Part shown: piece by piece, positions 1 through 64,000 of the stretch
Numbering within the stretch: position 1 is the stretch's first letter
Layout: every line of letters begins with the position of its first letter
Virus record (IMG/VR): IMGVR_UViG_3300042923_000502
Location: 32,001-96,000 of that record
Length of the DNA stretch: 64,000 nt
Source of the DNA: a virus
Direction: 5' to 3' (one strand)
Program-made: the position numbers and the translations under genes
Notes under the pieces: model-generated
What the model was told of the DNA's origin: nothing
The model's input: only the letters and a program-made list of their open reading frames with translations
The model's database searches: none

Positions 1-509
1 ACATTGCCAGTATTGTCTACTTTGTGTACGACTTCCTTCATTTCATCTTCCGCAAACATTTTACGCGCTTTCTCCATTACCCTTAATATATAGACGTAGC
101 TTTCTTTCAAATCTTTACTTTCCTCTGCCATATCCCTCATGATCCGTTGTTGCTCAACTAACCGCTTATCTTGCTCAATTACTTTTTGCTCCAACATTTT
201 ATTTTTCTTTTGTAAGGCTACCATTGTTTCAATAAAGTCATCCATTAACCCTTTTACTTGTGAACTCATGTTAGGAGTATCGGACATATTGTAAATTGGA
301 TCATGTTCCAATGGTTCGTTGCTCTCAAGCTTAGGCAATAGGTGCTTATGCCATCTATTCCGACACATATAGAAGGTTACATTTAAAAGGGTTGCCGCTT
401 CTTCCAATCTCTTTCTAACACTACCTTTGCTAGTAGTCATATGTTCCATCAGAATTGAATCTTCCGCATCTGTCCATTCGTGATTCGCACTCTTCTTTTT
501 AATCTCCAA
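1..509 (-). CDS. RsfA/YlbO-family transcriptional regulator (runs off window edge)
   Basis: Not in the ORF track; translated by hand from TTG at 509 after RBS GAGGTGA: MEIKKKSANHEWTDAEDSIL...CRNRWHKH (Myb/SANT-like WTxxED..L and RW), coiled coil, then YILRVMEKARKM...KVDNTGN resembling the RsfA C-terminus. Confidence 0.7.
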   Translation of the reverse strand, partial: MEIKKKSANHEWTDAEDSILMEHMTTSKGSVRKRLEEAATLLNVTFYMCRNRWHKHLLPKLESNEPLEHDPIYNMSDTPNMSSQVKGLMDDFIETMVALQKKNKMLEQKVIEQDKRLVEQQRIMRDMAEESKDLKESYVYILRVMEKARKMFAEDEMKEVVHKVDNTGN

Positions 510-1786
510 GATAGATCACCTCATAGTGTTTTGTTATTTTATTTGGTGCTTGATCCTATTTTTATCATACCGACTATTAGATCATAAGTCAACATTATTG
601 GTAAACTTTTTGGTATTTTCTATAGTAGTGTACCAATATTTTCGCAGGGGTTCAGAAATGGGGTATAGGTCTATATATGAAAACACAGGAATTAGTTGAA
701 ACATAGCCCCCCTTCTAGGTGTGATGAAATAGATGGGATTGTGTGATTTTATCTTTGAGACGTAGACATATGATTAAATGTGGAATTTGTGTGAGAGGTG
801 TGTTTTACGACAACGCTGAAAATTGAGATATAGATAAGCGATACTGTATATAATCGGCTGACATTTGCGTTAACGAGTTTTTCCTTCTGCGTTAACAAAT
901 TAGACGTCAGAGTGTGATGATGGTGATTAGGTTGGGTGTAGAAATAGGGTTGATAATGTGTTGAAAATATTGCGACTGCGCGGAGTTGCAGTGCCCTGGG
1001 GGTATTGGAAATTAAAACCATCTTTTCCGGTTTTTACTAACCCCGCCTATGTCGCGGAATTAGCGTTCTACGACACGGAACCGGATTCACCTCATAAATG
1101 GTAAAAAGTGGGTAAAAATATGAATTTAGTGATATTATGAATAATTGGTAAATATTTACTTTTTTAAAAAATTTTTGATTTTTAAAAATTTCCCTTTTTT
1201 TGGCATCGTAGAAACGCGCGACCATAACACTAACCGCACGATGTAAGACACACCTATCACCTTAGCGACCATCTAGCGACCTCTATCCATCCAATCATCC
1301 ATCCAATCATCCACATAATCGCATACAACTATATTCAATCCTATCTTATGACCTCACATATTATCACCTCACATACAATCATATAAAACTATATTGCGCA
1401 CAATATAATAGCTTAACACTATATTGCACTATATTCTCTAGTTCTAAATATATCCAATATTCACCTATTAACCTACAATCTAATATCATCCTATCTAGTA
1501 TCATACTATTCAATTGCAAACAATATAATTTAACCCTATATAATGCAATCCTATCTAATAGCACACATTTAAATAGTTAACCTTTATATTAATCACTATT
1601 CTATCATGTAAAACTATATAGCTTCTCACTATATCATACAAAACTATATTGTACGCAATTTAATTCTATAATATATAATTGCATATCATTAATATAAATG
1701 TTAACTAATTGTATCCCAATAAATAGCCTACAATACTAACATACTAACATACTATACTAACATTATGCTAACATATGAATAAAAAG

Positions 1787-1803
1787 TTATCCACATATCC
1801 ACA
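1787..1803 (+). promoter_or_regulatory. DnaA box plus adjacent degenerate box
   Basis: TTATCCACA (perfect consensus) followed by TATCCACA. Confidence 0.45.
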
Positions 1804-2205
1804 CACGTAAAAACGTGCATACATTGCATACAATCTAATTTTATCCTATTCAATATCATGAAATATAATTGTAATCAATAATATAGTAATCAATATGTTA
1901 GTGATCATGATATATTCTCCTTTCAAATAAATGTAAATATATACTAAATAATGCAATAGTATACTATATCCATAATATACCAATATGCCATTATATACCA
2001 TATGATATTGTCATTATGATATGATTTAAATGTTATTATCTATATGTTAATATCTACACGATATTATTAATATGTATATATCAATATCCAATTATATCCA
2101 ATATATAAAAGTCAATAGGGAACACATGTTGCCCATTCTAAGCCCTTAAATCAATTGGAATGACCTAGTGTATGTAAGTAAGTTTATACATCGCTTAGAA
2201 ACGAT

Positions 2206-3230
2206 AGAAAGCGCTTTCTTGGGAAATAAGTTGATTTGACGCCATTTGCAAACGCTTACATTTTAAAAAAGAGCGATTATTTCCCAAAACGCATGAATAA
2301 ATATGCATAAAAGTAGCATATGTAATCGCTTACATGCATACTTATTCATCCATACACACAAATGAGTGATAAAATGAGGATAAATCGCACATATCTAATA
2401 AATAGATGAATTATCATTTTCCAATCTAAATATGATATAGATTCAAAATCACTGATTGAAAACGCTTTCATTATACATATATATCCATATTAGTAATATA
2501 AAGTGTTATCTGACAAATAATGTTTAAATGGATATATATGTAAGCAAAACATACCCATAATGACTTACATTGTCTAGGGAATAGAGAATCATAAAAACGT
2601 TGTCACAAGGATTGTAAGCCGCTTTAATCACGTTCAATAGTGCATCTAATACCCATGTTAGGGTACACATATTGAACGTCTTAGAAGGGCAAATAAAGCG
2701 CTTACATTTCAATCGTATGTAAGCCATAAAAAATGTAAATATTTTCAAAATGAATATTTATGCATAAAAATGTTTCGGATGCATACCCGAAAATTTTTCC
2801 GAACATTAAAAAAGTCTTATGTATCAAGGCTTTGTGGCACTTACTTTCTGATAGTGACATTCATAAGCAAAAGTTATCACTATGATAAAAAAATCAAAAG
2901 TCCTTATGTAGCAAGGGATTGCGTTATTTTTACCAATATATGTATATACATTAAAAAATCTAATTGTGTCAATATTGTGAACGAATTTTAAAATTTATTG
3001 AAATACGATATTGACATTTTAGAATCATTTGATCCATCATTTTTAAAACACGAACATTATGACCGATTATGGCACAATATATAGTCAAAATCCGAACATT
3101 AAGCCATTTTAGCCTTTTTAGCTTAAAAAATGAACTATAATGCGAACATAAATTCTCATATTGACACCTAAAATATGGATATTGTAAGCGCTTACTTTCT
3201 ACTAAAAATTGTCAATTGTAAACGCTTACA
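2206..3230. promoter_or_regulatory. Cluster of cre (CcpA/LacI-family)-like 14-bp operators
   Basis: AGAAAGCGCTTTCT 2206, TGCAAACGCTTACA 2247, TGTAATCGCTTACA 2321, TGAAAACGCTTTCA 2457, ATAAAGCGCTTACA 2693, TGTAAGCGCTTACT 3183, TGTAAACGCTTACA 3217. Confidence 0.6.
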
Positions 3231-3304
3231 TGCAAAATAATACGAACATATGGGAACATAATGTGTACATTTTGTGAAAACGGGCTTTTCAATGCTTTAT
3301 ACAT

Positions 3305-3333
3305 TTGCATACATTCCTATTACTTTGTAATAT
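3305..3333 (+). promoter_or_regulatory. sigmaA-like promoter at start of early region
   Basis: TTGCAT-17bp-TAATAT; composition becomes purine-rich right after it. Confidence 0.55.
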
Positions 3334-3339
3334 GGACAT

Positions 3340-4120
3340 ATCAACACGGCAACACGGCAACGAGAGCAACGAACGAACAACCCAACATTAAAAGAGGTTG
3401 AGCGTAGCAAGTGCGGACGACGGAAGCTACCCACACGCGAATAAGTGAGCAAAAGTAAGTCGCTAACTTATGGTAAGTGTGAGATAAAACGAATCAAAAA
3501 TGCTCACAAGGCTTGTACTTAGCGCAATGCCTAATACATGCTAAGGTGAAGTAATCACGGTTTAATGGGACTAGAAAGGGGAATGCAACCCAATAAGGGA
3601 TGTATGAGGAAAACAAGGTTTTGCTAAGTCTCACCTATCCTCACTAATACATGTGATGCAAAAAGATGGTTCTTTGAAAACTTAAAAGGTTTATGCCATA
3701 CCCAAAAAGGCATACATTGTATGAATTTAATCTCTAGTCTAATCGAATGGTTAAGACAATGAGGTAAGAAAATTTCTAGTAATAGTGAAGCGAATTGTCC
3801 AATGGAGACAATGAGCGCACATGAGCGGAAAAGCGTAACGCATTGCATACGTGAAGTGTTCATAAACTAGGAAAAGATTATTGCCTTATATGTATGAGAA
3901 TCTTAGACGAATTGGTTAACATTTATGTTAGCCAAGTGCGATTAAATAGCGTGTCAACGTTGGTCATACAATGTAAAAATCATCCTTTAATCATCCTAAA
4001 GGCGTTGCCTAAGATGCTATGGAGTACATATGTATTGTGTAGCATCTTGGACAACGTTGTAAGCAACTTACAAATAGTAGGTTACTTACAACGTTGTACA
4101 TACAACGAATAAAAAAATGG
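3340..4120 (+). ncRNA. Candidate long structured leader / ncRNA
   Basis: ~790 nt between promoter and first RBS with no RBS-led ORF; several stems (GTGAGCA/TGCTCAC, CTTAGC/GCTAAG, TATGCC/GGCATA, long hairpin 4051-4097). Confidence 0.4.
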
Positions 4121-4132
4121 AGTGATTAAATT

Positions 4133-4792
4133 ATGCACCTTCCACAAATTAAAGTACCCGATATGAAAACGGTTATCAATGTTCCGATTCTTTTGTCCAC
4201 TAAAGAATTTCCGATTTTGTCGGAATATAACTCTTTCAAGGCTACCGGAGAAGTATTCAAGAATGCCGGAGACAATAGCGCCTATAATCTAGCACCTATT
4301 CACGCATGGGTTAACATTGATCAATTACAAGGTGAAATGGGAGCGGCATCACGGTTAGGTTTTGGTATGTATGATTCCGACTTGGACAAAAAGAACGGGT
4401 TGTATTACACAATGAAGCTAGATGAAAAGGGAGAAGGTCGGCACGTAAACGGCACAATAACATATACTATTGTGGCGGTTATGGTTAAAGGCAAAAAATA
4501 TTCCGTGAAGAAAGATCACAAGTTACCGAACGGAACAACAATTCAAACCAAATTCGAGTTCTCTTACAATGGTAAGAGCGCGAAAAATTCCACACTTTTT
4601 AAGCTTTTGCGCAAGCTCATTGCAAACGGGTTGTTACAATTTGACAAAACAACTCACTTGGAATTGCTTGGAAAAGTTGACAAAGAAAAGAAAGACGAAA
4701 AGCCCGCAAGTGTGGACATTCCGCAAGCCCCAAAAGGTAAGAGACGTAACAAAAGCGCAAGCGCGGAAGAATCAAAAGCCGCAAATGCTTAA
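4133..4792 (+). CDS. First early protein, unknown function, basic C-terminal tail
   Basis: 219-aa ORF, RBS GGAGTGA. Confidence 0.85.
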   Translation: MHLPQIKVPDMKTVINVPILLSTKEFPILSEYNSFKATGEVFKNAGDNSAYNLAPIHAWVNIDQLQGEMGAASRLGFGMYDSDLDKKNGLYYTMKLDEKGEGRHVNGTITYTIVAVMVKGKKYSVKKDHKLPNGTTIQTKFEFSYNGKSAKNSTLFKLLRKLIANGLLQFDKTTHLELLGKVDKEKKDEKPASVDIPQAPKGKRRNKSASAEESKAANA

Positions 4793-4887
4793 TTTAAAAT
4801 TTAAAAATGATAGTAGTTAACAATTAGTAACTATGCTAATTGTTAACTATTCTTGATTTTTAAATTAAATGTAAAGGATGGTAAAAA

Positions 4888-4971
4888 ATGGAAATTAAAA
4901 AATGGAAATTAAAAAATGACAAGCCATGCCGCAAATGTGGCAAGCCGGGTTGCCGTTGTTCTTTACTCTAA
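4888..4971 (+). CDS. 27-aa Cys-rich microprotein
   Basis: RBS AAGGATGG; MEIKKWKLKNDKPCRKCGKPGCRCSLL; fills the slot between hairpins 1 and 2. Confidence 0.6.
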   Translation: MEIKKWKLKNDKPCRKCGKPGCRCSLL

Positions 4972-5052
4972 TTTTTGTAAGATATGGTATATAACACAAC
5001 TATTGTTATATACCAAATTGTTACAAAAATTTACAAAAAAGGATGATAAAAA

Positions 5053-5328
5053 ATGGAAAAAATTATCAAAATTGGAAATATTGTTATTTATGAGAAACTT
5101 TGTATGATAGATTTTTGGGTTGAATCTTCTATCGGTCGAAAAGATATGACACATAGCGAACTATACAACTTGCTAGTTGATTGCGACCAATGGAAAGTAA
5201 GAGATACAAGCGGCTTCATAACCTTTTGGCATGGAAAAATAGAAGTAACCGCATTTGTTAAGGAACGCGCAACAAGGGCATATTTTAACCCGGAATTAGT
5301 AGAAACAAATGCCGATTTTGCGGTATAA
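5053..5328 (+). CDS. Early hypothetical protein
   Basis: ORF with AAGGATGA RBS between hairpins. Confidence 0.8.
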   Translation: MEKIIKIGNIVIYEKLCMIDFWVESSIGRKDMTHSELYNLLVDCDQWKVRDTSGFITFWHGKIEVTAFVKERATRAYFNPELVETNADFAV

Positions 5329-5412
5329 CAATTTTTGGAAGAACTAGCATATAACATTAATTAAGTTATATGCTAACTTGTTTCAAAAATTTAACAAAAG
5401 GATGATAAAAAA

Positions 5413-5796
5413 ATGGAAATAAATCTAAGTTTTAGCGAGTTTCAACAAAAAGCGAGCATTTCCCAATTAATGGAAATTTTCAAAAAATTGGAAGAAAAAC
5501 AAAGTTTTTTAAACTTTCCATTTGAAACAATGAGAATTGAAATAACACTTTCCTTTAATTATTACAATTACATAAAAAAAGGAAAAAAAGTTATATCTAG
5601 TAACATTTCTTTGTTAGTCGATTTGCATCATAGAATAAATAACAATTCTTGGCACATGGATTGGATAAGATTGGATAATATTACATTAACTAGTTCACAA
5701 GTAGAATATTTTAACAATCTTGGCTTTACATTTGAGAATGAAGTTAAACAAGTCGCTAACAATGAAAATAGTCTATCAATAATTGTAAAAGATTGA
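5413..5796 (+). CDS. Early hypothetical protein
   Basis: ORF with AAGGATGA RBS between hairpins. Confidence 0.8.
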   Translation: MEINLSFSEFQQKASISQLMEIFKKLEEKQSFLNFPFETMRIEITLSFNYYNYIKKGKKVISSNISLLVDLHHRINNNSWHMDWIRLDNITLTSSQVEYFNNLGFTFENEVKQVANNENSLSIIVKD

Positions 5797-5858
5797 AAAC
5801 ACGAATATTAGTTCGTGTTTTTTCTTGTTTTACAATTAAACTAAAAAGGATGATAAAA

Positions 5859-6350
5859 ATGGAAATTATGAAACAATATGCTAATTTAAAAATTGCTTAT
5901 GAAAGAGCGAAAGAAGAAGATAAAAATAGTATTAAGGATGAATTAAGGACGTTTCTTTATAACAATCCAAGCATATTATTTCCAATGATTGGTAATAAAT
6001 TATGGGAATATATAGGTGACTATGATCACATAAAAGAGGTTTTACAAGGTGAAGAGGAAAGGGACAAAGAAGAGGGAATAAACGAAGGCATGGTCTATTA
6101 TGATGCTACTATCGACTATACCGCAAAAGCTTTAGAAGCGGTTTTACGAATGGTTTTAGAATGGCACATCGAAAGCAATTTTAAATATGTTTCTTTTGGG
6201 CAAACTTACGTGAGCTTTTGGATTTATGCCGAAAAAGAAAATAAAACAAGATTTAACATTGAAACGGATATTTTACACATCATGGAAAATGAAATAAATG
6301 GTAAAAATGATTATGAAATGGTAATTGATGAAAGTGAATATATAGTATAA
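5859..6350 (+). CDS. Early hypothetical protein (acidic)
   Basis: Start moved to ATG 5859 after AAGGATGA RBS. Confidence 0.8.
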   Translation: MEIMKQYANLKIAYERAKEEDKNSIKDELRTFLYNNPSILFPMIGNKLWEYIGDYDHIKEVLQGEEERDKEEGINEGMVYYDATIDYTAKALEAVLRMVLEWHIESNFKYVSFGQTYVSFWIYAEKENKTRFNIETDILHIMENEINGKNDYEMVIDESEYIV

Positions 6351-6430
6351 TTTTTGTAAGATAGGCAATATAAGTAAAATTTACTTATATTGCTAATTGT
6401 TACAAAAATTTAAAAAAAGGATGATTGCAC

Positions 6431-7021
6431 ATGAGAGAAGTTAAACCATTTGAAAAAGTCGGAGAAATTAGGAATTCTTATGTAACATACAAATATTACG
6501 ATTATACCCAATATTCTAATCATAAAGATGAAATGTTAAAAAATGGGTATAGAGAAATAAACCAAATGTCATTAGAAGAAAATGACATTTGGTGCAAATT
6601 TGTAGAATACAAGGAAATTCCATTCCATGAAAGAAATTTTTCTAATTTAGATTGGGATAATAACGAAAGTGAATTGCAAGAAATTATGGATACTATGGCA
6701 AGCAATCCGCTTCAATGGGTAATCCCAAGATTTGGAGCAAAAGCGCGGCAAACAATGGGCGAATTATTTAAATACAATTACAAAGTATTTTATGAAGTAT
6801 GCGACTTATTAATAACACCAATTATGGAATCACATGGAGACTATGAAATATTTGGTGAAAATTTATTTAATGTCATTTTGTCAAATGTTAACAAATACGG
6901 TATTTTAGAAAATGACAATTATAAAATGCATCTTTCTAATGAATACGGTGTAACCGTCGAAACCGATTATTATAGAGGTGGTACTTGGGGAAGCTTTACA
7001 ATTGACGAAAGCGGATACTAA
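6431..7021 (+). CDS. Early hypothetical protein
   Basis: ATG 6431 after AAGGATGA RBS. Confidence 0.8.
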   Translation: MREVKPFEKVGEIRNSYVTYKYYDYTQYSNHKDEMLKNGYREINQMSLEENDIWCKFVEYKEIPFHERNFSNLDWDNNESELQEIMDTMASNPLQWVIPRFGAKARQTMGELFKYNYKVFYEVCDLLITPIMESHGDYEIFGENLFNVILSNVNKYGILENDNYKMHLSNEYGVTVETDYYRGGTWGSFTIDESGY

Positions 7022-7108
7022 CAATTTTTGAAAGAAAGAGCATATAACACAAACGGTTATATGCTCCATTGTTTCAAAAATTTAATAAGTAAAAGGAATG
7101 ATTGTAAA

Positions 7109-7372
7109 ATGATGGTAGTAATAGAGAGACAGGAAAGAGTAGAAGTCAAGTCAGTGATTGGTGCAAGATTACGTAAGATGATTAAAAAGTTGCCGCAATA
7201 CATCAAAACTGATATTTTTAAAATGATACATAATACATCAGGTGATTATGCTTGTTACGGTGAGACATATGTTGAACTACATTTCAGCAAGCAATGCCTG
7301 TCAGCAATTACATTGGATGCTATAAATATTGATGATAATACATCAAAACGTTTTACGCTTATCATCGAATAA
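7109..7372 (+). CDS. Early hypothetical protein
   Basis: ATG after AAGGAATGA RBS downstream of hairpin. Confidence 0.75.
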   Translation: MMVVIERQERVEVKSVIGARLRKMIKKLPQYIKTDIFKMIHNTSGDYACYGETYVELHFSKQCLSAITLDAINIDDNTSKRFTLIIE

Positions 7373-7462
7373 GACATAAAATTTGAAAAGATAGAAAGAT
7401 ACGAATATAAATTCGTATCTTTTAATTGTTTTCAAATTTAACAAAAAAAGGATGATAACACA

Positions 7463-7699
7463 ATGGGAAATAGAGAAGTTATTGCTTGCTGGGGAATTTC
7501 AAATGTTGCGTCATTAAACGTATGGGAAATGAGATCAGATGAAGCAATGTTGGTGGGAATTAATGACGATGAACCTGAGTGGTGCGAAATTGAATTTATA
7601 CCAAATGAAGAATCTTTAAGTGATGATTACGAAACAGTTAATGTAATTAATTTCCATGGAAATATATACCGACTTGACGAATGTATGAGAGTTAGATAA
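7463..7699 (+). CDS. Early hypothetical protein (acidic)
   Basis: RBS AAGGATGA. Confidence 0.8.
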   Translation: MGNREVIACWGISNVASLNVWEMRSDEAMLVGINDDEPEWCEIEFIPNEESLSDDYETVNVINFHGNIYRLDECMRVR

Positions 7700-7801
7700 T
7701 TCAGTGACTCATAGTGCCATCTATACAACTATATATAGATGGTATTATTGATTTACCGAATAACACAAAATCATATAACGCTTGAAAGGATGTATACCAA
7801 C

Positions 7802-8113
7802 ATGAAAACTTATGCAATACATGTAAGAATGAAGCCTATTCAAATTGTAGAAGCTTCTAACCGCGCTGACGCTATTGAAATTATCCGTAAAAAGTTTGTC
7901 AATGCTTTTATTACAAAGGTAGAAAAGACACAGAAAAAAGCGCTTTGGTGTGATCGTATTGTCCTTGTAACGCCTAATAACACAAAGTACAAGCCTTTCA
8001 CAGTTACATATTTTGAATATTGTGACGAGAATGCTTTACAAGTTGCCAGAGACAATGGATATGACAAAATCGGCACAATAGAAATTTTTAATTCGGTTAC
8101 AAATGTCATATAA
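7802..8113 (+). CDS. Early hypothetical protein
   Basis: ATG 7802 after AAAGGATG. Confidence 0.75.
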   Translation: MKTYAIHVRMKPIQIVEASNRADAIEIIRKKFVNAFITKVEKTQKKALWCDRIVLVTPNNTKYKPFTVTYFEYCDENALQVARDNGYDKIGTIEIFNSVTNVI

Positions 8114-8139
8114 AATAACATCATGAAGGAGAATTTCAC

Positions 8140-8346
8140 ATGAAAAAAATCCAAATCAGAAATTTGTTTGATGTTGCCGTTGAAATGAAATTGTCAGCGA
8201 AATATTATGCGGTTATCTTATTTCAACTTAACAAAGAAATGGCAATAAAACTTAGACGGCAATGGATAACCGGACGTATAACACAAATTGAATATAGTGA
8301 CAGATTGGTTGATTCCATTTTAAGAGAAGTACAGTCTATCAGTTAG
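8140..8346 (+). CDS. Early hypothetical protein
   Basis: RBS AAGGAG. Confidence 0.75.
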   Translation: MKKIQIRNLFDVAVEMKLSAKYYAVILFQLNKEMAIKLRRQWITGRITQIEYSDRLVDSILREVQSIS

Positions 8347-8452
8347 TGAATGACAATGACATTAAGCCATAACACGGCTATATATGTAAGGCTTAATGTT
8401 ATTAGTGAGTTACTAACTACAAATTATCAATATATAAAAAGGATGGTTAAAT

Positions 8453-8746
8453 ATGGAAATGAAGAAGAATTCTGATGTGATTAAGGCGTTTCTCATGGGA
8501 TACAAGGAAGGACAGGCAAACAATCTTAGAATTGAAGAAAGAGCAGGAAGAACAGCTTTATTAAACTTTGATACAGTTTTGGCAGAAATTATGGATCACG
8601 GCAAAGATATTCATATTAACAAGAGTAATTACGGCAGAAGCACTACACGAATTCAGAACGAATTGATCCGCAAGGTTGAAGAAGACAAGAGTATCAGAGT
8701 ATTTTACTACTTTGGTATTGACAAGCACAGCAAAATATTGGTTTAA
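8453..8746 (+). CDS. Early hypothetical protein
   Basis: RBS AAGGATGG. Confidence 0.8.
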   Translation: MEMKKNSDVIKAFLMGYKEGQANNLRIEERAGRTALLNFDTVLAEIMDHGKDIHINKSNYGRSTTRIQNELIRKVEEDKSIRVFYYFGIDKHSKILV

Positions 8747-8758
8747 GGAGAGAAGACA

Positions 8759-8914
8759 ATGACAAAACGAACTCAGAAAGAATTATTGGAATGGGACTTG
8801 GAAAATGCGCGTGAATCATGGACAAAATCAGAAACTCAAGAACAATCAGCAATGTGGTATTCAGAGATGAAGAAAATTGAATCTCAGATTGATGAAATGG
8901 AGACACAGAAATGA
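8759..8914 (+). CDS. 51-aa hypothetical protein
   Basis: Found by hand; RBS AAGGAG; MTKRTQKELLEWDLEN... Confidence 0.65.
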   Translation: MTKRTQKELLEWDLENARESWTKSETQEQSAMWYSEMKKIESQIDEMETQK

Positions 8915-9072
8915 CAGAAAAATATTATCAAATACAAGCTGATCTAAGGGAAGCAAATAAAAGCGGAGACTTAAAAAAGATTAAGCGACTCAGAAACAAG
9001 TTAACAAAGTGGCAGATTGCTTATGGAGCGTATGCACCTATAACACAAGAAAATTGCCACAAGTATGATTGA
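8911..9072 (+). CDS. 53-aa hypothetical protein
   Basis: Found by hand; ATGA overlap with previous gene; stop abuts hairpin. Confidence 0.65.
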   Translation: MTEKYYQIQADLREANKSGDLKKIKRLRNKLTKWQIAYGAYAPITQENCHKYD

Positions 9073-9163
9073 TTCAGTGAATGATAGTCCTCTATAACAT
9101 ACAAGTATAGAGGACAATTGATTTATTGAATTACAAATAATATAAAAAAGGATGATAACACGA

Positions 9164-9361
9164 ATGTCAATGACCAAACGAGAGATCAAAAAAGCATCAG
9201 AATTAGTTCCAAACTTCATTAAAGTATTTGAGAACGATGTGCAAGAAGACATTCATACAGACGCAAAAGAAATGACATATGAAGAATTTGAACTGATTTG
9301 CCGATTGCATGAAAAGCTAACACATGCTATAAACTATGTTGACCAGAGTATTTTCAAATAA
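9164..9361 (+). CDS. Early hypothetical protein
   Basis: RBS AAGGATGA. Confidence 0.7.
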   Translation: MSMTKREIKKASELVPNFIKVFENDVQEDIHTDAKEMTYEEFELICRLHEKLTHAINYVDQSIFK

Positions 9362-9451
9362 TTCAGTGATTCAAAGTGCGTTCTATAATACATATTATAG
9401 AGCGTATTATTGTTTTACCGAATTACACTAAATTAAAAAGGATGATAACAC

Positions 9452-9739
9452 ATGAGCAAACTTTATAAAGGAAATGTAAAAACATCGGACGTACATTATC
9501 AAGAGGTTATTCTTACAGCACAAAGAAATGGTAATGACATAAACGGAAATAGCAAGTACAAGGTTCAGGTTTGGATGATTGTAAAAGATGATCACAATAT
9601 GGAATCAGGTACTCTATGGAGTCCTGTGGTAAAAGGATATAGAAAAAATAAGTATGACGAATACACATTAGTATCATCTGACCTTGATCATGATGTTACA
9701 CGCTTTATTGAAGCTTTTGAAAAAACGGTTAGAGCTTAA
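9452..9739 (+). CDS. Early hypothetical protein
   Basis: RBS AAGGATGA. Confidence 0.8.
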   Translation: MSKLYKGNVKTSDVHYQEVILTAQRNGNDINGNSKYKVQVWMIVKDDHNMESGTLWSPVVKGYRKNKYDEYTLVSSDLDHDVTRFIEAFEKTVRA

Positions 9740-9828
9740 TCAGTGATAAAAAGTGTCTTACATGATCATATTATGTAAGGCATTATTGTATTACTGATTT
9801 TAAATTACAATGAAAAGGATGATATAAC

Positions 9829-10257
9829 ATGACAACAAAACCATTTACAACCAGAGGGCAAATTGTAGCGGTAACACTTGACAACAATGGTAAAGAGCTT
9901 GCAGTAAGTGTATGCATGAATCCAGACAATATCAGCGAAGCCATTTTGGAAGCTTCAAACGGTGATACGCTTATAGTCAAGTGGGAACGTATTACATTTT
10001 GCAGAGACTATAAACCTTTTGAATTGAATCGCCTTAACAAAGGAGATAATGTTCAAGGCAGAGAAGTTTTGAAAGTAAAAAACTTTCCGCATGATCATCA
10101 CTTACAACTTGTTCTGTGCAAGTGGAAAGAGTTCAGATTCGTTGTATGGCAATACAACATAGAATCAGAAGGTTTTAACTTCGGATACTATTACACATCA
10201 ATAGAAGATGCTGAGGAAAAATTTAAAGAACGTATGGAATACTATGACATCAAGTAA
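9829..10257 (+). CDS. Early hypothetical protein
   Basis: RBS AAGGATGA. Confidence 0.8.
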   Translation: MTTKPFTTRGQIVAVTLDNNGKELAVSVCMNPDNISEAILEASNGDTLIVKWERITFCRDYKPFELNRLNKGDNVQGREVLKVKNFPHDHHLQLVLCKWKEFRFVVWQYNIESEGFNFGYYYTSIEDAEEKFKERMEYYDIK

Positions 10258-10349
10258 ATTCAGTGATTCAAAATGCCTTATATAAACCATATTATATAAG
10301 GCATCATTGCTTTACTGAATAACATTACATTACAAAAGGATGATAAGTT

Positions 10350-10553
10350 ATGTACAAATATGAAAAAGAACTGATCAAGATTGTGGAGAGTGTAGGTGAT
10401 GGCAGAACTATTGCTGATCTTTCGGAAAAAAGCTTTAGAAACCGCGAATTTGAAAGCTTTGAAGCTCATGAAATTTATGATATTGCAAGAGGTTCCAGTC
10501 ATTTCAGATACGATGAACGGACTCAGAAGGTTTACTTAGTTAAAAATTCATAA
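10350..10553 (+). CDS. Early hypothetical protein
   Basis: RBS AAGGATGA. Confidence 0.75.
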   Translation: MYKYEKELIKIVESVGDGRTIADLSEKSFRNREFESFEAHEIYDIARGSSHFRYDERTQKVYLVKNS

Positions 10554-10626
10554 TTCATATGTTGCCTTTTACATATAGTAAAGGGCAAAAATGTATTATG
10601 AATTATATAAGAAAGGATGATATTAA

Positions 10627-11016
10627 ATGTCAGATAGAAAAAAATATAGCTTCAATTATAGCTATGATGAAGTTGTATCGTTTAATCATAAATTGTTGAA
10701 CGACATTTCAGATCCAGAGTATGACTACAAATTGACAACTGACTTCAAAGATGCAATTTATCTTTTGCATGATGCCAAAATGATTTCAGGCGGCAAAGCA
10801 GAAGCAGGTTTTCGGCATATTGATCATCGTATGATTGAATGCACAATGGAGATTGACAGATACAATGACAATTTTTGGGATGAAGTCCATGCCAGATTTA
10901 AAATTGTACGCCTTGTACCAGAAAGTGAATATGCATTGATCAAAAAAGGTCAGGTTTTAACACGCATTCAGGAATATTTAATTAAAGAAAATGGGTATAT
11001 AATAGAAGAATATTAA
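10627..11016 (+). CDS. Early hypothetical protein
   Basis: RBS AAGGATGA. Confidence 0.8.
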   Translation: MSDRKKYSFNYSYDEVVSFNHKLLNDISDPEYDYKLTTDFKDAIYLLHDAKMISGGKAEAGFRHIDHRMIECTMEIDRYNDNFWDEVHARFKIVRLVPESEYALIKKGQVLTRIQEYLIKENGYIIEEY

Positions 11017-11034
11017 AAGAGAGGAAGATATAAA

Positions 11035-11241
11035 ATGGCAATGATTCAGTCACACTATGAGATCAACGTTTCACTTAATGGTAGGCACTTATTTGCGACA
11101 GCGGAGAGAAGTTGCGTAACACAGGACGATTTAAATAAGGTATTAGACATATTTGTTGCCAAGTTTCCAAAATCAGAAGGATATAAAATATCTTACTCTC
11201 ACATTAAATGTGAAGGAAGATCAAAGGAAGTCAGAAACTAA
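11035..11241 (+). CDS. Early hypothetical protein
   Basis: RBS GAGGA. Confidence 0.75.
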   Translation: MAMIQSHYEINVSLNGRHLFATAERSCVTQDDLNKVLDIFVAKFPKSEGYKISYSHIKCEGRSKEVRN

Positions 11242-11333
11242 TTCGGTCAATGATAGCACCTTGTATAAACATATTATATAAGGTGTAATTGATTCACTGA
11301 ATTAACAAATAAATTAAAAAAGGATGATTAAAT

Positions 11334-11993
11334 ATGTTTATGACAAAACAATATCCGACAGTTTACGAGAAGTTTGGTGATGTCAATCCTATTGAACATG
11401 GCGGAGGTCTTTACACAGAAATTTCCGATGGCGTATTCGATATTATTCATATCGAACCAGATCAAAACAGATGTGATCTTGGTTGGTTTAATGTGGTTCA
11501 AGTTGACACAAACGATTCTTGGATTCAGGAGAAGAAAGAAGGCTTGTTTTCGACTTATGATATGAACGAATCACAGAATAATAGCATCGACTTTGCTCTT
11601 GCCTGCATCGGATATTTTGGAATCGAAAATTTTGGTGGAGATCAAAGTTACGAAATGCTGATTGACAAAAGGGATATTGAAGAGTCATTGAATGAAGTTA
11701 TTACAGAAAACTTTATCCAAGATGATAACACTATCAGATGCAAGGTTATCAATTATTTCGATGTATGGGGCAATCAGAAAGATGGTTATCAAGTTAATAA
11801 CATGTGCAATGAAGGTGAAATCACAGTTCCTAAAGATGCATCCAACAGAGATGTTGTCGATGCATTAAAGAAAATGGGATTCTTCAAAAAACATGTTCGT
11901 ATGAATATGTGTCAGTTTGAAAGTGCATATATCGACGTATGGGTAATTAACGATTCAAAAGGAAAACCTGTTTGTTGCGTTGAGCCACTATAA
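11334..11993 (+). CDS. Early hypothetical protein (probably two domains)
   Basis: 219 aa, RBS AAGGATGA. Confidence 0.8.
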   Translation: MFMTKQYPTVYEKFGDVNPIEHGGGLYTEISDGVFDIIHIEPDQNRCDLGWFNVVQVDTNDSWIQEKKEGLFSTYDMNESQNNSIDFALACIGYFGIENFGGDQSYEMLIDKRDIEESLNEVITENFIQDDNTIRCKVINYFDVWGNQKDGYQVNNMCNEGEITVPKDASNRDVVDALKKMGFFKKHVRMNMCQFESAYIDVWVINDSKGKPVCCVEPL

Positions 11994-12087
11994 CATTCAG
12001 AACTAAATACTATGTCTTTCTACTCATATAGTAGGAAGACATAAATTGTTTTCTGAATAAAAATAATATTGCAAAGGATGATAAACA

Positions 12088-12303
12088 ATGCGTATAACAC
12101 CCGAATACAGAAACCACTTGAAAGTTGAAGGACATAAAGGCACATGGTATGTTGTCGATGAAACTAATCACAATGACCAACAGGTTTATCTGTTGGAGCA
12201 TGAGAAATACGGTGAAGATGTTGCCTGTCTTATTGTTGACAAGGATTTGAATGTTCTGGTTGACGATGTTTGGAATGGATTCGATGATTTAGAGTATTTG
12301 TAA
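12088..12303 (+). CDS. Small acidic protein resembling a domain of Bacillota mobile-element polyvalent proteins
   Basis: GTWYVVDE...LLEHEKYGEDVACLIVD...DVWNGFDDL; family recalled from memory, not searched. Confidence 0.6.
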   Translation: MRITPEYRNHLKVEGHKGTWYVVDETNHNDQQVYLLEHEKYGEDVACLIVDKDLNVLVDDVWNGFDDLEYL

Positions 12304-12329
12304 AATCAAACATCAAAGGAGAATAACAG

Positions 12330-12488
12330 ATGAAATCACTAAAAAGAAGATATTATTGTTCAGCTAAGGACAACAAAGGTCAATTGACACAATTTGAGTT
12401 AGTTGCTGAGAGCAAGAAAGAAGCAGTGCAGAGATGCAAAGATGAATGCAAAAGACTTGATTATGTATTCATGGAAGTAAGCTTATAG
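12330..12488 (+). CDS. 52-aa hypothetical protein
   Basis: Found by hand; RBS AAGGAG. Confidence 0.65.
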   Translation: MKSLKRRYYCSAKDNKGQLTQFELVAESKKEAVQRCKDECKRLDYVFMEVSL

Positions 12489-12579
12489 CAGGTAGTTTCA
12501 GAATTGATTGTGCCTTACATTACAACATTATATGTAAGGCATTAATGAGTTATTGAAACTCAAGAAAGGATGATAAACA

Positions 12580-12798
12580 GTGATTGTTGGATATTATTGT
12601 CACAAAGAAGACAAGGAATTAACAGGATTAAATGTAATGGTAGTATTGAAACATGATAATGGACAATTAGAAGCGTATTGTCCATCAGAACAACACTTTC
12701 CATTGACAGAAGAATATTTTAATGAATGTGTTAGAATAACAAAAGAGCAATATGTCAATGCCAGCTCGTTGTGGACTCCGGCTGAATACTTAAACTAA
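12580..12798 (+). CDS. Early hypothetical protein
   Basis: GTG start after AAGGATGA. Confidence 0.75.
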   Translation: MIVGYYCHKEDKELTGLNVMVVLKHDNGQLEAYCPSEQHFPLTEEYFNECVRITKEQYVNASSLWTPAEYLN

Positions 12799-12821
12799 AT
12801 TAGAAAAGAGGATGATAACAT

Positions 12822-13238
12822 ATGACAAGTCAAAGAAGTGTTGCTGTAGAAAGATTTGAAAAGTTGGAAGAAATGGGATATTCTCACACGGATATTCTTA
12901 ATTACATTCTTTTCAATTGGATGAACGCTGATGATGCATGTGAAAGCCTTGAAGGATTCGCAGGAGACATGGACTTCTCCTTTGAAGAAGATGAAGCAGA
13001 AGAAGGCACAGAAAATGAAATTGAACCTACCTATGAAGTAGGCGACACCGTAACAATAGCAAGTGACAATGAAAATTATTTTGAATACTTAGGAAAAGAC
13101 CTTACAGTAGCCAAAGTTTCAACAAGTATTGAAGATCATCCTGGTTTTGATGACTCAGTAGGAGAAGCCTTGTATGACCTTGAGACGGAAGATGGCGAAC
13201 CTGTACCATTTTCGGTGTATGAATATGAATTGAATTGA
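12822..13238 (+). CDS. Highly acidic early protein
   Basis: Very D/E-rich; RBS GAGGATGA. Confidence 0.8.
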   Translation: MTSQRSVAVERFEKLEEMGYSHTDILNYILFNWMNADDACESLEGFAGDMDFSFEEDEAEEGTENEIEPTYEVGDTVTIASDNENYFEYLGKDLTVAKVSTSIEDHPGFDDSVGEALYDLETEDGEPVPFSVYEYELN

Positions 13239-13334
13239 TTCAGAATAATATACTATGCTCTTTACTCTATATATAGTAGAGAGCATAAATACTTTTCTGA
13301 ATAGAAAAGAATAACATTAAAAGGATGATAACAC

Positions 13335-13715
13335 ATGAGAACAACGAAAAAAGAATTTGTAGCTCAGATTCAAGAACATATTGCAAATAGATTGTCGGAA
13401 GATGAAACAACGGTATTGAGCGAACAGCTGCAAAATGTTATGGATGACTTTAAAGATTGGTATAATCCATATGAGAAGAAATTGACACCAAACAGGCATG
13501 ATGCTCTTAAACATTGGCTGTGGGGTCTTCCATCGTCATTATCTCTTGAGTATCAACACTACAATATCAGTAAGATTCTTAAAAAATGGTTTAATGAGTG
13601 TGGGGAAGAATATAAGGAAATTGGAGATGGCAGAAAAGAAGCTGATTTTTATATGAATTTGGTAATACGCGAATTTAACAAAATGTATAACAAGCATTGC
13701 AAGCAAACGAATTAA
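13335..13715 (+). CDS. Early hypothetical protein
   Basis: RBS AAGGATGA. Confidence 0.8.
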   Translation: MRTTKKEFVAQIQEHIANRLSEDETTVLSEQLQNVMDDFKDWYNPYEKKLTPNRHDALKHWLWGLPSSLSLEYQHYNISKILKKWFNECGEEYKEIGDGRKEADFYMNLVIREFNKMYNKHCKQTN

Positions 13716-13810
13716 TTCAGAATTTTATTATACCTTTTATATTGCAATATATAAAAGGTATAAATACTTTTCTGAATGGAAAGTAAATTTAACGGATAAG
13801 GATGATCATA

Positions 13811-14155
13811 ATGGCATATACTATGCTTACACCAGAAGTTGTTGAATTTCTCTCAAAAGAGGAATTAAAAGGTAAATTAATGACGTTGCGCATGTCTTCC
13901 GTTGCAGACAAGAGAAATACTATTCAATTGTCGGAAGGATTCATTGAATCTGTAAGAGTAAACGAAGAAACAGAAGTTGAAAGAGAAGGATTCAGCATTC
14001 AATTAATGAACAAAAAAGGAGAATTGTATTATAGACCAGAGTGCTTCTTTGGCACATTTGACAATTTTGAAATTAATTCTTATGAAACATCAACAGTACT
14101 TAGAATTAATTACAAAGATCAAAGCTACTTTATTATTAAGATTTACGGCATATAA
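13811..14155 (+). CDS. Hypothetical protein, paralog of next gene
   Basis: LTPEVVEFLS...IKIYGI. Confidence 0.75.
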   Translation: MAYTMLTPEVVEFLSKEELKGKLMTLRMSSVADKRNTIQLSEGFIESVRVNEETEVEREGFSIQLMNKKGELYYRPECFFGTFDNFEINSYETSTVLRINYKDQSYFIIKIYGI

Positions 14156-14179
14156 CACATTAAAAAAAGGGGAATGAAA

Positions 14180-14494
14180 ATGACAGAAAACATAATAACA
14201 CCAGAGATAATTGACTTACTCTCTAGTAAAGATGTAAATGACAAATTAATTACAGTGAGTACATCAACGAATAGATCAAATAGTGTAATTTCAGGATTTG
14301 TTGATAGTATCAAGGTAATTGATGGTAAGGAAATAGTAATTCAGATTGGTGATAAAAATGAAAATCTGATGGGTGAACCGCTTATCTTTAAAGATTTTGA
14401 CAAGATATTTATAGGTACTGATAGCATATGTACCAAACTAAGACTTCAACATTTAAATGGTGATTATTCATTTATTCAAATTTACGGAGTATAA
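14180..14494 (+). CDS. Hypothetical protein, paralog of previous gene
   Basis: ITPEIIDLLS...IQIYGV. Confidence 0.75.
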   Translation: MTENIITPEIIDLLSSKDVNDKLITVSTSTNRSNSVISGFVDSIKVIDGKEIVIQIGDKNENLMGEPLIFKDFDKIFIGTDSICTKLRLQHLNGDYSFIQIYGV

Positions 14495-14591
14495 TTCAGA
14501 ATAACATATGATGCCTTTTACTTGTAATAAGTAGAAGGCATAAATGCTCTTCTGAGCAACAAATAACACCAAGAAAAGGGGAATGATAACC

Positions 14592-14771
14592 ATGACAAAA
14601 GTAGCGACATCAGGAAAAATTAAGACACGAAAAGAGCATACTGTGTCGGGACGTTCCAACGTCACAAACGAAGTATACAAAAGAATATTTACAAGCTATT
14701 CAGAAATGAACAAGTGGGCTGAAAAGAATGATCTTGTAATATTCAACGTTGTTACAAAGGTTATCAAATAA
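14592..14771 (+). CDS. Hypothetical protein
   Basis: RBS AAGGGGA. Confidence 0.7.
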   Translation: MTKVATSGKIKTRKEHTVSGRSNVTNEVYKRIFTSYSEMNKWAEKNDLVIFNVVTKVIK

Positions 14772-14792
14772 CAGATAAAAGGAGATTGAGCA

Positions 14793-15188
14793 ATGACAAA
14801 ACACATTAAATTGAACATTAAGGTAATGCTTAATACGAATTTCGGAAAAGTTCAGATTGGTGAAATTTCATTAAATCCAAGTGTAATGGGAAGCATATCA
14901 GAAGAGTATATTGTAGAGCAATGGTTCAAAAATGTTAATGTAAATGTTCAGCAAATTGCTAGAGTATGGACACAGGCGGAAAACCGCTCTTATCTGTATG
15001 GAGTTCATTATCACAATAACGGAAAAGAACTATATGAATTCTATTATGTTTCAAGAGGTATGCTGTATGATGACCATGGATATTTAGAAGAAATTGAAGT
15101 AGGCGAATTTTTAGGAGACTTGACAACACTCGATCAGGCAACGGCTTTGGATGCGTTTATGGTGAAGATCAAAGAAGAATTGAGTTAA
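14793..15188 (+). CDS. Hypothetical protein
   Basis: RBS AAGGAG. Confidence 0.75.
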   Translation: MTKHIKLNIKVMLNTNFGKVQIGEISLNPSVMGSISEEYIVEQWFKNVNVNVQQIARVWTQAENRSYLYGVHYHNNGKELYEFYYVSRGMLYDDHGYLEEIEVGEFLGDLTTLDQATALDAFMVKIKEELS

Positions 15189-15274
15189 TTCAGAATAATA
15201 TACTATGTCTTTTACTTCTAATAGTAGAAGACATAAATACTCTTCTGAGTAATCATAACAAAGGAGTGGTAACA

Positions 15275-15691
15275 ATGAAATACAAAACGATTGGAACAGT
15301 TAGACTTGCAAAGCGTCTTAAAAACCTTAGCAAAGGTGATGTAATCCTTGACACAGCATTTAACAAATACGCTAACGGTGTAACAAGCTACAGCTTATGC
15401 ATTTGGGAAGTAATCAAGAAACATGTTGATATTAGCCTTATACACAAAGCAGAGATGACTTTCACGCAAAAAGATTGGTATACGTTGACTCTATCTCATA
15501 AAGACGGATACACTTTTAAATTACGCGGTATGTCATCTGGTTATTATGGCGAAGGATCAAGAGCAACAGAAAAAGTTTTGCTTGATTGTGGATTCAGTCA
15601 AAGTGCTATTGATATTATCTTTATCAAAAATAACGAAAATTGGATCATTCGCAAGTTTGCAACAAAGGGAACTAGAGTTCACATCAGATAA
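15275..15691 (+). CDS. Hypothetical protein
   Basis: RBS AAGGAGTG. Confidence 0.75.
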   Translation: MKYKTIGTVRLAKRLKNLSKGDVILDTAFNKYANGVTSYSLCIWEVIKKHVDISLIHKAEMTFTQKDWYTLTLSHKDGYTFKLRGMSSGYYGEGSRATEKVLLDCGFSQSAIDIIFIKNNENWIIRKFATKGTRVHIR

Positions 15692-15705
15692 AGGAGTGAA
15701 GATAC

Positions 15706-15879
15706 ATGATAAAACAATACGTTTACCATAACACAACAACAGATGAAGTCGTAGGGTTCAATGCTAATAGCCTACACCAATCAAAGATCAGAATGAGAAG
15801 GCTATCCAGAGTTCATTTCATCGGTAGCAAGGCAAGTGATTGGAAGTTTGTTAAAACAGATAAAAAAATGAGACACTGA
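15706..15879 (+). CDS. 57-aa hypothetical protein
   Basis: Found by hand; RBS AAGGAGTG. Confidence 0.6.
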   Translation: MIKQYVYHNTTTDEVVGFNANSLHQSKIRMRRLSRVHFIGSKASDWKFVKTDKKMRH

Positions 15880-15888
15880 AAATTATAC

Positions 15889-15916
15889 TTGCATAGTCGG
15901 TAAAATGTGGTATAAT
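15889..15916 (+). promoter_or_regulatory. sigmaA promoter
   Basis: TTGCAT-16bp-TATAAT with extended TG. Confidence 0.65.
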
Positions 15917-16032
15917 AGTAGTTGGCACAAATAAAAGATAAAACATCAGATTGGAGCTTATGCCTTTCACGCAACATATAGTGAAGGGTATAAATGATTC
16001 ACTGATTTAACACAAAGAGAGGATGACAACAA

Positions 16033-16356
16033 ATGGAAGTTTTAGTTATGCCAAACGGTCAAACTGAAATTATCTCCGATGAAAGAGATTTGATTGAATT
16101 TATTGGCAGAGTAATGGGTTATGAAGTAAAGATAATGGTTGAAGAAATTTCCAAGAGAGCAGATAAAGCCGCTATTTTGGCTGATTCGGATTTTAAATCA
16201 TATGAAATGCAAGTTGAAGAAAATCATGATGCCTTTCAGGAATTAGCTGGATTGGTCAATAGGGTTTATGAAGAATTGGATAAGGAAAGAATGAATAAAA
16301 AGAAAATAACATCTATCATTGACAGGATGGATCATGTAGTAAGCAATCAAATCTAA
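16033..16356 (+). CDS. Hypothetical coiled-coil protein
   Basis: RBS GAGGATGA. Confidence 0.75.
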   Translation: MEVLVMPNGQTEIISDERDLIEFIGRVMGYEVKIMVEEISKRADKAAILADSDFKSYEMQVEENHDAFQELAGLVNRVYEELDKERMNKKKITSIIDRMDHVVSNQI

Positions 16357-16368
16357 GGAGTGAATTAG

Positions 16369-16662
16369 GTGGAAGCAATAAACAAATACGAAATAAGCGC
16401 ACACAATTTCACGGAATTCATCTACATGTATACAGTGGACGATCATTTGTATGACTGTGGCGAAGAAATGTATAGTATGTATGAGCTATCTACAGAAATT
16501 AAAGTGCTGGAGTATATAGAGGTACACGGATATAATGGATACGCATGTACTTTCAGCAAAGAAGTTGATGCTATCTTTAGTGATTACATTGCATTCTTAG
16601 AAGGGAAAAACAATAATTATTTTAGCATAGAATTTCCAGAAAATTTAAAAAATAAGGAGTGA
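16369..16662 (+). CDS. Hypothetical protein
   Basis: RBS AAGGAGTG, GTG start. Confidence 0.7.
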   Translation: MEAINKYEISAHNFTEFIYMYTVDDHLYDCGEEMYSMYELSTEIKVLEYIEVHGYNGYACTFSKEVDAIFSDYIAFLEGKNNNYFSIEFPENLKNKE

Positions 16663-16668
16663 TTATTC

Positions 16669-18921
16669 ATGACAATTCAGTTGCCATTAGACTTTCACAA
16701 ACCACTTTGGGATAAGTTCAATACACAGCAACGTAAGGCGGTTAAACAGATTGATGGAGCGGTGCAAATTTGTGCCGTTGCCGGAAGTGGTAAGACAACG
16801 GTTATTGTACATCGTACAGAACACATGATCAATGATTTGAAGATTGATCCATCTTCTATTGCTTTAATGACATTTACATCTAAGGCAGCGCAAGAAATGG
16901 GTGAGCGACTTCAAAAGCTTATTAGTAAGAAGGATTATGATAACATGTTTTGTGGAACCTCACACAGCTTTGGTTATCGTGTACTTGCAAAGGAGTACAA
17001 GGATATTAATCATCCTCTTGCATCTTTCACACGTAAGGATTTTAAAGACCCAGGATTGCTTACAGGTACTTCATTGAAGTACTTTAGCACATCGGTTAAG
17101 GAAAAGATTCTTCAATTGCCGCTACAAAATGATATTATTAATGAAATTGAAGGAATTGCTGAAAATCAATTCTTGAAAGTTGTTAGTTTATGCAAAAACG
17201 CTGACCTTGATCCTCAACAATATGAGGACATGTGCGTAATGGAAGACCCAAGCGCAAACAGATGGGCTTATATCCATTATTACAAGATGTATGAAAAGAT
17301 GAAAGATGAACGCAGATGCATTGACTTTGATGATATGCTGTTTAAAGCGGTAAGGTTATTCAGATCACATCCAGCTATTTTGAAGAAATATCAAAAGCAA
17401 TACAAGTATGTTGTTATTGACGAAACACAAGACAATAACCCTACACAATATGCACTTGCAGAAATGATTGCCAAGCCAGAAAATAATGTGTATGTTGTTG
17501 GTGACGATGATCAAAGCTTGTATACGTTCCGTGGGGCAGAACCAAATCTTTTCATTGACTTCTGTGAAAAATATGAGAATGCAATTCAAATACCGCTTGA
17601 AGACAATTATCGTAGCAAGCCTGAAATACTAAAAGTTGCAAATTTGCTGATTAACCATAACACCAAACGAATTAAGAAGCATCTTGTGGCTCACAGCAAA
17701 TCAGTTGACAAGTCAGTTTTTTATTCTCATTTCTTGGATGAAATTAAGGAAGCGGAATTTGTTGCAAATGAAATTGACAATATTTGCAATGATCCCGATG
17801 CTGATTTTATGGATAGTATACCTTACAATCGTGTGTTTATCATCTATCGTACAAACGCACAGAATAAGGAAATGGAAGATGCCTTGATTACAAAGGGCAT
17901 ACCATATGTCATTCATGGCGGCATGAGCTTTTATGAGCGCAGAGAAGTGAAGGATATACTAGCATACTTGAGACTTGTGAATGACACTGACGATAACGAT
18001 GCATTCAAGCGGGTATACAATGTTCCTAGTCGCTATCTTGGTAAAGCTTTTCTTAATAAGATTGATGATAATGGAAAAAGTTCATTGTGGGACAGATGTT
18101 CGTCAGTTGTATTGACAAAGAAAGAGCAAGATTCCGTCAATTCATTTAAAGCCATTGTTAATACAATGACTGAACTTAAAAACAAAGGCGGCAAGATTGA
18201 TGAATTGATTGATTGCCTAATGAAAAGCGGATATGAAGAACATCTTAAAAAGGATAACAAAGACGAATCAGAAGATGAAGACAATGAGATTGTTGAAAAG
18301 CTCAAATTCTTTGTTAGAAGATTTGATAACATCGAAAACCTTATCAAGTATGTTGAAGTGATGTCAGGTAAGCGTAAGGAAGATGTGAACGGCGTTCAAC
18401 TTATGACGGTTCATAGAAGCAAAGGACTTGAAGCTCATGCTGTGTTTGGTATTGGTATCAATGAAGGATTGATGCCACATATTAGAAGCAAAGAAGCTTT
18501 TGACTCAGGTGAAAATCCATTTGCCATTGAAGAAGAAAGAAGACTTGCATATGTATTGGTAACACGTGCAGAGACATTTGCATATTTATCCTCAACATCT
18601 TCATTCAATGGTAAGTCATCAGAAAGATCACGCTTCATCGAAGAAATGGAGTTAGTGAAGGTTGATAAAGACGAAGAAGATGTTCAGGAAATTGAAGAAG
18701 AAAAGTATACACCGCCAGTTCGTGAGGTTTACGGATATGCTACAAAGGAAGAATACAAAGGAATAGGTCAACTTCCAGATATTCCTTATGTAACATATGT
18801 AGAAATTAAACCGGAACCAAAGCAAGAACAGAAAACTGAATCTTCTCCACCAGATGGATTCATCTATATTGATGATCCACTTATTGGAAGGATACTTAAA
18901 CCTATTGCAAAAGGCAAATAG
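16669..18921 (+). CDS. UvrD/PcrA-family SF1 DNA helicase
   Basis: AVAGSGKT, DETQD, VGDDDQSLYTFRGA, NYRS, YRTNAQ, TVHRSKGLE, EERRLAYVLVTRA. Confidence 0.95.
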   Translation: MTIQLPLDFHKPLWDKFNTQQRKAVKQIDGAVQICAVAGSGKTTVIVHRTEHMINDLKIDPSSIALMTFTSKAAQEMGERLQKLISKKDYDNMFCGTSHSFGYRVLAKEYKDINHPLASFTRKDFKDPGLLTGTSLKYFSTSVKEKILQLPLQNDIINEIEGIAENQFLKVVSLCKNADLDPQQYEDMCVMEDPSANRWAYIHYYKMYEKMKDERRCIDFDDMLFKAVRLFRSHPAILKKYQKQYKYVVIDETQDNNPTQYALAEMIAKPENNVYVVGDDDQSLYTFRGAEPNLFIDFCEKYENAIQIPLEDNYRSKPEILKVANLLINHNTKRIKKHLVAHSKSVDKSVFYSHFLDEIKEAEFVANEIDNICNDPDADFMDSIPYNRVFIIYRTNAQNKEMEDALITKGIPYVIHGGMSFYERREVKDILAYLRLVNDTDDNDAFKRVYNVPSRYLGKAFLNKIDDNGKSSLWDRCSSVVLTKKEQDSVNSFKAIVNTMTELKNKGGKIDELIDCLMKSGYEEHLKKDNKDESEDEDNEIVEKLKFFVRRFDNIENLIKYVEVMSGKRKEDVNGVQLMTVHRSKGLEAHAVFGIGINEGLMPHIRSKEAFDSGENPFAIEEERRLAYVLVTRAETFAYLSSTSSFNGKSSERSRFIEEMELVKVDKDEEDVQEIEEEKYTPPVREVYGYATKEEYKGIGQLPDIPYVTYVEIKPEPKQEQKTESSPPDGFIYIDDPLIGRILKPIAKGK

Positions 18922-18974
18922 TTAAATTTTTTAAGGAGACTTAACCCGCTTGAGTCTCCTATAAAGGATTTAAC
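18921..18974 (+). other. Intergenic hairpin
   Basis: GTTAAAT...AGGAGACTTAA/TTGAGTCTCCT...ATTTAAC. Confidence 0.6.
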
Positions 18975-18998
18975 ATCCTTTAACACATTGAAAGGAGA

Positions 18999-19412
18999 AT
19001 GACCATGGCTGAAAATTACATGAGCTATAACCGCAAGGAATTTGAAGATGGTTTATTGGAAATTGCTGGAAACTTTGGTCTTCAAGTTGGCGATTACACG
19101 GAGAAGATGGGCAAAGCAGGAATGGAGGAACGTGTATATGAAGTTACAACATATGATCCAAGAGTTCGTATTCTGATCTATTCCTCAATTGATCCTAGAA
19201 CCAATGTTTCAAGAGAAGTTGGAGGGGATGCAATCAGAATAAACTTCTACTGCAAAGGAAAAGATGGAAAGCTTTATTATAAAAAATTTAAAAAGCATCA
19301 ACGAATTAATACTATGTTCAATAACATCATGAAGTCAGTATCACTTGTAATGTGTGACATGTTGGTGCAAAAGGATATTGAAAAATGGCTTTACGCAGTA
19401 TCTAAAAACTAA
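18999..19412 (+). CDS. Hypothetical protein
   Basis: RBS AAGGAG. Confidence 0.75.
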   Translation: MTMAENYMSYNRKEFEDGLLEIAGNFGLQVGDYTEKMGKAGMEERVYEVTTYDPRVRILIYSSIDPRTNVSREVGGDAIRINFYCKGKDGKLYYKKFKKHQRINTMFNNIMKSVSLVMCDMLVQKDIEKWLYAVSKN

Positions 19413-19417
19413 AAGGA

Positions 19418-19843
19418 GTGAAATTCATGATTAGAAAGTCTATTCATATGGTAGATGAAATATTAGATCAGTCTATTATTCCACTATCTCGTAGAAAGGC
19501 AGATAATAGAAGGGTTATTGATGGTGACTCTATTCGGATGGATTCTCATAGATACTGGACTTTCAAGATGAAAGGTACTCATTGTGTTTGTTGTGGAATT
19601 GAAGGTGTATTCTTTGCAAAGGAAAAACACCTTGAATCAGACAACAGATTCCACTTCAATCTGTATGGATTGGACGAATTCGGCAATGAGGTATTAATGA
19701 CAAAAGATCATATTATGCCCAAGTCTAAAGGCGGCAAAGATCACATCGACAATTATCAGACTATGTGTGTAAGATGTAACGTAGCAAAAGGAGATAAATT
19801 GCCACACGAGTATAACGGAGGTCAGAAAGTAAATTGCAGCTAA
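19418..19843 (+). CDS. HNH endonuclease
   Basis: CxxC ... TKDHIMPKSKGGKDHIDNYQTMCVRCNVAKG. Confidence 0.85.
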   Translation: MKFMIRKSIHMVDEILDQSIIPLSRRKADNRRVIDGDSIRMDSHRYWTFKMKGTHCVCCGIEGVFFAKEKHLESDNRFHFNLYGLDEFGNEVLMTKDHIMPKSKGGKDHIDNYQTMCVRCNVAKGDKLPHEYNGGQKVNCS

Positions 19844-19986
19844 GTGTAACTTATCAATGGAAAGATACATCTAAGATTGTAGAAAGAGAATTTAGCTCAG
19901 ATTATTGGGTTAAATTCTACATAACACATTGGAATGAGATAAACATTTTGAAGATTCACAATAACACATTGTAGGAGGAAAATAAC

Positions 19987-20271
19987 ATGTCAGATAACAT
20001 TAATCAAGATACATTGGACGATGTAACATCATGTGTAACATGCGGAGTAGCGGTATTTGGAGAAGGTCATATAGTGTGTGCATCGTGCAGTGAAGAATTT
20101 AAAAGTGATGATCCGATAACTGCACTTCAAAATAAGTGTGACATGCTAGAAGAAATAGTTGAATCATGTGAAGATCAGATATTTTCTTTGAATAAAACGT
20201 TGGAAATGAGAGATTCTAAGATAGAAAGATTGGAGTCAAAGCTGAAAGAGATTCGTGCATTGACAAAATAA
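19987..20271 (+). CDS. Zn-ribbon plus coiled-coil protein
   Basis: CVTC...CASC; RBS GGAGG. Confidence 0.7.
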   Translation: MSDNINQDTLDDVTSCVTCGVAVFGEGHIVCASCSEEFKSDDPITALQNKCDMLEEIVESCEDQIFSLNKTLEMRDSKIERLESKLKEIRALTK

Positions 20272-20283
20272 TAAGTCAAGGGA

Positions 20284-20691
20284 GTGAATTATATGTCAAA
20301 ATTTGACAAAGGTGATATTTGCGTCTCTGTTTATGTAAATAAATTTATTGTGGGCAAGGTTGATTATGTAGAATTTGATGCAGAAGATGAAGAATTAAAT
20401 ACTGTTCACTATACTGATGCACAAGGAAAGTCTTGGGTTGGATTCCAAAATCACTTGTTTACATTTGATCAAGCTATGAAAGAAGTAAAAAAATGGATAA
20501 AAATCGGTGAAGAGATAGACTCAATAAGAGTAAAAAAGTCTGTGCAAAGTATTATTAAAACTTTGGAAGAAGACGGAAAAGTTATCGTAACGTCTGGTGA
20601 ATATGAAGCGATTAAAGAATATGTAAAGGATTGCATTGTTATCCCTCTGCCTAATGACAAGGTAGCAATTGAATTAGATATTAAGGAGTGA
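20284..20691 (+). CDS. Hypothetical protein
   Basis: RBS GGGAGTG. Confidence 0.75.
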   Translation: MNYMSKFDKGDICVSVYVNKFIVGKVDYVEFDAEDEELNTVHYTDAQGKSWVGFQNHLFTFDQAMKEVKKWIKIGEEIDSIRVKKSVQSIIKTLEEDGKVIVTSGEYEAIKEYVKDCIVIPLPNDKVAIELDIKE

Positions 20692-20866
20692 GTGAAATGA
20701 AGAAAATCACTCCTGAAATGATTTATTTGATGAACATGTTCTCTAAGCTTAACAATGGCAAGAAGCTTACAAAGAAAGAGAAAAAGAGAATCAAGAAAAT
20801 TTCAGACAAGAAAAATAATAACACATAGATAAAACACATCTTTTATCTACAGAGAGGAAGAATGAA

Positions 20867-21193
20867 ATGTTAAAAGAAACATGGAAAATTGAACCAGCAA
20901 TAGACGTTTTTGATGATACTAGATGGATATTTCAACAAAAAACAAACTCAGATGTTATGATTTTGGTTGTCGCACCTACAGAATCGGAAGCTTGGGAAAA
21001 GCTAGGTGGATTATTGGGTAAGGAAGACAAGGGAAAAGTTGAGACAGAAGTTTTTGAAGGTGTCGTAAGTGTATATAATAGGCATGGTTACACCAATGCC
21101 GATATTAGTCTGTTCGTAGCTAAAGAGCCTTTGAATTCCCTTAAAAAATATGATGGTCAAACAGTTGAAGTGGAAATCAGAATTCAGCCATAG
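20867..21193 (+). CDS. Hypothetical protein, paralog of 26925-27251
   Basis: Shared EAWxKLG, TEVFEG, QTVEVxxRIxP. Confidence 0.8.
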   Translation: MLKETWKIEPAIDVFDDTRWIFQQKTNSDVMILVVAPTESEAWEKLGGLLGKEDKGKVETEVFEGVVSVYNRHGYTNADISLFVAKEPLNSLKKYDGQTVEVEIRIQP

Positions 21194-21232
21194 ATAAAAT
21201 CCGAGTTTTATCTACTCATGGAGGTAGTAAAA

Positions 21233-21715
21233 ATGACAAACAATACTAAATTTGATAGACTTGAAATGAAAATTGAAGATATACTCAAACTTGCCTACGA
21301 TAGCGAGGAAGAGGTGTACAGCTTTGGGGAATTGTACATGTTTAACATGATTCAAAATTTGCATGATGAATTATCTGATCAAAATTTTGAATCTCTTAAA
21401 CAATTAAAGGCAAGGAGTTATGTTAAAGATTATTGCAGAGATAGCAGATCAAGAGAGTTATACGTTATGCTCTATAAAAATAGACCGTTTGCAATGTATC
21501 AATATATTGGCAGGGGTAGTGCTGAAAACGAAGAAATCTTTGACAAGGAAGTTTACAGCGAATTTGTTAAAGATTATATTGAAGAATATCTTGAAAAATC
21601 TCAATTTGTCGAGAAATGTTCTCAAGTTGATTCTATTTATACCATTGAAAATTACAATATGGCTTACTTCGAAATAGTTGATAATCAAATTTATGCAAAA
21701 CCTTGGAAGGAGTAA
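21233..21715 (+). CDS. Hypothetical protein
   Basis: RBS GGAGG. Confidence 0.75.
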   Translation: MTNNTKFDRLEMKIEDILKLAYDSEEEVYSFGELYMFNMIQNLHDELSDQNFESLKQLKARSYVKDYCRDSRSRELYVMLYKNRPFAMYQYIGRGSAENEEIFDKEVYSEFVKDYIEEYLEKSQFVEKCSQVDSIYTIENYNMAYFEIVDNQIYAKPWKE

Positions 21716-21719
21716 TAAC

Positions 21720-21920
21720 ATGATATTACGTGCCAAGAAAATGAAAAGTATTCACGTAGCACCTCATACAAAATACGGTCATTATTGTGATAAAGCGCGG
21801 CGAATGAGGGTAGAACCTGCAACGTTTGCAATATTCAAGAAAGAGTATGATAAAGACATATATGCTTCTATGCGTTCTATTGTATATAAACTTGAACATG
21901 ATAAACAGAAAGGAGCATGA
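21720..21920 (+). CDS. Hypothetical protein
   Basis: RBS AAGGAG. Confidence 0.65.
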   Translation: MILRAKKMKSIHVAPHTKYGHYCDKARRMRVEPATFAIFKKEYDKDIYASMRSIVYKLEHDKQKGA

Positions 21921-21923
21921 CAC

Positions 21924-22220
21924 ATGAACAAAGACAACGGTGTGACAACGATTCAAGCGGCAAGAGCGCTGTTTGATTTATTTTATAGACCAAACACATT
22001 TATCTATACCAAGCTTCAACTAAAATGTTGGATCAATCATTCGGAAAGCAGAAACAACAATGGCAATCCACCTTTCACATTTGGCAATTATTGCATTCAC
22101 ATGAGAGACATTGACATATTGGAACAAGTCAATCTTGATATGATCAACTGCGACGATATCGGCGGTAAAGAAGCGGTAATAAAGTATCTTGAGGGAAAGA
22201 TGTACGATGACAACAATTAA
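21924..22220 (+). CDS. Hypothetical protein
   Basis: RBS AAGGAG. Confidence 0.7.
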   Translation: MNKDNGVTTIQAARALFDLFYRPNTFIYTKLQLKCWINHSESRNNNGNPPFTFGNYCIHMRDIDILEQVNLDMINCDDIGGKEAVIKYLEGKMYDDNN

Positions 22221-22313
22221 CTTGTAAAGGAAGTCAGAATATGCTTTCATGTTTTATGCTTTTAGCAATTGGAATATTGGCAGATTATATCGTTGCGAAA
22301 GGGGAAACTAAAT

Positions 22314-22487
22314 ATGATTAATCGTATCAAGTATCTGTATTATAGGTATCAATATAAGAGGTTTTTGAACAAGGAAATTGTTGATAAAACTCAGCAAAAA
22401 TACTGGTACTATTGGAATAAATGTCACGAATTAGGGAAAGGTGACGAAGTTAGAAGAATGATGTTGATTGCCATTAATAAAAGATAA
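22314..22487 (+). CDS. Hypothetical protein
   Basis: RBS AAGGGGA. Confidence 0.6.
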   Translation: MINRIKYLYYRYQYKRFLNKEIVDKTQQKYWYYWNKCHELGKGDEVRRMMLIAINKR

Positions 22488-22512
22488 AGTGAAAAATAAA
22501 TTTACCAGTTTT

Positions 22513-22541
22513 TTGACATCCCCGATTCGTTGGTATATACT
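22513..22541 (+). promoter_or_regulatory. sigmaA promoter
   Basis: TTGACA-17bp-TATACT. Confidence 0.75.
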
Positions 22542-22575
22542 TGTGTAAGTTAGATCAATCGAAGGGGATGTTAAA

Positions 22576-22797
22576 ATGCCAACTAAATACTACAAAATTA
22601 CGACAAGCATTTTAAAAGGGAAGAAGTATTTTGGTCTGTTTGTGTCGAATGATAGTGAATTTGCATGTGACTTAGGAAGTTTTGTAAGAGGTTGGGAAGC
22701 TGATAAATTTGAAAAGCTTTCTGATGAAGAAAGAGTCGATTTTGAAAAGGGATTGCGTAGGGATGTTTCAGGTGCGGGGTACTCCGAAGTTAAATGA
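22576..22797 (+). CDS. Hypothetical protein in a self-contained promoter-gene-terminator unit
   Basis: RBS GAAGGGGA. Confidence 0.75.
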   Translation: MPTKYYKITTSILKGKKYFGLFVSNDSEFACDLGSFVRGWEADKFEKLSDEERVDFEKGLRRDVSGAGYSEVK

Positions 22798-22812
22798 TTT
22801 GTGTGAATATAG

Positions 22813-22845
22813 AAACAGGCTCTCATGTGGGAGCCTGTTTTTGTT
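22813..22845 (+). terminator. Rho-independent terminator
   Basis: AAACAGGCTCTC-ATGT-GGGAGCCTGTTT followed by T-rich tail. Confidence 0.75.
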
Positions 22846-22869
22846 ATCTACACAAAAAGGAGTGATGAT

Positions 22870-23334
22870 ATGAATGCTTTTGAAGAATTAGAACATTCCA
22901 GAGTAGTTAATGAATTAATGGAAATTCAGGATAAGCTTAAAAATTCATTCTTCATAGAGCATGATGTTATTAAGTGGAATTATGAAAAGGCAAAGAACGA
23001 TGGCAGAGAAAGAGAATCAATGGTTTGGCGTGAACTCATGATTGCGTCATGTAAAGGTCATGAATATGAAGATAGCTTTGATGATCTTGGCAATTATCAG
23101 GGATGTATCTGCATTCATTGTACCGCTAACATTGACATGAGTGAGAGCGAACAAGTGGCTCTTATTGTGAAAAAGAATTGTGAAACATGTATATTCAGAG
23201 GTGGTGCTAACCTGAATGAACTTTTTTGCAATCATCCGACCATTGATACACTTGATAAGAATCAGATTGATGAATGGATGAACAAGTATTTTGAGGACAG
23301 TAAAAATTGCATACATTGGAAAGGTAAAATATAG
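22870..23334 (+). CDS. Cys-rich hypothetical protein
   Basis: CIHC, CETC; RBS AAGGAGTG. Confidence 0.75.
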   Translation: MNAFEELEHSRVVNELMEIQDKLKNSFFIEHDVIKWNYEKAKNDGRERESMVWRELMIASCKGHEYEDSFDDLGNYQGCICIHCTANIDMSESEQVALIVKKNCETCIFRGGANLNELFCNHPTIDTLDKNQIDEWMNKYFEDSKNCIHWKGKI

Positions 23335-23336
23335 TG

Positions 23337-23640
23337 TTGCAATTCTATGTAGTGTATGATAAGATGGTGTTAGTGAAAGATAAAACAAAAATAAGGAGTG
23401 ATTAAAAGTGGTTAAAATGTTCCTGCAATTAAAAGCTTGCTCCGAAAAGTGATTGACTTGTTATTTCTTATATGGTAATATAGGTACAACTTGGCAAATT
23501 GCTAAAAGTCACCAGAGTTTAGGCAGAAGAATAAAAAAATATTTTTCAAAAACAAGGTTTAACTTTTGGAAAATGTGATTATAATTAAGGTAAGAAGAGT
23601 TGAAAAACACGTTGACTTCATTAATCGAAAGTGATATGAT
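23337..23640 (+). promoter_or_regulatory. Tandem sigmaA promoters upstream of the DUF262 gene
   Basis: TTGCAA-17-TAAGAT 23337; TTGACT-17-TAATAT 23453; TTTAAC-16-TATAAT 23558; TTGACT-17-TATGAT 23612. Confidence 0.6.
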
Positions 23641-23700
23641 GGAGTCAACAAATTAAACAAGTAGAACAAAAAACTAAAATTTGAAGGGAAAGTGATTAGT

Positions 23701-25194
23701 ATGGCGGCAAGAGGAAATAGAAACCCTAAAAAAGATGTAGTTCCGGCAACTCAAGGCACAAGCGCACTCGCTGTGCTTAACAATGAAGACGAACAAGCGC
23801 TTGATCTTGATATTTTCCACAAGCTTATGACAATCCGTTCTATTCAAGAGCAAAAGCGCATGATTCGCTTTGACTTGGCGATTCAACGTAATGAAGTATG
23901 GAAAGAAAACAAAAACGGCGTGTTCCAACAATCATTGCTGATCGACTCCGTACTTCGCAAATATCCGATTGGTCAAGTGTTTGTCATCCAAATGGGAGAC
24001 GAATTCATGTGGATGGCTGACGGTAAGCAACGTTGGACAACAATCTTCAAATACCTTGACAACGGTTTTCCACTTGCTAAGGGAACTCGTCCCGTCAAAG
24101 CTAAAGACCCGGAAACAGGCGAAGTAAGAATGTACAACATTGAGGGCAAGTTTTTCAAGGACTTGGATAAAGTTCTTCAAAACAAAATCCTCAACTATGA
24201 AATGGATGTTAAGCATTTGACGAATGCTACACCAGCGGAAATCGAAGAAATCTTCTTGCGTCTTAACAATGGTACTCCATTGACCAAGATTGAATTGACT
24301 CGCGTAGAGCTTGGTGAAGAAAATATGGTCAAAGTTGCGAAGATTGCCGACAAGCCATTCTTCAAAGCATTGACCGCAATTTCTGCCGACTCCCGCAATC
24401 GTTTCATTGACCATGAAATGATCTTGCAAACACTTATGATCATTTCTGGAAGAGATACCGACATTTCCGGCAATGAGATTAGAGAATTTGCAAAAGTCGT
24501 CAAGACAAACGGACTTTCCGATGATGTTGTTGAATTGATGATCAAAGTTGCTGACTTCCTTGAAGCTGCATTTAGCCAATTCATTGCTATCAAAGACGGA
24601 AAACCGGATATGAAGATTTTGAAACAAATTCTCAAGAAGGTTCATGTGCCGATTGTGGTCAATACGGCGGTTGAAACAATTTATCGTGAAGGTCAAGAAA
24701 TTGAAGCAGAAGTGTTTGGATTGTGGGCAAAAGACTTCCTTTATGATAGATACAAAACGGGTTCAACCTATGGTCGTGCTTGCGCAGGTGGTTCCGCTAA
24801 GAAGGACAATGTTAAAACTCGTATCAAAGAAATGAGAGCGGATTTTAACAAGCACATTGAAAAAATCAAACAAACGTATGAAGAAAATGCGGATATCCGC
24901 GAACAAATCAAGAAAGAACGCGAAGAAGCGGAAGCCGCAGAAAAGCTTCGCTTGGAAGAAGAAGCGCGTAATGCTGCGGAAAATAATGGTGAGGGCAATG
25001 ACGACAAAGGCAATGATGCCGATGATGTAGTAAACGAAGAAAATAATACACCAGAAGAACCTTCCGGCGACGACTCCGATAAAGATAAAGGCGAAGAAGT
25101 CAATGACTCTGATTCGGATGACAAAGACAAGGTTGAACCGGAAGACAAGGGTTCGGAAGATGATAAGCCGGAAGATGGCAAGGAAGAAGAATAA
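23701..25194 (+). CDS. DUF262 (ParB/Srx-like, GmrS-type) domain protein with acidic C-terminal tail
   Basis: IQRNEVW, LIDSVLRKYPI, DGKQR, IFLRLNNG; last ~75 aa D/E/N/K-rich. Confidence 0.85.
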   Translation: MAARGNRNPKKDVVPATQGTSALAVLNNEDEQALDLDIFHKLMTIRSIQEQKRMIRFDLAIQRNEVWKENKNGVFQQSLLIDSVLRKYPIGQVFVIQMGDEFMWMADGKQRWTTIFKYLDNGFPLAKGTRPVKAKDPETGEVRMYNIEGKFFKDLDKVLQNKILNYEMDVKHLTNATPAEIEEIFLRLNNGTPLTKIELTRVELGEENMVKVAKIADKPFFKALTAISADSRNRFIDHEMILQTLMIISGRDTDISGNEIREFAKVVKTNGLSDDVVELMIKVADFLEAAFSQFIAIKDGKPDMKILKQILKKVHVPIVVNTAVETIYREGQEIEAEVFGLWAKDFLYDRYKTGSTYGRACAGGSAKKDNVKTRIKEMRADFNKHIEKIKQTYEENADIREQIKKEREEAEAAEKLRLEEEARNAAENNGEGNDDKGNDADDVVNEENNTPEEPSGDDSDKDKGEEVNDSDSDDKDKVEPEDKGSEDDKPEDGKEEE

Positions 25195-25206
25195 GCTATA
25201 AGCTAA

Positions 25207-25245
25207 AAAGCGCCATATAGAAATATGTGGCGCTTTCTATTCTTT
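25207..25245 (+). terminator. Rho-independent terminator
   Basis: AAAGCGCCATATA-GAAA-TATGTGGCGCTTT. Confidence 0.75.
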
Positions 25246-25326
25246 AGTATAGTTTCCCTTGACTTTTTGATCTAAGTGAAATTATACTAAGTAATAGATA
25301 AAATGAAAATGAAGGGATTTGACATA

Positions 25327-26022
25327 ATGAAAAAAGAGTCAATCAAAGAAAGCATCCGAAAGTTGCTTGTAAAAGCAGGAGATAGTGGAGCTACACTTGC
25401 GGAGAAAGATGAAGCATATCTGATGGCTCAACGTTTGATGTTGAAGCACAAGATTGATAAAGGTGAGCTAGATGAAAAGACAAGTGCTCAAAAGAGATTA
25501 GAGGAGATATATCACAAGCCAGTGACAGACTATATAACCCTTAATTTTTGGCATAGAGGATTGGCGAGAATTATTTCCAAAAACTTTAAATGCCTACACT
25601 ATATTGATTATTGGCAGGGTGCATGGAATTCCAAAGATGCCAATAAGAAAAGATTGATGATGTTTGGTATAGTAGAGGATGTAGAGATTGCCGCAGATGT
25701 TTATGAGAGTGCATTTAAAGCTATCGAAACACATTCCAAAGATTACATCAACTCTAGAGAAGATGTACCTAAACACTTGAGAACAGGAGTAAAAAATGAC
25801 TTCATTCAAGGATATCTTGACGGACTCGCTGCTAAATTTGAAGATCAAGTTGCCAAGTATCAATTGGTTATTGCGGTGAATGCATTGGTAAAGAAGGAAC
25901 ATGATGACATGGGATTTGGGAAAGCAAGGGCAGCAACAAGATCAAGCGCTCATGATGCTCATGCTACAACTAGCGGATACATTAAAGGAAGAAGCTTTGC
26001 AAGTGGAGAATTAATCAAGTAG
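25327..26022 (+). CDS. DUF2786 domain protein
   Basis: IRKLL.KA...EKDEAYLMAQRLMLKH N-terminus; FIQGYLDGL. Confidence 0.8.
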   Translation: MKKESIKESIRKLLVKAGDSGATLAEKDEAYLMAQRLMLKHKIDKGELDEKTSAQKRLEEIYHKPVTDYITLNFWHRGLARIISKNFKCLHYIDYWQGAWNSKDANKKRLMMFGIVEDVEIAADVYESAFKAIETHSKDYINSREDVPKHLRTGVKNDFIQGYLDGLAAKFEDQVAKYQLVIAVNALVKKEHDDMGFGKARAATRSSAHDAHATTSGYIKGRSFASGELIK

Positions 26023-26149
26023 TTCTCCACTCTACTTTACTAAAGGAAGTGATAACATGAAATTTGTAGGTGGAGCTATTGTAGTCATTGCATTTGTTTT
26101 GTTGGCGATTATCACAAAATAGACATAAACAAAAGGGTGTGTAAAAGCA

Positions 26150-26359
26150 ATGGTAAGGCTAAATGTGCCAAAAGATGAATCTTTAGAAGTTGTTCTTAGG
26201 AAATTTGAAAAGTCGAAAAAGGGACAGCATGATTACATGGAGTTGTTTGTAGTGTTTTTTCGTTGCATTAGACCTGACAATGGCTTGACTTGGGAGAGAA
26301 TCGAAGAGATTATTGTAAAAGTTCTGAGTGAAAGAGAGGTCAAGTCCGATGATAACTAA
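26150..26359 (+). CDS. Hypothetical protein
   Basis: ORF in operon. Confidence 0.6.
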   Translation: MVRLNVPKDESLEVVLRKFEKSKKGQHDYMELFVVFFRCIRPDNGLTWERIEEIIVKVLSEREVKSDDN

Positions 26360-26903
26360 GGTTGTAGCAGCATATGGCAGAATGTTGACTCTTACATGTG
26401 ACAATAATTGTGAAAAAGCTTTTGGAATACGAGAAAGACCATATATTCAGTTAGATGGCAATGTTGACAATATCGCTTGGTTATCTGATGATGAAGTTGG
26501 AATTGCTCCGATTGATCCAGGCACAGATGAAGGTGGTCATAGGAAGCCAACATGTGAAAAAGAAAAGTTGAATAAATGGTGCTTTCGTCAGTGTGAAAGA
26601 TGCAGTGAATTCAATCAAGGCGAAGAAGTTATTGTTAAAAGTTTCGACAAAAGAGTTTACAACATTGACAACAATGTAAATAAGATCATGTCCCTATTGG
26701 AAACCTACGACAAAATATTTATTGGAGAATCAGATAACAGGGACGAAGAATTGAAAAAGGAATCAGAACGTATTACTCCTGAATTCAAGTCTTTGATTGA
26801 AAACATGACTCTTGATGAATTAAAAGCACTTCTTCAAAGCGATTTAAAGACAACATATTTCAAGTTTCGCATATTTTGTCAGGCAAAGGAATTAGGTCTT
26901 TAA
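26349..26903 (+). CDS. Hypothetical protein
   Basis: RBS GAGG; CDNNCEKAFG...NKWCFRQCERC. Confidence 0.75.
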   Translation: MITKVVAAYGRMLTLTCDNNCEKAFGIRERPYIQLDGNVDNIAWLSDDEVGIAPIDPGTDEGGHRKPTCEKEKLNKWCFRQCERCSEFNQGEEVIVKSFDKRVYNIDNNVNKIMSLLETYDKIFIGESDNRDEELKKESERITPEFKSLIENMTLDELKALLQSDLKTTYFKFRIFCQAKELGL

Positions 26904-26924
26904 TAATTTAAAGGAGAGAATGAA

Positions 26925-27251
26925 ATGCTAAAAGATCAATGGACTATTGAACGTTGTGGAACATATGCCGACAAAAATACATTGTGGCATTTTACTTCAA
27001 AGGAAAATGAATCAGTTTCTCTTTTTCTTAGGGCTATTGATGAAGACGAAGCATGGATTAAACTGGGCAAGATAGTTGGTCAGGAGAATGAAGACGTTGA
27101 TACAGAGGTTTTTGAGGGCAAGATAATCCTAAGAGATATATACGATTTGGTTTTCGTAGATAACTACGAAAATGGTCAGCAAACTTTACACAAACACCTT
27201 ATTGAACAAGGGAATCAAACGGTTGAGGTTTCAGTGAGAATTAAGCCATAG
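26925..27251 (+). CDS. Hypothetical protein, paralog of 20867-21193
   Basis: Same 108-aa length and shared motifs. Confidence 0.8.
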   Translation: MLKDQWTIERCGTYADKNTLWHFTSKENESVSLFLRAIDEDEAWIKLGKIVGQENEDVDTEVFEGKIILRDIYDLVFVDNYENGQQTLHKHLIEQGNQTVEVSVRIKP

Positions 27252-27289
27252 ATAAAAGCTTACTTTTATCTACAAGGAGATGGTGAATA

Positions 27290-27733
27290 ATGGGCAGAGT
27301 GTGGAGAGCGAAGGGTGGCAGGAAGTTAAGAAAATATTCAAAACCGGAAGAAAGAATAATAAAGCAAATTAAAAACACTAGACCTAATATTTGTTATTTT
27401 TGTGATAAGCTGATTGAAGAAGATGAAGACTTGACTATTGATCATCTTCATCCTTATGATGGCACTAACACGACAGAGGAAAACTGTGTAATCTCTTGTA
27501 AGTCATGTAATAATGAAAAAGGTGCAATGAATGAAGAAGAATATATTTTATTCAAATCTTACAAATCAAACATGTCAAGGAAAACGACTGGATTTATTTT
27601 AGCAGAGCAAGAAAGGGTAGTTAATGAACTAAAAAAACGAAACAGAAAGAACAATCTTGCATTGGATGAAGACAATATGCTATTGATGTATAAGGCAAAA
27701 GCAATTAACATACTATTAAAGGAGAGACAATAA
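27290..27733 (+). CDS. HNH endonuclease
   Basis: CYFC...LTIDHLHP...NCVISCKSCNNEKG. Confidence 0.85.
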   Translation: MGRVWRAKGGRKLRKYSKPEERIIKQIKNTRPNICYFCDKLIEEDEDLTIDHLHPYDGTNTTEENCVISCKSCNNEKGAMNEEEYILFKSYKSNMSRKTTGFILAEQERVVNELKKRNRKNNLALDEDNMLLMYKAKAINILLKERQ

Positions 27734-27734
27734 T

Positions 27735-27995
27735 ATGCATTCATTTCACGGTAAAACGGCTAATTTTCACTTTGATGGAGATATGGGCGGCGATCTGATT
27801 ATTATGCCAAAGAAGGAAAATGGAAATCCTTTACTAGATAAAGATGGAGAGTTGGTAGAGGTTAGAATTGATGCAGAAGATATATTGAAGCTTGTTGCTT
27901 ATCATTATGTGTTGCCGGAAGCTATTGGCAATCTTGAAAACATGGATCATCTGAAACTCCTGAATATACTTAGAACAAATCCGATTGACAAATAA
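27735..27995 (+). CDS. Hypothetical protein
   Basis: RBS AAGGAG. Confidence 0.7.
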   Translation: MHSFHGKTANFHFDGDMGGDLIIMPKKENGNPLLDKDGELVEVRIDAEDILKLVAYHYVLPEAIGNLENMDHLKLLNILRTNPIDK

Positions 27996-28043
27996 TTCTA
28001 ACCCGATGTAATATAAAATAAAATTCAATAAGGCGGTGTACCA

Positions 28044-28343
28044 ATGGATAGAAGAGTTATCGTGTTAACTCCTAGTGAGTGGGAAGATCGCAAGCCATTG
28101 TCCAAATGCTTATCAGATGCCTATCAGGAATTGCACTATGCTAAAACCTTTGATGCCGTTATAGATGCAAAACTAATTGACTTGTGCCGCGAAGACAAGT
28201 CAAAGGAAGATTTAGAATTGATTGTAGATGAAATAAAGGAAATGAGAAAAGGCATGATGAAGCATATTCATGCATCTCAAGCAATTGTTGGTTCGGTTTC
28301 TACCGTGATTGACTATAAGGAAAGACAAGGAACAGTCTCCTAA
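28044..28343 (+). CDS. Hypothetical protein
   Basis: RBS AGGCGG. Confidence 0.7.
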   Translation: MDRRVIVLTPSEWEDRKPLSKCLSDAYQELHYAKTFDAVIDAKLIDLCREDKSKEDLELIVDEIKEMRKGMMKHIHASQAIVGSVSTVIDYKERQGTVS

Positions 28344-28360
28344 GACTGTTCCCTTTTTTT
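28329..28360 (+). terminator. Rho-independent terminator
   Basis: GGAACAGTCT-CCTA-AGACTGTTCC followed by T7. Confidence 0.8.
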
Positions 28361-28529
28361 GTTGATAGCCAATCAAAAACGGACAAGCAAAAAATAAAAT
28401 CATAAATGTTTCTAAAACGTGGATAGTCTAAACATCGTATCTGACAAGTATTCTCGGTTCAATAAAATGTCCTTTTTATCAAAAAATGCAGAATTGACCC
28501 AACTAATTCCACATTTTAGGTAAAAAATG

Positions 28530-28558
28530 TTGACTTGAGGATAAATGCAATATATAAT
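28530..28558 (+). promoter_or_regulatory. sigmaA promoter of the yopQ/mrpR-like operon
   Basis: TTGACT-17-TATAAT. Confidence 0.75.
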
Positions 28559-28707
28559 GAAAACACGGAAACAAATTAGTTGTGCGCAATTTATTTATGA
28601 ATCGGCTTAATAAAATTTGATTAAAGTTGGCATGTTTTGGGTAAGATAATCATAGTAGTAAGTGTGCGGGATAAATAAAAGAATAAATGGAAAGAAGGGA
28701 CAAGCAA

Positions 28708-29502
28708 ATGAAAAGTTTAAAAGAATTGTATGCGGTATTAAATGAAAACTTAGCAATGTACAAGCACAACAAAGTCGTGCTGGAAGATGTTAAAGTGCTG
28801 ATGCAAGAATACGGTATCTTTAGAGGTGAAACACAAAAGATTTTTACTAACAAAGTAACATTAGAATCGCTAGACAGAAGAGTTTTAATATTGCTTGTTG
28901 ACTCTTTACATCGTTCCACAAGAGAATATGGCTTAAATCCTTACGGATACTTTACTGACAAGGAAGTAAAGGATGCTAAAACTCAAGAAATAATCATTAA
29001 TAATGAAGCAAATCATTTCCCCGTGAAAATACATAATGTAATCAAAAAGGAAGAGAATAAATTTGTTGCATTTATTAATGCGAAAGAGTTAGTGAGACTT
29101 TACAATTTAAACCTATTAGGCTATAATTACAATATAACCAAGCAATATAAAATGGTTTTAAAGAATGGCACTTTTGTAAAAACGGTTGACATCAACTCAA
29201 AAGATGTTAAAGACATTGCGCAGAAGATTTTAAGAAATGTATATGATATGAAACCAATTGTTCTGAATGTAGTATTAGGAAGCGGAAAAGGCAAGGAGTT
29301 AACATTTGAAAGCAACGAACTGACGATTCACAAAAGTAATATAGAAATAATTAGCGGTCTTCATGATGTTAGCGCTCTTGCTAACATATTGGAAGAGGAT
29401 AGCGACTTGGAGATTAAAGTAGAGCTTGAAATTCTCCATTACAATGAATCTGATGCATTGGATTACTATAACAAATTAAGCTTAAAGGGTGGTGTAAACT
29501 AA
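28708..29502 (+). CDS. SPbeta YopQ-like (degenerate DndB/ParB-like) protein
   Basis: NPYGYFTDKEVKDA, LLGYNYNITK, IISGLH; lies directly upstream of an MrpR-like gene as in SPbeta. Confidence 0.55.
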   Translation: MKSLKELYAVLNENLAMYKHNKVVLEDVKVLMQEYGIFRGETQKIFTNKVTLESLDRRVLILLVDSLHRSTREYGLNPYGYFTDKEVKDAKTQEIIINNEANHFPVKIHNVIKKEENKFVAFINAKELVRLYNLNLLGYNYNITKQYKMVLKNGTFVKTVDINSKDVKDIAQKILRNVYDMKPIVLNVVLGSGKGKELTFESNELTIHKSNIEIISGLHDVSALANILEEDSDLEIKVELEILHYNESDALDYYNKLSLKGGVN

Positions 29503-30479
29503 TGGAAAGTTCAAAACTCTACAATCCAATTGTCAAGGAAGAGTTCTTGTCTCAGGATCATTTCTCAATTGAGACAAGAGATATTTATCGTAGAATATTT
29601 GTTAATAGCAAAGACAGCGAAACAATGTTAGGCAAAGACCTCTATGACTTTACCAGAGAAGAAATTGAAGAAGTTTTGCACAGCCTAAATCCGTTGACAC
29701 CAGCCATTTCTGCTTCTAATGGAAGAATTGTTTCTTCTTATATTAATTGGTGGATTACTTCAAATAATCTCAACAAAATCAATCCGTTGAATTCCGTAGG
29801 TGCAAATTGGTTTAACAAGTTTGTGGACAAGACAAAGAAAATCTACTTCTCTTACAAGGAAATTAAGGAAATCATGGACTTGAGTGAAAATGCACAAGAT
29901 GCCGTTATAGTTGGCATGTATTTTGAGAATATCTCTGGCAAGGATGGAAGCGAAATCAGAAACTTGCAAATTGGTGATATTGACCAAGAAAAGAATCTTG
30001 TTATTTTGCGCGAAGATGGGTCAAGCCCAAGAGTGCAAGAAATCAGTGAATCTTTGAAAAAATTAATGATAAGTGCTTACAAGCAGAACACATATATAAA
30101 GAAAAACGGAGAAATGATTGAGGTTGACAATATTAGAAACTATACTGATCTTGTGCGCAATCAATATATTGTTAGAAACTCTATAACAAGAACGGACTCA
30201 GATAATTCGGCGGTTCATTCATCATTAATTTACCGTAGATTGAAGATACTTAGTGAATCTTTCGGCTATCCATATTTGACGGGCAAAAACATAACAAGAT
30301 CAGCAATGATCTATTATGCTTATCAATTGTTGCAAAAAGAACACGTGCTTGGAAAGGAACAATATGAGAAGATTGCCAACAAATTTGGTTTGAAAAATTG
30401 GTACACCTTAAAAGACTTTTGCAACCTTGAGACAATTAATAAGTTATACAATGAAACCGCCGCAACATATAGTGCGTAA
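29502..30479 (+). CDS. MrpR (YopR)-like repressor with tyrosine-recombinase fold
   Basis: 325 aa; LYN..KEEFL, KDLYDFT.EEIE, ENAQDAVI..FENISGK..SEIRNL..DID, LTGKNI.RSAMIY; canonical catalytic R and HxxR not evident. Confidence 0.75.
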   Translation: MESSKLYNPIVKEEFLSQDHFSIETRDIYRRIFVNSKDSETMLGKDLYDFTREEIEEVLHSLNPLTPAISASNGRIVSSYINWWITSNNLNKINPLNSVGANWFNKFVDKTKKIYFSYKEIKEIMDLSENAQDAVIVGMYFENISGKDGSEIRNLQIGDIDQEKNLVILREDGSSPRVQEISESLKKLMISAYKQNTYIKKNGEMIEVDNIRNYTDLVRNQYIVRNSITRTDSDNSAVHSSLIYRRLKILSESFGYPYLTGKNITRSAMIYYAYQLLQKEHVLGKEQYEKIANKFGLKNWYTLKDFCNLETINKLYNETAATYSA

Positions 30480-30488
30480 AGAAACAAA

Positions 30489-30550
30489 ATAGAAACAGAA
30501 GCAAAGAAGGAGTTTTAATTAACAAATTCCTTTTTTGTTTCTGTTTCTAT
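30489..30550 (+). other. Long intergenic hairpin (terminator or processing site)
   Basis: ATAGAAACAGAAGCAAAGAAGGA / TCCTTTTTTGTTTCTGTTTCTAT with G-U pairs. Confidence 0.65.
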
Positions 30551-30709
30551 TCTCACAAAAGGGGATGATATAAATAGATGAATTCAGAAAAGTATAATTA
30601 TGGTAGTATAATATCTGAATGTAAGAAAAAGGAATTTTTCACATGTGACAATCTTATACATAAACGCGCAAAAAAATACCCGAATTTACTATTTTTGTCG
30701 GGATAAGCC

Positions 30710-30738
30710 TTGACAAACTATGGGTATTTACCTATACT
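30710..30738 (+). promoter_or_regulatory. sigmaA promoter
   Basis: TTGACA-17-TATACT. Confidence 0.75.
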
Positions 30739-30845
30739 AAGATGGTAAAGATGTTTACCCATTATTAACCACATAAATTGTTTTTGAAACAAAGATATTA
30801 AAATTTTTATGATTTATATCTTGTTATATAATAGGGAGGAATAAT

Positions 30846-31262
30846 ATGTATAGAAAAAAATATCAAGTTGCTCCATCTTTGCTTGAGGAATTTGATTTGA
30901 CAAAAGCTCAAGTCCCTTTGCTTTCTTTCCTTATCGAATCCCCTCAAGACCTAAATCTATTCCGAACAAAATTTTGGAATGGTCAACGTAACTCACAAAC
31001 CTCTGCCATATCGGATTTTCGTTTGTGGAAGATACAAAATAAAATAAAAAAACGACTATCTTTCACAAGATTCGAACGTTTGTTCGGGTGTGATGCTCAG
31101 TATGCACTTGAGAAGCTAACTCAAAGACCTGTAGGAGCAATTACCACAAATGCAATACTAAACGATATAAAGGAATCAAAATACCAATTGCATACAATAT
31201 TCGACATTTGTATGGACAATCCGCAATTGAGCATTAATAGAGTGCGTGTAGACGCACAATAA
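30846..31262 (+). CDS. Hypothetical protein
   Basis: RBS GGGAGG. Confidence 0.75.
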   Translation: MYRKKYQVAPSLLEEFDLTKAQVPLLSFLIESPQDLNLFRTKFWNGQRNSQTSAISDFRLWKIQNKIKKRLSFTRFERLFGCDAQYALEKLTQRPVGAITTNAILNDIKESKYQLHTIFDICMDNPQLSINRVRVDAQ

Positions 31263-31423
31263 ATAAAATCATTAATCATCTTAGGGGGTTCGGGTTTACT
31301 TATATCGTAGAGTAGACCCGATGCGGAAATTTTTTCAAAAAATGTATTGACAACACGGATATCGGGATGATATCTTTTAATTGTAAACAAACGCAAGATA
31401 AAATGAAAAGGAGTAACACATAA

Positions 31424-31633
31424 ATGACACAATACACAGAAGTATATGTAGAATGCAAAAAAGAATTGTTGGGAAGAAACGATGTCGTTCTGTTTGCGAA
31501 AGGCGAAAAGTACTTGGCTAGAGTATGGACGAATAGCGCTGTTGTAAAAGATGCAACCGGATGCTTTCGCTCTCTGTATGAATTGAAAAGCGACAAGTTT
31601 TACAAGGAGTATTTTGAACAAATACAAATGTAA
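31424..31633 (+). CDS. Hypothetical protein
   Basis: RBS AAGGAG; promoter TTGACA-18-TATCTT at 31347. Confidence 0.7.
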   Translation: MTQYTEVYVECKKELLGRNDVVLFAKGEKYLARVWTNSAVVKDATGCFRSLYELKSDKFYKEYFEQIQM

Positions 31634-31656
31634 GATAAAACAAAGGAGTGATAAAA

Positions 31657-32472
31657 ATGGGACTTACCTTAAATGAAAATGGTCTTATTATTGGTGTCGA
31701 TGTAGCAAAAAAAGTAGAAGAAAGAAAAGCTGGAGTCACTTCTTATCGTATGCACGTTGTCAATAAAATGAGTGGAGAAGGAGATTTTCAGAAATTAAAT
31801 CGTATTTTGCTTGAAGCAAATGATAGTCCGCTTAGAGTTAATGATGACTACTTTCTGGAAAATGGAATGACTATCATTGGGTGTGGTCACTTTGGAAGAG
31901 TGTTCGAATATATTGGAAGTGATGGATACGCATATGCAGTAAAAGTTGCAAGATATGATAGTCAATCATACTTAGAACATGATGGACAAATTTTGCACAA
32001 GTTGCAAGGAATTGACGGATACCCTAAATTGTTTTATTACATCGAAGGTAAAGCAGATTACTTGAGAAAATCATGGGGCAAACCAGAGTATGGCAAGGAA
32101 GAGTTCAATATTATGGTTTCAAGAAGAGTCAATGGATTCAGTATAAGAAACGCCATTGATATTGCGTATTGCCGCAAGGATTTTTTTAAAAAAGCATCTT
32201 TAGATATCTTGACACAAATGGAAGATACAATTAAAAAAACTTATGATCTTGGTTATTATCCAGACGATACTCACTCCGACAATGTTATGATTGACATGGA
32301 CAATGGAAACGCAGTAATTGTTGATGTAGGATATTTCAAGAAATTAAACAGCGATTTTAGTTTAGAGGAATCGTATATTACATCTAGATTAAAATATTCA
32401 AATATTCACATATTGTGTAAAATGGCAAATGAAAAAGATGTCAAATTCAATAGACTAGAGGTGTACAAATGA
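31657..32472 (+). CDS. Ser/Thr protein kinase-like protein 1
   Basis: IGCGHFGRVF (Gly loop), YAVK, DTHSDNVM, DVG. Confidence 0.8.
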   Translation: MGLTLNENGLIIGVDVAKKVEERKAGVTSYRMHVVNKMSGEGDFQKLNRILLEANDSPLRVNDDYFLENGMTIIGCGHFGRVFEYIGSDGYAYAVKVARYDSQSYLEHDGQILHKLQGIDGYPKLFYYIEGKADYLRKSWGKPEYGKEEFNIMVSRRVNGFSIRNAIDIAYCRKDFFKKASLDILTQMEDTIKKTYDLGYYPDDTHSDNVMIDMDNGNAVIVDVGYFKKLNSDFSLEESYITSRLKYSNIHILCKMANEKDVKFNRLEVYK

Positions 32473-33167
32473 GAGAAAAATTGATTTACTTCAAAATGAA
32501 GACAGTAAACAACATGGCAGAGAATGATTTGCAAAGACTGCTTGAAATTTTGATTGATGAAAAAGAGTATTCGATTTCCTACGACAATGTAAGACATTTT
32601 GAGAAAAATGGAATGAGAAGAATCGGATGGGGATCATTTGGGAATGTATTTGAATTCATCGGATCAGATGGATATAAATATGCAGTTAAAACTGGTAATG
32701 GTATTTGTGATGACGGAAAAAATCTTGAGAGGTTACAAGGCATCAAAGGATATCCAAAACTTTTTTCTTATGTAGAAGGTAAAACAGAATTTCATAATTT
32801 TTATATCATGATTTCTCAGATGATCAACGGATTTACATTGGAAAAAATAACAAACATGTTTAATAGAAATGAAGCCATGCTAGAGACATTCAAAGAAAAT
32901 GTGAATCATGATATTGTTGAAGTATTTAGAGATGAAATAGAATTAGCATATGATAGAAATGTACATGTCAAAGACATACACGCAGAAAATGTCATGTTCA
33001 ATATTGATGATGGATTGGCTTATATTGTAGACGTAGGAAATTATTGGGTCAGTGAAGATAAAATTAAACAGGAGTATCGTTGTGATTGGGAAAGTTTTTA
33101 TCAAGGTTGCAGACTCCACTTGCTAGAAAAATACGTAGAAAATAAATATGCAAAGGTGGTAATTTAA
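32469..33167 (+). CDS. Ser/Thr protein kinase-like protein 2
   Basis: IGWGSFGNVF, YAVK, HVKDIHAENVM, DVG; paralog of previous gene. Confidence 0.8.
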   Translation: MREKLIYFKMKTVNNMAENDLQRLLEILIDEKEYSISYDNVRHFEKNGMRRIGWGSFGNVFEFIGSDGYKYAVKTGNGICDDGKNLERLQGIKGYPKLFSYVEGKTEFHNFYIMISQMINGFTLEKITNMFNRNEAMLETFKENVNHDIVEVFRDEIELAYDRNVHVKDIHAENVMFNIDDGLAYIVDVGNYWVSEDKIKQEYRCDWESFYQGCRLHLLEKYVENKYAKVVI

Positions 33168-33168
33168 A

Positions 33169-33402
33169 ATGACCAAGAACAATAATGAAGTTGAAGTTTC
33201 AATAAGTTTAAAGGCGACCATTCAAATTTCAGAACAAATGAAAGATAAAGCAAAAGCACTAAATCCTTATGCATACAATCAATACGAATATGACGATGAA
33301 GCAGTAGCTCTGATTTTGTTCTACGGAATGATGGACAAAATTTTAAGAAAAGGATTGGATATGGGAGAATTCATCTCTGATATTGCCGTAGGTACTATAT
33401 AA
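33169..33402 (+). CDS. Hypothetical protein
   Basis: RBS AAGGTGG. Confidence 0.65.
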   Translation: MTKNNNEVEVSISLKATIQISEQMKDKAKALNPYAYNQYEYDDEAVALILFYGMMDKILRKGLDMGEFISDIAVGTI

Positions 33403-33535
33403 CAAAAATCTTAAAATGTACCAACTTGATCAGAGATAATATCATAACATAAATTCAGAAAAAAGTCAATAACAAAAACTCTGAGTTAAAACAAAATACA
33501 TCTTACATCACGGCAAAAACTTGATCAATTCGGTA

Positions 33536-33564
33536 TTGACTTTTATACAAATACAATATAAAAT
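33536..33564 (+). promoter_or_regulatory. sigmaA promoter
   Basis: TTGACT-17-TAAAAT. Confidence 0.65.
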
Positions 33565-33599
33565 GAAAATATAACAAACGAAGGGAAAGTGACCGATCA

Positions 33600-34058
33600 A
33601 TGACAACTATTAAACAAACCATCACGGAAGACATCGTGAAAGCAATAAAAGAGGGAGACAATAAGAAACGTGACCTCCTTCGTATGGCAATTGACAAAGT
33701 TCAGAAAGAAGAGAAAACGCTTAAACGCGACATCACAAATGAAGAAGCTTCCACTTTGCTTTACAAGTTCGCGGATCAATTGCAAGAAGAAGCAACCGCA
33801 AATTTGGATGCCGGAAAAGTGGTGAAGCACGATGATTTGATCAAGGATATCGTCCTTTTGAAAAGTTATCTATTGCCTAAACCAACTCTTATGAACGAAG
33901 AAGAGATTAAACATGTAATCTCTACCGCAATTAGCCAACTTGAAGGTCAAGGCGTTGCTCCAAACAAAGGCAATCTTATTAAATTGGTTATGCCAATGGT
34001 TAAAGGCAAAGCCGACAACAAGCTTGTTGTTGAAGTCATCGTAAACATTTTGAATTAA
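33600..34058 (+). CDS. GatB/YqeY domain protein
   Basis: AIKEGD.KKRDLLRM...YLLPK..MNEEEI...KGKADNKLV. Confidence 0.85.
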   Translation: MTTIKQTITEDIVKAIKEGDNKKRDLLRMAIDKVQKEEKTLKRDITNEEASTLLYKFADQLQEEATANLDAGKVVKHDDLIKDIVLLKSYLLPKPTLMNEEEIKHVISTAISQLEGQGVAPNKGNLIKLVMPMVKGKADNKLVVEVIVNILN

Positions 34059-34065
34059 CGACAAC

Positions 34066-34184
34066 CCGACAGGTTACAAAAGTTTAGCTAATTAATATAG
34101 TATTACTGACTCTGTTAAATTATTAAGTATTTTAATAAAGTCTGTAATTATATATTAATTAGCGCAAAAAATGTAACCTGTCGG
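34066..34184. other. 119-nt inverted repeat upstream of pnuC
   Basis: CCGACAGGTTACA/TGTAACCTGTCGG and GCTAATTAATATA/TATATTAATTAGC nested stems. Confidence 0.8.
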
Positions 34185-34214
34185 AAAACCAAAAATAACT
34201 GGAGGTCATTTGAA

Positions 34215-34991
34215 ATGACACTTAATAAGGTACACGTTACTATTGCAAGCATCCTATTCTTTATCGTTGGATACTTCACATCATCTTCAACAATTGAAAT
34301 TGTATCTGCGGTATCCGGTTTACTTTGTGTATGGCTTGCGGCGAAAGAGAGTATATGGAGTTATCCTATTGGATTCGTCAATATAGCGGCATTCATGTAT
34401 ATATTTTGGGGTGCTGGATTGTATGCCGATTTTACATTGCAAATTCTATTCGCCGCATTAAGTGCTTATGGTTGGGTTTATTGGCTTAAAGGTAAAGGCA
34501 ATCACACCGTAAAGCCTACAAAGCGTGTAACGACTTCAGAAATTATTTTGTATATCGTAATTACAATTGTAGGCACGTTCCTATGGGCTAACTTCAACCT
34601 TATGGTATTCCATGGTGTAGCGCTTCCTTACTTTGACGCTTTTGTAGCAATCCTAAGTGTCATTGCTCAAATCATGCTTTCGCGTAAACGGCTTGAGAAT
34701 TGGTATGTATGGATTGTGGTAGATGTACTATCTATTTGGATGTATTGGTACAAAGACTTGCACCTCTTATCGTTGTTGTACGTATTCTTCCTTGTCAATG
34801 CGGTCTATGGATTAATTGCATGGAAAAGCGAGTTCAGAAAATTGCAAGAGGAACGAATGATAAATAAAATGATTAAGAATCAAAAGTATATTGAAGAACA
34901 AACTCCATGGGTTAAATTCATTACAGAACATCAAGGAACATATTACACTACCGATGATCCAGAAAATCCGTTTAACAAAGGTGGCAAATAA
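34215..34991 (+). CDS. pnuC: Nicotinamide riboside transporter PnuC
   Basis: Multi-TM; LCVWLAAKE, YGWVYW, PYFDAF, AQIMLSRKRLENWYVWIVVD. Confidence 0.92.
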   Translation: MTLNKVHVTIASILFFIVGYFTSSSTIEIVSAVSGLLCVWLAAKESIWSYPIGFVNIAAFMYIFWGAGLYADFTLQILFAALSAYGWVYWLKGKGNHTVKPTKRVTTSEIILYIVITIVGTFLWANFNLMVFHGVALPYFDAFVAILSVIAQIMLSRKRLENWYVWIVVDVLSIWMYWYKDLHLLSLLYVFFLVNAVYGLIAWKSEFRKLQEERMINKMIKNQKYIEEQTPWVKFITEHQGTYYTTDDPENPFNKGGK

Positions 34992-34992
34992 C

Positions 34993-36033
34993 ATGAAGAC
35001 AGGACTTATTCTTGGCAAGTTCATGCCCTTACACAAAGGGCATGAATACTTAATAAATTACGGATTGAATAATTGTGATATACTCCATGTCGTTATTTGT
35101 AGCATATCGAAAGAACCAATTGATGGTGATTTGCGTCATAGTTGGATAGAGAAAGCTTTCATTGATGAAATTTGTGAAGGCAAGCTAATTCTTCATCATC
35201 TTGAAGAAGATTGGATGCCACAAGAACCAAGCGATTGCGTGTCGGAAGATGCATTCTTTGGATGTTGGGCTGGTGTCATGGAAGGACTTTGCAAGACTAA
35301 ATTTGACTACATGTTTGCATCGGAAATGTATGTACATCGTGTATCTCAAGAGCTTGGATGCGAACCAGTGCTTGTTGATCTTGCAAGAGATACGGTTCCA
35401 ATTAGTGGAACTATGATTCGTGAAAATCCTATTGAAAATTGGAAATTCATGAGTAAACATGTGGCAAGTTACTTTGCCAAGAAAGTGTTGATCATTGGCG
35501 GTGAAAGCACAGGTAAGTCAACCATGACTAGAATGCTTGATCAACACTATACGGAAAGAGGTTATCTCGCTTTTGGCGTTCAAGAATATGCAAGATACTT
35601 TATTGACATGGTACACGATGGGAACATGGACTACTTAACTTTTGATGATATTACTCATTTTGGTCAAGCTCAAATGAGTGAAGTTAATAGCAATGTAAGA
35701 GTTGGATTTCAAGTCGTTTTCTCAGATACTGATGCTATTGTATCCAAAGTGTTTCAACAAACATATTACGGTAAAACATCACCTGAGCTTGATGAAGTCA
35801 TTGACAAGGAAGAATGGGACTTGGTTCTATTCCTTGAAAACGATGTGCCATGGGTTGATGATGGTCAACGTAATCTTGGTGAAAAGAAGCAAAGAGATGA
35901 ATTTCAGCACAAGCTTTATGTTGAAGTCTATAACAAAAAGAAAATGCGTAATGTCGTATTTATTAATGGGAATTGGGATCAGCGTTTTGAAAAGGCAAAA
36001 AAAGCTGTTGACAAAATGCTCGGACTAATGTAA
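34993..36033 (+). CDS. nadR: NadR-type NMN adenylyltransferase / nicotinamide riboside kinase (no HTH)
   Basis: GKFMPLHKGH, ISGTMIR, GGESTGKST, EYAR, DTD, PWVDDGQR. Confidence 0.9.
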   Translation: MKTGLILGKFMPLHKGHEYLINYGLNNCDILHVVICSISKEPIDGDLRHSWIEKAFIDEICEGKLILHHLEEDWMPQEPSDCVSEDAFFGCWAGVMEGLCKTKFDYMFASEMYVHRVSQELGCEPVLVDLARDTVPISGTMIRENPIENWKFMSKHVASYFAKKVLIIGGESTGKSTMTRMLDQHYTERGYLAFGVQEYARYFIDMVHDGNMDYLTFDDITHFGQAQMSEVNSNVRVGFQVVFSDTDAIVSKVFQQTYYGKTSPELDEVIDKEEWDLVLFLENDVPWVDDGQRNLGEKKQRDEFQHKLYVEVYNKKKMRNVVFINGNWDQRFEKAKKAVDKMLGLM

Positions 36034-36058
36034 GATAAAATAAAAGAGGTGATACAAA

Positions 36059-36403
36059 ATGGGAAAGAAAGGTGATATTAGAGTTGGTGCTGAAGAAAGA
36101 CATAAAATACCGAATTCAGAAGTTAGAGGTTATCTTAACCAGTTAAAAAAAGAGGAAAAGCAAAAAGACTCAAGAAGTTTGGAGATATTAAATGCACAAA
36201 TAGCAACATCATCCGATGCATTTGGTAGTTTGGTACTTTCATCAATCATTGGACTTATAGTGACTCATTATTATCCAAATTTTAATAGTGGTATATATTG
36301 GGTTGGACTGTTTCTAACTACAGGCTTTATAAATTCATTTAAGTTAAATCGGAAAAAGGTTTTAAGAGACGACTACATTCCAAGTTGGAAAAAGGAGAGA
36401 TAA
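36059..36403 (+). CDS. Membrane protein, hypothetical
   Basis: Two hydrophobic segments; RBS GAGGTGA. Confidence 0.7.
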   Translation: MGKKGDIRVGAEERHKIPNSEVRGYLNQLKKEEKQKDSRSLEILNAQIATSSDAFGSLVLSSIIGLIVTHYYPNFNSGIYWVGLFLTTGFINSFKLNRKKVLRDDYIPSWKKER

Positions 36404-36576
36404 ATTATGAATAAAGATATCGCAGTTACGGTTAGAAGAGTGTTGGTTGGACTTATTATGACTATTTTAATGTTTGATGGATATGACAAAGACACAAGTT
36501 ATTTTTGGGCATCGTACATGGTGCTTTGTGCATTGTTAGAAGGAATTTTATTTAATATTAACGGAGGAAATAAGAA

Positions 36577-36822
36577 ATGACAACATTGACAATACAACAA
36601 AAGGTAAAAAGTGTAGTAGGAAAGATCAAAGGCATTCCAGCAAAAGAAGTAAGTATTAAGGATTCATTTGAAAATCTTGAATTTGACGGATTTGATATGG
36701 ACGAAATGGTTGAAGTTCTATCAGATTATTATGACATTGATCTTGGAGTAGAATTTGACTACACAAGGCATACACATGTTGGACATGTGGTTAAGTTGGT
36801 AGAAAAGCTATCTAATTGGTGA
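36577..36822 (+). CDS. Acyl-carrier-protein-like protein lacking the phosphopantetheine Ser
   Basis: ACP-like pattern (SF..LEFDGFD..EMV..L...YDID...VGHVV) but DGF in place of DSL. Confidence 0.65.
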   Translation: MTTLTIQQKVKSVVGKIKGIPAKEVSIKDSFENLEFDGFDMDEMVEVLSDYYDIDLGVEFDYTRHTHVGHVVKLVEKLSNW

Positions 36823-36857
36823 TAACAAGTGTAAGATAAAATGAAGGTGGTGACAAT

Positions 36858-37109
36858 ATGTTTTTGTTGATGTGGGGATTGTCGATTATTATATCATTTT
36901 TTATTTTAAGAAAGGCAGTTAATATACAAAATAATTTTTTTGAAAATGATCTTGGATTTCTTATTACGATTATAATTCTATGCATTCTTCCTTTCGTAAA
37001 CATACTCATTTCTCTTGGACTACTCGTAGCAACAATTATTGATGAAAATAATTATGATGTTAATGATGTTGTAAAAATCATTTTCTTCATTAAGAAGGAG
37101 AAAAAATAA
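36858..37109 (+). CDS. Membrane protein, hypothetical
   Basis: Hydrophobic; RBS AAGGTGG. Confidence 0.65.
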   Translation: MFLLMWGLSIIISFFILRKAVNIQNNFFENDLGFLITIIILCILPFVNILISLGLLVATIIDENNYDVNDVVKIIFFIKKEKK

Positions 37110-37372
37110 TGGCATTGCATACTTTTAATTTAACCATGAGAAATACAAACAAAAGAACTATTTTCCATGATTCTCTTATCACACACGGAAGACAGCGTTT
37201 GAACTTTCGTTTCCAAAGGAAAAGATTTGAAAAAATTTCTCAAATTCGTCAAGTCAGAGAATTTGATCGTAAAAGTAAAATGTTCCTTCGAATTGAAATA
37301 CAAAAGGTGATTTATCCACGCAAAGACATTCGCAAGAGTAGACCAAGTAAATTCATGTATAGGGAAGTCTAG
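37109..37372 (+). CDS. Basic hypothetical protein
   Basis: R/K-rich; RBS AAGGAG. Confidence 0.7.
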   Translation: MALHTFNLTMRNTNKRTIFHDSLITHGRQRLNFRFQRKRFEKISQIRQVREFDRKSKMFLRIEIQKVIYPRKDIRKSRPSKFMYREV

Positions 37373-37407
37373 TACTCCCTATACATATCCCAAAAGGAGG
37401 AATAGTA

Positions 37408-38514
37408 GTGTTAAACTTTTTTACAAAAGAAGATTACATGAAGTACGTTGAACAAGGATACATTTCACGCAAAGAACATCCAGAAGATTCTAATGTTGTA
37501 ATATTGAACTATACGGAACAAACGGTATTTGAACGCAAATGGAATGGCATCACACTTCAATGTCGCGGTTTGATCTTAAATGAAGCAACAGGAGAGGTGT
37601 TGGCTAGACCTTTTCCTAAATTTTTCAATTACGGTGAAACAAGCGGATTGAATGTTTCTATCCCACAATCACAACCAGAGATTACTATTAAACATGACGG
37701 TAGCCTTGGTATCATGTATCGCTTAAATGGCAAGATTCGATGGGCTACAAGGGGCAGTTTTGTTTCGGATCAAGCTAAGATTGCACAGGAAATTTGGGAT
37801 CAAGAATACTCTCAGTATGAAAATGTTGTACCAAATGAAATCACATTATTGGCGGAAATTATTCATCCATTAACAAGAGTTGTTGTTGACTACAATGGTC
37901 TTGAAGATTTGATTTTAATTGGAATGACCAATAGATTTACTGGTTCTGATTATAATCATATGCATCTCAATGCTTTTGTAGGAAGCCAAGTTCCTATGCC
38001 AGTGACAGATAAGGTAAAAGGAAGTTTGCAAGAAATATTAAATGTTGCAAAAACACTTAATCACAATGAAGAAGGATTTGTATTGTCTTGGGATGATCCA
38101 AGCGGAGGAAATAAAATCTATCGTCTAAAAGTGAAGGGAAATAAATACCTTGAAGTTCATCGTATCATTCATGGCATGAGCTTGAAACAAAAAGTTGAGT
38201 CGTGGGCTAATGGTAACTTGATTGACTATATTAAATCTCTTCCAGAAGAATTCCGTCCAGAGATTGAGGATACAGCATTTAAATGTGAAAGTATTTTAAT
38301 CGACATTCTCCAAGATGTTTACAAGTATTATCAAATAGCGGAGAAACGAGGACGTAAAAATTACGCTCTTTGGATGCAAAAGAATGCTCCTACACATCTT
38401 CATGGATTTTTATGGCTTTTGTATGATGGAGAAATCATACAAATGAATGATAAAATGAAACAATATATTGTTAAAAACTATAGAGAATTGATTGGAGGAA
38501 ACAACAATGGGTAA
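37408..38514 (+). CDS. T4 Rnl1-family RNA ligase
   Basis: CRGLI, RPFPKFFN, KHDGS (motif I), ATRGSF, EGFVL, LKVK. Confidence 0.9.
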   Translation: MLNFFTKEDYMKYVEQGYISRKEHPEDSNVVILNYTEQTVFERKWNGITLQCRGLILNEATGEVLARPFPKFFNYGETSGLNVSIPQSQPEITIKHDGSLGIMYRLNGKIRWATRGSFVSDQAKIAQEIWDQEYSQYENVVPNEITLLAEIIHPLTRVVVDYNGLEDLILIGMTNRFTGSDYNHMHLNAFVGSQVPMPVTDKVKGSLQEILNVAKTLNHNEEGFVLSWDDPSGGNKIYRLKVKGNKYLEVHRIIHGMSLKQKVESWANGNLIDYIKSLPEEFRPEIEDTAFKCESILIDILQDVYKYYQIAEKRGRKNYALWMQKNAPTHLHGFLWLLYDGEIIQMNDKMKQYIVKNYRELIGGNNNG

Positions 38515-39550
38515 ACTCAATAATCTGCATATTTTTGTAGGTTTGCCAGGTAGCGGTAAAAGCACTAAGGCGAAAGAGATGGTAAAACAAAACGGTAACA
38601 CAATTTTACTATCGACAGACGCTATTAGAGCAGAACTTGGTGATGTGAATGATCAAAGCAAGAACAATGAAGTATACGAAATATATTATAAACGCGCAGA
38701 AGAAGCGCTCAAAGAAGGAAAAGATGTAATTCTTGATGCTACCAATACAACTGTAAAGTCAAGACGAGTTGCGGTTGAGCGATTGAGAAAATATGTGACA
38801 AGAATTGTAGCTCATTATTTTAATGTCGATTATGAAGTATGTTTATACAGAAATAACACAAGAGATAGAGTTGTTCCATATGATGTAATTAAACGTATGT
38901 ACAAGGCACTTCAAATTCCAACTTGGTCAGAAGGATTCGATAATATCGTATTTCATAGTGACGAAGGAATAGAATTTGATGATGATCTCCTAAATGGAAT
39001 TTGTGGTATGAATCTAAGAGGAATGGAAGATTATATTTCAATGCCACAGACATATGAAGAAATTATGGGAGGTAATCCATTTTGGGGTAATATACTTCAA
39101 GAGATTTGGGAGCTTCCACAAGACAACTCATTTCATTCCTTTAGTGTAAGTAGACACACATACTATGTTTGGAAGTATATTCGTGAAAACTACGATGGAG
39201 AAGATAAGATTGCTATGTTATGGGCGGCATTGTTTCACGATGCTGGTAAAGGATTTTGCAAAAACTTCAAGAAATACGAAGATGGTAGCGTAGCACGTTA
39301 TGCTAACTTTGTTGGGCATGAAAATGTGAGTGCTCAAATGGCGGCTATCGTATTGAGTCAATATTATGACACAGAATTTGTATTGAAAGTAATTGAAATC
39401 ATTCAATATCACATGCGTTTGATGCAAATTGGTGGAGATGGATCAATTCATAGCTTGGATAAATCATATAGAAAGTTGAATAAATTCCTTGGTGATAGCT
39501 TAACGGAGAAACTTGAGTTTTTCTATGAAGCAGATACTAATGCAAAATAA
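38507..39550 (+). CDS. Polynucleotide kinase (AAA_33) fused to HD phosphohydrolase
   Basis: GLPGSGKST, LSTDAIR, LDATN, RNNTRDRVVP; HDAGK and GHENVSA. Confidence 0.88.
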   Translation: MGKLNNLHIFVGLPGSGKSTKAKEMVKQNGNTILLSTDAIRAELGDVNDQSKNNEVYEIYYKRAEEALKEGKDVILDATNTTVKSRRVAVERLRKYVTRIVAHYFNVDYEVCLYRNNTRDRVVPYDVIKRMYKALQIPTWSEGFDNIVFHSDEGIEFDDDLLNGICGMNLRGMEDYISMPQTYEEIMGGNPFWGNILQEIWELPQDNSFHSFSVSRHTYYVWKYIRENYDGEDKIAMLWAALFHDAGKGFCKNFKKYEDGSVARYANFVGHENVSAQMAAIVLSQYYDTEFVLKVIEIIQYHMRLMQIGGDGSIHSLDKSYRKLNKFLGDSLTEKLEFFYEADTNAK

Positions 39551-39568
39551 AATGAAAGGATAAAAGAT

Positions 39569-40312
39569 ATGAATCTTTATGGAGTGGGTGGAGTTTATAA
39601 AATAACAAATTCTCACAATGGGAAAGTGTATATTGGAAGCTCAAATAATATAGGTATTAGATGGAATAAACATCTTAGCTTGCTTAGAAATGGAAAAAGT
39701 AAACAGAAGTTAATGCAAAAAGATTTTGATAGACATGGAGAAAGTTTATTTAGTATATCAATTTTAGAGAAGATAAATGTCGAAAAAGAAAGGTTTGAAA
39801 GGGAAGATTTTTATATTGAAAAATTTAAATCATACAATGAAGAGTTTGGATACAATACCCATCAAAAGTCAACTTCTCCAGTTGGAAGAAAAGTTAGTGA
39901 AGAAACAAGAAAGAAGATTGGAGAATCTCAGATAGGAAAAAAATTAAGTGAAGATCATAAGAATAATATTTCAGAAGGATTAAAAGGAAGAGTTCAATCA
40001 GAAAAAACTAAAAGAATAATAAGTGAAAAAAATAGAAGAAAACATATTTCACTTGAAGATGAGGTTTCAATAAGAAGTAAAATATTAAGTGGAATTTTAG
40101 CTAAAGAAATTGCAAAGGAATTTAAACTTAACCAGATAACAATAGGAAGAATTAGAAAGGAAATGGAAAAAGAAGGTTTGCTAATGTCAAAAAAAGAAAG
40201 AAACACAAGAATAAAAAACGATTTGAAAAATGGAATTTCTATTAAAGAAATTTCTAAAAAATACAATATAACAGAAACAAGTGTACGAAATAAGAAAAAG
40301 GAGATGGAATAA
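39569..40312 (+). CDS. GIY-YIG homing endonuclease with NUMOD3 repeats
   Basis: GVYKITN...VYIGSS; SEETRKKIG, SEDHKNNIS, SEKTKRIIS. Confidence 0.9.
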   Translation: MNLYGVGGVYKITNSHNGKVYIGSSNNIGIRWNKHLSLLRNGKSKQKLMQKDFDRHGESLFSISILEKINVEKERFEREDFYIEKFKSYNEEFGYNTHQKSTSPVGRKVSEETRKKIGESQIGKKLSEDHKNNISEGLKGRVQSEKTKRIISEKNRRKHISLEDEVSIRSKILSGILAKEIAKEFKLNQITIGRIRKEMEKEGLLMSKKERNTRIKNDLKNGISIKEISKKYNITETSVRNKKKEME

Positions 40313-40315
40313 AAA

Positions 40316-41224
40316 ATGAGTCAAAAAAAATTCTGTGACGTTATAAGATATGGTCATAAGACAACCAAAGGAATATTCAATATTGGTGATCCAATTACAG
40401 TAACAGAGAAAATTGACGGTGCAAATGCAAGTTTTAAACGTGATGGAGATAAGGTTCTTGCATTTTCTCGCAATAATCCTCTTGATGAATCAAATAATCT
40501 TGGTGGATTCTATCAATGGGTTCAAGCGAATATTGACCCTAAAAAGCTTCTTGATGGTGTAATTTATTTTGGAGAATGGCTAAATCCACACAAAGTTAAA
40601 TATGCACCTGAACACACTAAGACCTTCATTCTCTTTGCTATCTTCAATGAATTCACACAAGAATATGTAAACTTCTCTATGGTTAAAGATGAAGCAAGAC
40701 GTTTGAATCTAAAACTTGTTCCAGTGTTTTATGAAGGTGAATATCAATCCTTTGAACATCTTCAATCTTTCGTAGGAAGAACGGAATTGGGCGGTGTACT
40801 TGGTGGAGAGCCTATGGGAGAAGGTGTTGTAATTGTTAACTACGATTACAAAGACAAGTACGGCAATCAAATTTTCACTAAGATGGTTGTTGAAAAGTTC
40901 CGTGAAGTACAAAGCCAAAAAGAACCACGTGATCCTAATACTCCTGAATCCATTGAATCTCTATGGGTGAAAGATAATATGACAAAAGCACGTGTAGAAA
41001 AGATGTTGCATAAATTGGTGGATGAAGGTATAATAGAGGAAGAGTTCGGTATCGAAGATATGGGTACTATCCTCAAAAACATTAATCGGCGCTTGATTGA
41101 AGATATGATCAAGGAAGAAGTTGATTACTTGCCAGAAGGATATGAACAAAAGGAAATCGGTAGAGCGGTTGCTGCGAAGTCTCCAACGATTATTAAGGAG
41201 ATCATTAAAGAAAGACAAGTGTAA
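40316..41224 (+). CDS. Rnl2-like RNA ligase family protein
   Basis: TEKIDGAN, FGEW, VPVFYEG, GEGVV. Confidence 0.8.
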   Translation: MSQKKFCDVIRYGHKTTKGIFNIGDPITVTEKIDGANASFKRDGDKVLAFSRNNPLDESNNLGGFYQWVQANIDPKKLLDGVIYFGEWLNPHKVKYAPEHTKTFILFAIFNEFTQEYVNFSMVKDEARRLNLKLVPVFYEGEYQSFEHLQSFVGRTELGGVLGGEPMGEGVVIVNYDYKDKYGNQIFTKMVVEKFREVQSQKEPRDPNTPESIESLWVKDNMTKARVEKMLHKLVDEGIIEEEFGIEDMGTILKNINRRLIEDMIKEEVDYLPEGYEQKEIGRAVAAKSPTIIKEIIKERQV

Positions 41225-41250
41225 GATAAAATAAAAGGAGGAATTTCTAA

Positions 41251-41478
41251 GTGTCAAAAGAAGTTGGAATTGGACTTATAACAAAGACAGTATTGCACTT
41301 CTTAAATATTATTGATAACAGAGGTGTAGTGCTTATTACAAATGAAGTGACTATGAAGGAAGTTCTCAAGATTGCAATTGAGTATAACATTCCTGACCAT
41401 CTAATGACAAACAAGAAAGTGAGAATTGTCGATGATAATTGCTCGCTAGGTTATTTTACTGCTATCACATTTGAATAA
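41251..41478 (+). CDS. Hypothetical protein
   Basis: RBS AGGAGG. Confidence 0.65.
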   Translation: MSKEVGIGLITKTVLHFLNIIDNRGVVLITNEVTMKEVLKIAIEYNIPDHLMTNKKVRIVDDNCSLGYFTAITFE

Positions 41479-41491
41479 GGAGGAATATGTC

Positions 41492-41707
41492 ATGAAAATG
41501 TATACGAATATGGAGTCTTGGAAAGAATTCAAAGATTGGAATCCTGAAGGAGAAGAAATTTGGGTGTGGAGATACGAATCAGAAGTGCAAGATGATAAAG
41601 TTTACGAAATTGAAGTTGATACAGATGATGTTTTCGATCTTGCAATTGAATTTGATGAATACGATGACGCATTCTTAATTCCATTAAACTCAGTTGACTG
41701 GGTATAG
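41492..41707 (+). CDS. Acidic hypothetical protein
   Basis: RBS AGGAGG. Confidence 0.65.
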   Translation: MKMYTNMESWKEFKDWNPEGEEIWVWRYESEVQDDKVYEIEVDTDDVFDLAIEFDEYDDAFLIPLNSVDWV

Positions 41708-41717
41708 GAGGATAAAC

Positions 41718-42938
41718 ATGACTTACATTGACATTCAAATTCCATCAAAAGTTGATCACATTATGGATGTTATTGGTGATTATGGTCACTCTGCTTATGT
41801 GGTCGGAGGATGCGTAAGAGATTCCCTTTTGGGCATCTCTCCCAAAGATTGGGATATTGCAACAAGCATGAATCCAAAGACAGTTATTTTGGCATTCGAA
41901 AACCTTGGATACACAGTTGTTCCTACTGGAATTAAACATGGAACAGTAACTATTGTTATTGATGGAGAGCATTTTGAAGTTACCACATATCGCAAAGATG
42001 GAAACTATTCTGATGGACGTAGACCAGATGAAGTTGTATTTACACATCTTATTGAAGAAGATTTGGCACGTAGAGATTTCACAATTAATGCTATGGCTTA
42101 CAATGAAGATGGTTTAGTCGATCCATTCAATGGCTACTATGATCTTCAAGCTAAAATCATTAGAGCGGTAGGAGTACCATCTGATCGTTTTAAAGAAGAT
42201 GGATTGCGTATGTTACGTGCTATTCGATTCTCAGCGACCCTTGGATTTGATATTGAACCAAGAACATATCATGCAATTTTTAACAATCATTGTTTACTAG
42301 AAAATATTTCTGTAGAGCGTAAACGTGAAGAATTGTATAAGATACTTCTTTCCGACAATGCTAGACAAGGAATACTTGATTTGCAAAGAACGTTGTTGAT
42401 GGATCATATCATTTCAGAAATTACAGATGAAAATTTTCTTGATCTTGACAAAATTCCTAAATTTTATGGACTACGTTTAGCTTATTTGCTACTCGACTTT
42501 CATGAGGATAAAGTTAGAGAAATTCTAAACAGTTTAAAGGTTGACAATGAAACAAAGAAGTTGATTATTAATGGCATTGGTGGATATGATCAGATTGATG
42601 ACAAATTTTTCATTACAAGTTACGAAATGAAAAATTTAATCCGCAATTACGGATCACGTGCATTTTGGGGTTCATTGTTGATTGCCAAGTCTTTACATGG
42701 AGACGAATACAATCATATGATCAATTTGTATCAAATTATCATGAACAACAACAAGCAGGGGAAAGAACCTATTTGGCTTAAAGACTTAGCTATTGATGGA
42801 AATGATGTAAAGAAAATGGGTTATGAAGGAAAAGAAATAAGATATGTGCTTGACGAACTTCTTTCATATGTCACATATTTTCCTGAGAGAAACAATAGAG
42901 AATCGCTATTTTCATACATGGAAGGAGGTGTAATATAA
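41718..42938 (+). CDS. cca: Class II tRNA nucleotidyltransferase (CCA-adding)
   Basis: VGGCVRD, DWDIAT, DLARRDFTINAMA, DPFNG, EDGLRMLRAIRF. Confidence 0.92.
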   Translation: MTYIDIQIPSKVDHIMDVIGDYGHSAYVVGGCVRDSLLGISPKDWDIATSMNPKTVILAFENLGYTVVPTGIKHGTVTIVIDGEHFEVTTYRKDGNYSDGRRPDEVVFTHLIEEDLARRDFTINAMAYNEDGLVDPFNGYYDLQAKIIRAVGVPSDRFKEDGLRMLRAIRFSATLGFDIEPRTYHAIFNNHCLLENISVERKREELYKILLSDNARQGILDLQRTLLMDHIISEITDENFLDLDKIPKFYGLRLAYLLLDFHEDKVREILNSLKVDNETKKLIINGIGGYDQIDDKFFITSYEMKNLIRNYGSRAFWGSLLIAKSLHGDEYNHMINLYQIIMNNNKQGKEPIWLKDLAIDGNDVKKMGYEGKEIRYVLDELLSYVTYFPERNNRESLFSYMEGGVI

Positions 42939-42939
42939 A

Positions 42940-43161
42940 ATGTACAAATTTTTGGGAGTAGTACTAATCATTGTTGGAGTGCTTGCATTTCTATATCTTG
43001 GGATTGGATTGGGTATCATTGGATTTGTTCACATTTTTACTGGAGTAGGATCATTGTTTTGGAACATTTGCCTTATCGCTTTCCGTGGTTTGATTGCTTT
43101 TATTGTTGGTGGACTAGGAGTATTCGCTGGAATTTACATGTGGGCAAAAGGTGAGAAATGA
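42940..43161 (+). CDS. Small membrane protein
   Basis: Hydrophobic; RBS GGAGGTG. Confidence 0.7.
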   Translation: MYKFLGVVLIIVGVLAFLYLGIGLGIIGFVHIFTGVGSLFWNICLIAFRGLIAFIVGGLGVFAGIYMWAKGEK

Positions 43162-43356
43162 TGTTCATAATAATTCTTATATTATTTTTGGCATCTGCGT
43201 GGAATATGAATAGAGACACAAATCAATTGCCTGAGGAAAAAGCAACTCCATTAATAATTTTACATTCCTTTATATCCATTGCGGTAATAATATTAGGTCT
43301 TATTGTAGGAGAATGGATTAAGTATTTATAAGATGTAAGATAAAATAAATAATCCC

Positions 43357-43385
43357 TTGACTTTTAGGAGTGAAGGGATTATAAT
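43357..43385 (+). promoter_or_regulatory. sigmaA promoter
   Basis: TTGACT-17-TATAAT. Confidence 0.75.
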
Positions 43386-43422
43386 ACATAATATAACAAC
43401 AACACATAAGGAGTTGACCGAT

Positions 43423-43563
43423 ATGACATTTTTCGGCAAAGTTATTGATGGCAAACCTAGTATTATTGTGGCGAATGGTGAAAGCAAAGGTAATCACATG
43501 ACTCTTGAAGGCTTTGTTAAGATGAAGCAAGGATTGAGAGAAAGAACAGCAAATGAAAGATAA
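43423..43563 (+). CDS. 46-aa hypothetical protein
   Basis: RBS AAGGAG after promoter. Confidence 0.6.
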   Translation: MTFFGKVIDGKPSIIVANGESKGNHMTLEGFVKMKQGLRERTANER

Positions 43564-43651
43564 AATGATAACAGATTAGCGCATTGACAAATGGGAGTTG
43601 ATGCGCTAAGATAGTGACAAGTAGAAGATAAAATGAAAGGAAGATAGTACA

Positions 43652-44083
43652 ATGGGTACACATGAGAAAGTGATGGAATTCATTAATCTTGTCAAAGGTC
43701 ATAAAAACCATGGCACAGGTTATGATGCTCATGAAATTATTGAACGAGTCTACAAGAATGGGAATTGCTATATGTTCGCCAAAACATTGCAATTCATCTT
43801 TCCTCAAGCCGAAATATATAGTGTTGATTGCAGTTGGTTTAGCCATGTAGTAGCTAAAATTGATGGAAAATTGTATGATATCACAGGAGAAGTGAGTGAT
43901 GAATATTCTTACTCTCCTATCTCAAAAGAAGAAGAGGAAGATGCAAGAACATGGTGCTACTCAACATATCTTGATGGTGCTTATGGTCTTCATGACCAAA
44001 GAAATAATCCAATTGAAAAACTCAGTGACTTGAGGATGAATGCTACTAATACGGGTTGGGATATTGAATCATGCCTAAATTAA
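43652..44083 (+). CDS. Hypothetical phage protein
   Basis: YKNGNCYMFA...HVVAKIDGKLYDITG. Confidence 0.75.
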   Translation: MGTHEKVMEFINLVKGHKNHGTGYDAHEIIERVYKNGNCYMFAKTLQFIFPQAEIYSVDCSWFSHVVAKIDGKLYDITGEVSDEYSYSPISKEEEEDARTWCYSTYLDGAYGLHDQRNNPIEKLSDLRMNATNTGWDIESCLN

Positions 44084-44286
44084 TGATGCGCAATGGCGAC
44101 TTCATGAATGTTCGATGTGAAAAGTGTGGAAGTTTTGTCCTTAAAAATCTTTGGGGTCAAAGATGGTGTTGGAGTAGTAAATGTGGATGGTTTGATGACA
44201 CTATAACAACGGACTATCCATTGCCTAAAGATGAAGAAACTAAAACCGAAAAGCCTAAAAAGGTTGTCAAACGCAAGAAAAAATAA
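44071..44286 (+). CDS. Zn-ribbon protein
   Basis: CEKC...CWSSKC. Confidence 0.6.
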   Translation: MPKLMMRNGDFMNVRCEKCGSFVLKNLWGQRWCWSSKCGWFDDTITTDYPLPKDEETKTEKPKKVVKRKKK

Positions 44287-44315
44287 AAACTTTCCATTAA
44301 AAGGAGAAATTAAAA

Positions 44316-46361
44316 ATGACAATTCAAGTTAACGCTCAAAACTATGACAATAGCAAACATGACTACCCAGGATTTTTGGATTCTATCAAAGCAAATTTCA
44401 ATGCTATTGTTGGTAGTGGAGTATCACTTTTCACTACGGACGTTCAAGAGGATTTGTTTGAAGTATTCTTGAGCAATATTGGTGAAGATGCAAGAGGTCA
44501 TTATACTTGCCGCGAATGCGCAAAGTTCGTTAATCGTTTTGGTGGATTGGTTACAATTAAAGACAAGGGTAAAGTTGTTCCTGTAATGTGGGATGACAAA
44601 AATGTACCTTCATACTTTGCTAATGCCGTAAAAGAGTTGAAGAAAGTTGTGGCTAAAGCAACGGTTACAGGAGTATTCTATACTAGCGAAAATAAGCTTG
44701 GTCAGCCAAAAACTGGTGTATGGAATCATATGAATGTTGAACTTCCAAGAGATATGATCTTTAAGGATGTTGTCAAGACAGCGGATCAAAAAATGGCACA
44801 ACGACTTCAAGACTTCATCAACCTTTCCGATAGTTTGAAAGATTACAAACTTGAAACCACAAATACAGCACTTGAACTTTTAACAAGTGATGCTCTCTAT
44901 AGAACGGATAAAGTTCTTGGTGTAGCTAAATGGTTCCAAAAAGTTCAAGAAGAGTATGCAAGTGTCAAAGTGGCTAAAACCAAGAAAAATGTTATTTGGA
45001 AAGCCGTAGCGACAGCGCCAGTTAAGTTCCCGCAAGTAAGAAGCTCAATGATTGGTACGCTTCTTGATGACATCGAAGAAGGACTTGATTTTGCATCTAT
45101 TAGTACAAGATTTAAGAGCAAAATGAGTACCTACATGATCTCACAAGCGGCACCATCCGATGGCAATGTACAACAAGCCGAAAAACTTGTTAAGCAACTT
45201 GGCATTGAGAACTCATTGATTAGAGAGTATGCAAAGCTTGATGATATTCCTGAATTCATTTGGAGAGATAAGAAGCATGAACCGAAAGTTTTAAAAGGAG
45301 AAGTTGGCGGAATCTTTGGGAATATTGTTACCAAACAAAAAGAGCAGGCACAAACAAGTCCTCAAATGGCTATGCCTACAAGTACTATGACATGGAAGAA
45401 GTTTGAAGAAACCGTATTGGGATCAGCGGAAAAGATTGAAGTTTCCGTTGATAATACCAATCGTCTCATGGCATTGGTCAATGCATATGACAAAACATCT
45501 CCTAATATTCTTCAATGGGACAATGCTTTTAGTTGGTATTATCATGGTGGTATTGATGGTGAAATGAAGAAGCGTATTGAGAATGCTGGTGGACGTTATA
45601 GTAACAATGAAATTCGTTGCTCATTGATTTGGGATGGATATACGGATTTGGACATCCATTGCATTACACCTAACGGAACTCATATTTATTGGCAGAGTAA
45701 GAAAGACTTCCGTAGTGGAGGACATCTTGATATTGATGCAAATGGTATTGATGGAAAAACAATGACTCCAGTTGAGAATATGAGATGGGCAGATAATGCT
45801 CCCGAAGGGAATTATAGATTCTATGTAAATAACTTCTCTCAACATGGATACGGTGAAACTTCGTTCAAGGTAGAGCTTGAAATCAATGGCAAGATTTATA
45901 CTAAGACAGGATCATTAGGTAACAAGCGTCAAGTCGATGTGTTCAACTTTAGATACATCAAGGGACAACAACCCAACATTCAATCGGAAAGTGTGTCTTC
46001 AAGCCAAGATTGGAACATTCCATTGAATACGTTCGTGGAAGTTAGGGGAATTGTCAATTCTCCTAACATGTGGGGAAGTAAGAAAGTGACAAATGCAGGG
46101 CATCACATCTTCTTCTTAATTAATGGTTGCAAGGATTTGTCCGAAGGAAAGGGAAGAGGATTCTTTGTGGAAAGCCTTAAACCGGAATTCCATGAGATTA
46201 GAAAGACGTTACAAGCATATACCGCAACCACTCCAATCTACGGTGTTGAAGAAGCATCAGCGTGTGGTGTAGGACATTCGAAAGATAGTGAATGGAATTT
46301 GCTTGTGAGAGTGAAAACCAATAATACAACACGTGTAATCAAGATTGATAGATGGGATTAA
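44316..46361 (+). CDS. Large phage protein with YfaP/DUF2135-like domain
   Basis: CREC; SLIWD..TDLDIH..PNG...LDIDAN...VEN..W...GNY. Confidence 0.7.
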   Translation: MTIQVNAQNYDNSKHDYPGFLDSIKANFNAIVGSGVSLFTTDVQEDLFEVFLSNIGEDARGHYTCRECAKFVNRFGGLVTIKDKGKVVPVMWDDKNVPSYFANAVKELKKVVAKATVTGVFYTSENKLGQPKTGVWNHMNVELPRDMIFKDVVKTADQKMAQRLQDFINLSDSLKDYKLETTNTALELLTSDALYRTDKVLGVAKWFQKVQEEYASVKVAKTKKNVIWKAVATAPVKFPQVRSSMIGTLLDDIEEGLDFASISTRFKSKMSTYMISQAAPSDGNVQQAEKLVKQLGIENSLIREYAKLDDIPEFIWRDKKHEPKVLKGEVGGIFGNIVTKQKEQAQTSPQMAMPTSTMTWKKFEETVLGSAEKIEVSVDNTNRLMALVNAYDKTSPNILQWDNAFSWYYHGGIDGEMKKRIENAGGRYSNNEIRCSLIWDGYTDLDIHCITPNGTHIYWQSKKDFRSGGHLDIDANGIDGKTMTPVENMRWADNAPEGNYRFYVNNFSQHGYGETSFKVELEINGKIYTKTGSLGNKRQVDVFNFRYIKGQQPNIQSESVSSSQDWNIPLNTFVEVRGIVNSPNMWGSKKVTNAGHHIFFLINGCKDLSEGKGRGFFVESLKPEFHEIRKTLQAYTATTPIYGVEEASACGVGHSKDSEWNLLVRVKTNNTTRVIKIDRWD

Positions 46362-46421
46362 TTTAAATGTATCATTGGGCGGCTAACTTGTCGCCCAATG
46401 GATTCATTAAAGGAGGACAAT

Positions 46422-46796
46422 ATGGATTCTAGAGAAATTTTTGATCTAATTCGTGCATGGGAATATGATGCAGGAGAATCATTTGTTGATTATTGGGGAT
46501 ACAATCTAAATGTTCCAAATTTCATGTTTTGGTGTGTTGGTAAAGGTGTATTGACACAAGCTCAATTTAACGTATGGGAAAGAGATTTTCAATTAAAGGG
46601 TATATTTGACTCATTGAAAGCAAGTGATCCAAACTATTTCATTGACGGAGACACTACAGAAGAATTGGCTTATGCTATTGGCGATATGGACAATGAACAA
46701 TTCTACGGATTAATTACATTGTCTCAATTTATTGCGGATAGCATGATTTATCAAAAGAGATTAATGGACTTCTTGAACAATGTAGAGGGTGATTAA
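46422..46796 (+). CDS. Hypothetical protein
   Basis: RBS AGGAGG. Confidence 0.7.
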   Translation: MDSREIFDLIRAWEYDAGESFVDYWGYNLNVPNFMFWCVGKGVLTQAQFNVWERDFQLKGIFDSLKASDPNYFIDGDTTEELAYAIGDMDNEQFYGLITLSQFIADSMIYQKRLMDFLNNVEGD

Positions 46797-46798
46797 TA

Positions 46799-47188
46799 AT
46801 AATTTACAATTTAATTGTTGCAGGTGGAAGAGACTTTGATGACTTTGAACTACTTGAACGAGAAGTCTTGTCTTTCATCAAAGAAAAAGGCTTAAACTTA
46901 CGAGAAGTTAAGATTGTAAGTGGTGGTGCAGATGGTGCAGACACATTAGGCGAAGAGTTTGCTAAGAAGTATAAGATGAAACTTTGTCGTAAAAAGGCGA
47001 ATTGGAACAAGTACGGTAGAGCCGCTGGTCCGATTCGCAATAAAGAGATGGCGGTTTATGCTAAGGGTGGCGGTTGTATATGTTTTTGGGATGGAGAAAG
47101 TTCTGGAACAGCTAATATGATTTGGAATTCGAACCAAGAGCAATATGATCTTGATTCAAAGGTTGTATACTATGAAAAAAAAGGATGA
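46799..47188 (+). CDS. SLOG-family (DUF2493/YspA-like) protein, probable non-canonical start
   Basis: IVAGGRDF (upstream of called TTG), IVSGGADGAD, AGPIRNKEM, FWDGESSGT. Confidence 0.8.
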   Translation: MIYNLIVAGGRDFDDFELLEREVLSFIKEKGLNLREVKIVSGGADGADTLGEEFAKKYKMKLCRKKANWNKYGRAAGPIRNKEMAVYAKGGGCICFWDGESSGTANMIWNSNQEQYDLDSKVVYYEKKG

Positions 47189-47195
47189 TGAATAA

Positions 47196-47924
47196 ATGGC
47201 TATTGTTTTTATTGACGATGAAATTCGCGGACAATTGGCTAACTCTATTAAATTCTCAAGAGACTTTTACGCAAAACCAAGCAACATTTTATTGGAGCAT
47301 CCAAATGGAGAAGATTATATTGTATTGAAGAATAGACATTTTTATAATCACGACAAACAAATTCGTCCATCAGATATAAATGAATATACTAAGTTAGAAG
47401 AAAGAGTTGTTTACAATACTATTCTTAATGGTGGTTATCATATGGTGGCAAGAGAATTGAATGTAAATGGAATGAATCTCATTATTGACAAAGATTTTCT
47501 AAATCCAAATGGACAAAGAATTTTAGAGGAGATGATTAGTGTGAGTGAGGAAAACAACTTTGAAATTGGAGACAAGGTAGTGCCGACTGGCGATAGTTTA
47601 CACTATCCAATAGATGAAACTACTGCTTGGAAAGGTGCAAAACAAATCAACCAGCCATTCCTTTATGTTGTTGGATTTGGTAAAATTAAGGGAAAGTGTT
47701 CGGTAAATGTTAATTATGTAAAAAATGGGTGTCCACTTAGCTATTTTACAAAAGAAAATCTTAAACATTATGAGGAACAAAAAATAGGTGTTGCAGAATC
47801 GGAAGAAGAAGAACAAGAATATACCAACAGTGAATTTGAATATACGGTCGAAGAGTTGATTTTTCTCATTGAAACAGGAATTCTTCAACCTCAAGACGTT
47901 CTATTTGTCAAACGTGTAAAATAA
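47196..47924 (+). CDS. Hypothetical protein with IGDKVxP...QxFLY domain
   Basis: Domain shared with 48299 and 49137 genes. Confidence 0.7.
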   Translation: MAIVFIDDEIRGQLANSIKFSRDFYAKPSNILLEHPNGEDYIVLKNRHFYNHDKQIRPSDINEYTKLEERVVYNTILNGGYHMVARELNVNGMNLIIDKDFLNPNGQRILEEMISVSEENNFEIGDKVVPTGDSLHYPIDETTAWKGAKQINQPFLYVVGFGKIKGKCSVNVNYVKNGCPLSYFTKENLKHYEEQKIGVAESEEEEQEYTNSEFEYTVEELIFLIETGILQPQDVLFVKRVK

Positions 47925-47982
47925 TGAATACAAGTGATAGATAAAACCAAACTTTTATCTATCACTCAAAGGAGAGAGTAAA

Positions 47983-48306
47983 ATGATGGAGATTAACTAT
48001 ATGAATATTGGAGAATTTGCTGATGATGGCTATTTGCAAGAAGTTAATAGAAGATTCTTTCATCCTCTTGGATTAGCTCTTGAAGTTAACACTCATGAGG
48101 ACGGAAGTAAGACTTTAGGCGGGATTTGGGACTACCGCGAAAGTCCAACAGGAGTTTACTTTGCCGATTCTATTACAAAGCTTGAGAAGTTCAAAAGTCG
48201 TGCGGAGAGATTCGATGAATTATTTCAGAAAAAGCTGCTTGAGCGCTATAACCTTCTAGGATATGGGATTCAAGAACCTTATAAGGGAGACGATGAGAAT
48301 GTATAA
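47983..48306 (+). CDS. Hypothetical phage protein
   Basis: GYLQEVNRRFFHPLGLALE. Confidence 0.75.
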   Translation: MMEINYMNIGEFADDGYLQEVNRRFFHPLGLALEVNTHEDGSKTLGGIWDYRESPTGVYFADSITKLEKFKSRAERFDELFQKKLLERYNLLGYGIQEPYKGDDENV

Positions 48307-48607
48307 AATAGGTGATAAAGTACGACCAGTAGCTAAAACTGTAGGAATGCCGTGGGATCAGTGTGGTGCTATTCGTGAAATGGAAAGACTAAATCAAGAT
48401 TTCCTTTATGTTACCTACGTTTACAATAGGAACACATTTGGTTGCAATGTTATGGATGAAGATATTGTATTGAGTGAATTTGCTCTTAGTGATCTTGAGC
48501 CGTATGAAGAGTCTTCAAATCTCATAGAAGTAGACAGAACTTCGCTACTTCAATTGTTGCAAGAAAACTTTTTCAAGGAAGATGTTCGGTTTTTCATATC
48601 TAAGTAA
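48299..48607 (+). CDS. Hypothetical protein
   Basis: YKIGDKVRP..KTVG...QDFLYV. Confidence 0.7.
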   Translation: MYKIGDKVRPVAKTVGMPWDQCGAIREMERLNQDFLYVTYVYNRNTFGCNVMDEDIVLSEFALSDLEPYEESSNLIEVDRTSLLQLLQENFFKEDVRFFISK

Positions 48608-48812
48608 TAGATAAAATGTGAATTTTATCTATGGAGGAACGAGGTGAGCATAATGACGACAACTAAGCGTCAAGTTATTTATGATGAATATGGAAACATA
48701 AAGTATACATCACGTGAGGTTGAAGTAAAATCGGCAAATCAAGTATTGTTTGAATTCTCCATTGGTCTTGCAATCGTTGCATGTGTCTTACTATTAGTAT
48801 AGGAGTGATAAT

Positions 48813-49013
48813 GTGTCAACAATTCCTGATAGAGCAATATGGTTTTTTGAATCGGAAATGAAAAGTCAATTTGTAGGATACTCAATCGAAAGAGTATCTG
48901 ATCATCTTGAATGTATCACAATCAAGTCTAAGACTTTATCAAGATATAAATCGTTTCTTGGCATAAAATATTTTAAAGAGTATATTATTTTCGAAAAAAA
49001 AGCTCAACTTTGA
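48813..49013 (+). CDS. Hypothetical protein
   Basis: RBS AGGAGTG. Confidence 0.55.
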   Translation: MSTIPDRAIWFFESEMKSQFVGYSIERVSDHLECITIKSKTLSRYKSFLGIKYFKEYIIFEKKAQL

Positions 49014-49136
49014 CTATGAATTTGTAGCGTATTATTTTGGACGCGAATTTCTCATTAAATGTGCCGTTAATGATGATACAAAAGAAGTTTACTGGAAAGT
49101 AAGAAGAATATTTAATGAAAATGGAGGAATTTATTA

Positions 49137-49742
49137 ATGGAATCTAATCGTAAATACAAAATCGGTGATAAGGTTATTCCATTTCAAAAGACAGTAGGTA
49201 TTTATGGAAATCTAAGTGATTCTATTGTATGGAAGACAGCAAAAGACAATGACCAGCAATTTCTTTATATAACAAGAATTGAAATCTTAGAAGAAAGAGA
49301 CGATGTTTATTTTTACGTTTTAGACTCAGAAAAAGATAGTAAAACAGGTGACTACTTTAATGAAGAAGATTTTGTGCCATTCTCAGAAAACAAGTCACAG
49401 TCATTAAAATATCATCTTGACAAAATAAAGGAACTTGGATACTTTGTTGTTAAAAGTGAATACGAAAACCATGTCAGTGTATTAATTACAAGTCCACTTG
49501 AATTTGACTTAGACTCAACAGAAAATGTCCCAAATTATGGAGATTTGATGGAATTGGATGAATTCATTGACATGTGTGATTGCGGAAGTCTCATTGATTA
49601 TGATGGTTGTGGAGACATTGTTTACAATAACAAAGTTATATACCATGGCATTTATCCTTCTGATGTGGAAGTATATCAAAAACAATTAGAAGATTTACAA
49701 AAAGAGCTTGGCAAAATACAGATTATGTGGTATAATAAGTAA
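49137..49742 (+). CDS. Hypothetical protein
   Basis: YKIGDKVIP..KTVG...QQFLYI; LIDYDGCG. Confidence 0.75.
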   Translation: MESNRKYKIGDKVIPFQKTVGIYGNLSDSIVWKTAKDNDQQFLYITRIEILEERDDVYFYVLDSEKDSKTGDYFNEEDFVPFSENKSQSLKYHLDKIKELGYFVVKSEYENHVSVLITSPLEFDLDSTENVPNYGDLMELDEFIDMCDCGSLIDYDGCGDIVYNNKVIYHGIYPSDVEVYQKQLEDLQKELGKIQIMWYNK

Positions 49743-49848
49743 TGTACAAAAGAGATATAAAATGTTGCACTTGGAGCGATAAGCTCCAAAATTTTTACCT
49801 ACCGGGTCTGAGCCAGTGATCAGTCGAAAAATAAATGATCATTAGCTC

Positions 49849-49877
49849 TTGACAAGTGACAGATAAAATGATATAAT
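49849..49877 (+). promoter_or_regulatory. Consensus sigmaA promoter of replication operon, overlapped by 17-bp box
   Basis: TTGACA-17-TATAAT with extended TG. Confidence 0.85.
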
Positions 49878-49950
49878 AAAGACCTAGCGTGAAAGAAGTT
49901 AGTAAGTGCTTCACAAATATAAGATAAAATTACATGGAGGTAATAACAAG

Positions 49951-51030
49951 ATGGCAAAAGAAAAAGAACAGAAGGAATTGGTACAAACTAAATCTAACTT
50001 TACATTCAAAGGTATTGTAGATGGATTAGACAAAGACAATGCTTGGAAAGAAGACACAATCGGCAAAGGTAAAAGCAAAGGCAAAGCTTATCGTGCTATT
50101 CGTTTCCAACTTCAAACAAGTCCAACAAACAAATTGTCCGTAGAGTTGTTTGGTATGGAACAAGATTATGTGTATCCTTATAGCAAAGCCGAAAAAAAAT
50201 CTAAGAAAACCGAATTCTCTAAGCGTAACAATCTTCCAAAAGGCTATCACATCATTGGTATTAACGTAGGTCTTGAACAAAATGAAGCGGGTAAGAATAT
50301 TCGCAAGAGCTTAGTAGATTATGATGCCGCAGAGTATATTTGGGATAACCTTGAGAATGGTGATAGTGTTACGGTAAGTGGTGAAGTTGCTTTCTCAACT
50401 TACGAAAATTCCGAAGGAACCGTAATTGATCAAACAAAGTTTATCATTAAAAACATTTATCGTGAAAAAGACCCTATCAACTTCAATGATGAAAAGTTCG
50501 AAGAAGTAATTGCTTTCGATCAAGAAATTGTGTTCGTTGAGTCCGAATTCGTCAAAGAAGAAGGCGCGGTATATGTTAGCGGATATACAATTCAATATGG
50601 TAACAAGTTTACACCAGCTAAATTCGTCATTCGTCCAGAAGGAAATAAGAGCATTGAAAAAACCGCAAATGCCTTTGTTAAGAAAATGAAAGGTGGAGAC
50701 TTTGTTAAGGTATATGGTGTAGCCTTGAATAAAGCCGAAACGGTTGAAGTTGATGCTTCCGAAGTTGAGGATGATGAAGAAGATATTTTTGGTGGCGTTA
50801 AGCCAAAAGGCTATGAAAAGAATGCAATTACAAGCTATACTCAAGAATTGCGTATCACAGGCGCAGATGGTTCCACTTACGTCAAAAGCTTGTATGATCT
50901 TGATACAGACTTCGTAATTGAGGAACTTGTGGAAGAAGAAGTTGACTTTGGAGACGATGATGACGACTCTATTGACTTTGGTGGAGATGGAAAAGTATTA
51001 GATATTAGTGACGATGATTTACCTTTTTGA
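49951..51030 (+). CDS. Single-stranded DNA-binding protein (SPbeta YorF-like)
   Basis: Beta-rich body, acidic tail ending DDDLPF. Confidence 0.75.
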   Translation: MAKEKEQKELVQTKSNFTFKGIVDGLDKDNAWKEDTIGKGKSKGKAYRAIRFQLQTSPTNKLSVELFGMEQDYVYPYSKAEKKSKKTEFSKRNNLPKGYHIIGINVGLEQNEAGKNIRKSLVDYDAAEYIWDNLENGDSVTVSGEVAFSTYENSEGTVIDQTKFIIKNIYREKDPINFNDEKFEEVIAFDQEIVFVESEFVKEEGAVYVSGYTIQYGNKFTPAKFVIRPEGNKSIEKTANAFVKKMKGGDFVKVYGVALNKAETVEVDASEVEDDEEDIFGGVKPKGYEKNAITSYTQELRITGADGSTYVKSLYDLDTDFVIEELVEEEVDFGDDDDDSIDFGGDGKVLDISDDDLPF

Positions 51031-51120
51031 TCAAATCGTAACAAATAGAAGATAAAATAAATAACATGGAGTGTTGGTAACACAACACTCCAAAACAAAA
51101 TAATAGGAGGAATTTTATAA

Positions 51121-52191
51121 ATGTCAAGACTAGGCAATGTAAAGATTAATGTCCCTCAAGTGAACCTCAAAGATTATGTGTGGCTGGTTCCTGGTATTCC
51201 AAAGGCAGGTAAAACATCTTGGTTTGCGCAAATTGTAGAACAATACTTTGGTGATGCAAACAAAGGTATGCTTCTTGGATTTGAAAAAGGTTATCAAGCT
51301 TTGCGTGTTCGTGCAACGGATGTTGAAGACTGGGATGACCTTGAAGAAATCGTTGAAGATTTGATTGACAACAAAAAAGAACTTGGCATTGAATTTATTG
51401 GGATTGATACCGCAGACGTAATGTATGATATGGCAGTCAACCAAGTAATTAAAGAGTGGAACGCTAAGAATCCTCAAAAACGCACTAAAGACATTGGTGG
51501 CGTTGGAGCTAAAGGCAAATCAGATTCCGGTTTTGGTGTTGGTTATGCTCATGTCAAGAAAAAGATTCGTGATGTAACGGATAAAATTCAAAAAGCAGGA
51601 TACGGTCTTGCTATCCTTACTCACTCTAAAGATAAAAAGATTGAGCAAAAGGATGGTCTTGAATATGATCAACTTACAATTTCTCTTGCAGCTACAGCAC
51701 GTGAAATTTTCGTTAATATGGCTGACTTCATTATGTTTATCACGGTTGAGAAAGAAAAAGTAGACGATGTTATCATGACAAAACGCTACATGTACTTCCG
51801 TTCCGATGGTTACGTTGAAGCAGGAAGCCGTTTTAAAAATGTTCCAGAGCGTATTGAATATAGCATCCAAGGATGTATTGACGTATTTAAGAATGCCGTT
51901 CAATCAGAATTTGATAGTGGTGTGAGTCTTGAACAAATCAAGCAAGAACAAGCTGCGCGTAAAGATAAGGCAGCAGAAGCTTATATTGAAGAACAAAAGG
52001 CGCTTGATACACCAGAAGGATTGATTGCTATTCTTGATACAAAAATTAAGGCTTTGTCTGACGAACAAAAGACCGAAGGTAAGATTAGTGAGAAGTTCAA
52101 GAAGGCGCTTGGCGGTTCTAACAATTACAAGAAAGTCGATGATGTTGAACTTTTGAAAAAATGTATTGACATTGTAGATAGCTTGGCTTAA
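51121..52191 (+). CDS. AAA_24/Sak4-like ATPase (YorG-like)
   Basis: GIPKAGKTS, FEKGY, IDTAD, GVGY, THSKDK, EAGSRF. Confidence 0.85.
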   Translation: MSRLGNVKINVPQVNLKDYVWLVPGIPKAGKTSWFAQIVEQYFGDANKGMLLGFEKGYQALRVRATDVEDWDDLEEIVEDLIDNKKELGIEFIGIDTADVMYDMAVNQVIKEWNAKNPQKRTKDIGGVGAKGKSDSGFGVGYAHVKKKIRDVTDKIQKAGYGLAILTHSKDKKIEQKDGLEYDQLTISLAATAREIFVNMADFIMFITVEKEKVDDVIMTKRYMYFRSDGYVEAGSRFKNVPERIEYSIQGCIDVFKNAVQSEFDSGVSLEQIKQEQAARKDKAAEAYIEEQKALDTPEGLIAILDTKIKALSDEQKTEGKISEKFKKALGGSNNYKKVDDVELLKKCIDIVDSLA

Positions 52192-52282
52192 AATGGTAAG
52201 AGTAGCTTCACACAAGTATAAGATAAAATAAAAGTCGGCTTTGTGTGAAGCTACAAATCCTATAGATATGAGAGGTAGCTAG

Positions 52283-53089
52283 ATGAATACTAAGAACGTA
52301 GTTATTGCAGGAATCATTGCTCTATCGGTAGTGTTGGGAGGTTGTACCCAAGCCGAAGCAAATGGGGGCAATAATGAAGTTGCTAAAGTTCCTACATTGA
52401 GTGCTGACGTACCGCTTAATGTAGAACTACCTTATTTGTACAGTCAAAAACCTTTTTCGTTTACAACGAAATCAACTTTGACAAAAGATGTGCAAAAAGA
52501 AGGAGTGCAAGATGCTCCTAAAGTAACTTCTGCTAAGGAAATATTTGACAATCTACCAAAACAACCAAAGGTAGTTGAAGTAGTTGTTAAAGAAGTGTCC
52601 AAGGCGAAGGAAGATGATTTTAAGTATTATAGTAACATTCCTCTTGACAAAGAATTGCAGAGGAAAATTTCTTCATTCGCAAAAAAGAAAGGGATTGAAG
52701 TAACTCTTGAATATGCTTTAATGGCACAAGAGAGTCATTTTGATCCAACATTGATAAGTCCTACACGTGATCATGGAATTGCTCAAATCAATAAGAGTAA
52801 TTTCAAGTGGATTACAAAGGACTTAAAAAATGAATATGGAATTAATTTTACATGGTCAAATCCATACGAAAATGCGGTTGCAAGCATTCATTATTTGGCA
52901 TTAATCAAGGAGTCGTGGAAAGGTAAGGTAAGCAACAAGAATTTAATTCCTACCGTTTTACTTTCATACAACATGGGTACTAGCAATGCAAATAAGTATT
53001 TAAAGAATCATAGTGCAACGGATTGGAAGTACGTTCAAAAGGTATTGAAGTATAAATCTATGATTGAAAGAGGGGAAAAGGTTGAGTAG
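52283..53089 (+). CDS. SLT-domain lytic transglycosylase, putative lipoprotein
   Basis: Signal peptide ending VLGGC; MAQESHF, GIAQIN, SYNMG, YVQKV. Confidence 0.8.
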   Translation: MNTKNVVIAGIIALSVVLGGCTQAEANGGNNEVAKVPTLSADVPLNVELPYLYSQKPFSFTTKSTLTKDVQKEGVQDAPKVTSAKEIFDNLPKQPKVVEVVVKEVSKAKEDDFKYYSNIPLDKELQRKISSFAKKKGIEVTLEYALMAQESHFDPTLISPTRDHGIAQINKSNFKWITKDLKNEYGINFTWSNPYENAVASIHYLALIKESWKGKVSNKNLIPTVLLSYNMGTSNANKYLKNHSATDWKYVQKVLKYKSMIERGEKVE

Positions 53090-53618
53090 AGTAGGAGAAA
53101 TAGTTACCATCAATAAAGAACTTTTCAATGATGTAATTAGTAGTTATTACGACAAAGAGAATGCAAAAGATCTGACACATGAATCAAAATTTGAAGTTAT
53201 TAAGTACAATCAAGATTGGATATATCCAATAAAGGCTTCTTCTGTGGATTATCCAAATATTATTGTTGACCTTAAAGAAATAGAGATAAACGAGTTGGTT
53301 AAAGCTAAAAATGACACCTACGAAGACAAAGGTAGAGAACTTGGTGCGCTTGTTGATACCAAACAAGCTGCATATGGTAATGCTATTGCTCAAACTTATG
53401 AAGTTGTTAAGGCATTCATGACTCCTTACTTTGACGAAAAAACTAAGACTTATACTATTCCTCAAAGCTTGCTTCAACATCTATTGTTGCAAGTACGAAT
53501 TATAGATAAACAAAATCGCATCTTCAATAATCCAAATGGAGATTTGATGTCTGAGAGTCCTTACGGTGATCTCGGTGGATACGGCTTACTTGGTGCGAAC
53601 ATGGTTATTGACAAATAA
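53064..53618 (+). CDS. DUF1599-like nucleotide-modification-associated protein
   Basis: LVDTKQAAYG...IDKQNRI...DLGGYGLL. Confidence 0.6.
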   Translation: MKEGKRLSRVGEIVTINKELFNDVISSYYDKENAKDLTHESKFEVIKYNQDWIYPIKASSVDYPNIIVDLKEIEINELVKAKNDTYEDKGRELGALVDTKQAAYGNAIAQTYEVVKAFMTPYFDEKTKTYTIPQSLLQHLLLQVRIIDKQNRIFNNPNGDLMSESPYGDLGGYGLLGANMVIDK

Positions 53619-53641
53619 AAGATAAAATGAAATTACATTTG

Positions 53642-53678
53642 ATGCCTACTATTAATATTGATAGTAGGCATTATTTTT
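53642..53678 (+). terminator. Rho-independent terminator
   Basis: ATGCCTACTATTAA/TTGATAGTAGGCAT followed by TATTTTT. Confidence 0.7.
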
Positions 53679-53682
53679 ATCC

Positions 53683-53711
53683 TTGACAAATGTAAGATAA
53701 AATGATATACT
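53683..53711 (+). promoter_or_regulatory. sigmaA promoter overlapped by 17-bp box
   Basis: TTGACA-17-TATACT. Confidence 0.8.
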
Positions 53712-53753
53712 ATCTACATTAAGAGCCGGATCAAATGAACAGGGAGGTAAACA

Positions 53754-54068
53754 ATGGATAAACCATCTTTTATAGTAGGAGAGCCATATCTTAATTATTT
53801 TGACGTTATTAAGTACTTGCAAGAAAAGTACAAAATAACGGACAAACAAAAAAGAGAGTTTTGGGATTGGGTCTTAGATGATTCAATGAATGATGTTCAC
53901 AATGGTAGTTTCATCTATCTATCTATTAATCCTGAAACATTTTACAAAAGATTTTACATTAGAGACATTGAAGACTTCAACGATACTTATCCCAATGTCA
54001 TTGAGATAATTACATTGTTGTGGAATGAGTACCAAAAAGAAGATTTGAAATTCTATGTATCTTGGTAG
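53754..54068 (+). CDS. Hypothetical protein
   Basis: RBS GGGAGG. Confidence 0.75.
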   Translation: MDKPSFIVGEPYLNYFDVIKYLQEKYKITDKQKREFWDWVLDDSMNDVHNGSFIYLSINPETFYKRFYIRDIEDFNDTYPNVIEIITLLWNEYQKEDLKFYVSW

Positions 54069-54107
54069 CATTGACAAATGTAAGATAAAATAAAAGGAGA
54101 CGATAAA

Positions 54108-54458
54108 ATGTTGAACACTAAATTTTTTATTGGATCAAAAGTTAAACAACCTAAGAATGTTTATCTTCTTGACATCAAACTAATGCATGGAGATGCAGAC
54201 GCTTATACTCATTTGGAACTTGAATTTATAGAAAAAGAAAAACATGAGTTGATTGCTATTCTTGATATTTTAAGTCAATTGGGAGGACATCAAAACTATC
54301 GCAAGTATCATAATGTTCAAGGATTTGATGAACTTCTCTATTATGATTGGGATTTAGACAGCACATGTGATGGCATGTACCTTGCATCATATGATGGATA
54401 CAAATTGTATTACTTCAATGAAGATGGAGAGAAGTTTAACGTCAAAGTAATTAACTAA
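54108..54458 (+). CDS. Hypothetical protein, paralog of next gene
   Basis: LMHGDADAY...GFDELL...YLASYDGY. Confidence 0.8.
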   Translation: MLNTKFFIGSKVKQPKNVYLLDIKLMHGDADAYTHLELEFIEKEKHELIAILDILSQLGGHQNYRKYHNVQGFDELLYYDWDLDSTCDGMYLASYDGYKLYYFNEDGEKFNVKVIN

Positions 54459-54475
54459 AAAGGGAGACGATAATT

Positions 54476-54865
54476 ATGCGCGGACAAAGATTGGTTGATG
54501 GGAATAGGATTGAAGAGTTAAAAGGTGTATATGAACTTGAAATTGAATTAATGCATGGTGATGCAGATGGATACTCCACAATAAAACTTTTGTTTAGTGA
54601 TGGCGGATATATTCCAAGCGAAAAGAAAAACGCTGTTGATGAAAGAGGAATGTTGCTTTCAACAATTTACGTTTTAGACCAATTGAGAGAATTAGATGTT
54701 GATGATTATCGTTCAATAGATGGGTTTGATGAATTACTAGGGAAGACATGGAAAAGAGATCATACTTATGACGATTATCTTGCATCTTTTGATGGCTATA
54801 CAATTAAACATTACCCTTCTTGGGATGGAGTTTACGAAGTTGAAATTGAACACTATGGATGGTAA
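54476..54865 (+). CDS. Hypothetical protein, paralog of previous gene
   Basis: LMHGDADGY...GFDELL...YLASFDGY. Confidence 0.8.
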   Translation: MRGQRLVDGNRIEELKGVYELEIELMHGDADGYSTIKLLFSDGGYIPSEKKNAVDERGMLLSTIYVLDQLRELDVDDYRSIDGFDELLGKTWKRDHTYDDYLASFDGYTIKHYPSWDGVYEVEIEHYGW

Positions 54866-54868
54866 GGA

Positions 54869-55105
54869 GTGAACAACATGTTAGAAAAATGGCATCATGG
54901 AGGTGGTCATCATGGTAGGACACATGATGCAACCAAATTAGCACCTATAATGCTTAAACGTCCTAAGTCAAAAACACGCAAGTATGTTCCACCTCAACAT
55001 GGTTATATTGGTTTGTTTTTTGGTGATACCGCTAAGAAGTTAGCAAAGCAAAGACACAAGAAAAAGTCAAGAAGCTACAATAAAAAAATGTGCGAACAAT
55101 ACTAG
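54869..55105 (+). CDS. Basic hypothetical protein
   Basis: RBS AAGGAG. Confidence 0.6.
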   Translation: MNNMLEKWHHGGGHHGRTHDATKLAPIMLKRPKSKTRKYVPPQHGYIGLFFGDTAKKLAKQRHKKKSRSYNKKMCEQY

Positions 55106-55115
55106 GAGGATTTTA

Positions 55116-55526
55116 ATGACAACAACAAACGAAAAATTTTATCTTGTAAAGTACGAAGACAATTGGGCAGATGAATTTGACATTTATGGATTTGAAATTT
55201 TTAATCAACGTCAATTCGATTTTTTGAATGTAGTCATTAACGACATTAGAAAAGTAGGAGACTTTGAATATTACTTTGGAACAAATGAATATATCGACTA
55301 CACTTCCGTACAAGGTGTTCGTAATGCATTAGAATTCAAAGAAATAAGCAAAGAAGAGTTTGAAACATTAAAGAAGCTTGGTTTAGGAGTTTATGGTGAA
55401 GATTTTGCGAGTTCTCTTGTTGAGCGCTATGTAGACCATTTAGAAGAAGAAGAATTTGAAGCTATTCAAAAAGAATGGGATTACTTCCTTGATGAATGGT
55501 CTAAAGCAAAGTGGAATAGAGAATAG
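55116..55526 (+). CDS. Hypothetical protein
   Basis: DNWADEFD...YFGTNE; RBS AGGAGG. Confidence 0.75.
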   Translation: MTTTNEKFYLVKYEDNWADEFDIYGFEIFNQRQFDFLNVVINDIRKVGDFEYYFGTNEYIDYTSVQGVRNALEFKEISKEEFETLKKLGLGVYGEDFASSLVERYVDHLEEEEFEAIQKEWDYFLDEWSKAKWNRE

Positions 55527-55540
55527 GAGCGTGGAAGGAA

Positions 55541-57010
55541 ATGACAACGACAATTAACAACGTTGGAGTTTCCTTCCTCAAAGAAGGAACATATAATTGG
55601 GAAGAAACAACAATTTGTGTTTGCTCATGCGGAAGAAGCTTCTACGGAAAGAAACATAACAATACGTGCGAATGTGGTAACGCTTATTTTAAATTGATAC
55701 CTAGACCATCTAAGAGCATTAAGACGAATGTTGGTGGTACCTTTGAATGCATTGAAAGCAACAATAATTCGTTTGTGATTAAAAAGAAAGAACTTATTGC
55801 TCACTTTACCGTTGGAGAAAAGACCACGTGGAGACATGAGCCAAAGGATTACTCAGTAAAGTTTGTTGAAGGTAAAGAGTATACTTTACATTATTCTTTA
55901 AGAAATAAGTTATATGAAGTCTATCATAACAATGAGAAGTTTGAAGATGAAAAGGATTTATTCTTTAGAGGAAATGTATTGTGCAATGAGTTCCTTAATT
56001 GTCTTGGTGACAATGAGCAACTCAAAACCATGTTAAAGTTTGCTTATAGCAAGTTTGGTCAAACACAATATTCAAACAAGATCAAGTGGTCAAAAGCATT
56101 AAAGAAATTGTTTGACTATCCCTACATTGAACTTTTGAGTAATTGTGGTTTAGGTAAACATCTTAACTACATCTATGGCGAACTTCGTTATGGTAATCAA
56201 AGAATAGATATAAAAAAGTCTAAGCCACATGAAATATTCGGCGTTCCAAAGTACATGATGGCATATATCAAAGAAATGGAAACAGTGGACTACAACATCA
56301 TTAGAGCGTTCAAGATATTTGACAAAGCTTTTGATGGCAATAGATTCAAAATGATTATGCAAATTTACAAAGAGGAAAGTAATCTTAACAACTTATGTTA
56401 CAATAGTGGATTAATCACAGAACTCTTTGAGAAGTACGGATACAAAGATGTGAAAAAGTTGGCTCTTTACGTAACAAGAGAAGTTAAATTACAACAAGGC
56501 ATTATGGATTCTCACAATGCTCTAACGTATTTAAGAGACTATGCCAAGATGTGCAAAGATATGGATATAACATGGGAGAAATTCCCTAAGTCTCTTAAAA
56601 AAGAACATGATATAACTTCTATGAATTATAAAGCTATTGAAAGCGAATTGAAAAATAAAGCTTTCAAGAATTCGGTAGAACGTTATAGTGAACTTGCTTA
56701 TACAACCAAGAAAGATAAGTATGAAATTATTGTTCCACAAATACCTTCCGATTTAGTAAAAGAAGGTAGCGCTCTCAATCATTGTATTGCATCCTATGTA
56801 GACAATGTAATCTCAGGAGCTTGTAAAATCTTGTTCATGAGAAATAAAGAAGATATCACAAAGCCATTTGTTTCAATTGAGATAAGAGACGGATTTGTTC
56901 GTCAAGCGAGAGGACAATCCAACAAAAGCATTGAAAGAATTGGTGGAGAAGCTTTTGAATTCTTTAATAAGTGGATAGAAAAAATGGAATTGACATTCCA
57001 AGTTCATTAA
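55541..57010 (+). CDS. PcfJ domain protein
   Basis: YLRDY.KM...PKSLKKEHD...EGSALNHCIASY...SIEI...QARGQSN. Confidence 0.85.
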   Translation: MTTTINNVGVSFLKEGTYNWEETTICVCSCGRSFYGKKHNNTCECGNAYFKLIPRPSKSIKTNVGGTFECIESNNNSFVIKKKELIAHFTVGEKTTWRHEPKDYSVKFVEGKEYTLHYSLRNKLYEVYHNNEKFEDEKDLFFRGNVLCNEFLNCLGDNEQLKTMLKFAYSKFGQTQYSNKIKWSKALKKLFDYPYIELLSNCGLGKHLNYIYGELRYGNQRIDIKKSKPHEIFGVPKYMMAYIKEMETVDYNIIRAFKIFDKAFDGNRFKMIMQIYKEESNLNNLCYNSGLITELFEKYGYKDVKKLALYVTREVKLQQGIMDSHNALTYLRDYAKMCKDMDITWEKFPKSLKKEHDITSMNYKAIESELKNKAFKNSVERYSELAYTTKKDKYEIIVPQIPSDLVKEGSALNHCIASYVDNVISGACKILFMRNKEDITKPFVSIEIRDGFVRQARGQSNKSIERIGGEAFEFFNKWIEKMELTFQVH

Positions 57011-57042
57011 CAAATGCAAGATAAAATGAAAGGCGGTTAATA

Positions 57043-58161
57043 ATGACATCATGGAACTTCACCAATGACACGGATAAAAAGTCGATAACAGGATATGAAG
57101 ATGTTTTAGACCAATTGAAGTCTTACACCAAAGAAGAATACACAAATGAAAATACCACAAGTGAAAGAAAAAATGAAATGATTGAAGATGTTTTTGCCAT
57201 TTATCGTGGCAAGAACATCTTTCCTATCACCTACTACAATGAGGAAGGTATTAGAGATGAAATTAAAAAATGCGTTGAAAAGGATGTGTCGTTTGATGGC
57301 AAAACTCTTGATCTTAAATTCAATCAAGGTCAAAGCCTTTGTCGCTATCTATTCCCCAATCTTTCTGTAGTAGATGCTAAAATTGACAACAATAGCATGT
57401 ATGCTAGATTTTATGATGATCACAAGCTTAAACGTGCCATTGACTTTGCTCTAAGATTCAAGAAGTCCGTAACACCATCGGAGATTCGCACAAGTCTTGA
57501 GATGATTGGTGGGAATGTAGCTACTAACTTTAAAACAATGAATGCTAAGGCATTGTATGAGAAGTATACACCTAAAAACGGAACAATATACGACTTCTCA
57601 GCAGGATTTGGAGGACGTATGCTTGCGGCATTGACATCTAAGAATAACTATAGATACCTTGGAGTTGAGCCATGCGTAGAAACTTACAATAATTTGCTTC
57701 AACTAGGAGAACACATTGATAATACAATTGAAGCAAGATTGCGTTGGGCTATTTATTGTCAAGGAAGTGAAGATTATTGTCATAAAGCTGGAAACTTTGT
57801 AGACTTTGCATTTAGTAGTCCACCATACTTTAACCTTGAGAAGTATTCCGATGAAGAAACACAATGTTATAATAAGTTCCCTACACTTGACGAATGGTAT
57901 AACGGATACGTCCGTGAAACCATTAAGAATATTTATTTCATGCTCAAACCAAATGCGCATTATGCGGTTAATATTGCGGACTTCAACATTGGCAAAGACA
58001 AAGTTGAATTTGTTGACAAGTGGATTCAAATTTCAATTGAAGAAGGATTTGAACCATGTGAAAAGATTGACATGAAGCTCCAAAAGCGTGTTGGAAATGG
58101 GCATGAGAACGTGAAGAAAGAAGGTATCTTTGTTTTTAAGAAGATTGCAAAGGAGTCTTGA
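57043..58161 (+). CDS. Amino (N4-C/N6-A) DNA methyltransferase
   Basis: YDFSAGFGGR (SAM motif I) followed by SSPPYF (motif IV). Confidence 0.85.
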   Translation: MTSWNFTNDTDKKSITGYEDVLDQLKSYTKEEYTNENTTSERKNEMIEDVFAIYRGKNIFPITYYNEEGIRDEIKKCVEKDVSFDGKTLDLKFNQGQSLCRYLFPNLSVVDAKIDNNSMYARFYDDHKLKRAIDFALRFKKSVTPSEIRTSLEMIGGNVATNFKTMNAKALYEKYTPKNGTIYDFSAGFGGRMLAALTSKNNYRYLGVEPCVETYNNLLQLGEHIDNTIEARLRWAIYCQGSEDYCHKAGNFVDFAFSSPPYFNLEKYSDEETQCYNKFPTLDEWYNGYVRETIKNIYFMLKPNAHYAVNIADFNIGKDKVEFVDKWIQISIEEGFEPCEKIDMKLQKRVGNGHENVKKEGIFVFKKIAKES

Positions 58162-58162
58162 T

Positions 58163-58411
58163 ATGCTTGAGTATAGAGTATATGTAAAGGTTTCCGATAG
58201 TTGTGATCCAAAGTTTAAAGATGATTTAGAGAAGCTATTTGAAGAAAAGGGTGGAAGACCTTATATTTTCGGAGTTGCAAATGTTAGTCCTTCAACATTA
58301 GAAAAAGCAACAATGAAGTATAAGGTTAGATATCCTAATCTTGAATATGGATTCCTGAATTTCAATAACTTCAATAAGTTTTTTGAGTTTACGAAAGAAG
58401 AGAATCCTTGA
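58163..58411 (+). CDS. Hypothetical protein
   Basis: RBS AAGGAG. Confidence 0.65.
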   Translation: MLEYRVYVKVSDSCDPKFKDDLEKLFEEKGGRPYIFGVANVSPSTLEKATMKYKVRYPNLEYGFLNFNNFNKFFEFTKEENP

Positions 58412-58456
58412 CATTCAATCTCACTTATGATATCATCTCTCTAGGAGGTGTGTTCA

Positions 58457-58648
58457 ATGGACAAAGAGACATTGAGAAGTGTAGCGGAATACAATAGAGA
58501 ATTGTACCGCGCAGGACAAATCACACGCGAAGAAGCTAAGGAAAAGATTATGCCATATATTGACTATTGCAATGAAAAGGCGAAAGAGTTGGCTAAGAAG
58601 TTTAATCAAAAACCTAGAAAGATGGATTTCATATCATATGTGAGATAA
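58457..58648 (+). CDS. Hypothetical protein
   Basis: RBS AGGAGGTG; promoter TTGACA-17-TATCAT at 58408. Confidence 0.75.
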   Translation: MDKETLRSVAEYNRELYRAGQITREEAKEKIMPYIDYCNEKAKELAKKFNQKPRKMDFISYVR

Positions 58649-58903
58649 CAATGGGGCTAATAATTGTGAGGAAGTAAATGAAAGATAAAGGAGTATTAAT
58701 ATGATATTGGGTTACATTGTATTACTTTTGTTTTCGCTTCCATTCCTTGCTTTGTCCATAGCTCATTATATTGATGCGCACAAGAAAAAGAAAGAAAGTG
58801 ATGGATTTGATTTCATACTAGGTTCTGGTCTATTGATGATATTTATTGCAATGTCTACGTATCATTTTTTGTTTTAATAAAATCATAGGAGCGTGGTTTA
58901 TTA

Positions 58904-59158
58904 ATGATTATTAATGACAATAGAGTAGATAAGAATGTTTATAAAGCAAGAATAGGAGATATTATTATTGACGGAAGAGATACGATGTATCTTATTATTA
59001 TTAATTATATTGAACACGATTATGGTGCTTTGAATTTGGAAACATTAGTGGTAGATTATATTGAATCTGAAATTGAACGTTTGATTGAAGACATTAACCA
59101 TGACTATGTAGTAAAAGAGATTGTACCTCAAGAAAAAATCTCCATAAATATCTCTTGA
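58904..59158 (+). CDS. Hypothetical protein
   Basis: RBS AGGAG. Confidence 0.65.
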   Translation: MIINDNRVDKNVYKARIGDIIIDGRDTMYLIIINYIEHDYGALNLETLVVDYIESEIERLIEDINHDYVVKEIVPQEKISINIS

Positions 59159-59225
59159 CAAAATCAGTTTTATATGATAAAATGATAACACAAATGAAAG
59201 ATAAAATGAAACGGGAGGAATAATA

Positions 59226-59561
59226 GTGATTAATATTAAAACACAAAAGTTGAACAAGGAAATTGTAAGTATGGAAGGTGTGGAGCAACTTGTATCTATT
59301 CGCATGGAAAACGAATATGATCAATTTATTTCAGTATCTTCAAATTCAACATATGACGGAGAAGAAAGTTTGCTTTATGCAAAGAATAATCAAGAGGATT
59401 CGGATTCGGATATTGCGATTGAAATAGGAGATTTAGAAGATGAAGATGATTCTTATACAACCTCTATTTCAGCAAAAGATGCAATTAAACTTGGAGAAGC
59501 TTTAATCTCAATGGGAAAGTTCATCTTAGATGAATCAAATTATTCTATTCCCAAAGCATAA
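59226..59561 (+). CDS. Acidic hypothetical protein
   Basis: RBS GGGAGG; promoter TTGACA-17-TAAAAT at 59155. Confidence 0.7.
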   Translation: MINIKTQKLNKEIVSMEGVEQLVSIRMENEYDQFISVSSNSTYDGEESLLYAKNNQEDSDSDIAIEIGDLEDEDDSYTTSISAKDAIKLGEALISMGKFILDESNYSIPKA

Positions 59562-59623
59562 ATGAAAGATAAAATGAGTGGACTTGTAATATAGTCCACT
59601 CTATTTCTTTAAGGAGGTTTAAT

Positions 59624-60229
59624 ATGGCAAAAGAGGTTATGTGCAAACAATGCAAGAAAAAGTCATCTAAAGAAGAGATGGTTGTACATGTTCATGAAAC
59701 AAGCACAGGAAATAAAACTAAGATGAATTTCCATGAAGAATGTCTTGTAGTGTACTTAAAAGACAAAGAATTCAAAGAAAAGGAACAACAGGAAAAAGAT
59801 GAACTTAATGAAGTTGTTAAGCGTATTCACAATTTAGAAGTTGTTCCTTCTAATTTTTATAGAGACTATGTGGAACCTTTGCGTGGAGGATTCTTCAAAA
59901 GTGGTACAAAAGTAAAAAGATACAAAGAAGGAATTCCGTATAGTGTTATGAAGGATTCTTATCTCTTTATTGAAAAAACGGTTGAGTACTATCGTAAAAA
60001 TAAGGAATTTGATGGTTCTATGGGTTTTTTGAAGTATACGTTTAGCATTATGGTTGACAAGATGCCAATGGCTAAGAAGAAGAAAAAGCAAGAAGAATTT
60101 GCACAGGTAATTCAAAATGAGAATGCTAATATTCAACAATCTCATGAGGACATTATATTTGCAGAGCGTGAGTACAAATTTAAAAAGAAAAGTAATGGTG
60201 GGGTTGACTTGTCAGATCTTTTAGATTAA
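59624..60229 (+). CDS. YorH-like replication protein (Zn ribbon; possible helicase loader)
   Basis: CKQC...FHEEC; ends DLSDLLD; directly upstream of helicase as in SPbeta. Confidence 0.6.
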   Translation: MAKEVMCKQCKKKSSKEEMVVHVHETSTGNKTKMNFHEECLVVYLKDKEFKEKEQQEKDELNEVVKRIHNLEVVPSNFYRDYVEPLRGGFFKSGTKVKRYKEGIPYSVMKDSYLFIEKTVEYYRKNKEFDGSMGFLKYTFSIMVDKMPMAKKKKKQEEFAQVIQNENANIQQSHEDIIFAEREYKFKKKSNGGVDLSDLLD

Positions 60230-60244
60230 GGGTAAGGTGGTAAA

Positions 60245-61858
60245 ATGGCAGTAAAGAAAAGTGTAGCACCAGAGATGAAGAAAGCGGACTACTTGGTTAA
60301 GGCACAAGAAGAGGTATTGATATCGGAAGCATATCTTACAGGATTGTTTTGGTCAAATCCAGAACAATATGCATTCTTTCCAGAGGAAAAGATTAATCGT
60401 AAGACGTTCTTAAATCCAGTGTGGGGTTTTTACTTTGGACTTGGAATGCACATGTACAAAGAGGGTATTCGTGTATTTGACGATATCTCTATTATGAAAC
60501 ACGTAAAAGATATAAATGCAGAAGCGGTGTTTGACAAATACGGTGGATTTGAAACCGTAAATGAAGTAATGGAAGAAGTAGAAGGAAGACTTGAAAATCT
60601 AGATGCATATTATGCAAACATCAAGAAATATAGACTTCTTTGTGATCTATCAGATTTATTTGGTAGTCAAGTATTTAAGAAGTCGGAGAAATACGATTAT
60701 CGTCAACTTGACAAAGAAACATTGTTCAATTTTTGGATGGATAAGGTCAACAAGCTTGGTCTTGATGGTGATGCGAAATACGATGAACACTTCCTCTTAG
60801 AAGGTCTTGAAGCTGACATTAAAGAGTGGAGTGAAAGTCCAGATATTGGATTGGAATTTTATAATAGTCCACTTATGTCTAAAATATGTACGGGTTGGGA
60901 CTTTGGCAACATGTACATTTATGGCGGATTTGGTGGATCAGGCAAAACTTCATTTACATTTAATAAAGTGGTTATGTCTTGTATTGAAAGCCAAGAAAAA
61001 CTATTGATTATTGCAAATGAGCAAGGTATTAAGGAATTCAAGAAGCTACTTATCACAACGGCATTAGGAATTAAGAAAGAATACTTGAAACGTCAACGGT
61101 TAAATGAAGGTGAATTTACCGAAGAAGAGAATAAAAAGCTTGAAAACGCAGTAAAATGGGTTAGAGAGTTCTCTCAAAATAATAGTAAACTTATAGCTTT
61201 CGTTTTTATGGAAGACTATGTGATTCCAGACGTTAAAAAAATTGTACGTCACTATTCTAATCGCGGATACAAGTCGGTAATCGTAGATACAGCAAAACCA
61301 AGTGAGTCCGCAGGTGACAAACAACGTTGGGAAATCTTCACAGATGATTTTAAAGAGTTGTATAAGCTATGCAGACCAAATGGCGGCGGTTTGAATCTTA
61401 GAATGTGGGTTAACGTTCAATTAGCGGACAATGCGTTAGGGAGAAGGTTCTTGGACGAAGCCGCACTAGGAGACTCTAAGAAGATTAAAAACGAAGCATC
61501 TGTTATGTTTATGGGGAGAGTGGTATGGGCTGACGAATTTGAAGGTGGAGACAAAGAATTGAAAGTCTTTAAATGGGTCAAGAAAGACTCAGAAGAAGAT
61601 GACAATCCTTTTTCCGAAGACGGAAAATCAGATGATGGATTTCATTTGCGTAAAAAGGAATTTGCACTTAAACCATTCTACACAGACAAACACGGCAATC
61701 AACATCCCAATCAGTATCTTTTATTATTCACTCCTAAGAACAGAAGAGGAACAGATCAGAAAGGAGGTCAAGCGGTATTGGTCTTACAATCCAACTTCAA
61801 CAACAACAGTTGGCAGGAGGTAGGTTGGACAGTTATTCACAATGATAGAAACTATTGA
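60245..61858 (+). CDS. DnaB-like replicative helicase (YorI-like)
   Basis: GGFGGSGKT, IIANEQ, IVDT.KP, VQL, SKKIKNEAS, KNRRG. Confidence 0.85.
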   Translation: MAVKKSVAPEMKKADYLVKAQEEVLISEAYLTGLFWSNPEQYAFFPEEKINRKTFLNPVWGFYFGLGMHMYKEGIRVFDDISIMKHVKDINAEAVFDKYGGFETVNEVMEEVEGRLENLDAYYANIKKYRLLCDLSDLFGSQVFKKSEKYDYRQLDKETLFNFWMDKVNKLGLDGDAKYDEHFLLEGLEADIKEWSESPDIGLEFYNSPLMSKICTGWDFGNMYIYGGFGGSGKTSFTFNKVVMSCIESQEKLLIIANEQGIKEFKKLLITTALGIKKEYLKRQRLNEGEFTEEENKKLENAVKWVREFSQNNSKLIAFVFMEDYVIPDVKKIVRHYSNRGYKSVIVDTAKPSESAGDKQRWEIFTDDFKELYKLCRPNGGGLNLRMWVNVQLADNALGRRFLDEAALGDSKKIKNEASVMFMGRVVWADEFEGGDKELKVFKWVKKDSEEDDNPFSEDGKSDDGFHLRKKEFALKPFYTDKHGNQHPNQYLLLFTPKNRRGTDQKGGQAVLVLQSNFNNNSWQEVGWTVIHNDRNY

Positions 61859-61876
61859 TTGAAAGGTGTGGTTTGC

Positions 61877-62470
61877 TTGATTGTTACAAGTGAAATAAAA
61901 AATGATTTTATATTGGGGTCATCTCTTGGAGATGGCTCCATAAAGAAAAGTGCTAGAAGCGCAAATTACTATATGAAATTTGGTCATTGTGAAAATCAAT
62001 ATGACTATTTGATTTTTAAATCAAAAGTATTGAAAGACATTTGCATGGAGGACTTAAAGGTTAGACGAAGTATAGACAAGAGAAGCAAATCAACTCAACC
62101 TTTTTATGAGTTTACCACAAGATCAAATCCTATATTTCATAAATTCAAGGAAATGAGTCATTTAGATCATATTAGAGAGCTAAATATAAATAGTTTGCTC
62201 ATATGGTATTTAGACGATGGAAGTATTAGACCTGATAGATACGGACTAAGAATATCTTGTGCTAGATTTACTATGGAGGAAGTAATTGAAACTTGTTCCA
62301 TTATCAATGAAAAATTTAATACAGAATTTTCGATAGTAAATAGCAAAAGCAAGAAGCATGGTCATGATGGAATAGGTCTAAAAAAAGATGGAACAAGTTA
62401 CTTCCTTGAAATTATTAAGAAATCTGATTTTTACAATGAAATTCCAGAGTGTATGAGATATAAACTTTGA
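61877..62470 (+). CDS. LAGLIDADG homing endonuclease
   Basis: ILGSSLGDGSI; LIWYLDDGS. Confidence 0.88.
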   Translation: MIVTSEIKNDFILGSSLGDGSIKKSARSANYYMKFGHCENQYDYLIFKSKVLKDICMEDLKVRRSIDKRSKSTQPFYEFTTRSNPIFHKFKEMSHLDHIRELNINSLLIWYLDDGSIRPDRYGLRISCARFTMEEVIETCSIINEKFNTEFSIVNSKSKKHGHDGIGLKKDGTSYFLEIIKKSDFYNEIPECMRYKL

Positions 62471-62481
62471 GAGGTGTACAA

Positions 62482-62757
62482 ATGTTATATAAAATTAAAT
62501 CAAACGAAGATTTGCACACTAGATGGACTAAGCTTGCAAAGAAAACTTCTAAACGTCTTAACTCCATATCGTTTTTACAGAACGATATGGAGGTTTCCAA
62601 AGAAGAGATGAATAAATGGTTTAGAGAGTCATTAGAAGATATTCAAAAGATGGATCAAGACTTTAAGGATACGGTTCAAGAGATGTTAAACATTAGAAGT
62701 GATGCAATCAAATACTTGAAAGCTCAAATCGAACTTAATGAGAGGGGAAATAAGTAA
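62482..62757 (+). CDS. Coiled-coil hypothetical protein
   Basis: RBS GAGGTG. Confidence 0.65.
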   Translation: MLYKIKSNEDLHTRWTKLAKKTSKRLNSISFLQNDMEVSKEEMNKWFRESLEDIQKMDQDFKDTVQEMLNIRSDAIKYLKAQIELNERGNK

Positions 62758-63107
62758 TGAGCAAACATTTGTGGGAAGTAGATCATTCGTATTATTGTGG
62801 TGTATATGGTGGAGATAGATATGACAATCTCGATGATTTCCTTGACGAGTGGGGCGATTGCGATCCAGATTACAATCTATTGTTTAGATGGGACTGGAAT
62901 GAGTATGATCCAGATGAATTTGAAGATGATGAACTCGATGAAGATCACTCTACCAAAGATATATTGAATATCTTTTGGGTACAACAACGAAAAGGAAGCC
63001 TTTATTCGTGTAAAGTGAGAGTGTCTAAGGATGAAGAAGATAAAGTAAAGGAATTTCTTGAACCAAGATGGAGCCACTTAGCATCCTTATGGGAGCCTTT
63101 GGTATGA
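62757..63107 (+). CDS. Hypothetical phage protein
   Basis: HLWEVDHSYYC...DYNLLFRWDW...QRKG. Confidence 0.75.
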   Translation: MSKHLWEVDHSYYCGVYGGDRYDNLDDFLDEWGDCDPDYNLLFRWDWNEYDPDEFEDDELDEDHSTKDILNIFWVQQRKGSLYSCKVRVSKDEEDKVKEFLEPRWSHLASLWEPLV

Positions 63108-63154
63108 AGAACTTACTGAAAAAATATTTTAACAAAAATAAGGGAGATGTTAAA

Positions 63155-63484
63155 ATGAACAAAATGGTAATCAATGGAGTGTCATACGAAGTTCCTCAAG
63201 GTGCGAGTCTATCAATTAACAATGGAGTTGTAAAGGTCAATGGTCAAGTAATTACTTCTGGATTAAGTGGTGTAGTTGAACTAAAAGTAGAAGGAGACAT
63301 TGGACAATTACGAACGGATGCAAGTGTAAGCATGAATGGCAATGTCTTAGGCGACATTGACGCTGGCGGTAGCGTTTCGATTAAAGGCAATGTAAAAGGC
63401 AATGTAGATGCGGGTGGAAGTGTGTCATGTGGCAATGTCGGTGGGAATGTTGATGCTGGTGGAAGTATTAGTATGAAACGATGA
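63155..63484 (+). CDS. Beta-helix-like repeat protein
   Basis: Three G(N/D)(V/I)DAGGS(V/I)S repeats. Confidence 0.7.
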   Translation: MNKMVINGVSYEVPQGASLSINNGVVKVNGQVITSGLSGVVELKVEGDIGQLRTDASVSMNGNVLGDIDAGGSVSIKGNVKGNVDAGGSVSCGNVGGNVDAGGSISMKR

Positions 63485-63503
63485 ATGAAATGAGGTAATT
63501 AAA

Positions 63504-64000
63504 ATGGGTAATTTTATAGATTTAACTGGGAAAAATTTTGGATCGCTCAAAGTAATAGAAAGAGCGGAAAACCAGAATAAGAGAGTTATGTGGCTATGTC
63601 AGTGCAATTGTGCAAAGAATACAATAAAGAAAGTTCAATCCTCTCATTTGATATCAGGGAAAATAATTTCATGTGGCTGTGTCAAAGGAACAAAACACGG
63701 TTTAAGTCAAACAAAAATATATAATGTTTATGTGAGCATAAAACAAAGATGTTATAATGAAAATTGTGATATCTACATCAATTATGGAGAAAGAGGTATA
63801 CGTGTATGTGAAGAGTGGTTAGGAGAGAGTGGATTTATATCTTTTTACAATTGGTCTAATGCAAATGGATACAAAGAAGGTCTGTCAATCGACAGAATTG
63901 ATGTTAATGGCAATTACGAGCCGTCAAATTGTAGATGGGCTACAATTAAAGAGCAGAGTTTAAACAAGAGAAGTTCTACGCTTTTGACATTAAAAGGAGT
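63504..64000 (+). CDS. HNH homing endonuclease (runs off window edge)
   Basis: Translated by hand: DLTGKNFG.L.VI...WLCQC...SCGC...KQRC...YGERGIRVCEEW...SIDRIDVNGNYEPSNCRWAT. Confidence 0.85.
   Translation, partial: MGNFIDLTGKNFGSLKVIERAENQNKRVMWLCQCNCAKNTIKKVQSSHLISGKIISCGCVKGTKHGLSQTKIYNVYVSIKQRCYNENCDIYINYGERGIRVCEEWLGESGFISFYNWSNANGYKEGLSIDRIDVNGNYEPSNCRWATIKEQSLNKRSSTLLTLKG

What the first reader, a model, noticed from the sequence alone, without database searches (positions are those of the whole stretch)
999..7129. CWG-free entry zone: CAG/CTG is purged from the first ~6 kb and returns abruptly at 7130
Seen: reading every line, I find no CAG or CTG from 2851 to 7129 (4.3 kb: promoter, leader and six genes). 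In 999-7129 there are only three, all CTGA (2452, 2510, 2848). After the first CAG at 7130 I count about 12 in 7130-7705 and about 20 in 8460-9020, so tens would be expected in the empty zone. The ban covers coding, non-coding and upstream DNA on both strands, and genes there use CAA for Gln and many CCG/CGG junctions. This points to selection on double-stranded DNA rather than codon bias. The intergenic hairpins follow it too: AATTTTTG-type outer stems inside the zone, TTCAG...CTGAA-type stems from 7699 on. Known precedent: T7 and T5 first-entering DNA is poor in restriction sites and expresses early anti-host functions; CWG is the core of CCWGG (Dcm/EcoRII, class II DISARM) and GCWGC sites. 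Inference: this is the first-injected segment, invisible to a CWG-recognising defence until one of the six zone genes (4133, 4888, 5053, 5413, 5859, 6431) disables it. Alternatively, the phage modifies CWG in a way that would block first-step transcription. A 3-bp ban is unusually broad and may point to an undescribed defence/counter-defence pair.
Basis: partly seen in the sequence, partly recalled or inferred. Interest (0 to 1): 0.9.

Follow-up and report, generated by a model that had tools for sequence, protein, structure and literature searches.

The report
CAG/CTG-free leading zone of a giant phage
A sharply bounded 6.1-kb stretch of this Tsamsa-like phage genome has lost nearly every CAG/CTG, a ban kept by all its close relatives, which points to an unknown DNA-targeting activity that reads this three-base motif.

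Summary
Window 997-7129 holds 3 CAG/CTG (CWG), all CTGA on the + strand, against about 80-100 expected. It is the most extreme k-mer gap in the whole 170-kb genome. Codon-preserving shuffles still give 28±4 CWG at codon junctions in the zone genes; none is observed.

The zone recurs in all five relatives that share its first gene, down to 40% protein identity. Both edges were compared in two relatives and are homologous there. The gene cargo varies. One small gene is CWG-free only where it lies inside the zone. Tsamsa, SPO1 and T5 show no such ban.

The zone is not poorer in restriction-type palindromes in general, so one CWG-specific agent is implied.

The zone starts in the genome's only large non-coding region, which resembles the mapped terminus of Tsamsa. 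The terminus itself could not be mapped.

The one conserved zone gene (4133-4792) is a basic, nuclease-less copy of the N-terminal domain of McrA/EVE-HNH-type restriction nucleases.

Best reading (about 50%): this is first-entering "stealth" DNA that evades a CWG-reading nuclease until that protein is made. It is a new variant of T5/T7-type leading-region site avoidance.

The parts
955..1255 (.). Conserved non-coding block of about 300 bp at the left edge. It contains the palindrome CCCTGGG (994-1000) and the last three CWG before the zone (976, 989, 996). It is a candidate direct terminal repeat or terminus.
   Evidence: The block aligns between the window, L001 and L032, while the DNA to its left does not align. 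Its length is close to the 284-285-bp terminal repeats of Tsamsa-group phages (PMC9703825). No sequence similarity to the Tsamsa repeat was found.
997..7129 (.). The CWG-free zone: 6,133 bp with 3 CWG against about 86-101 expected.
1240..2100 (+). AT-rich array of short repeats with a 15-bp period, poor in G on the + strand.
   Evidence: the repeat finder families D1, D4, D5 and D10 have spacings of 15, 30 and 45 bp. Shared 8-mers are densest in the array that follows the Tsamsa terminal repeat.
2100..3340 (+). Cluster of operator-like and promoter-like elements: GTAAGCGCTTAC-type palindromes, CGAACAT boxes and TTGACA-type promoters. It contains the three tolerated CTGA sites (2452, 2510, 2848).
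   Evidence: Read from the sequence. The elements are conserved in L035, L001 and L032. The tolerated sites in the relatives lie in the same boxes.
3305..3333 (+). Conserved promoter-like site, TTGCAT-17 nt-TAATAT.
   Evidence: Read from the sequence and conserved in four genomes. Not tested experimentally.
3340..4132 (+). Conserved leader of about 790 nt (or a non-coding RNA) ahead of the first gene. Two hairpins close to its 3' end keep their pairing through compensatory changes.
   Evidence: 15 of 37 predicted pairs have a change on both sides. No Rfam family matches.
4133..4792 (+). First gene of the zone and the only one conserved across the clade (called z4133 here; 219 aa, pI 9.55). It is a stand-alone homologue of the N-terminal domain of HNH restriction-type nucleases, followed by a lysine-rich tail and lacking a nuclease domain.
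   Evidence: (hhalign probability 99%, E 5e-18)
4888..7021 (+). Variable cargo: a possible 27-aa ORF (4888-4971) and genes at 5053-5328, 5413-5796, 5859-6350 and 6431-7021. All are CWG-free and are separated by hairpins. Two of the products are acidic (pI 4.55 and 4.69).
   Evidence: These genes are absent from relative G001 and only partly shared with L035. None has a family hit.
7023..7082 (+). Last intergenic hairpin with a CWG-free outer stem. It lies at the right edge of the zone.
7109..7372 (+). First gene beyond the zone. The first CAG, at 7130, is in its eighth codon. The orthologue in G001 and L032 marks the same boundary.

Best explanation
The zone is the leading, pre-early segment of a temperate giant siphovirus distantly related to Bacillus phage Tsamsa.

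It runs from the probable genome end through a repeat array, a cluster of early promoters and operators, and a long leader. It then covers the first gene (z4133) and a changeable set of small genes.

Every CAG/CTG is removed by selection on the duplex DNA. The proposed reason is that a host DNA-targeting activity with a CWG core can act on whatever phage DNA is in the cell before the phage's countermeasure exists. Once the countermeasure is made, the rest of the genome, with about 2,280 CWG, is safe.

The candidate countermeasure is z4133. It is a basic, nuclease-less copy of the targeting domain of McrA/EVE-HNH-type restriction nucleases. It could occupy or mask the feature that such a nuclease reads.

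Shown: the ban itself, its dependence on position, its conservation, its specificity for CWG, and the homology of z4133.

Inferred: that the zone enters the cell first, that a CWG-reading host nuclease exists, and that z4133 neutralises it.
For: 1. The ban is statistically extreme and is not a codon effect.
2. The same zone is present in every relative that carries a close z4133 homologue:
   - L035: 96% identity, 0 CWG in at least 3.3 kb.
   - G001/L001: 61% identity, 8 against about 64-72 expected.
   - L032: 60% identity, 3 against 84 expected.
   - L034: 48% identity, 0 against 56 expected.
   - L030: 40% identity, 2 against 69 expected.
   In all of them CWG returns abruptly to 22-28 per kb.
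3. Both edges are homologous in the relatives compared (G001/L001 and L032). The cargo differs, and every in-zone gene is CWG-free. A 53-aa gene has 0 CWG inside the zone in G001 but 4 (this genome) and 5 (L032) outside it.
4. The zone is no poorer in 4- or 6-bp palindromes than other 6.1-kb windows, so the agent is specific to CWG. Genome-wide, GGCC and seven 6-bp palindromes are entirely absent and many others are strongly depleted. This indicates strong restriction pressure on DNA that is probably unmodified.
5. The zone begins in the only large non-coding, non-tRNA region of the genome. That region has a layout like the Tsamsa terminus. The terminase and portal are Tsamsa-like, and that group packages with short terminal repeats (PMC9703825, PMC3903500).
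6. z4133 is the first ORF after the promoter cluster and the only gene inside the zone in L030.
   - It matches the N-terminal 145 residues of the Paenibacillus HNH endonucleases P0010 and P0008.
   - The C-terminal HNH module of those proteins is 66-67% identical to that of EVE-HNH proteins; some related HNH proteins in the same search are named 5-methylcytosine-specific restriction protein A.
   - Both lie in islands with Mrr, DUF4145, DUF3800 and Cap4-like genes.
7. There is precedent. T5-like phages resist restriction unless the sites lie in the first-step-transfer DNA (PMC10644984). In Autographiviridae, motifs in the leading region decide sensitivity to Type I restriction (PMC12455610).
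Against: - The physical ends were not mapped.
- In Tsamsa itself the early gene array starts about 7 kb from the end, with nine leftward genes in between.
- The right edge has no distinctive stop signal. Its hairpin looks like those between all the neighbouring genes.
- I know of no defence system that reads a bare CWG (from memory, not a search). DISARM class 2 (CCWGG) and GCWGC systems would account for only a fraction of the purged sites.
- z4133 has no demonstrated DNA binding. Its fold matched nothing solved.
- A z4133 homologue that still carries an HNH-like tail sits in a Chengkuizengella contig with no ban at all.
Confidence: 0.5

Rival explanations
1. Self-immunity. An early phage function cuts or marks DNA at CWG in order to destroy or disable host DNA. 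This could be z4133 acting with a nuclease, or a cargo protein. The DNA present at that moment must therefore lack CWG, as Davison proposed for T5 A1 and its first-step-transfer DNA.
For: z4133 is homologous to the targeting domain of HNH nucleases. The phage encodes two small HNH ORFs elsewhere. The idea exists for T5 (bioRxiv 10.1101/866236), and A1 is sufficient for host DNA degradation (bioRxiv 10.64898/2026.04.02.716235). Chlorella-virus nickases with 3-base sites are a precedent from my own knowledge.
Against: z4133 has no nuclease domain. No homologue of the P0008 HNH module is present in the genome. The other 164 kb carry about 2,280 CWG and would still need protection. The phage looks temperate, with integrases and TubZ, so wholesale destruction of the host is unlikely to be obligatory. 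The full-length homologue in L037 is not accompanied by any k-mer ban.
Confidence: 0.15
2. A replication or packaging device. CTG on either strand is the start trinucleotide of the phage or host primase. A priming-free terminal zone would leave a long single-stranded 3' end that promotes concatemer formation, or it could serve another origin or terminus function.
For: Trinucleotide recognition is typical of primases; E. coli DnaG uses CTG and T7 uses GTC (my own knowledge). The zone contains an iteron-like array with a 15-bp period and one perfect DnaA box. It probably lies at the terminus.
Against: Firmicute DnaG primases are reported to prefer CTA/TTA rather than CTG (my own knowledge). Only about 300 bp would be shared between the two ends, so 3.4-6.1 kb without priming has no clear use. 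The variable zone length and the cargo of early genes fit an expression unit better. DnaA boxes are not enriched.
Confidence: 0.08
3. History or mutation bias. The segment came from a donor that lacks CWG, or a local mutational process such as deamination of methylated CWG erased the motif without selection.
For: CTA/TAG and TAA are somewhat enriched in the zone, as decay products would be.
Against: The zone has sharp, homologous edges in lineages of 40-96% identity with different cargo. The same gene is purged only when it lies inside the zone. Purging at codon junctions preserves the protein sequences. Conserved regulatory boxes keep a few CTGA sites, and this genome has removed one of them: CATTCTGAC in the relatives reads CATTATGAC here.
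Confidence: 0.03

Closest known systems
First-step-transfer (FST) DNA of phage T5 and BF23
   Same: It is a leading segment that carries pre-early genes. Restriction, CRISPR and Ssp defences work only if their sites lie in that segment, so sites there are selected against (PMC10644984; bioRxiv 10.1101/866236).
   Different: T5 FST DNA lies within a 10-kb terminal repeat and ends at a large injection-stop region; neither is seen here. There are no A1, A2 or dmp homologues. T5 FST shows composition shifts but no near-total k-mer ban. Here a degenerate 3-bp motif is erased in 3.4-6.1 kb, and two-step entry has not been shown.
T7 and Autographiviridae leading region, with gene 0.3 (Ocr) as first gene
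   Same: Short terminal repeats, early promoters near the end, an anti-restriction gene expressed first, and motif location in the leading region deciding restriction sensitivity (PMC12455610).
   Different: z4133 is basic (pI 9.55) and is not an acidic DNA mimic. The boundary is sharp rather than kinetic. The phage is a 170-kb temperate siphovirus of a Gram-positive host.
Tsamsa-group phages (Tyroviruses, Joanripponvirinae)
   Same: Genome size, GC content, module order, and Tsamsa-like terminase, portal, DnaB and PhoH at 29-46% identity. It also has tyrosine recombinases, tRNA clusters and a plasmid-like module (PMC9703825).
   Different: Tsamsa has no z4133 homologue and no CWG-free zone. 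Its only CWG gap is a low-complexity repeat array that lacks many k-mers. The RecD-integrase segment is inverted relative to Tsamsa.
McrA / EVE-HNH type modification-dependent restriction nucleases
   Same: The z4133 domain occupies the N-terminal position that the EVE modified-base reader holds in relatives sharing a 66-67% identical HNH module.
   Different: z4133 has no HNH domain. The N-domain is a tiny family of about 10 sequences. It has a confident predicted structure (pLDDT 85) that matches nothing solved. What it binds is unknown.

Membership tests
T5-type first-step-transfer region | Lies at the physical end that enters the cell first | tested here: inconclusive
   Reads were unavailable. 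Indirect support: the zone starts in the only large non-coding, non-tRNA region, whose layout resembles the Tsamsa terminus.
T5-type first-step-transfer region | Contained in a long (about 10 kb) terminal repeat and ending at an injection-stop region rich in repeats and DnaA boxes | tested here: not met
   The right edge is an ordinary intergenic hairpin. There is a single DnaA box, not above chance. Related phages have 284-285-bp repeats (PMC9703825).
T5-type first-step-transfer region | Encodes A1/A2-type transfer proteins | tested here: not met
   The zone proteins have no PHROG, Pfam or PADLOC hit to such families.
T5-type first-step-transfer region | DNA entry pauses until pre-early proteins are made | not testable with these tools
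   This needs infection experiments.
Ocr/ArdA-type DNA-mimic anti-restriction proteins | Strongly acidic protein that mimics DNA | tested here: not met
   z4133 has pI 9.55, with 35 K+R against 24 D+E. Two cargo proteins are acidic (pI 4.55 and 4.69), but they have no family hits and are not conserved.
HNH restriction endonucleases (McrA / EVE-HNH-like) | HNH catalytic domain | tested here: not met
   z4133 has no HNH hit and ends in a lysine-rich tail. The homologues P0008 and P0010 do carry PF01844.
HNH restriction endonucleases (McrA / EVE-HNH-like) | N-terminal targeting domain homologous to that of family members | tested here: met
   Profile search: E 8e-9 to 2e-42. hhalign: probability 99%, E 5e-18, aligned to P0010 residues 1-145.
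Tsamsa-group phages (Tyrovirus) | 160-170-kb genome with syntenic Tsamsa-like packaging, structural and replication genes | tested here: met
   (25-55% protein identity, collinear)
Tsamsa-group phages (Tyrovirus) | Short direct terminal repeat of about 285 bp similar to the mapped ones | tested here: inconclusive
   No similarity to the Tsamsa repeat. A conserved block of about 300 bp is a candidate.
Classical restriction-site (palindrome) avoidance | Depletion of specific 4-6-bp palindromes | tested here: met
   Met genome-wide: GGCC has 0 against 175 expected, seven 6-mers have 0, and many others are below 0.2 of expectation. The zone-specific signal is different in kind: only CWG is affected, and palindromes in general are not.

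The most novel reading that the evidence does not exclude
A still unknown nuclease-type defence of Bacillales reads only the three-base core CWG, modified or not.

A clade of giant temperate siphoviruses answers it in two ways. The first is a sharply bounded CWG-free stealth segment that enters and is expressed first, which implies staged genome entry in a Gram-positive siphovirus. The second is a first gene that is a captured, nuclease-less copy of the defence nuclease's own targeting domain, with a fold not yet seen in solved structures, acting as a shield or competitor at CWG sites.
Probability: 0.3. Interest if true: 0.85.

Novelty: new variant of a known kind. Interest (0 to 1): 0.75.

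Why it matters
Site avoidance in first-entering DNA is known for T5 and T7, but only for ordinary 5-8-bp restriction sites and only as a statistical tendency.

Here a degenerate trinucleotide is erased almost completely. The edges are sharp to within about 100 bp, and the pattern holds across phages that share as little as 40% identity in the zone's first protein.

That turns a sequence pattern into concrete, testable predictions:
- where the genome end lies;
- how far the first stage of DNA entry reaches;
- that some nuclease or binding protein in the host group reads CWG;
- that one small gene family is the countermeasure.

It also links that gene to the targeting domain of modular HNH restriction nucleases. 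This suggests a route by which phages capture defence-protein domains as inhibitors.

Finally, scanning phage genomes for position-restricted k-mer gaps may be a general way to find leading regions and unknown defence specificities.

Tried and rejected
- Near and distant DNA searches of the phage collection found nothing. A protein search with z4133 in that collection also found nothing.
- Search for the Tsamsa terminal repeat in this genome: no score above background.
- SPO1 terminal redundancy and T5 first-step-transfer DNA as controls: no comparable ban.
- Idea that the zone avoids restriction sites in general: rejected, because palindrome counts are average.
- Idea that the phage methylates CWG: no C5 methylase and only half an N6/N4 domain.
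- Contig ends of the relatives as markers of physical ends: they share no terminal sequence and probably reflect assembly breaks at repeats.
- Family searches for the zone proteins in PHROGs, Pfam and PADLOC: nothing. The profile against PDB sequences also gave nothing, and the protein atlas gave nothing usable.
- First AlphaFold model of z4133 with 6 sequences: too poor to use (pLDDT 45).
- Second model of the N-domain: good (pLDDT 85), but Foldseek on the PDB, VIA-align wide (best Z 4.3) and the ESM Atlas (TM below 0.5) gave no convincing fold match.
- More relatives through two neighbouring genes in IMG/VR: only the same contig, or none.
- DnaA boxes as a T5-like stop signal: not enriched.
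- A split HNH partner for z4133 in the phage: none of the P0008 type.
- No complex prediction was attempted.

Full report
**Observation.** Window 997-7129 (6,133 bp) contains three CAG/CTG, at 2452, 2510 and 2848, and all are CTGA on the + strand. Composition predicts 101, and the rate in the rest of the window predicts 86. No other trinucleotide is below 0.63 of expectation there.

I scanned the largest gap of every 2- to 5-mer over the complete 170.5-kb genome. The window is bases 32001-96000 of a single contig whose ends overlap by 184 bp, a sign of circular assembly. CWG is the extreme outlier, with log10 P = -21.5 for the 4,282-bp gap alone.

The ban is not a codon effect:
- Shuffling synonymous codons using only the zone's own codon pool, which already lacks CAG and CTG, creates 27.9±3.7 CWG at codon junctions. 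The minimum in 2000 shuffles is 17, against 0 observed.
- With the codon usage of the next eleven genes the same proteins would carry 42.5±4.5.
- The non-coding 3.1 kb has 3 against 45±6.4.

**What the genome is.** It is a distant relative of Bacillus phage Tsamsa, a giant temperate siphovirus of the Tyrovirus/Joanripponvirinae group.
- Portal, terminase, tail proteins, PhoH, DnaB, primase and others are 25-55% identical to Tsamsa and collinear with it.
- There is a 2,341-aa tape-measure-sized ORF, TubZ-like and tyrosine-recombinase genes, and 17 tRNAs.
- Late genes run leftward and early and middle genes run rightward. The zone sits at the divergence point.
- The genome is under strong restriction pressure. 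GGCC and seven 6-bp palindromes are entirely absent, and many others are below 0.2 of expectation.
- No C5 methyltransferase is encoded.

**Conservation.** The zone's first gene (4133-4792, called z4133 here) has five homologues in public data. All five sit in a CWG-free zone:
- L035: 96% identity, 0 CWG in at least 3.3 kb.
- G001/L001, a 166.8-kb IMG/VR genome: 61% identity, 8 against about 64-72 expected.
- L032: 60% identity, 3 against 84 expected.
- L034: 48% identity, GC 0.41, 0 against 56 expected.
- L030, a 163-kb phage: 40% identity, 2 against 69 expected.

In each, CWG returns abruptly to 22-28 per kb. In G001, CWG has the second most extreme gap of any k-mer, after AAA within the zone's own repeat array.

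Both edges were compared in two relatives and are homologous there.
- The left edge follows a conserved GCAGTGCCCWGGGG motif in this genome, L001 and L032.
- The right edge falls in the first codons of the orthologue of gene 7109-7372 in G001 and L032.

The content between the edges differs.
- G001 lacks the five genes at 4888-7021 of this genome.
- L035 shares only some of them.
- In L030 the zone ends right after z4133.

A 53-aa gene gives a natural experiment. Its copy inside the zone of G001 has 0 CWG. Its copies outside the zone, in this genome (8911-9072) and in L032, have 4 and 5. One of the differences is a CAG-to-CAA change.

The tolerated sites are almost all CTGA on the + strand. 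They lie in conserved operator-like boxes 0.9-1.7 kb upstream of z4133. This genome has lost one that its relatives keep: their CATTCTGAC reads CATTATGAC here.

Controls lack the feature:
- Tsamsa has only a low-complexity gap.
- The SPO1 terminal redundancy has none.
- T5 first-step-transfer DNA has none.
- A Chengkuizengella contig with a 41%-identical but longer homologue has none.

The ban is therefore a selected, position-dependent trait of one clade.

**Specificity.** The zone is average for counts and diversity of 4- and 6-bp palindromes. The idea that the leading DNA simply avoids many restriction sites fails. One agent, or one family of agents, that reads the CWG core is implied. All flanking contexts are purged, so CCWGG or GCWGC systems alone do not suffice.

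The indirect evidence is moderate.
- Tsamsa-group phages have mapped 284-285-bp direct terminal repeats and T7-like packaging (PMC3903500, PMC9703825).
- In Tsamsa the repeat is followed by about 1.2 kb of AT-rich, short-period, G-poor repeats.
- In this genome the zone opens with a conserved non-coding block of about 300 bp whose conservation starts abruptly. It is followed by an 860-bp, G-poor array with a 15-bp period. The 8-mers of that array are most concentrated in Tsamsa's terminal array.
- This 3.1-kb region is the only large stretch of the genome that is neither coding nor tRNA.

Against this:
- No similarity to the Tsamsa repeat itself was found.
- Synteny with Tsamsa is broken here by an inversion.
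- In Tsamsa nine leftward genes separate the end from the early array.

I put the odds that a genome end lies in window 950-4100 at about two in three.

**The conserved gene.** z4133 has no Pfam, PHROG, PADLOC or PDB-sequence match.
- A profile search of 1.8 billion representative proteins found only a tiny family. The longer members carry C-terminal HNH domains: P0008 (279 aa, Paenibacillus, PF01844), P0010 (405 aa, P. glacialis) and P0006 (328 aa, weak HNH_2).
- hhalign places the z4133 profile on residues 1-145 of P0010, with probability 99% and E 5e-18.
- The HNH module of P0008 and P0010 is 66-67% identical to that of many EVE-HNH proteins. Other HNH proteins found in the same search are named 5-methylcytosine-specific restriction protein A.
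- P0008 lies beside an Mrr-type endonuclease, DUF4145 and a Cap4-like nuclease. P0010 lies beside DUF3800 and Ymh-family genes next to an integrase.
- z4133 is therefore a stand-alone, basic (pI 9.55) copy of the targeting domain of a modular restriction-type nuclease, with the nuclease replaced by a lysine-rich tail.
- A 10-sequence alignment gave a confident model (pLDDT 85, pTM 0.82). It matched nothing convincingly: best Z 4.3, Foldseek E above 0.06, Atlas TM below 0.5.

**Mechanism.** The most likely reading (about 0.5) is as follows. The zone is DNA that is inside the cell and transcribed from host-type promoters before any phage protein exists. It has been cleared of the motif that a CWG-reading nuclease needs. 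The first protein made, z4133, then masks or competes for that feature, and the CWG-rich remainder becomes safe.

This matches the T5 and T7 logic, for which there is experimental support (PMC10644984, PMC12455610). The sharp edge, at a variable distance of 0.7-3 kb beyond the start of z4133, suggests a discrete boundary such as a staged entry or the end of the first transcription unit. No special signal was found there.

The rivals are:
- Self-immunity to the phage's own early CWG-directed activity, the analogue of Davison's A1 hypothesis for T5 (0.15).
- A priming-free or otherwise replication-related terminal zone (0.08).
- History or mutation bias (0.03). This is contradicted by the comparison of in-zone and out-of-zone orthologues.

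**Verdict.** The feature is a new variant of leading-region site avoidance. It is unusual for its three-base target, its near-total purge, its sharp conserved edges, and its link to a captured nuclease targeting domain.

Noticed in passing
window 52700-59000: A second, partial CWG-poor region. Observed/expected is 0.17-0.27 against a genome median of 0.67. It covers an SLT transglycosylase, a PcfJ-like protein and an ORF with half of an N6/N4 DNA-methylase domain. This is a plasmid-like module that may have its own history of CWG avoidance.
   Followed up: partly
whole genome (G000): GGCC (0 against 175 expected), ATCGAT, CTTAAG, GAGCTC, GCATGC, GCTAGC, GGATCC and TCGCGA are entirely absent. 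GGWCC, CCWGG, CCGG and CTGAAG are strongly depleted. This is a very broad restriction-avoidance signature.
   Followed up: partly
window 3340-4132: A conserved leader of about 790 nt, or a non-coding RNA, lies between a TTGCAT-17-TAATAT promoter-like site and z4133. Two hairpins near its 3' end keep their pairing through compensatory changes in six genomes. No Rfam family matches.
   Followed up: partly
window 1240-2100: An 860-bp array of degenerate repeats with a 15-bp period, almost free of G on the + strand. It could be iterons, a centromere or a terminal repeat array. A single perfect DnaA box lies at 1787.
   Followed up: partly
window 4133-4690 (protein residues 1-186): The N-domain of z4133 gives a confident AlphaFold model (pLDDT 85) of a curved beta-sheet with helices. 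It has no convincing match in the PDB or the ESM Atlas, so it may be an undescribed DNA-targeting fold of HNH nucleases.
   Followed up: yes
window 5859-7021: Two zone cargo proteins are acidic (pI 4.55 and 4.69) and have no family hits. They are candidates for DNA-mimic-type anti-restriction proteins, but they are not conserved in the clade.
   Followed up: no
genome 23000-30400 (just left of the window): The segment from the RecD-like helicase through TubZ to the integrase is inverted relative to Tsamsa 153-165 kb.
   Followed up: no
genome ends (G000:C1 1-184 and 170379-170562): The contig ends repeat 184 bp with one indel inside a coding region. This is a circular-assembly overlap, not a terminal repeat.
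   Followed up: yes
window 19418-19843 and 27290-27733: Two small stand-alone HNH ORFs of about 141-147 aa lie in the early/middle region. They are unrelated to the P0008-type HNH module.
   Followed up: no
window 7130-13000; also L030, L031, L034: Immediately after the zone, CWG density (22-28 per kb) is about twice the genome average of 13 per kb. It is at or above the composition expectation.
   Followed up: no

Follow-up and report, generated by a model that had tools for sequence, protein, structure and literature searches.

Hairpins with features of RNase III-type processing signals punctuate an array of small genes in an uncultured phage of a Gram-positive host

The window, a stretch of 64,000 nucleotides, belongs to the 170-kb genome of an uncultured phage with a Gram-positive host. 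It contains an array of small co-oriented genes (Table 1) whose products are almost all ORFans. A long promoter-bearing non-coding region precedes the array, the gene of an Rv2179c-like 3'-5' exoribonuclease lies just upstream of this region, and one of the two Xer-like recombinases of the phage is encoded about 8.5 kb upstream, as it is in a relative. Only one good promoter was found inside the array, near hairpin h22. The array gaps that carry hairpins measure 62-106 nt and have no space for promoters. Across the array, counted here as 31 genes, a hairpin is present in every gap of at least 62 nt and in none of the gaps of 26 nt or less, and this promoter-poor array is thereby cut into units of one to three genes, as the initial annotation had proposed.

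That annotation had described 22 structured hairpins of about 62 nt between positions 4798 and 16006. All 22 were recovered, each as a single two-tier fold of 59-78 nt (median 62-63 nt) with a minimum free energy of -20.7 to -28.2 kcal/mol. For the 20 hairpins tested, folding z-scores range from -5.5 to -10.1 and 0/200 dinucleotide shuffles folded equally well. From base to tip, the fold has 8-11 bp of outer stem, then an asymmetric internal loop with weak pairing, then 11-15 bp of inner stem capped by an AU-rich loop, and it amounts to a near-continuous helix of about 26 bp; the internal regions of subfamilies 2 and 3 are larger and less regular than 4/5. The placement next to stop codons and ahead of ribosome binding sites was also borne out. 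Indeed, 21 of the 22 elements begin between -17 and +6 nt relative to the upstream stop codon, of which the TAA is often part of the stem, the next start codon follows the hairpin end by 19-40 nt, and a GGATGA/GGATGG-type ribosome binding site (RBS) lies downstream of 19 hairpins. Hairpin and RBS together form modules that are repeats of about 95 nt. The three subfamilies are real and arranged in positional order along the array. This order had been attributed to serial duplication or cassette accretion; a simpler partial explanation is that subfamily 1, which sits in a CAG/CTG-free zone, is the form of the element that lacks CAG/CTG.

Thirteen of the 22 hairpins served to build a covariance model, with which the complete genome (170,562 bp) was searched. 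Its strong matches all fall within genome positions 39699-48007 (window 7699-16007), it scores subfamily 1 (window 4798-7439) weakly, and this search yielded no convincing family member outside the array. All copies are restricted to a single 11-kb block of the genome. The same hairpin family is carried by three metagenomic relatives.

Table 1. Hairpins and associated features of the array (window coordinates unless a relative is named; bits refer to the covariance model)
Feature	Position	Strand	Observations
Array, 32 small co-oriented ORFs	4133..16356	+	27-219 aa
h01, subfamily 1, AATTTAAAAAT outer arm	4798..4866	+	dG -26.5, z -10.1; after 219-aa first gene
h01 ortholog	L005 9520-9588		2 compensatory pairs vs h01
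h02, subfamily 1, AATTTTTG	4970..5031	+	dG -22.0, z -5.5; 4/5 internal loop GAUA/AAUUG
h03, subfamily 1	5330..5391	+	dG -20.7, z -6.9
h04, subfamily 1 variant	5780..5838	+	dG -21.8; 5' arm overlaps last 17 nt of upstream ORF
h05, subfamily 1	6349..6410	+	dG -23.7, z -8.5
h06, subfamily 1	7023..7082	+	dG -23.3, z -9.3
h07, subfamily 1	7379..7439	+	module 85% identical to L005 10348-10434; flanking genes differ
h08, subfamily 2, ATTCAGTGA	7699..7761	+	72.6 bits
h09, longer variant, AGTTAGTGA	8341..8418	+	35.8 bits; dG -28.2
h10, subfamily 2	9070..9133	+	module 90% identical to L005 10084-10171
h11, subfamily 2	9359..9425	+	70.3 bits; stem base is stop codon TAA
h12, subfamily 2	9738..9799	+	dG -27.0; - strand only -11.4
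h13, subfamily 2	10258..10320	+	77.8 bits
h14, variant, AATTCATAAT	10545..10604	+	36 bits
h15, subfamily 2	11239..11304	+	two copies in relative, flanking extra gene
h16, subfamily 3, ATTCAGAA	11995..12058	+	splits two ORFs that are one fused 345-aa ORF in relative
h17, subfamily 3	12494..12560	+	module 93% identical to L005 14711-14794; both neighbour genes differ
h18, subfamily 3	13238..13302	+	72.7 bits
h19, subfamily 3	13715..13777	+	fold, covariance model match
h20, subfamily 3	14495..14556	+	fold, covariance model match
h21, subfamily 3	15188..15250	+	64.2 bits
Sigma-A-type promoter TTGCAT-17-TGgTATAAT	15889..15916	+	read from sequence; unique in window
h22, subfamily 3 variant	15945..16006	+	sole hairpin without adjoining stop codon; about 28 nt downstream of promoter

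The hairpins had been said to vary in primary sequence while keeping their pairing, and the check by covariance model and covariation that was suggested for this claim upholds it. Double changes occur at 13 of 18 pairs in a MAFFT alignment and, among 23 sequences from two genomes, compensatory changes of this kind are found at 14/18 pairs with 96.4% of the cells paired, a level reached by 0/500 shuffles, slid controls being paired at 34-50%. Between relatives, orthologous hairpins differ by 12 compensatory and 19 wobble changes versus 15 breaks, with a divergence per site of 0.10 in stems and 0.17 at unpaired positions. Inner stems are diverse among paralogous copies and conserved among orthologs. 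In h22, both arms of the outer stem (ATCAG/CTGAT) differ from those of the ortholog (AATCATA/TATGATT). The promoter segment (15868-15956) is 93% identical to positions 18980-19067 of relative L005. The folding of the top strand is equally well documented: the 22 hairpins contain 46 G-U pairs on the + strand versus 15 on the - strand, A.C/C.A 1x1 mismatches number 3 and 14 respectively, and the + strand is the more stable in 19/22 cases (Wilcoxon p=1.6e-4). The 21 hairpins of the relatives repeat this bias (G-U 45 versus 19, p=0.002). A sense-strand G-U bias indicates that the transcript (or top-strand ssDNA) folds, although it could stem partly from strand-biased mutation. Covariation and G-U bias together support the conclusion that the hairpins are sense-strand RNA structures under selection.

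The comparison with relatives, also called for at the outset, reveals the gain and loss of whole genes. The closest relative shares only 14 of the 33 array genes; indels at the level of cassettes and two reorderings set the arrays apart, and homology blocks stop at the edges of hairpin/RBS modules (7090/7383, 7380/7465, 9070/9072 and 11243). Modules of the window share 84-93% identity with those of the relative, versus 68-80% for orthologous genes. At the h16 site, the continuous coding sequence of the relative corresponds to a 60-codon replacement. In a more distant relative (L012), the homologs of array genes bear that genome's own, different punctuation, namely GC-rich hairpins followed by UUGUGUUGCGG at equivalent positions; the hairpin is accordingly a property of the genome rather than of the cassette.

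The precedent initially cited, that of T7 and SPO1, holds at the level of architecture. Sites for B. subtilis RNase III in the early mRNA of SP82/SPO1 are said to have been described by Panganiban and Whiteley in 1983, Mitra and Bechhofer in 1994 and Stewart et al. in 1998. These phages, like the present one, infect Gram-positive hosts and possess an array of small ORFan genes that are early, or here putatively early. In both cases the hairpin begins at the stop codon or overlaps it, and combines an outer stem, an asymmetric internal loop and a covarying, variable inner stem with a strong Shine-Dalgarno sequence downstream. Five hairpins of this layout, starting at stop codons, were found in the SPO1 host-takeover module. 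Their internal loops (GCUA/CAUGG or AAUGG) and those of the present family (GAUA/AAUUG; AAUGG in relative L011) share the 4/5-nt form GNUA/(A/C)AU(U/G)G. The family covariance model did not match the SPO1 hairpins; the likeness is architectural, without detectable homology, and the five are candidate RNase III sites. Copy number and type differ, with 22 AU-rich hairpins of about 62 nt in 11 kb here versus five GC-rich ones of about 45 nt in the 13-kb SPO1 module, and most SPO1 operons have their own promoter and terminator, whereas the present array has almost none. In T7, the R1.1 site is restricted to a single cut by its 4/5 internal loop. The T7 early region (R0.3, R0.5, R1, R1.1, R1.3) likewise carries hairpins between cistrons, about 60 nt long and interrupted by an internal loop, on one long early transcript, and their single cut reportedly leaves a 3' hairpin that stabilizes the upstream mRNA. 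T7 differs in host phylum, in enzyme specificity and in its number of sites (five versus 22), and lacks the stop codon in the hairpin base and the single conserved RBS type within the unit that are seen here. The single downstream cut is documented in PMC1935012: the B. subtilis enzyme cleaves its SP82 substrates, which also contain internal loops, at one position only, on the downstream side. According to PMC3896407, Stewart 1998 described RNase III cleavage as one of the regulatory features of the SPO1 host-takeover module, and PMC7509114 credits Hue 1995 with the finding that SP82 mRNA stability is partly due to the RBS.

On these grounds, the hairpin array is most likely a known device in dense form, and the hairpins would, on balance, serve as RNase III-type processing and stabilizing signals in a long early transcript, a reading to which we give somewhat better than even chances. 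The small-gene array would be transcribed as a long polycistronic message bearing the 22 hairpins. Host RNase III would recognize the helix and presumably cut the internal loop once, on its 3' strand, at (A/C)AU(U/G)G. This would leave the upstream message ending in the inner hairpin, which would obstruct 3' exonucleases, and the downstream message starting about 35-50 nt ahead of its start codon, where ribosomes bound to the strong conserved AAAGGATGAT Shine-Dalgarno sequence would shield it. Messages of one to three genes, with individually set stability, could be obtained in this way from very few promoters. As repeats, the modules may double as recombination junctions at which genes are added, removed or reordered between related phages. 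Two counterpoints deserve mention: a stable hairpin could be enough by itself to protect mRNA, with no part for RNase III, and a ribosome terminating at the stop codon, where the hairpin begins, would open the outer stem.

The former counterpoint leads to a reading in which the hairpins passively block 3'-5' exonucleases in the manner of REP or intercistronic stem-loops, or else guide RNase Y cuts in the adjoining A-rich single strand and then cap the 5' end of the downstream message against RNase J1, without any RNase III cutting. It accounts for the RNA-level evidence equally well and agrees with the A-rich single-stranded tail after every hairpin and the strong Shine-Dalgarno sequences downstream; speculatively, 3' hairpins would also shield messages from the Rv2179c-like exoribonuclease of the phage itself. 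A passive barrier, however, requires neither a conserved two-tier layout nor the conserved loop (A/C)AU(U/G)G, which is nevertheless common to the subfamilies and the SPO1 hairpins, and the length of the helix matches the requirement of RNase III; we consider this reading unlikely. Weak or factor-dependent terminators, or attenuators metering read-through along the array, are a very improbable alternative. The initial statement that U-tracts are absent stands for the 22 complete hairpins, after which none was found and the next 10 nt are A-rich (5-9 A). It does not stand for the 3' outer arms of subfamilies 2 and 3, which are U-rich (UUGUUUUAC, UACUUUUCUG), and a simple terminator scan (22 found versus 6.8 expected) flags about 10 inner stems as terminator-like; the punctuation of L012 points the same way. 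Yet the U-rich stretch is set off from the inner stem by two to five residues other than U, the 3' arm of subfamily 1 is A-rich (CAAAAAUU), and 22 serial terminators backed by one internal promoter would shut off the distal genes. The data thus support the narrower statement that the hairpins are not canonical terminators.

Three further readings were weighed. As recombination modules in the first place, the units would allow swaps of unrelated genes by homologous recombination, possibly via mini-circles, like the PeSLs of T4-type phages. PeSLs, too, are short regulatory units that recur between the ORFan genes of a hyperplastic region, with gene indels between close relatives and junctions at the units (PMC2839356, PMC4122927), and the gene turnover described above, including the extra gene between two h15-type hairpins and the pair split by h16, speaks for such a role. 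Junctions at gene boundaries are nonetheless expected anyway, since only intact genes survive; the diversification of inner stems among paralogs reduces shared identity, the opposite of what a substrate needs; and a sense-strand G-U bias is meaningless for double-stranded recombination. A PeSL, moreover, consists of a sigma-70 promoter and a working terminator, whereas the present units associate a processing-type hairpin with an RBS and have neither. This chief role is considered quite unlikely, and recombination is regarded as a by-product: the gain and loss of genes at module edges is consistent with recombination of the PeSL kind occurring incidentally. Selfish MITE/REP-like palindromes that spread into spacers and are merely tolerated would explain repeated imperfect palindromes of uniform size, most similar between neighbouring copies, one of them at a place where coding sequence runs on uninterrupted in the relative. 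We find this highly improbable: target-site duplications are missing (the flanking TAA/TTA is stem), the copies are confined to one block, orthologous copies are more conserved than the surrounding genes, and the h16 replacement is not a clean empty site. The attC analogy of the initial annotation did not survive, and a cassette system served by a phage tyrosine recombinase is barely credible. Integron attC sites are imperfect palindromes too, with a stem-bulge-stem layout, a variable centre and structure conserved over sequence, one per ORF in a promoterless array; here the array even follows a promoter-bearing non-coding region, with a Xer-like recombinase upstream. But R''/R' cores (RYYYAAC...GTTRRRY) occur on 0/44 strands, neither recombinase qualifies as an integron integrase (TIGR02249, 23.8 bits versus a cut-off of 265), folding favours the top strand and not the bottom one, and the punctuation of L012 shows that the sites do not travel with cassettes, site type tracking the genome.

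The early arrays of Tsamsa-like Bacillus phages, whose replicative helicase is 40% identical to that of the present phage, offer a further comparison. The genome layout is the same, with leftward genes, a non-coding gap and a rightward small-gene array that includes an ocr-like anti-restriction gene. In the spacers of Tsamsa, however, nearly every gene is preceded by a sigma-A promoter (CGCTTGACA...TATAAT), and a hairpin family is absent. The strategy of the present phage is the opposite one, with few promoters and many hairpins.

The 22 hairpins (h01 to h22) that punctuate the small-gene array of this phage form a real and strongly selected family of sense-strand RNA structures. RNAfold returned a single dominant hairpin of 59-78 nt at each site, with a dG of -20.7 to -28.2 kcal/mol; the 20 hairpins tested gave z-scores of -5.5 to -10.1, and none of 200 shuffles folded equally well. 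From the base upward, each consists of an outer stem of 8-11 bp, an asymmetric internal region with weak pairing, and an inner stem of 11-15 bp (18 bp in h01) closed by a loop of 3-11 nt. The asymmetric internal loop is of the 4/5 type (GAUA/AAUUG) in subfamily 1, and larger asymmetric regions are found in subfamilies 2 and 3. A covariance model of the family (R1) was built on 13 members from subfamilies 2 and 3 only, because a MAFFT alignment of all 22 hairpins misaligned subfamily 1. These members scored 59-78 bits with the model and the variants h09 and h14 ~36 bits, against 14-22 bits for subfamily 1. No convincing match was obtained in the remaining 159 kb of the genome, and Rfam has no matching family. 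All 22 structure-conserved elements of ~62 nt reported in the initial annotation are confirmed by folding.

Gene calling placed 34 genes on the + strand between 4133 and 18921. The described position of the elements, which start at or beside the upstream stop codon and precede a RBS, was recovered almost throughout: 21 of the 22 hairpins begin -17 to +6 nt relative to this codon, TAA being the first paired triplet in many of them, and 19 precede a GGATGA/GGATGG-type RBS, for which AAAGGATGATAA is a common form. From the hairpin end to the next start codon, the distance is 19-40 nt. Genes devoid of a preceding hairpin mostly carry a GGAG-type RBS. A hairpin is present in every gap of at least 62 nt and in none of the gaps of 26 nt or less, and the array is therefore cut into units of one to three genes.

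Features of the hairpin array and of the surrounding phage genome (window coordinates unless stated; L008 and L009 are pieces of the same genome)
Feature	Position	Strand	Remark
Subfamily 1, h01-h07	4798-7439		AAUUUUUG type
Subfamily 2, h08-h15	7699-11304		AUUCAGUGA type
Subfamily 3, h16-h22	11995-16006		AUUCAGAA type
Promoter TTGCAT-17-TGgTATAAT	15889-15916	+	Upstream of h22; sole good promoter inside the array; 93% conserved in the closest relative
CCA-adding/poly(A) polymerase-family gene	41694-42938		
Rv2179c-like 3'-5' exoribonuclease gene	L008:4251-4796 (genome 31251-31796)	+	Just before the non-coding region
Xer-like tyrosine recombinase 1	L008:1256-2335 (genome 28256-29335)	+	
Xer-like tyrosine recombinase 2	L009:1246-2226 (genome 161245-162225)	-	

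The closest relative, IMGVR_UViG_3300047472_000155 (L005) from IMG/VR, is a genome of 166,838 bp with a helicase 73-75% identical to that of the window. Comparison within and between the two phages bears out the proposal that pairing is kept while sequence varies. Even a structure-blind MAFFT alignment contains double (compensatory) changes in 13 of 18 consensus pairs. In an alignment of 23 sequences from this phage and the relative, 96.4% of the cells are paired, double changes affect 14 of the 18 pairs (69 cells), and none of 500 shuffles attains any of five pairing measures; sliding the partner by 1-3 columns, as a control, lowers the pairing to 34-50%. Orthologous hairpins across related genomes show 12 compensatory and 19 wobble-preserving changes against 15 breaks, with a divergence per site of 0.10 in stems and 0.17 at unpaired positions, and the DNA identity of the orthologous genes is only 68-80%. 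The outer stem of h22, for instance, is changed on both arms between the genomes (ATCAG/CTGAT versus AAUCAUA/UAUGAUU). The prediction that the top strand folds, drawn from its G-T mismatches, is substantiated as well. On the + strand, the 22 hairpins comprise 46 G-U pairs and three A.C/C.A 1x1 mismatches, versus 15 and 14 on the - strand, and folding is more stable on the + strand for 19 of the 22 (mean -24.0 versus -19.4 kcal/mol; Wilcoxon p=1.6e-4). The same pattern is observed in 21 hairpins of relatives (45 versus 19 G-U pairs; p=0.002). Composition is not the source of this bias, since the window skews lead to an estimate of about equally frequent G.T and A.C mismatches, although strand-biased mutation could still contribute to it in part. 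It is therefore the sense transcript (or, formally, top-strand ssDNA) that folds. Covariation and the sense-strand G-U bias establish that selection acts on the RNA structure.

The phage itself is rated complete in its IMG/VR record (170,562 bp, of which the window covers bases 32001-96000) and is, judging from its proteins, a large, mosaic phage of a Gram-positive (Bacillota) host. This assignment is based on a UvrD-type helicase encoded just 3' of the array, with 43-45% identity to its counterparts in CP-51 and SPO1-like Bacillus phages, on the replicative helicase (~40% identity to that of Tsamsa-like Bacillus phages, and 50% in the case of an Alicyclobacillus phage) and on one more large protein sharing 56% identity with a protein of Brevibacillus phage Sundance. 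A megablast of the region against GenBank phages gave zero matches, and Pfam, PHROGs and the protein atlas returned no function for the array proteins. The window has a GC content of ~33%, and its genes lie on the + strand from ~4.1 kb on. Several RNA-metabolism enzymes are encoded by the phage. The leftward and rightward gene blocks are separated by a 3.6-kb ORF-poor stretch (520-4130) containing iteron-like 15/30-nt periodic repeats of the ACTATATTGC type at ~1300-1900, and in it AAACGCTTACAT occurs five or six times between 2243 and 3240. This stretch may serve as an origin, as a promoter bank or to halt injection. Two adjoining strong hairpins (4001-4100; dG -32 and -27 kcal/mol) are present in the leader of the gene that opens the array; they are not members of the family and are kept in the relative (L005 8721-8800, -41 kcal/mol). 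The sole duplicated pair in the array is formed by A26 and A27 (13811-14494), adjoining paralogs with 29% identity over 114 aa.

The intercistronic placement of the hairpins is a direct observation. The co-orientation of the genes, the lack of promoters and terminators and the ORFan content of the array suggest that it is a single transcription unit expressed early, the early promoters being presumably located upstream of the first gene, in the ORF-poor region. No conserved -35/-10 was detected within the hairpin+RBS units, and a promoter inside the hairpins (TTCAAA-17-TATTAT matches) was dropped, the -10-like hexamer being unconserved among copies. The initial statement that the elements lack U-tracts and are not terminators stands for the full hairpin, which is followed by A-rich sequence (5-9 A and 0-4 T in the next 10 nt), and has to be amended for subfamilies 2 and 3, whose 3' outer arm is itself U-rich. 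For this reason, a simple scan called ~10 inner stems terminator-like. The inner stem is separated from the U-rich stretch by 2-5 non-U residues, the arm of subfamily 1 is A-rich, and the GC content of the hairpins overall is 17-38%. Intrinsic terminators were rejected, as there is neither a GC-rich stem with an immediate U-tract nor such a tract adjoining the inner or full stem. A ribozyme reading, in trans or in cis, was likewise discarded, since Rfam gives no hammerhead or other ribozyme in 500-17000.

A role of some kind in RNA processing or stability is likely, and processing by RNase III specifically is slightly favored. An asymmetric internal loop between upper and lower stems enforces a single RNase III cut, and the array hairpins, with 23-29 pairs each (563 in all 22), exceed the ~20 bp (about two turns) of mostly paired RNA that RNase III signals need. 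As no rnc gene was found in the phage, the host RNase III would be needed. This enzyme would bind the ~26-bp helix and make a single cut in the internal loop, on its 3' strand, leaving the inner hairpin to cap the upstream mRNA, while a ribosome on the strong, conserved SD would shield the 5' end newly created on the downstream mRNA. A ribosome terminating at the stop codon of the stem base would briefly open the outer stem, and processing could thereby become coupled to translation. More remotely, the conserved UC...GA outer stem and internal loop might be read by a phage factor in place of the host RNase III.

The known RNase III targets of SP82 have internal loops with a single cut in the downstream strand (PMC1935012), and PMC7509114 attributes to Hue 1995 the protection of the SP82 mRNA 5' end by ribosome binding at the SD. 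RNase III cleavage is among the features of the SPO1 host-takeover module credited to Stewart 1998 in PMC3896407. Folding of the intergenic regions of this module revealed five hairpins, after genes 45, 56, 57, 58 and 59, in which GGUUGCUAG precedes and CAUGGAGCC follows a variable stem; we infer that they are the mapped RNase III sites. Like the array hairpins, they begin at the stop codon, with an outer stem of 4-7 bp and an inner stem of 10-11 bp of variable sequence, and their 4/5 internal loop (GCUA or GUUA versus CAUGG or AAUGG) resembles that of subfamily 1, AAUGG being also found on the 3' side in a further metagenomic relative (L011). The likeness is one of design, not of detectable homology, as model R1 had no match in SPO1; it had none either in Bacillus phage Tsamsa or in the more distant relative L012. 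Tsamsa shares the overall layout of the window phage but lacks a hairpin family, and nearly all its small genes are preceded by a sigma-A promoter: its array (L014, 7272-19300) displays a CGCTTGACA-N17-TATAAT/TATACT promoter in nearly every spacer. Tsamsa and SPO1, the cultured relatives compared, have a promoter before almost every gene or operon and follow a strategy of early expression opposite to that of the hairpin array.

The alternative that the hairpins are attC-like cassette boundaries, also raised initially, is unsupported on several grounds and is very improbable. The phage does encode two Xer-like tyrosine recombinases, both present at matching positions in the relative, but these are generic: their best score against the integron integrase model TIGR02249 is 23.8 bits, for a cut-off of 265. 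The RYYYAAC (R'') and GTTRRRY (R') cores are absent from all 44 hairpin strands, and the bottom strand, which is the one that folds in attC, carries the A.C mismatches. Moreover, the sites do not travel with genes. In L012 (JGI 3300037420 contig, 1200-10000; helicase 54% identical), a different punctuation occupies the equivalent positions, namely a short GC-rich hairpin at the stop codon, a conserved GUGUYGCGKUAC and a AAAGGATGGATGA RBS; the homologs of A24, A25 and A26 are each followed by this L012-type hairpin, and the punctuation therefore belongs to the genome, not to the gene. L012 also contains repeated palindromes of the TGTTTCACGTGAAACA type (CACGTG core).

Gene shuffling is nonetheless visible as a pattern. 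In the closest relative, the hairpin family lies upstream of the equivalent helicase (10 strong model matches, plus subfamily-1-type and other hairpins), and four and five members, respectively, occur in two Logan contigs whose helicases have 74% and 58% identity. An IMG/VR DNA pattern scan for the subfamily-2 element and a profile scan of viral contigs retrieved only the already known relative, and a helicase scan of metagenome contigs was empty. The closest relative has homologs of only 14 of the 33 array proteins; gene order is colinear for the most part, interrupted by indels of whole genes and by two local reorderings, and the homology blocks stop at module edges, a module being a hairpin and its RBS. 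Breaks at gene boundaries are to be expected in any case. A7 and its RBS (7090-7383) are flanked by h06 and h07 here, but in the relative by the A13 homolog and an h10-type hairpin. The modules of h07, h10 and h17 are 85-93% identical between genomes despite differing neighbor genes. Two extra genes are found in the relative, the first flanked by a pair of h15-type hairpins, the second located after the conserved promoter and before h22. A20 and A21 (219 and 71 aa; 11334-12303), split by h16 and its RBS, align with the N- and C-terminal parts of a single 345-aa ORF (L005:13677-14714) in which 60 codons replace the h16 module, a gene fission or fusion at a hairpin module. This turnover matches recombination of the kind described for PeSLs (PMC2839356, PMC4122927), namely at repeated regulatory units, which likewise bound the indels between close relatives. 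T4-type PeSLs, however, include a strong sigma-70 promoter, absent from array units with only 19-40 nt from hairpin to start, and their stem-loop is an efficient terminator, which the array units, lacking a U-tract at the inner or full stem, probably are not. The diversified inner stems also argue that recombination is a side effect and not the selected role; cassette shuffling holds as a pattern only. It is doubtful that the hairpin+RBS is a dual-purpose 'linker' peculiar to large Gram-positive-host phages, which would combine an RNase III-type site with a portable junction capturing, splitting (as with A20 and A21 at h16) and reshuffling ORFans, as a promoter-less counterpart of PeSLs with a sequence tuned to local genome constraints such as a CAG/CTG-free entry zone.

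The positional order of the three subfamilies is real. Its attribution to serial duplication or accretion is less secure: neighboring hairpins are the most alike, which may reflect local duplication or conversion, and subfamily 1 tracks a zone free of CAG/CTG. Only three such sites are present in 1000-7000 and none in 3000-7000, versus 14-26 per kb from 7000 on. CAG and CUG occur in the outer stems of subfamilies 2 and 3 and are absent from subfamily 1, which is therefore the version compatible with the depleted zone. This suggests that a CWG-containing target is avoided in a genome part that may enter first. The end of the CAG/CTG-poor zone (1000-7130) coincides with the switch from subfamily 1 to subfamily 2.

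Hairpins of this kind are familiar; what deserves attention is that they are so dense, occur in a Gram-positive setting, have an internal loop like that of SPO1 and are linked to the CAG/CTG-free zone. The substrate rules of RNase III are still poorly defined in Gram-positive bacteria, and more than 40 natural variants of one hairpin in four phage genomes constitute a ready mutational series for this purpose. The hairpin and its RBS also provide compact parts to insulate cistrons in synthetic operons. For the phage, 22 processing-type intercistronic hairpins in 11 kb, one per one to three genes, would be unusually dense, and the comparison with its relatives documents the turnover of ORFan early genes around a fixed punctuation.
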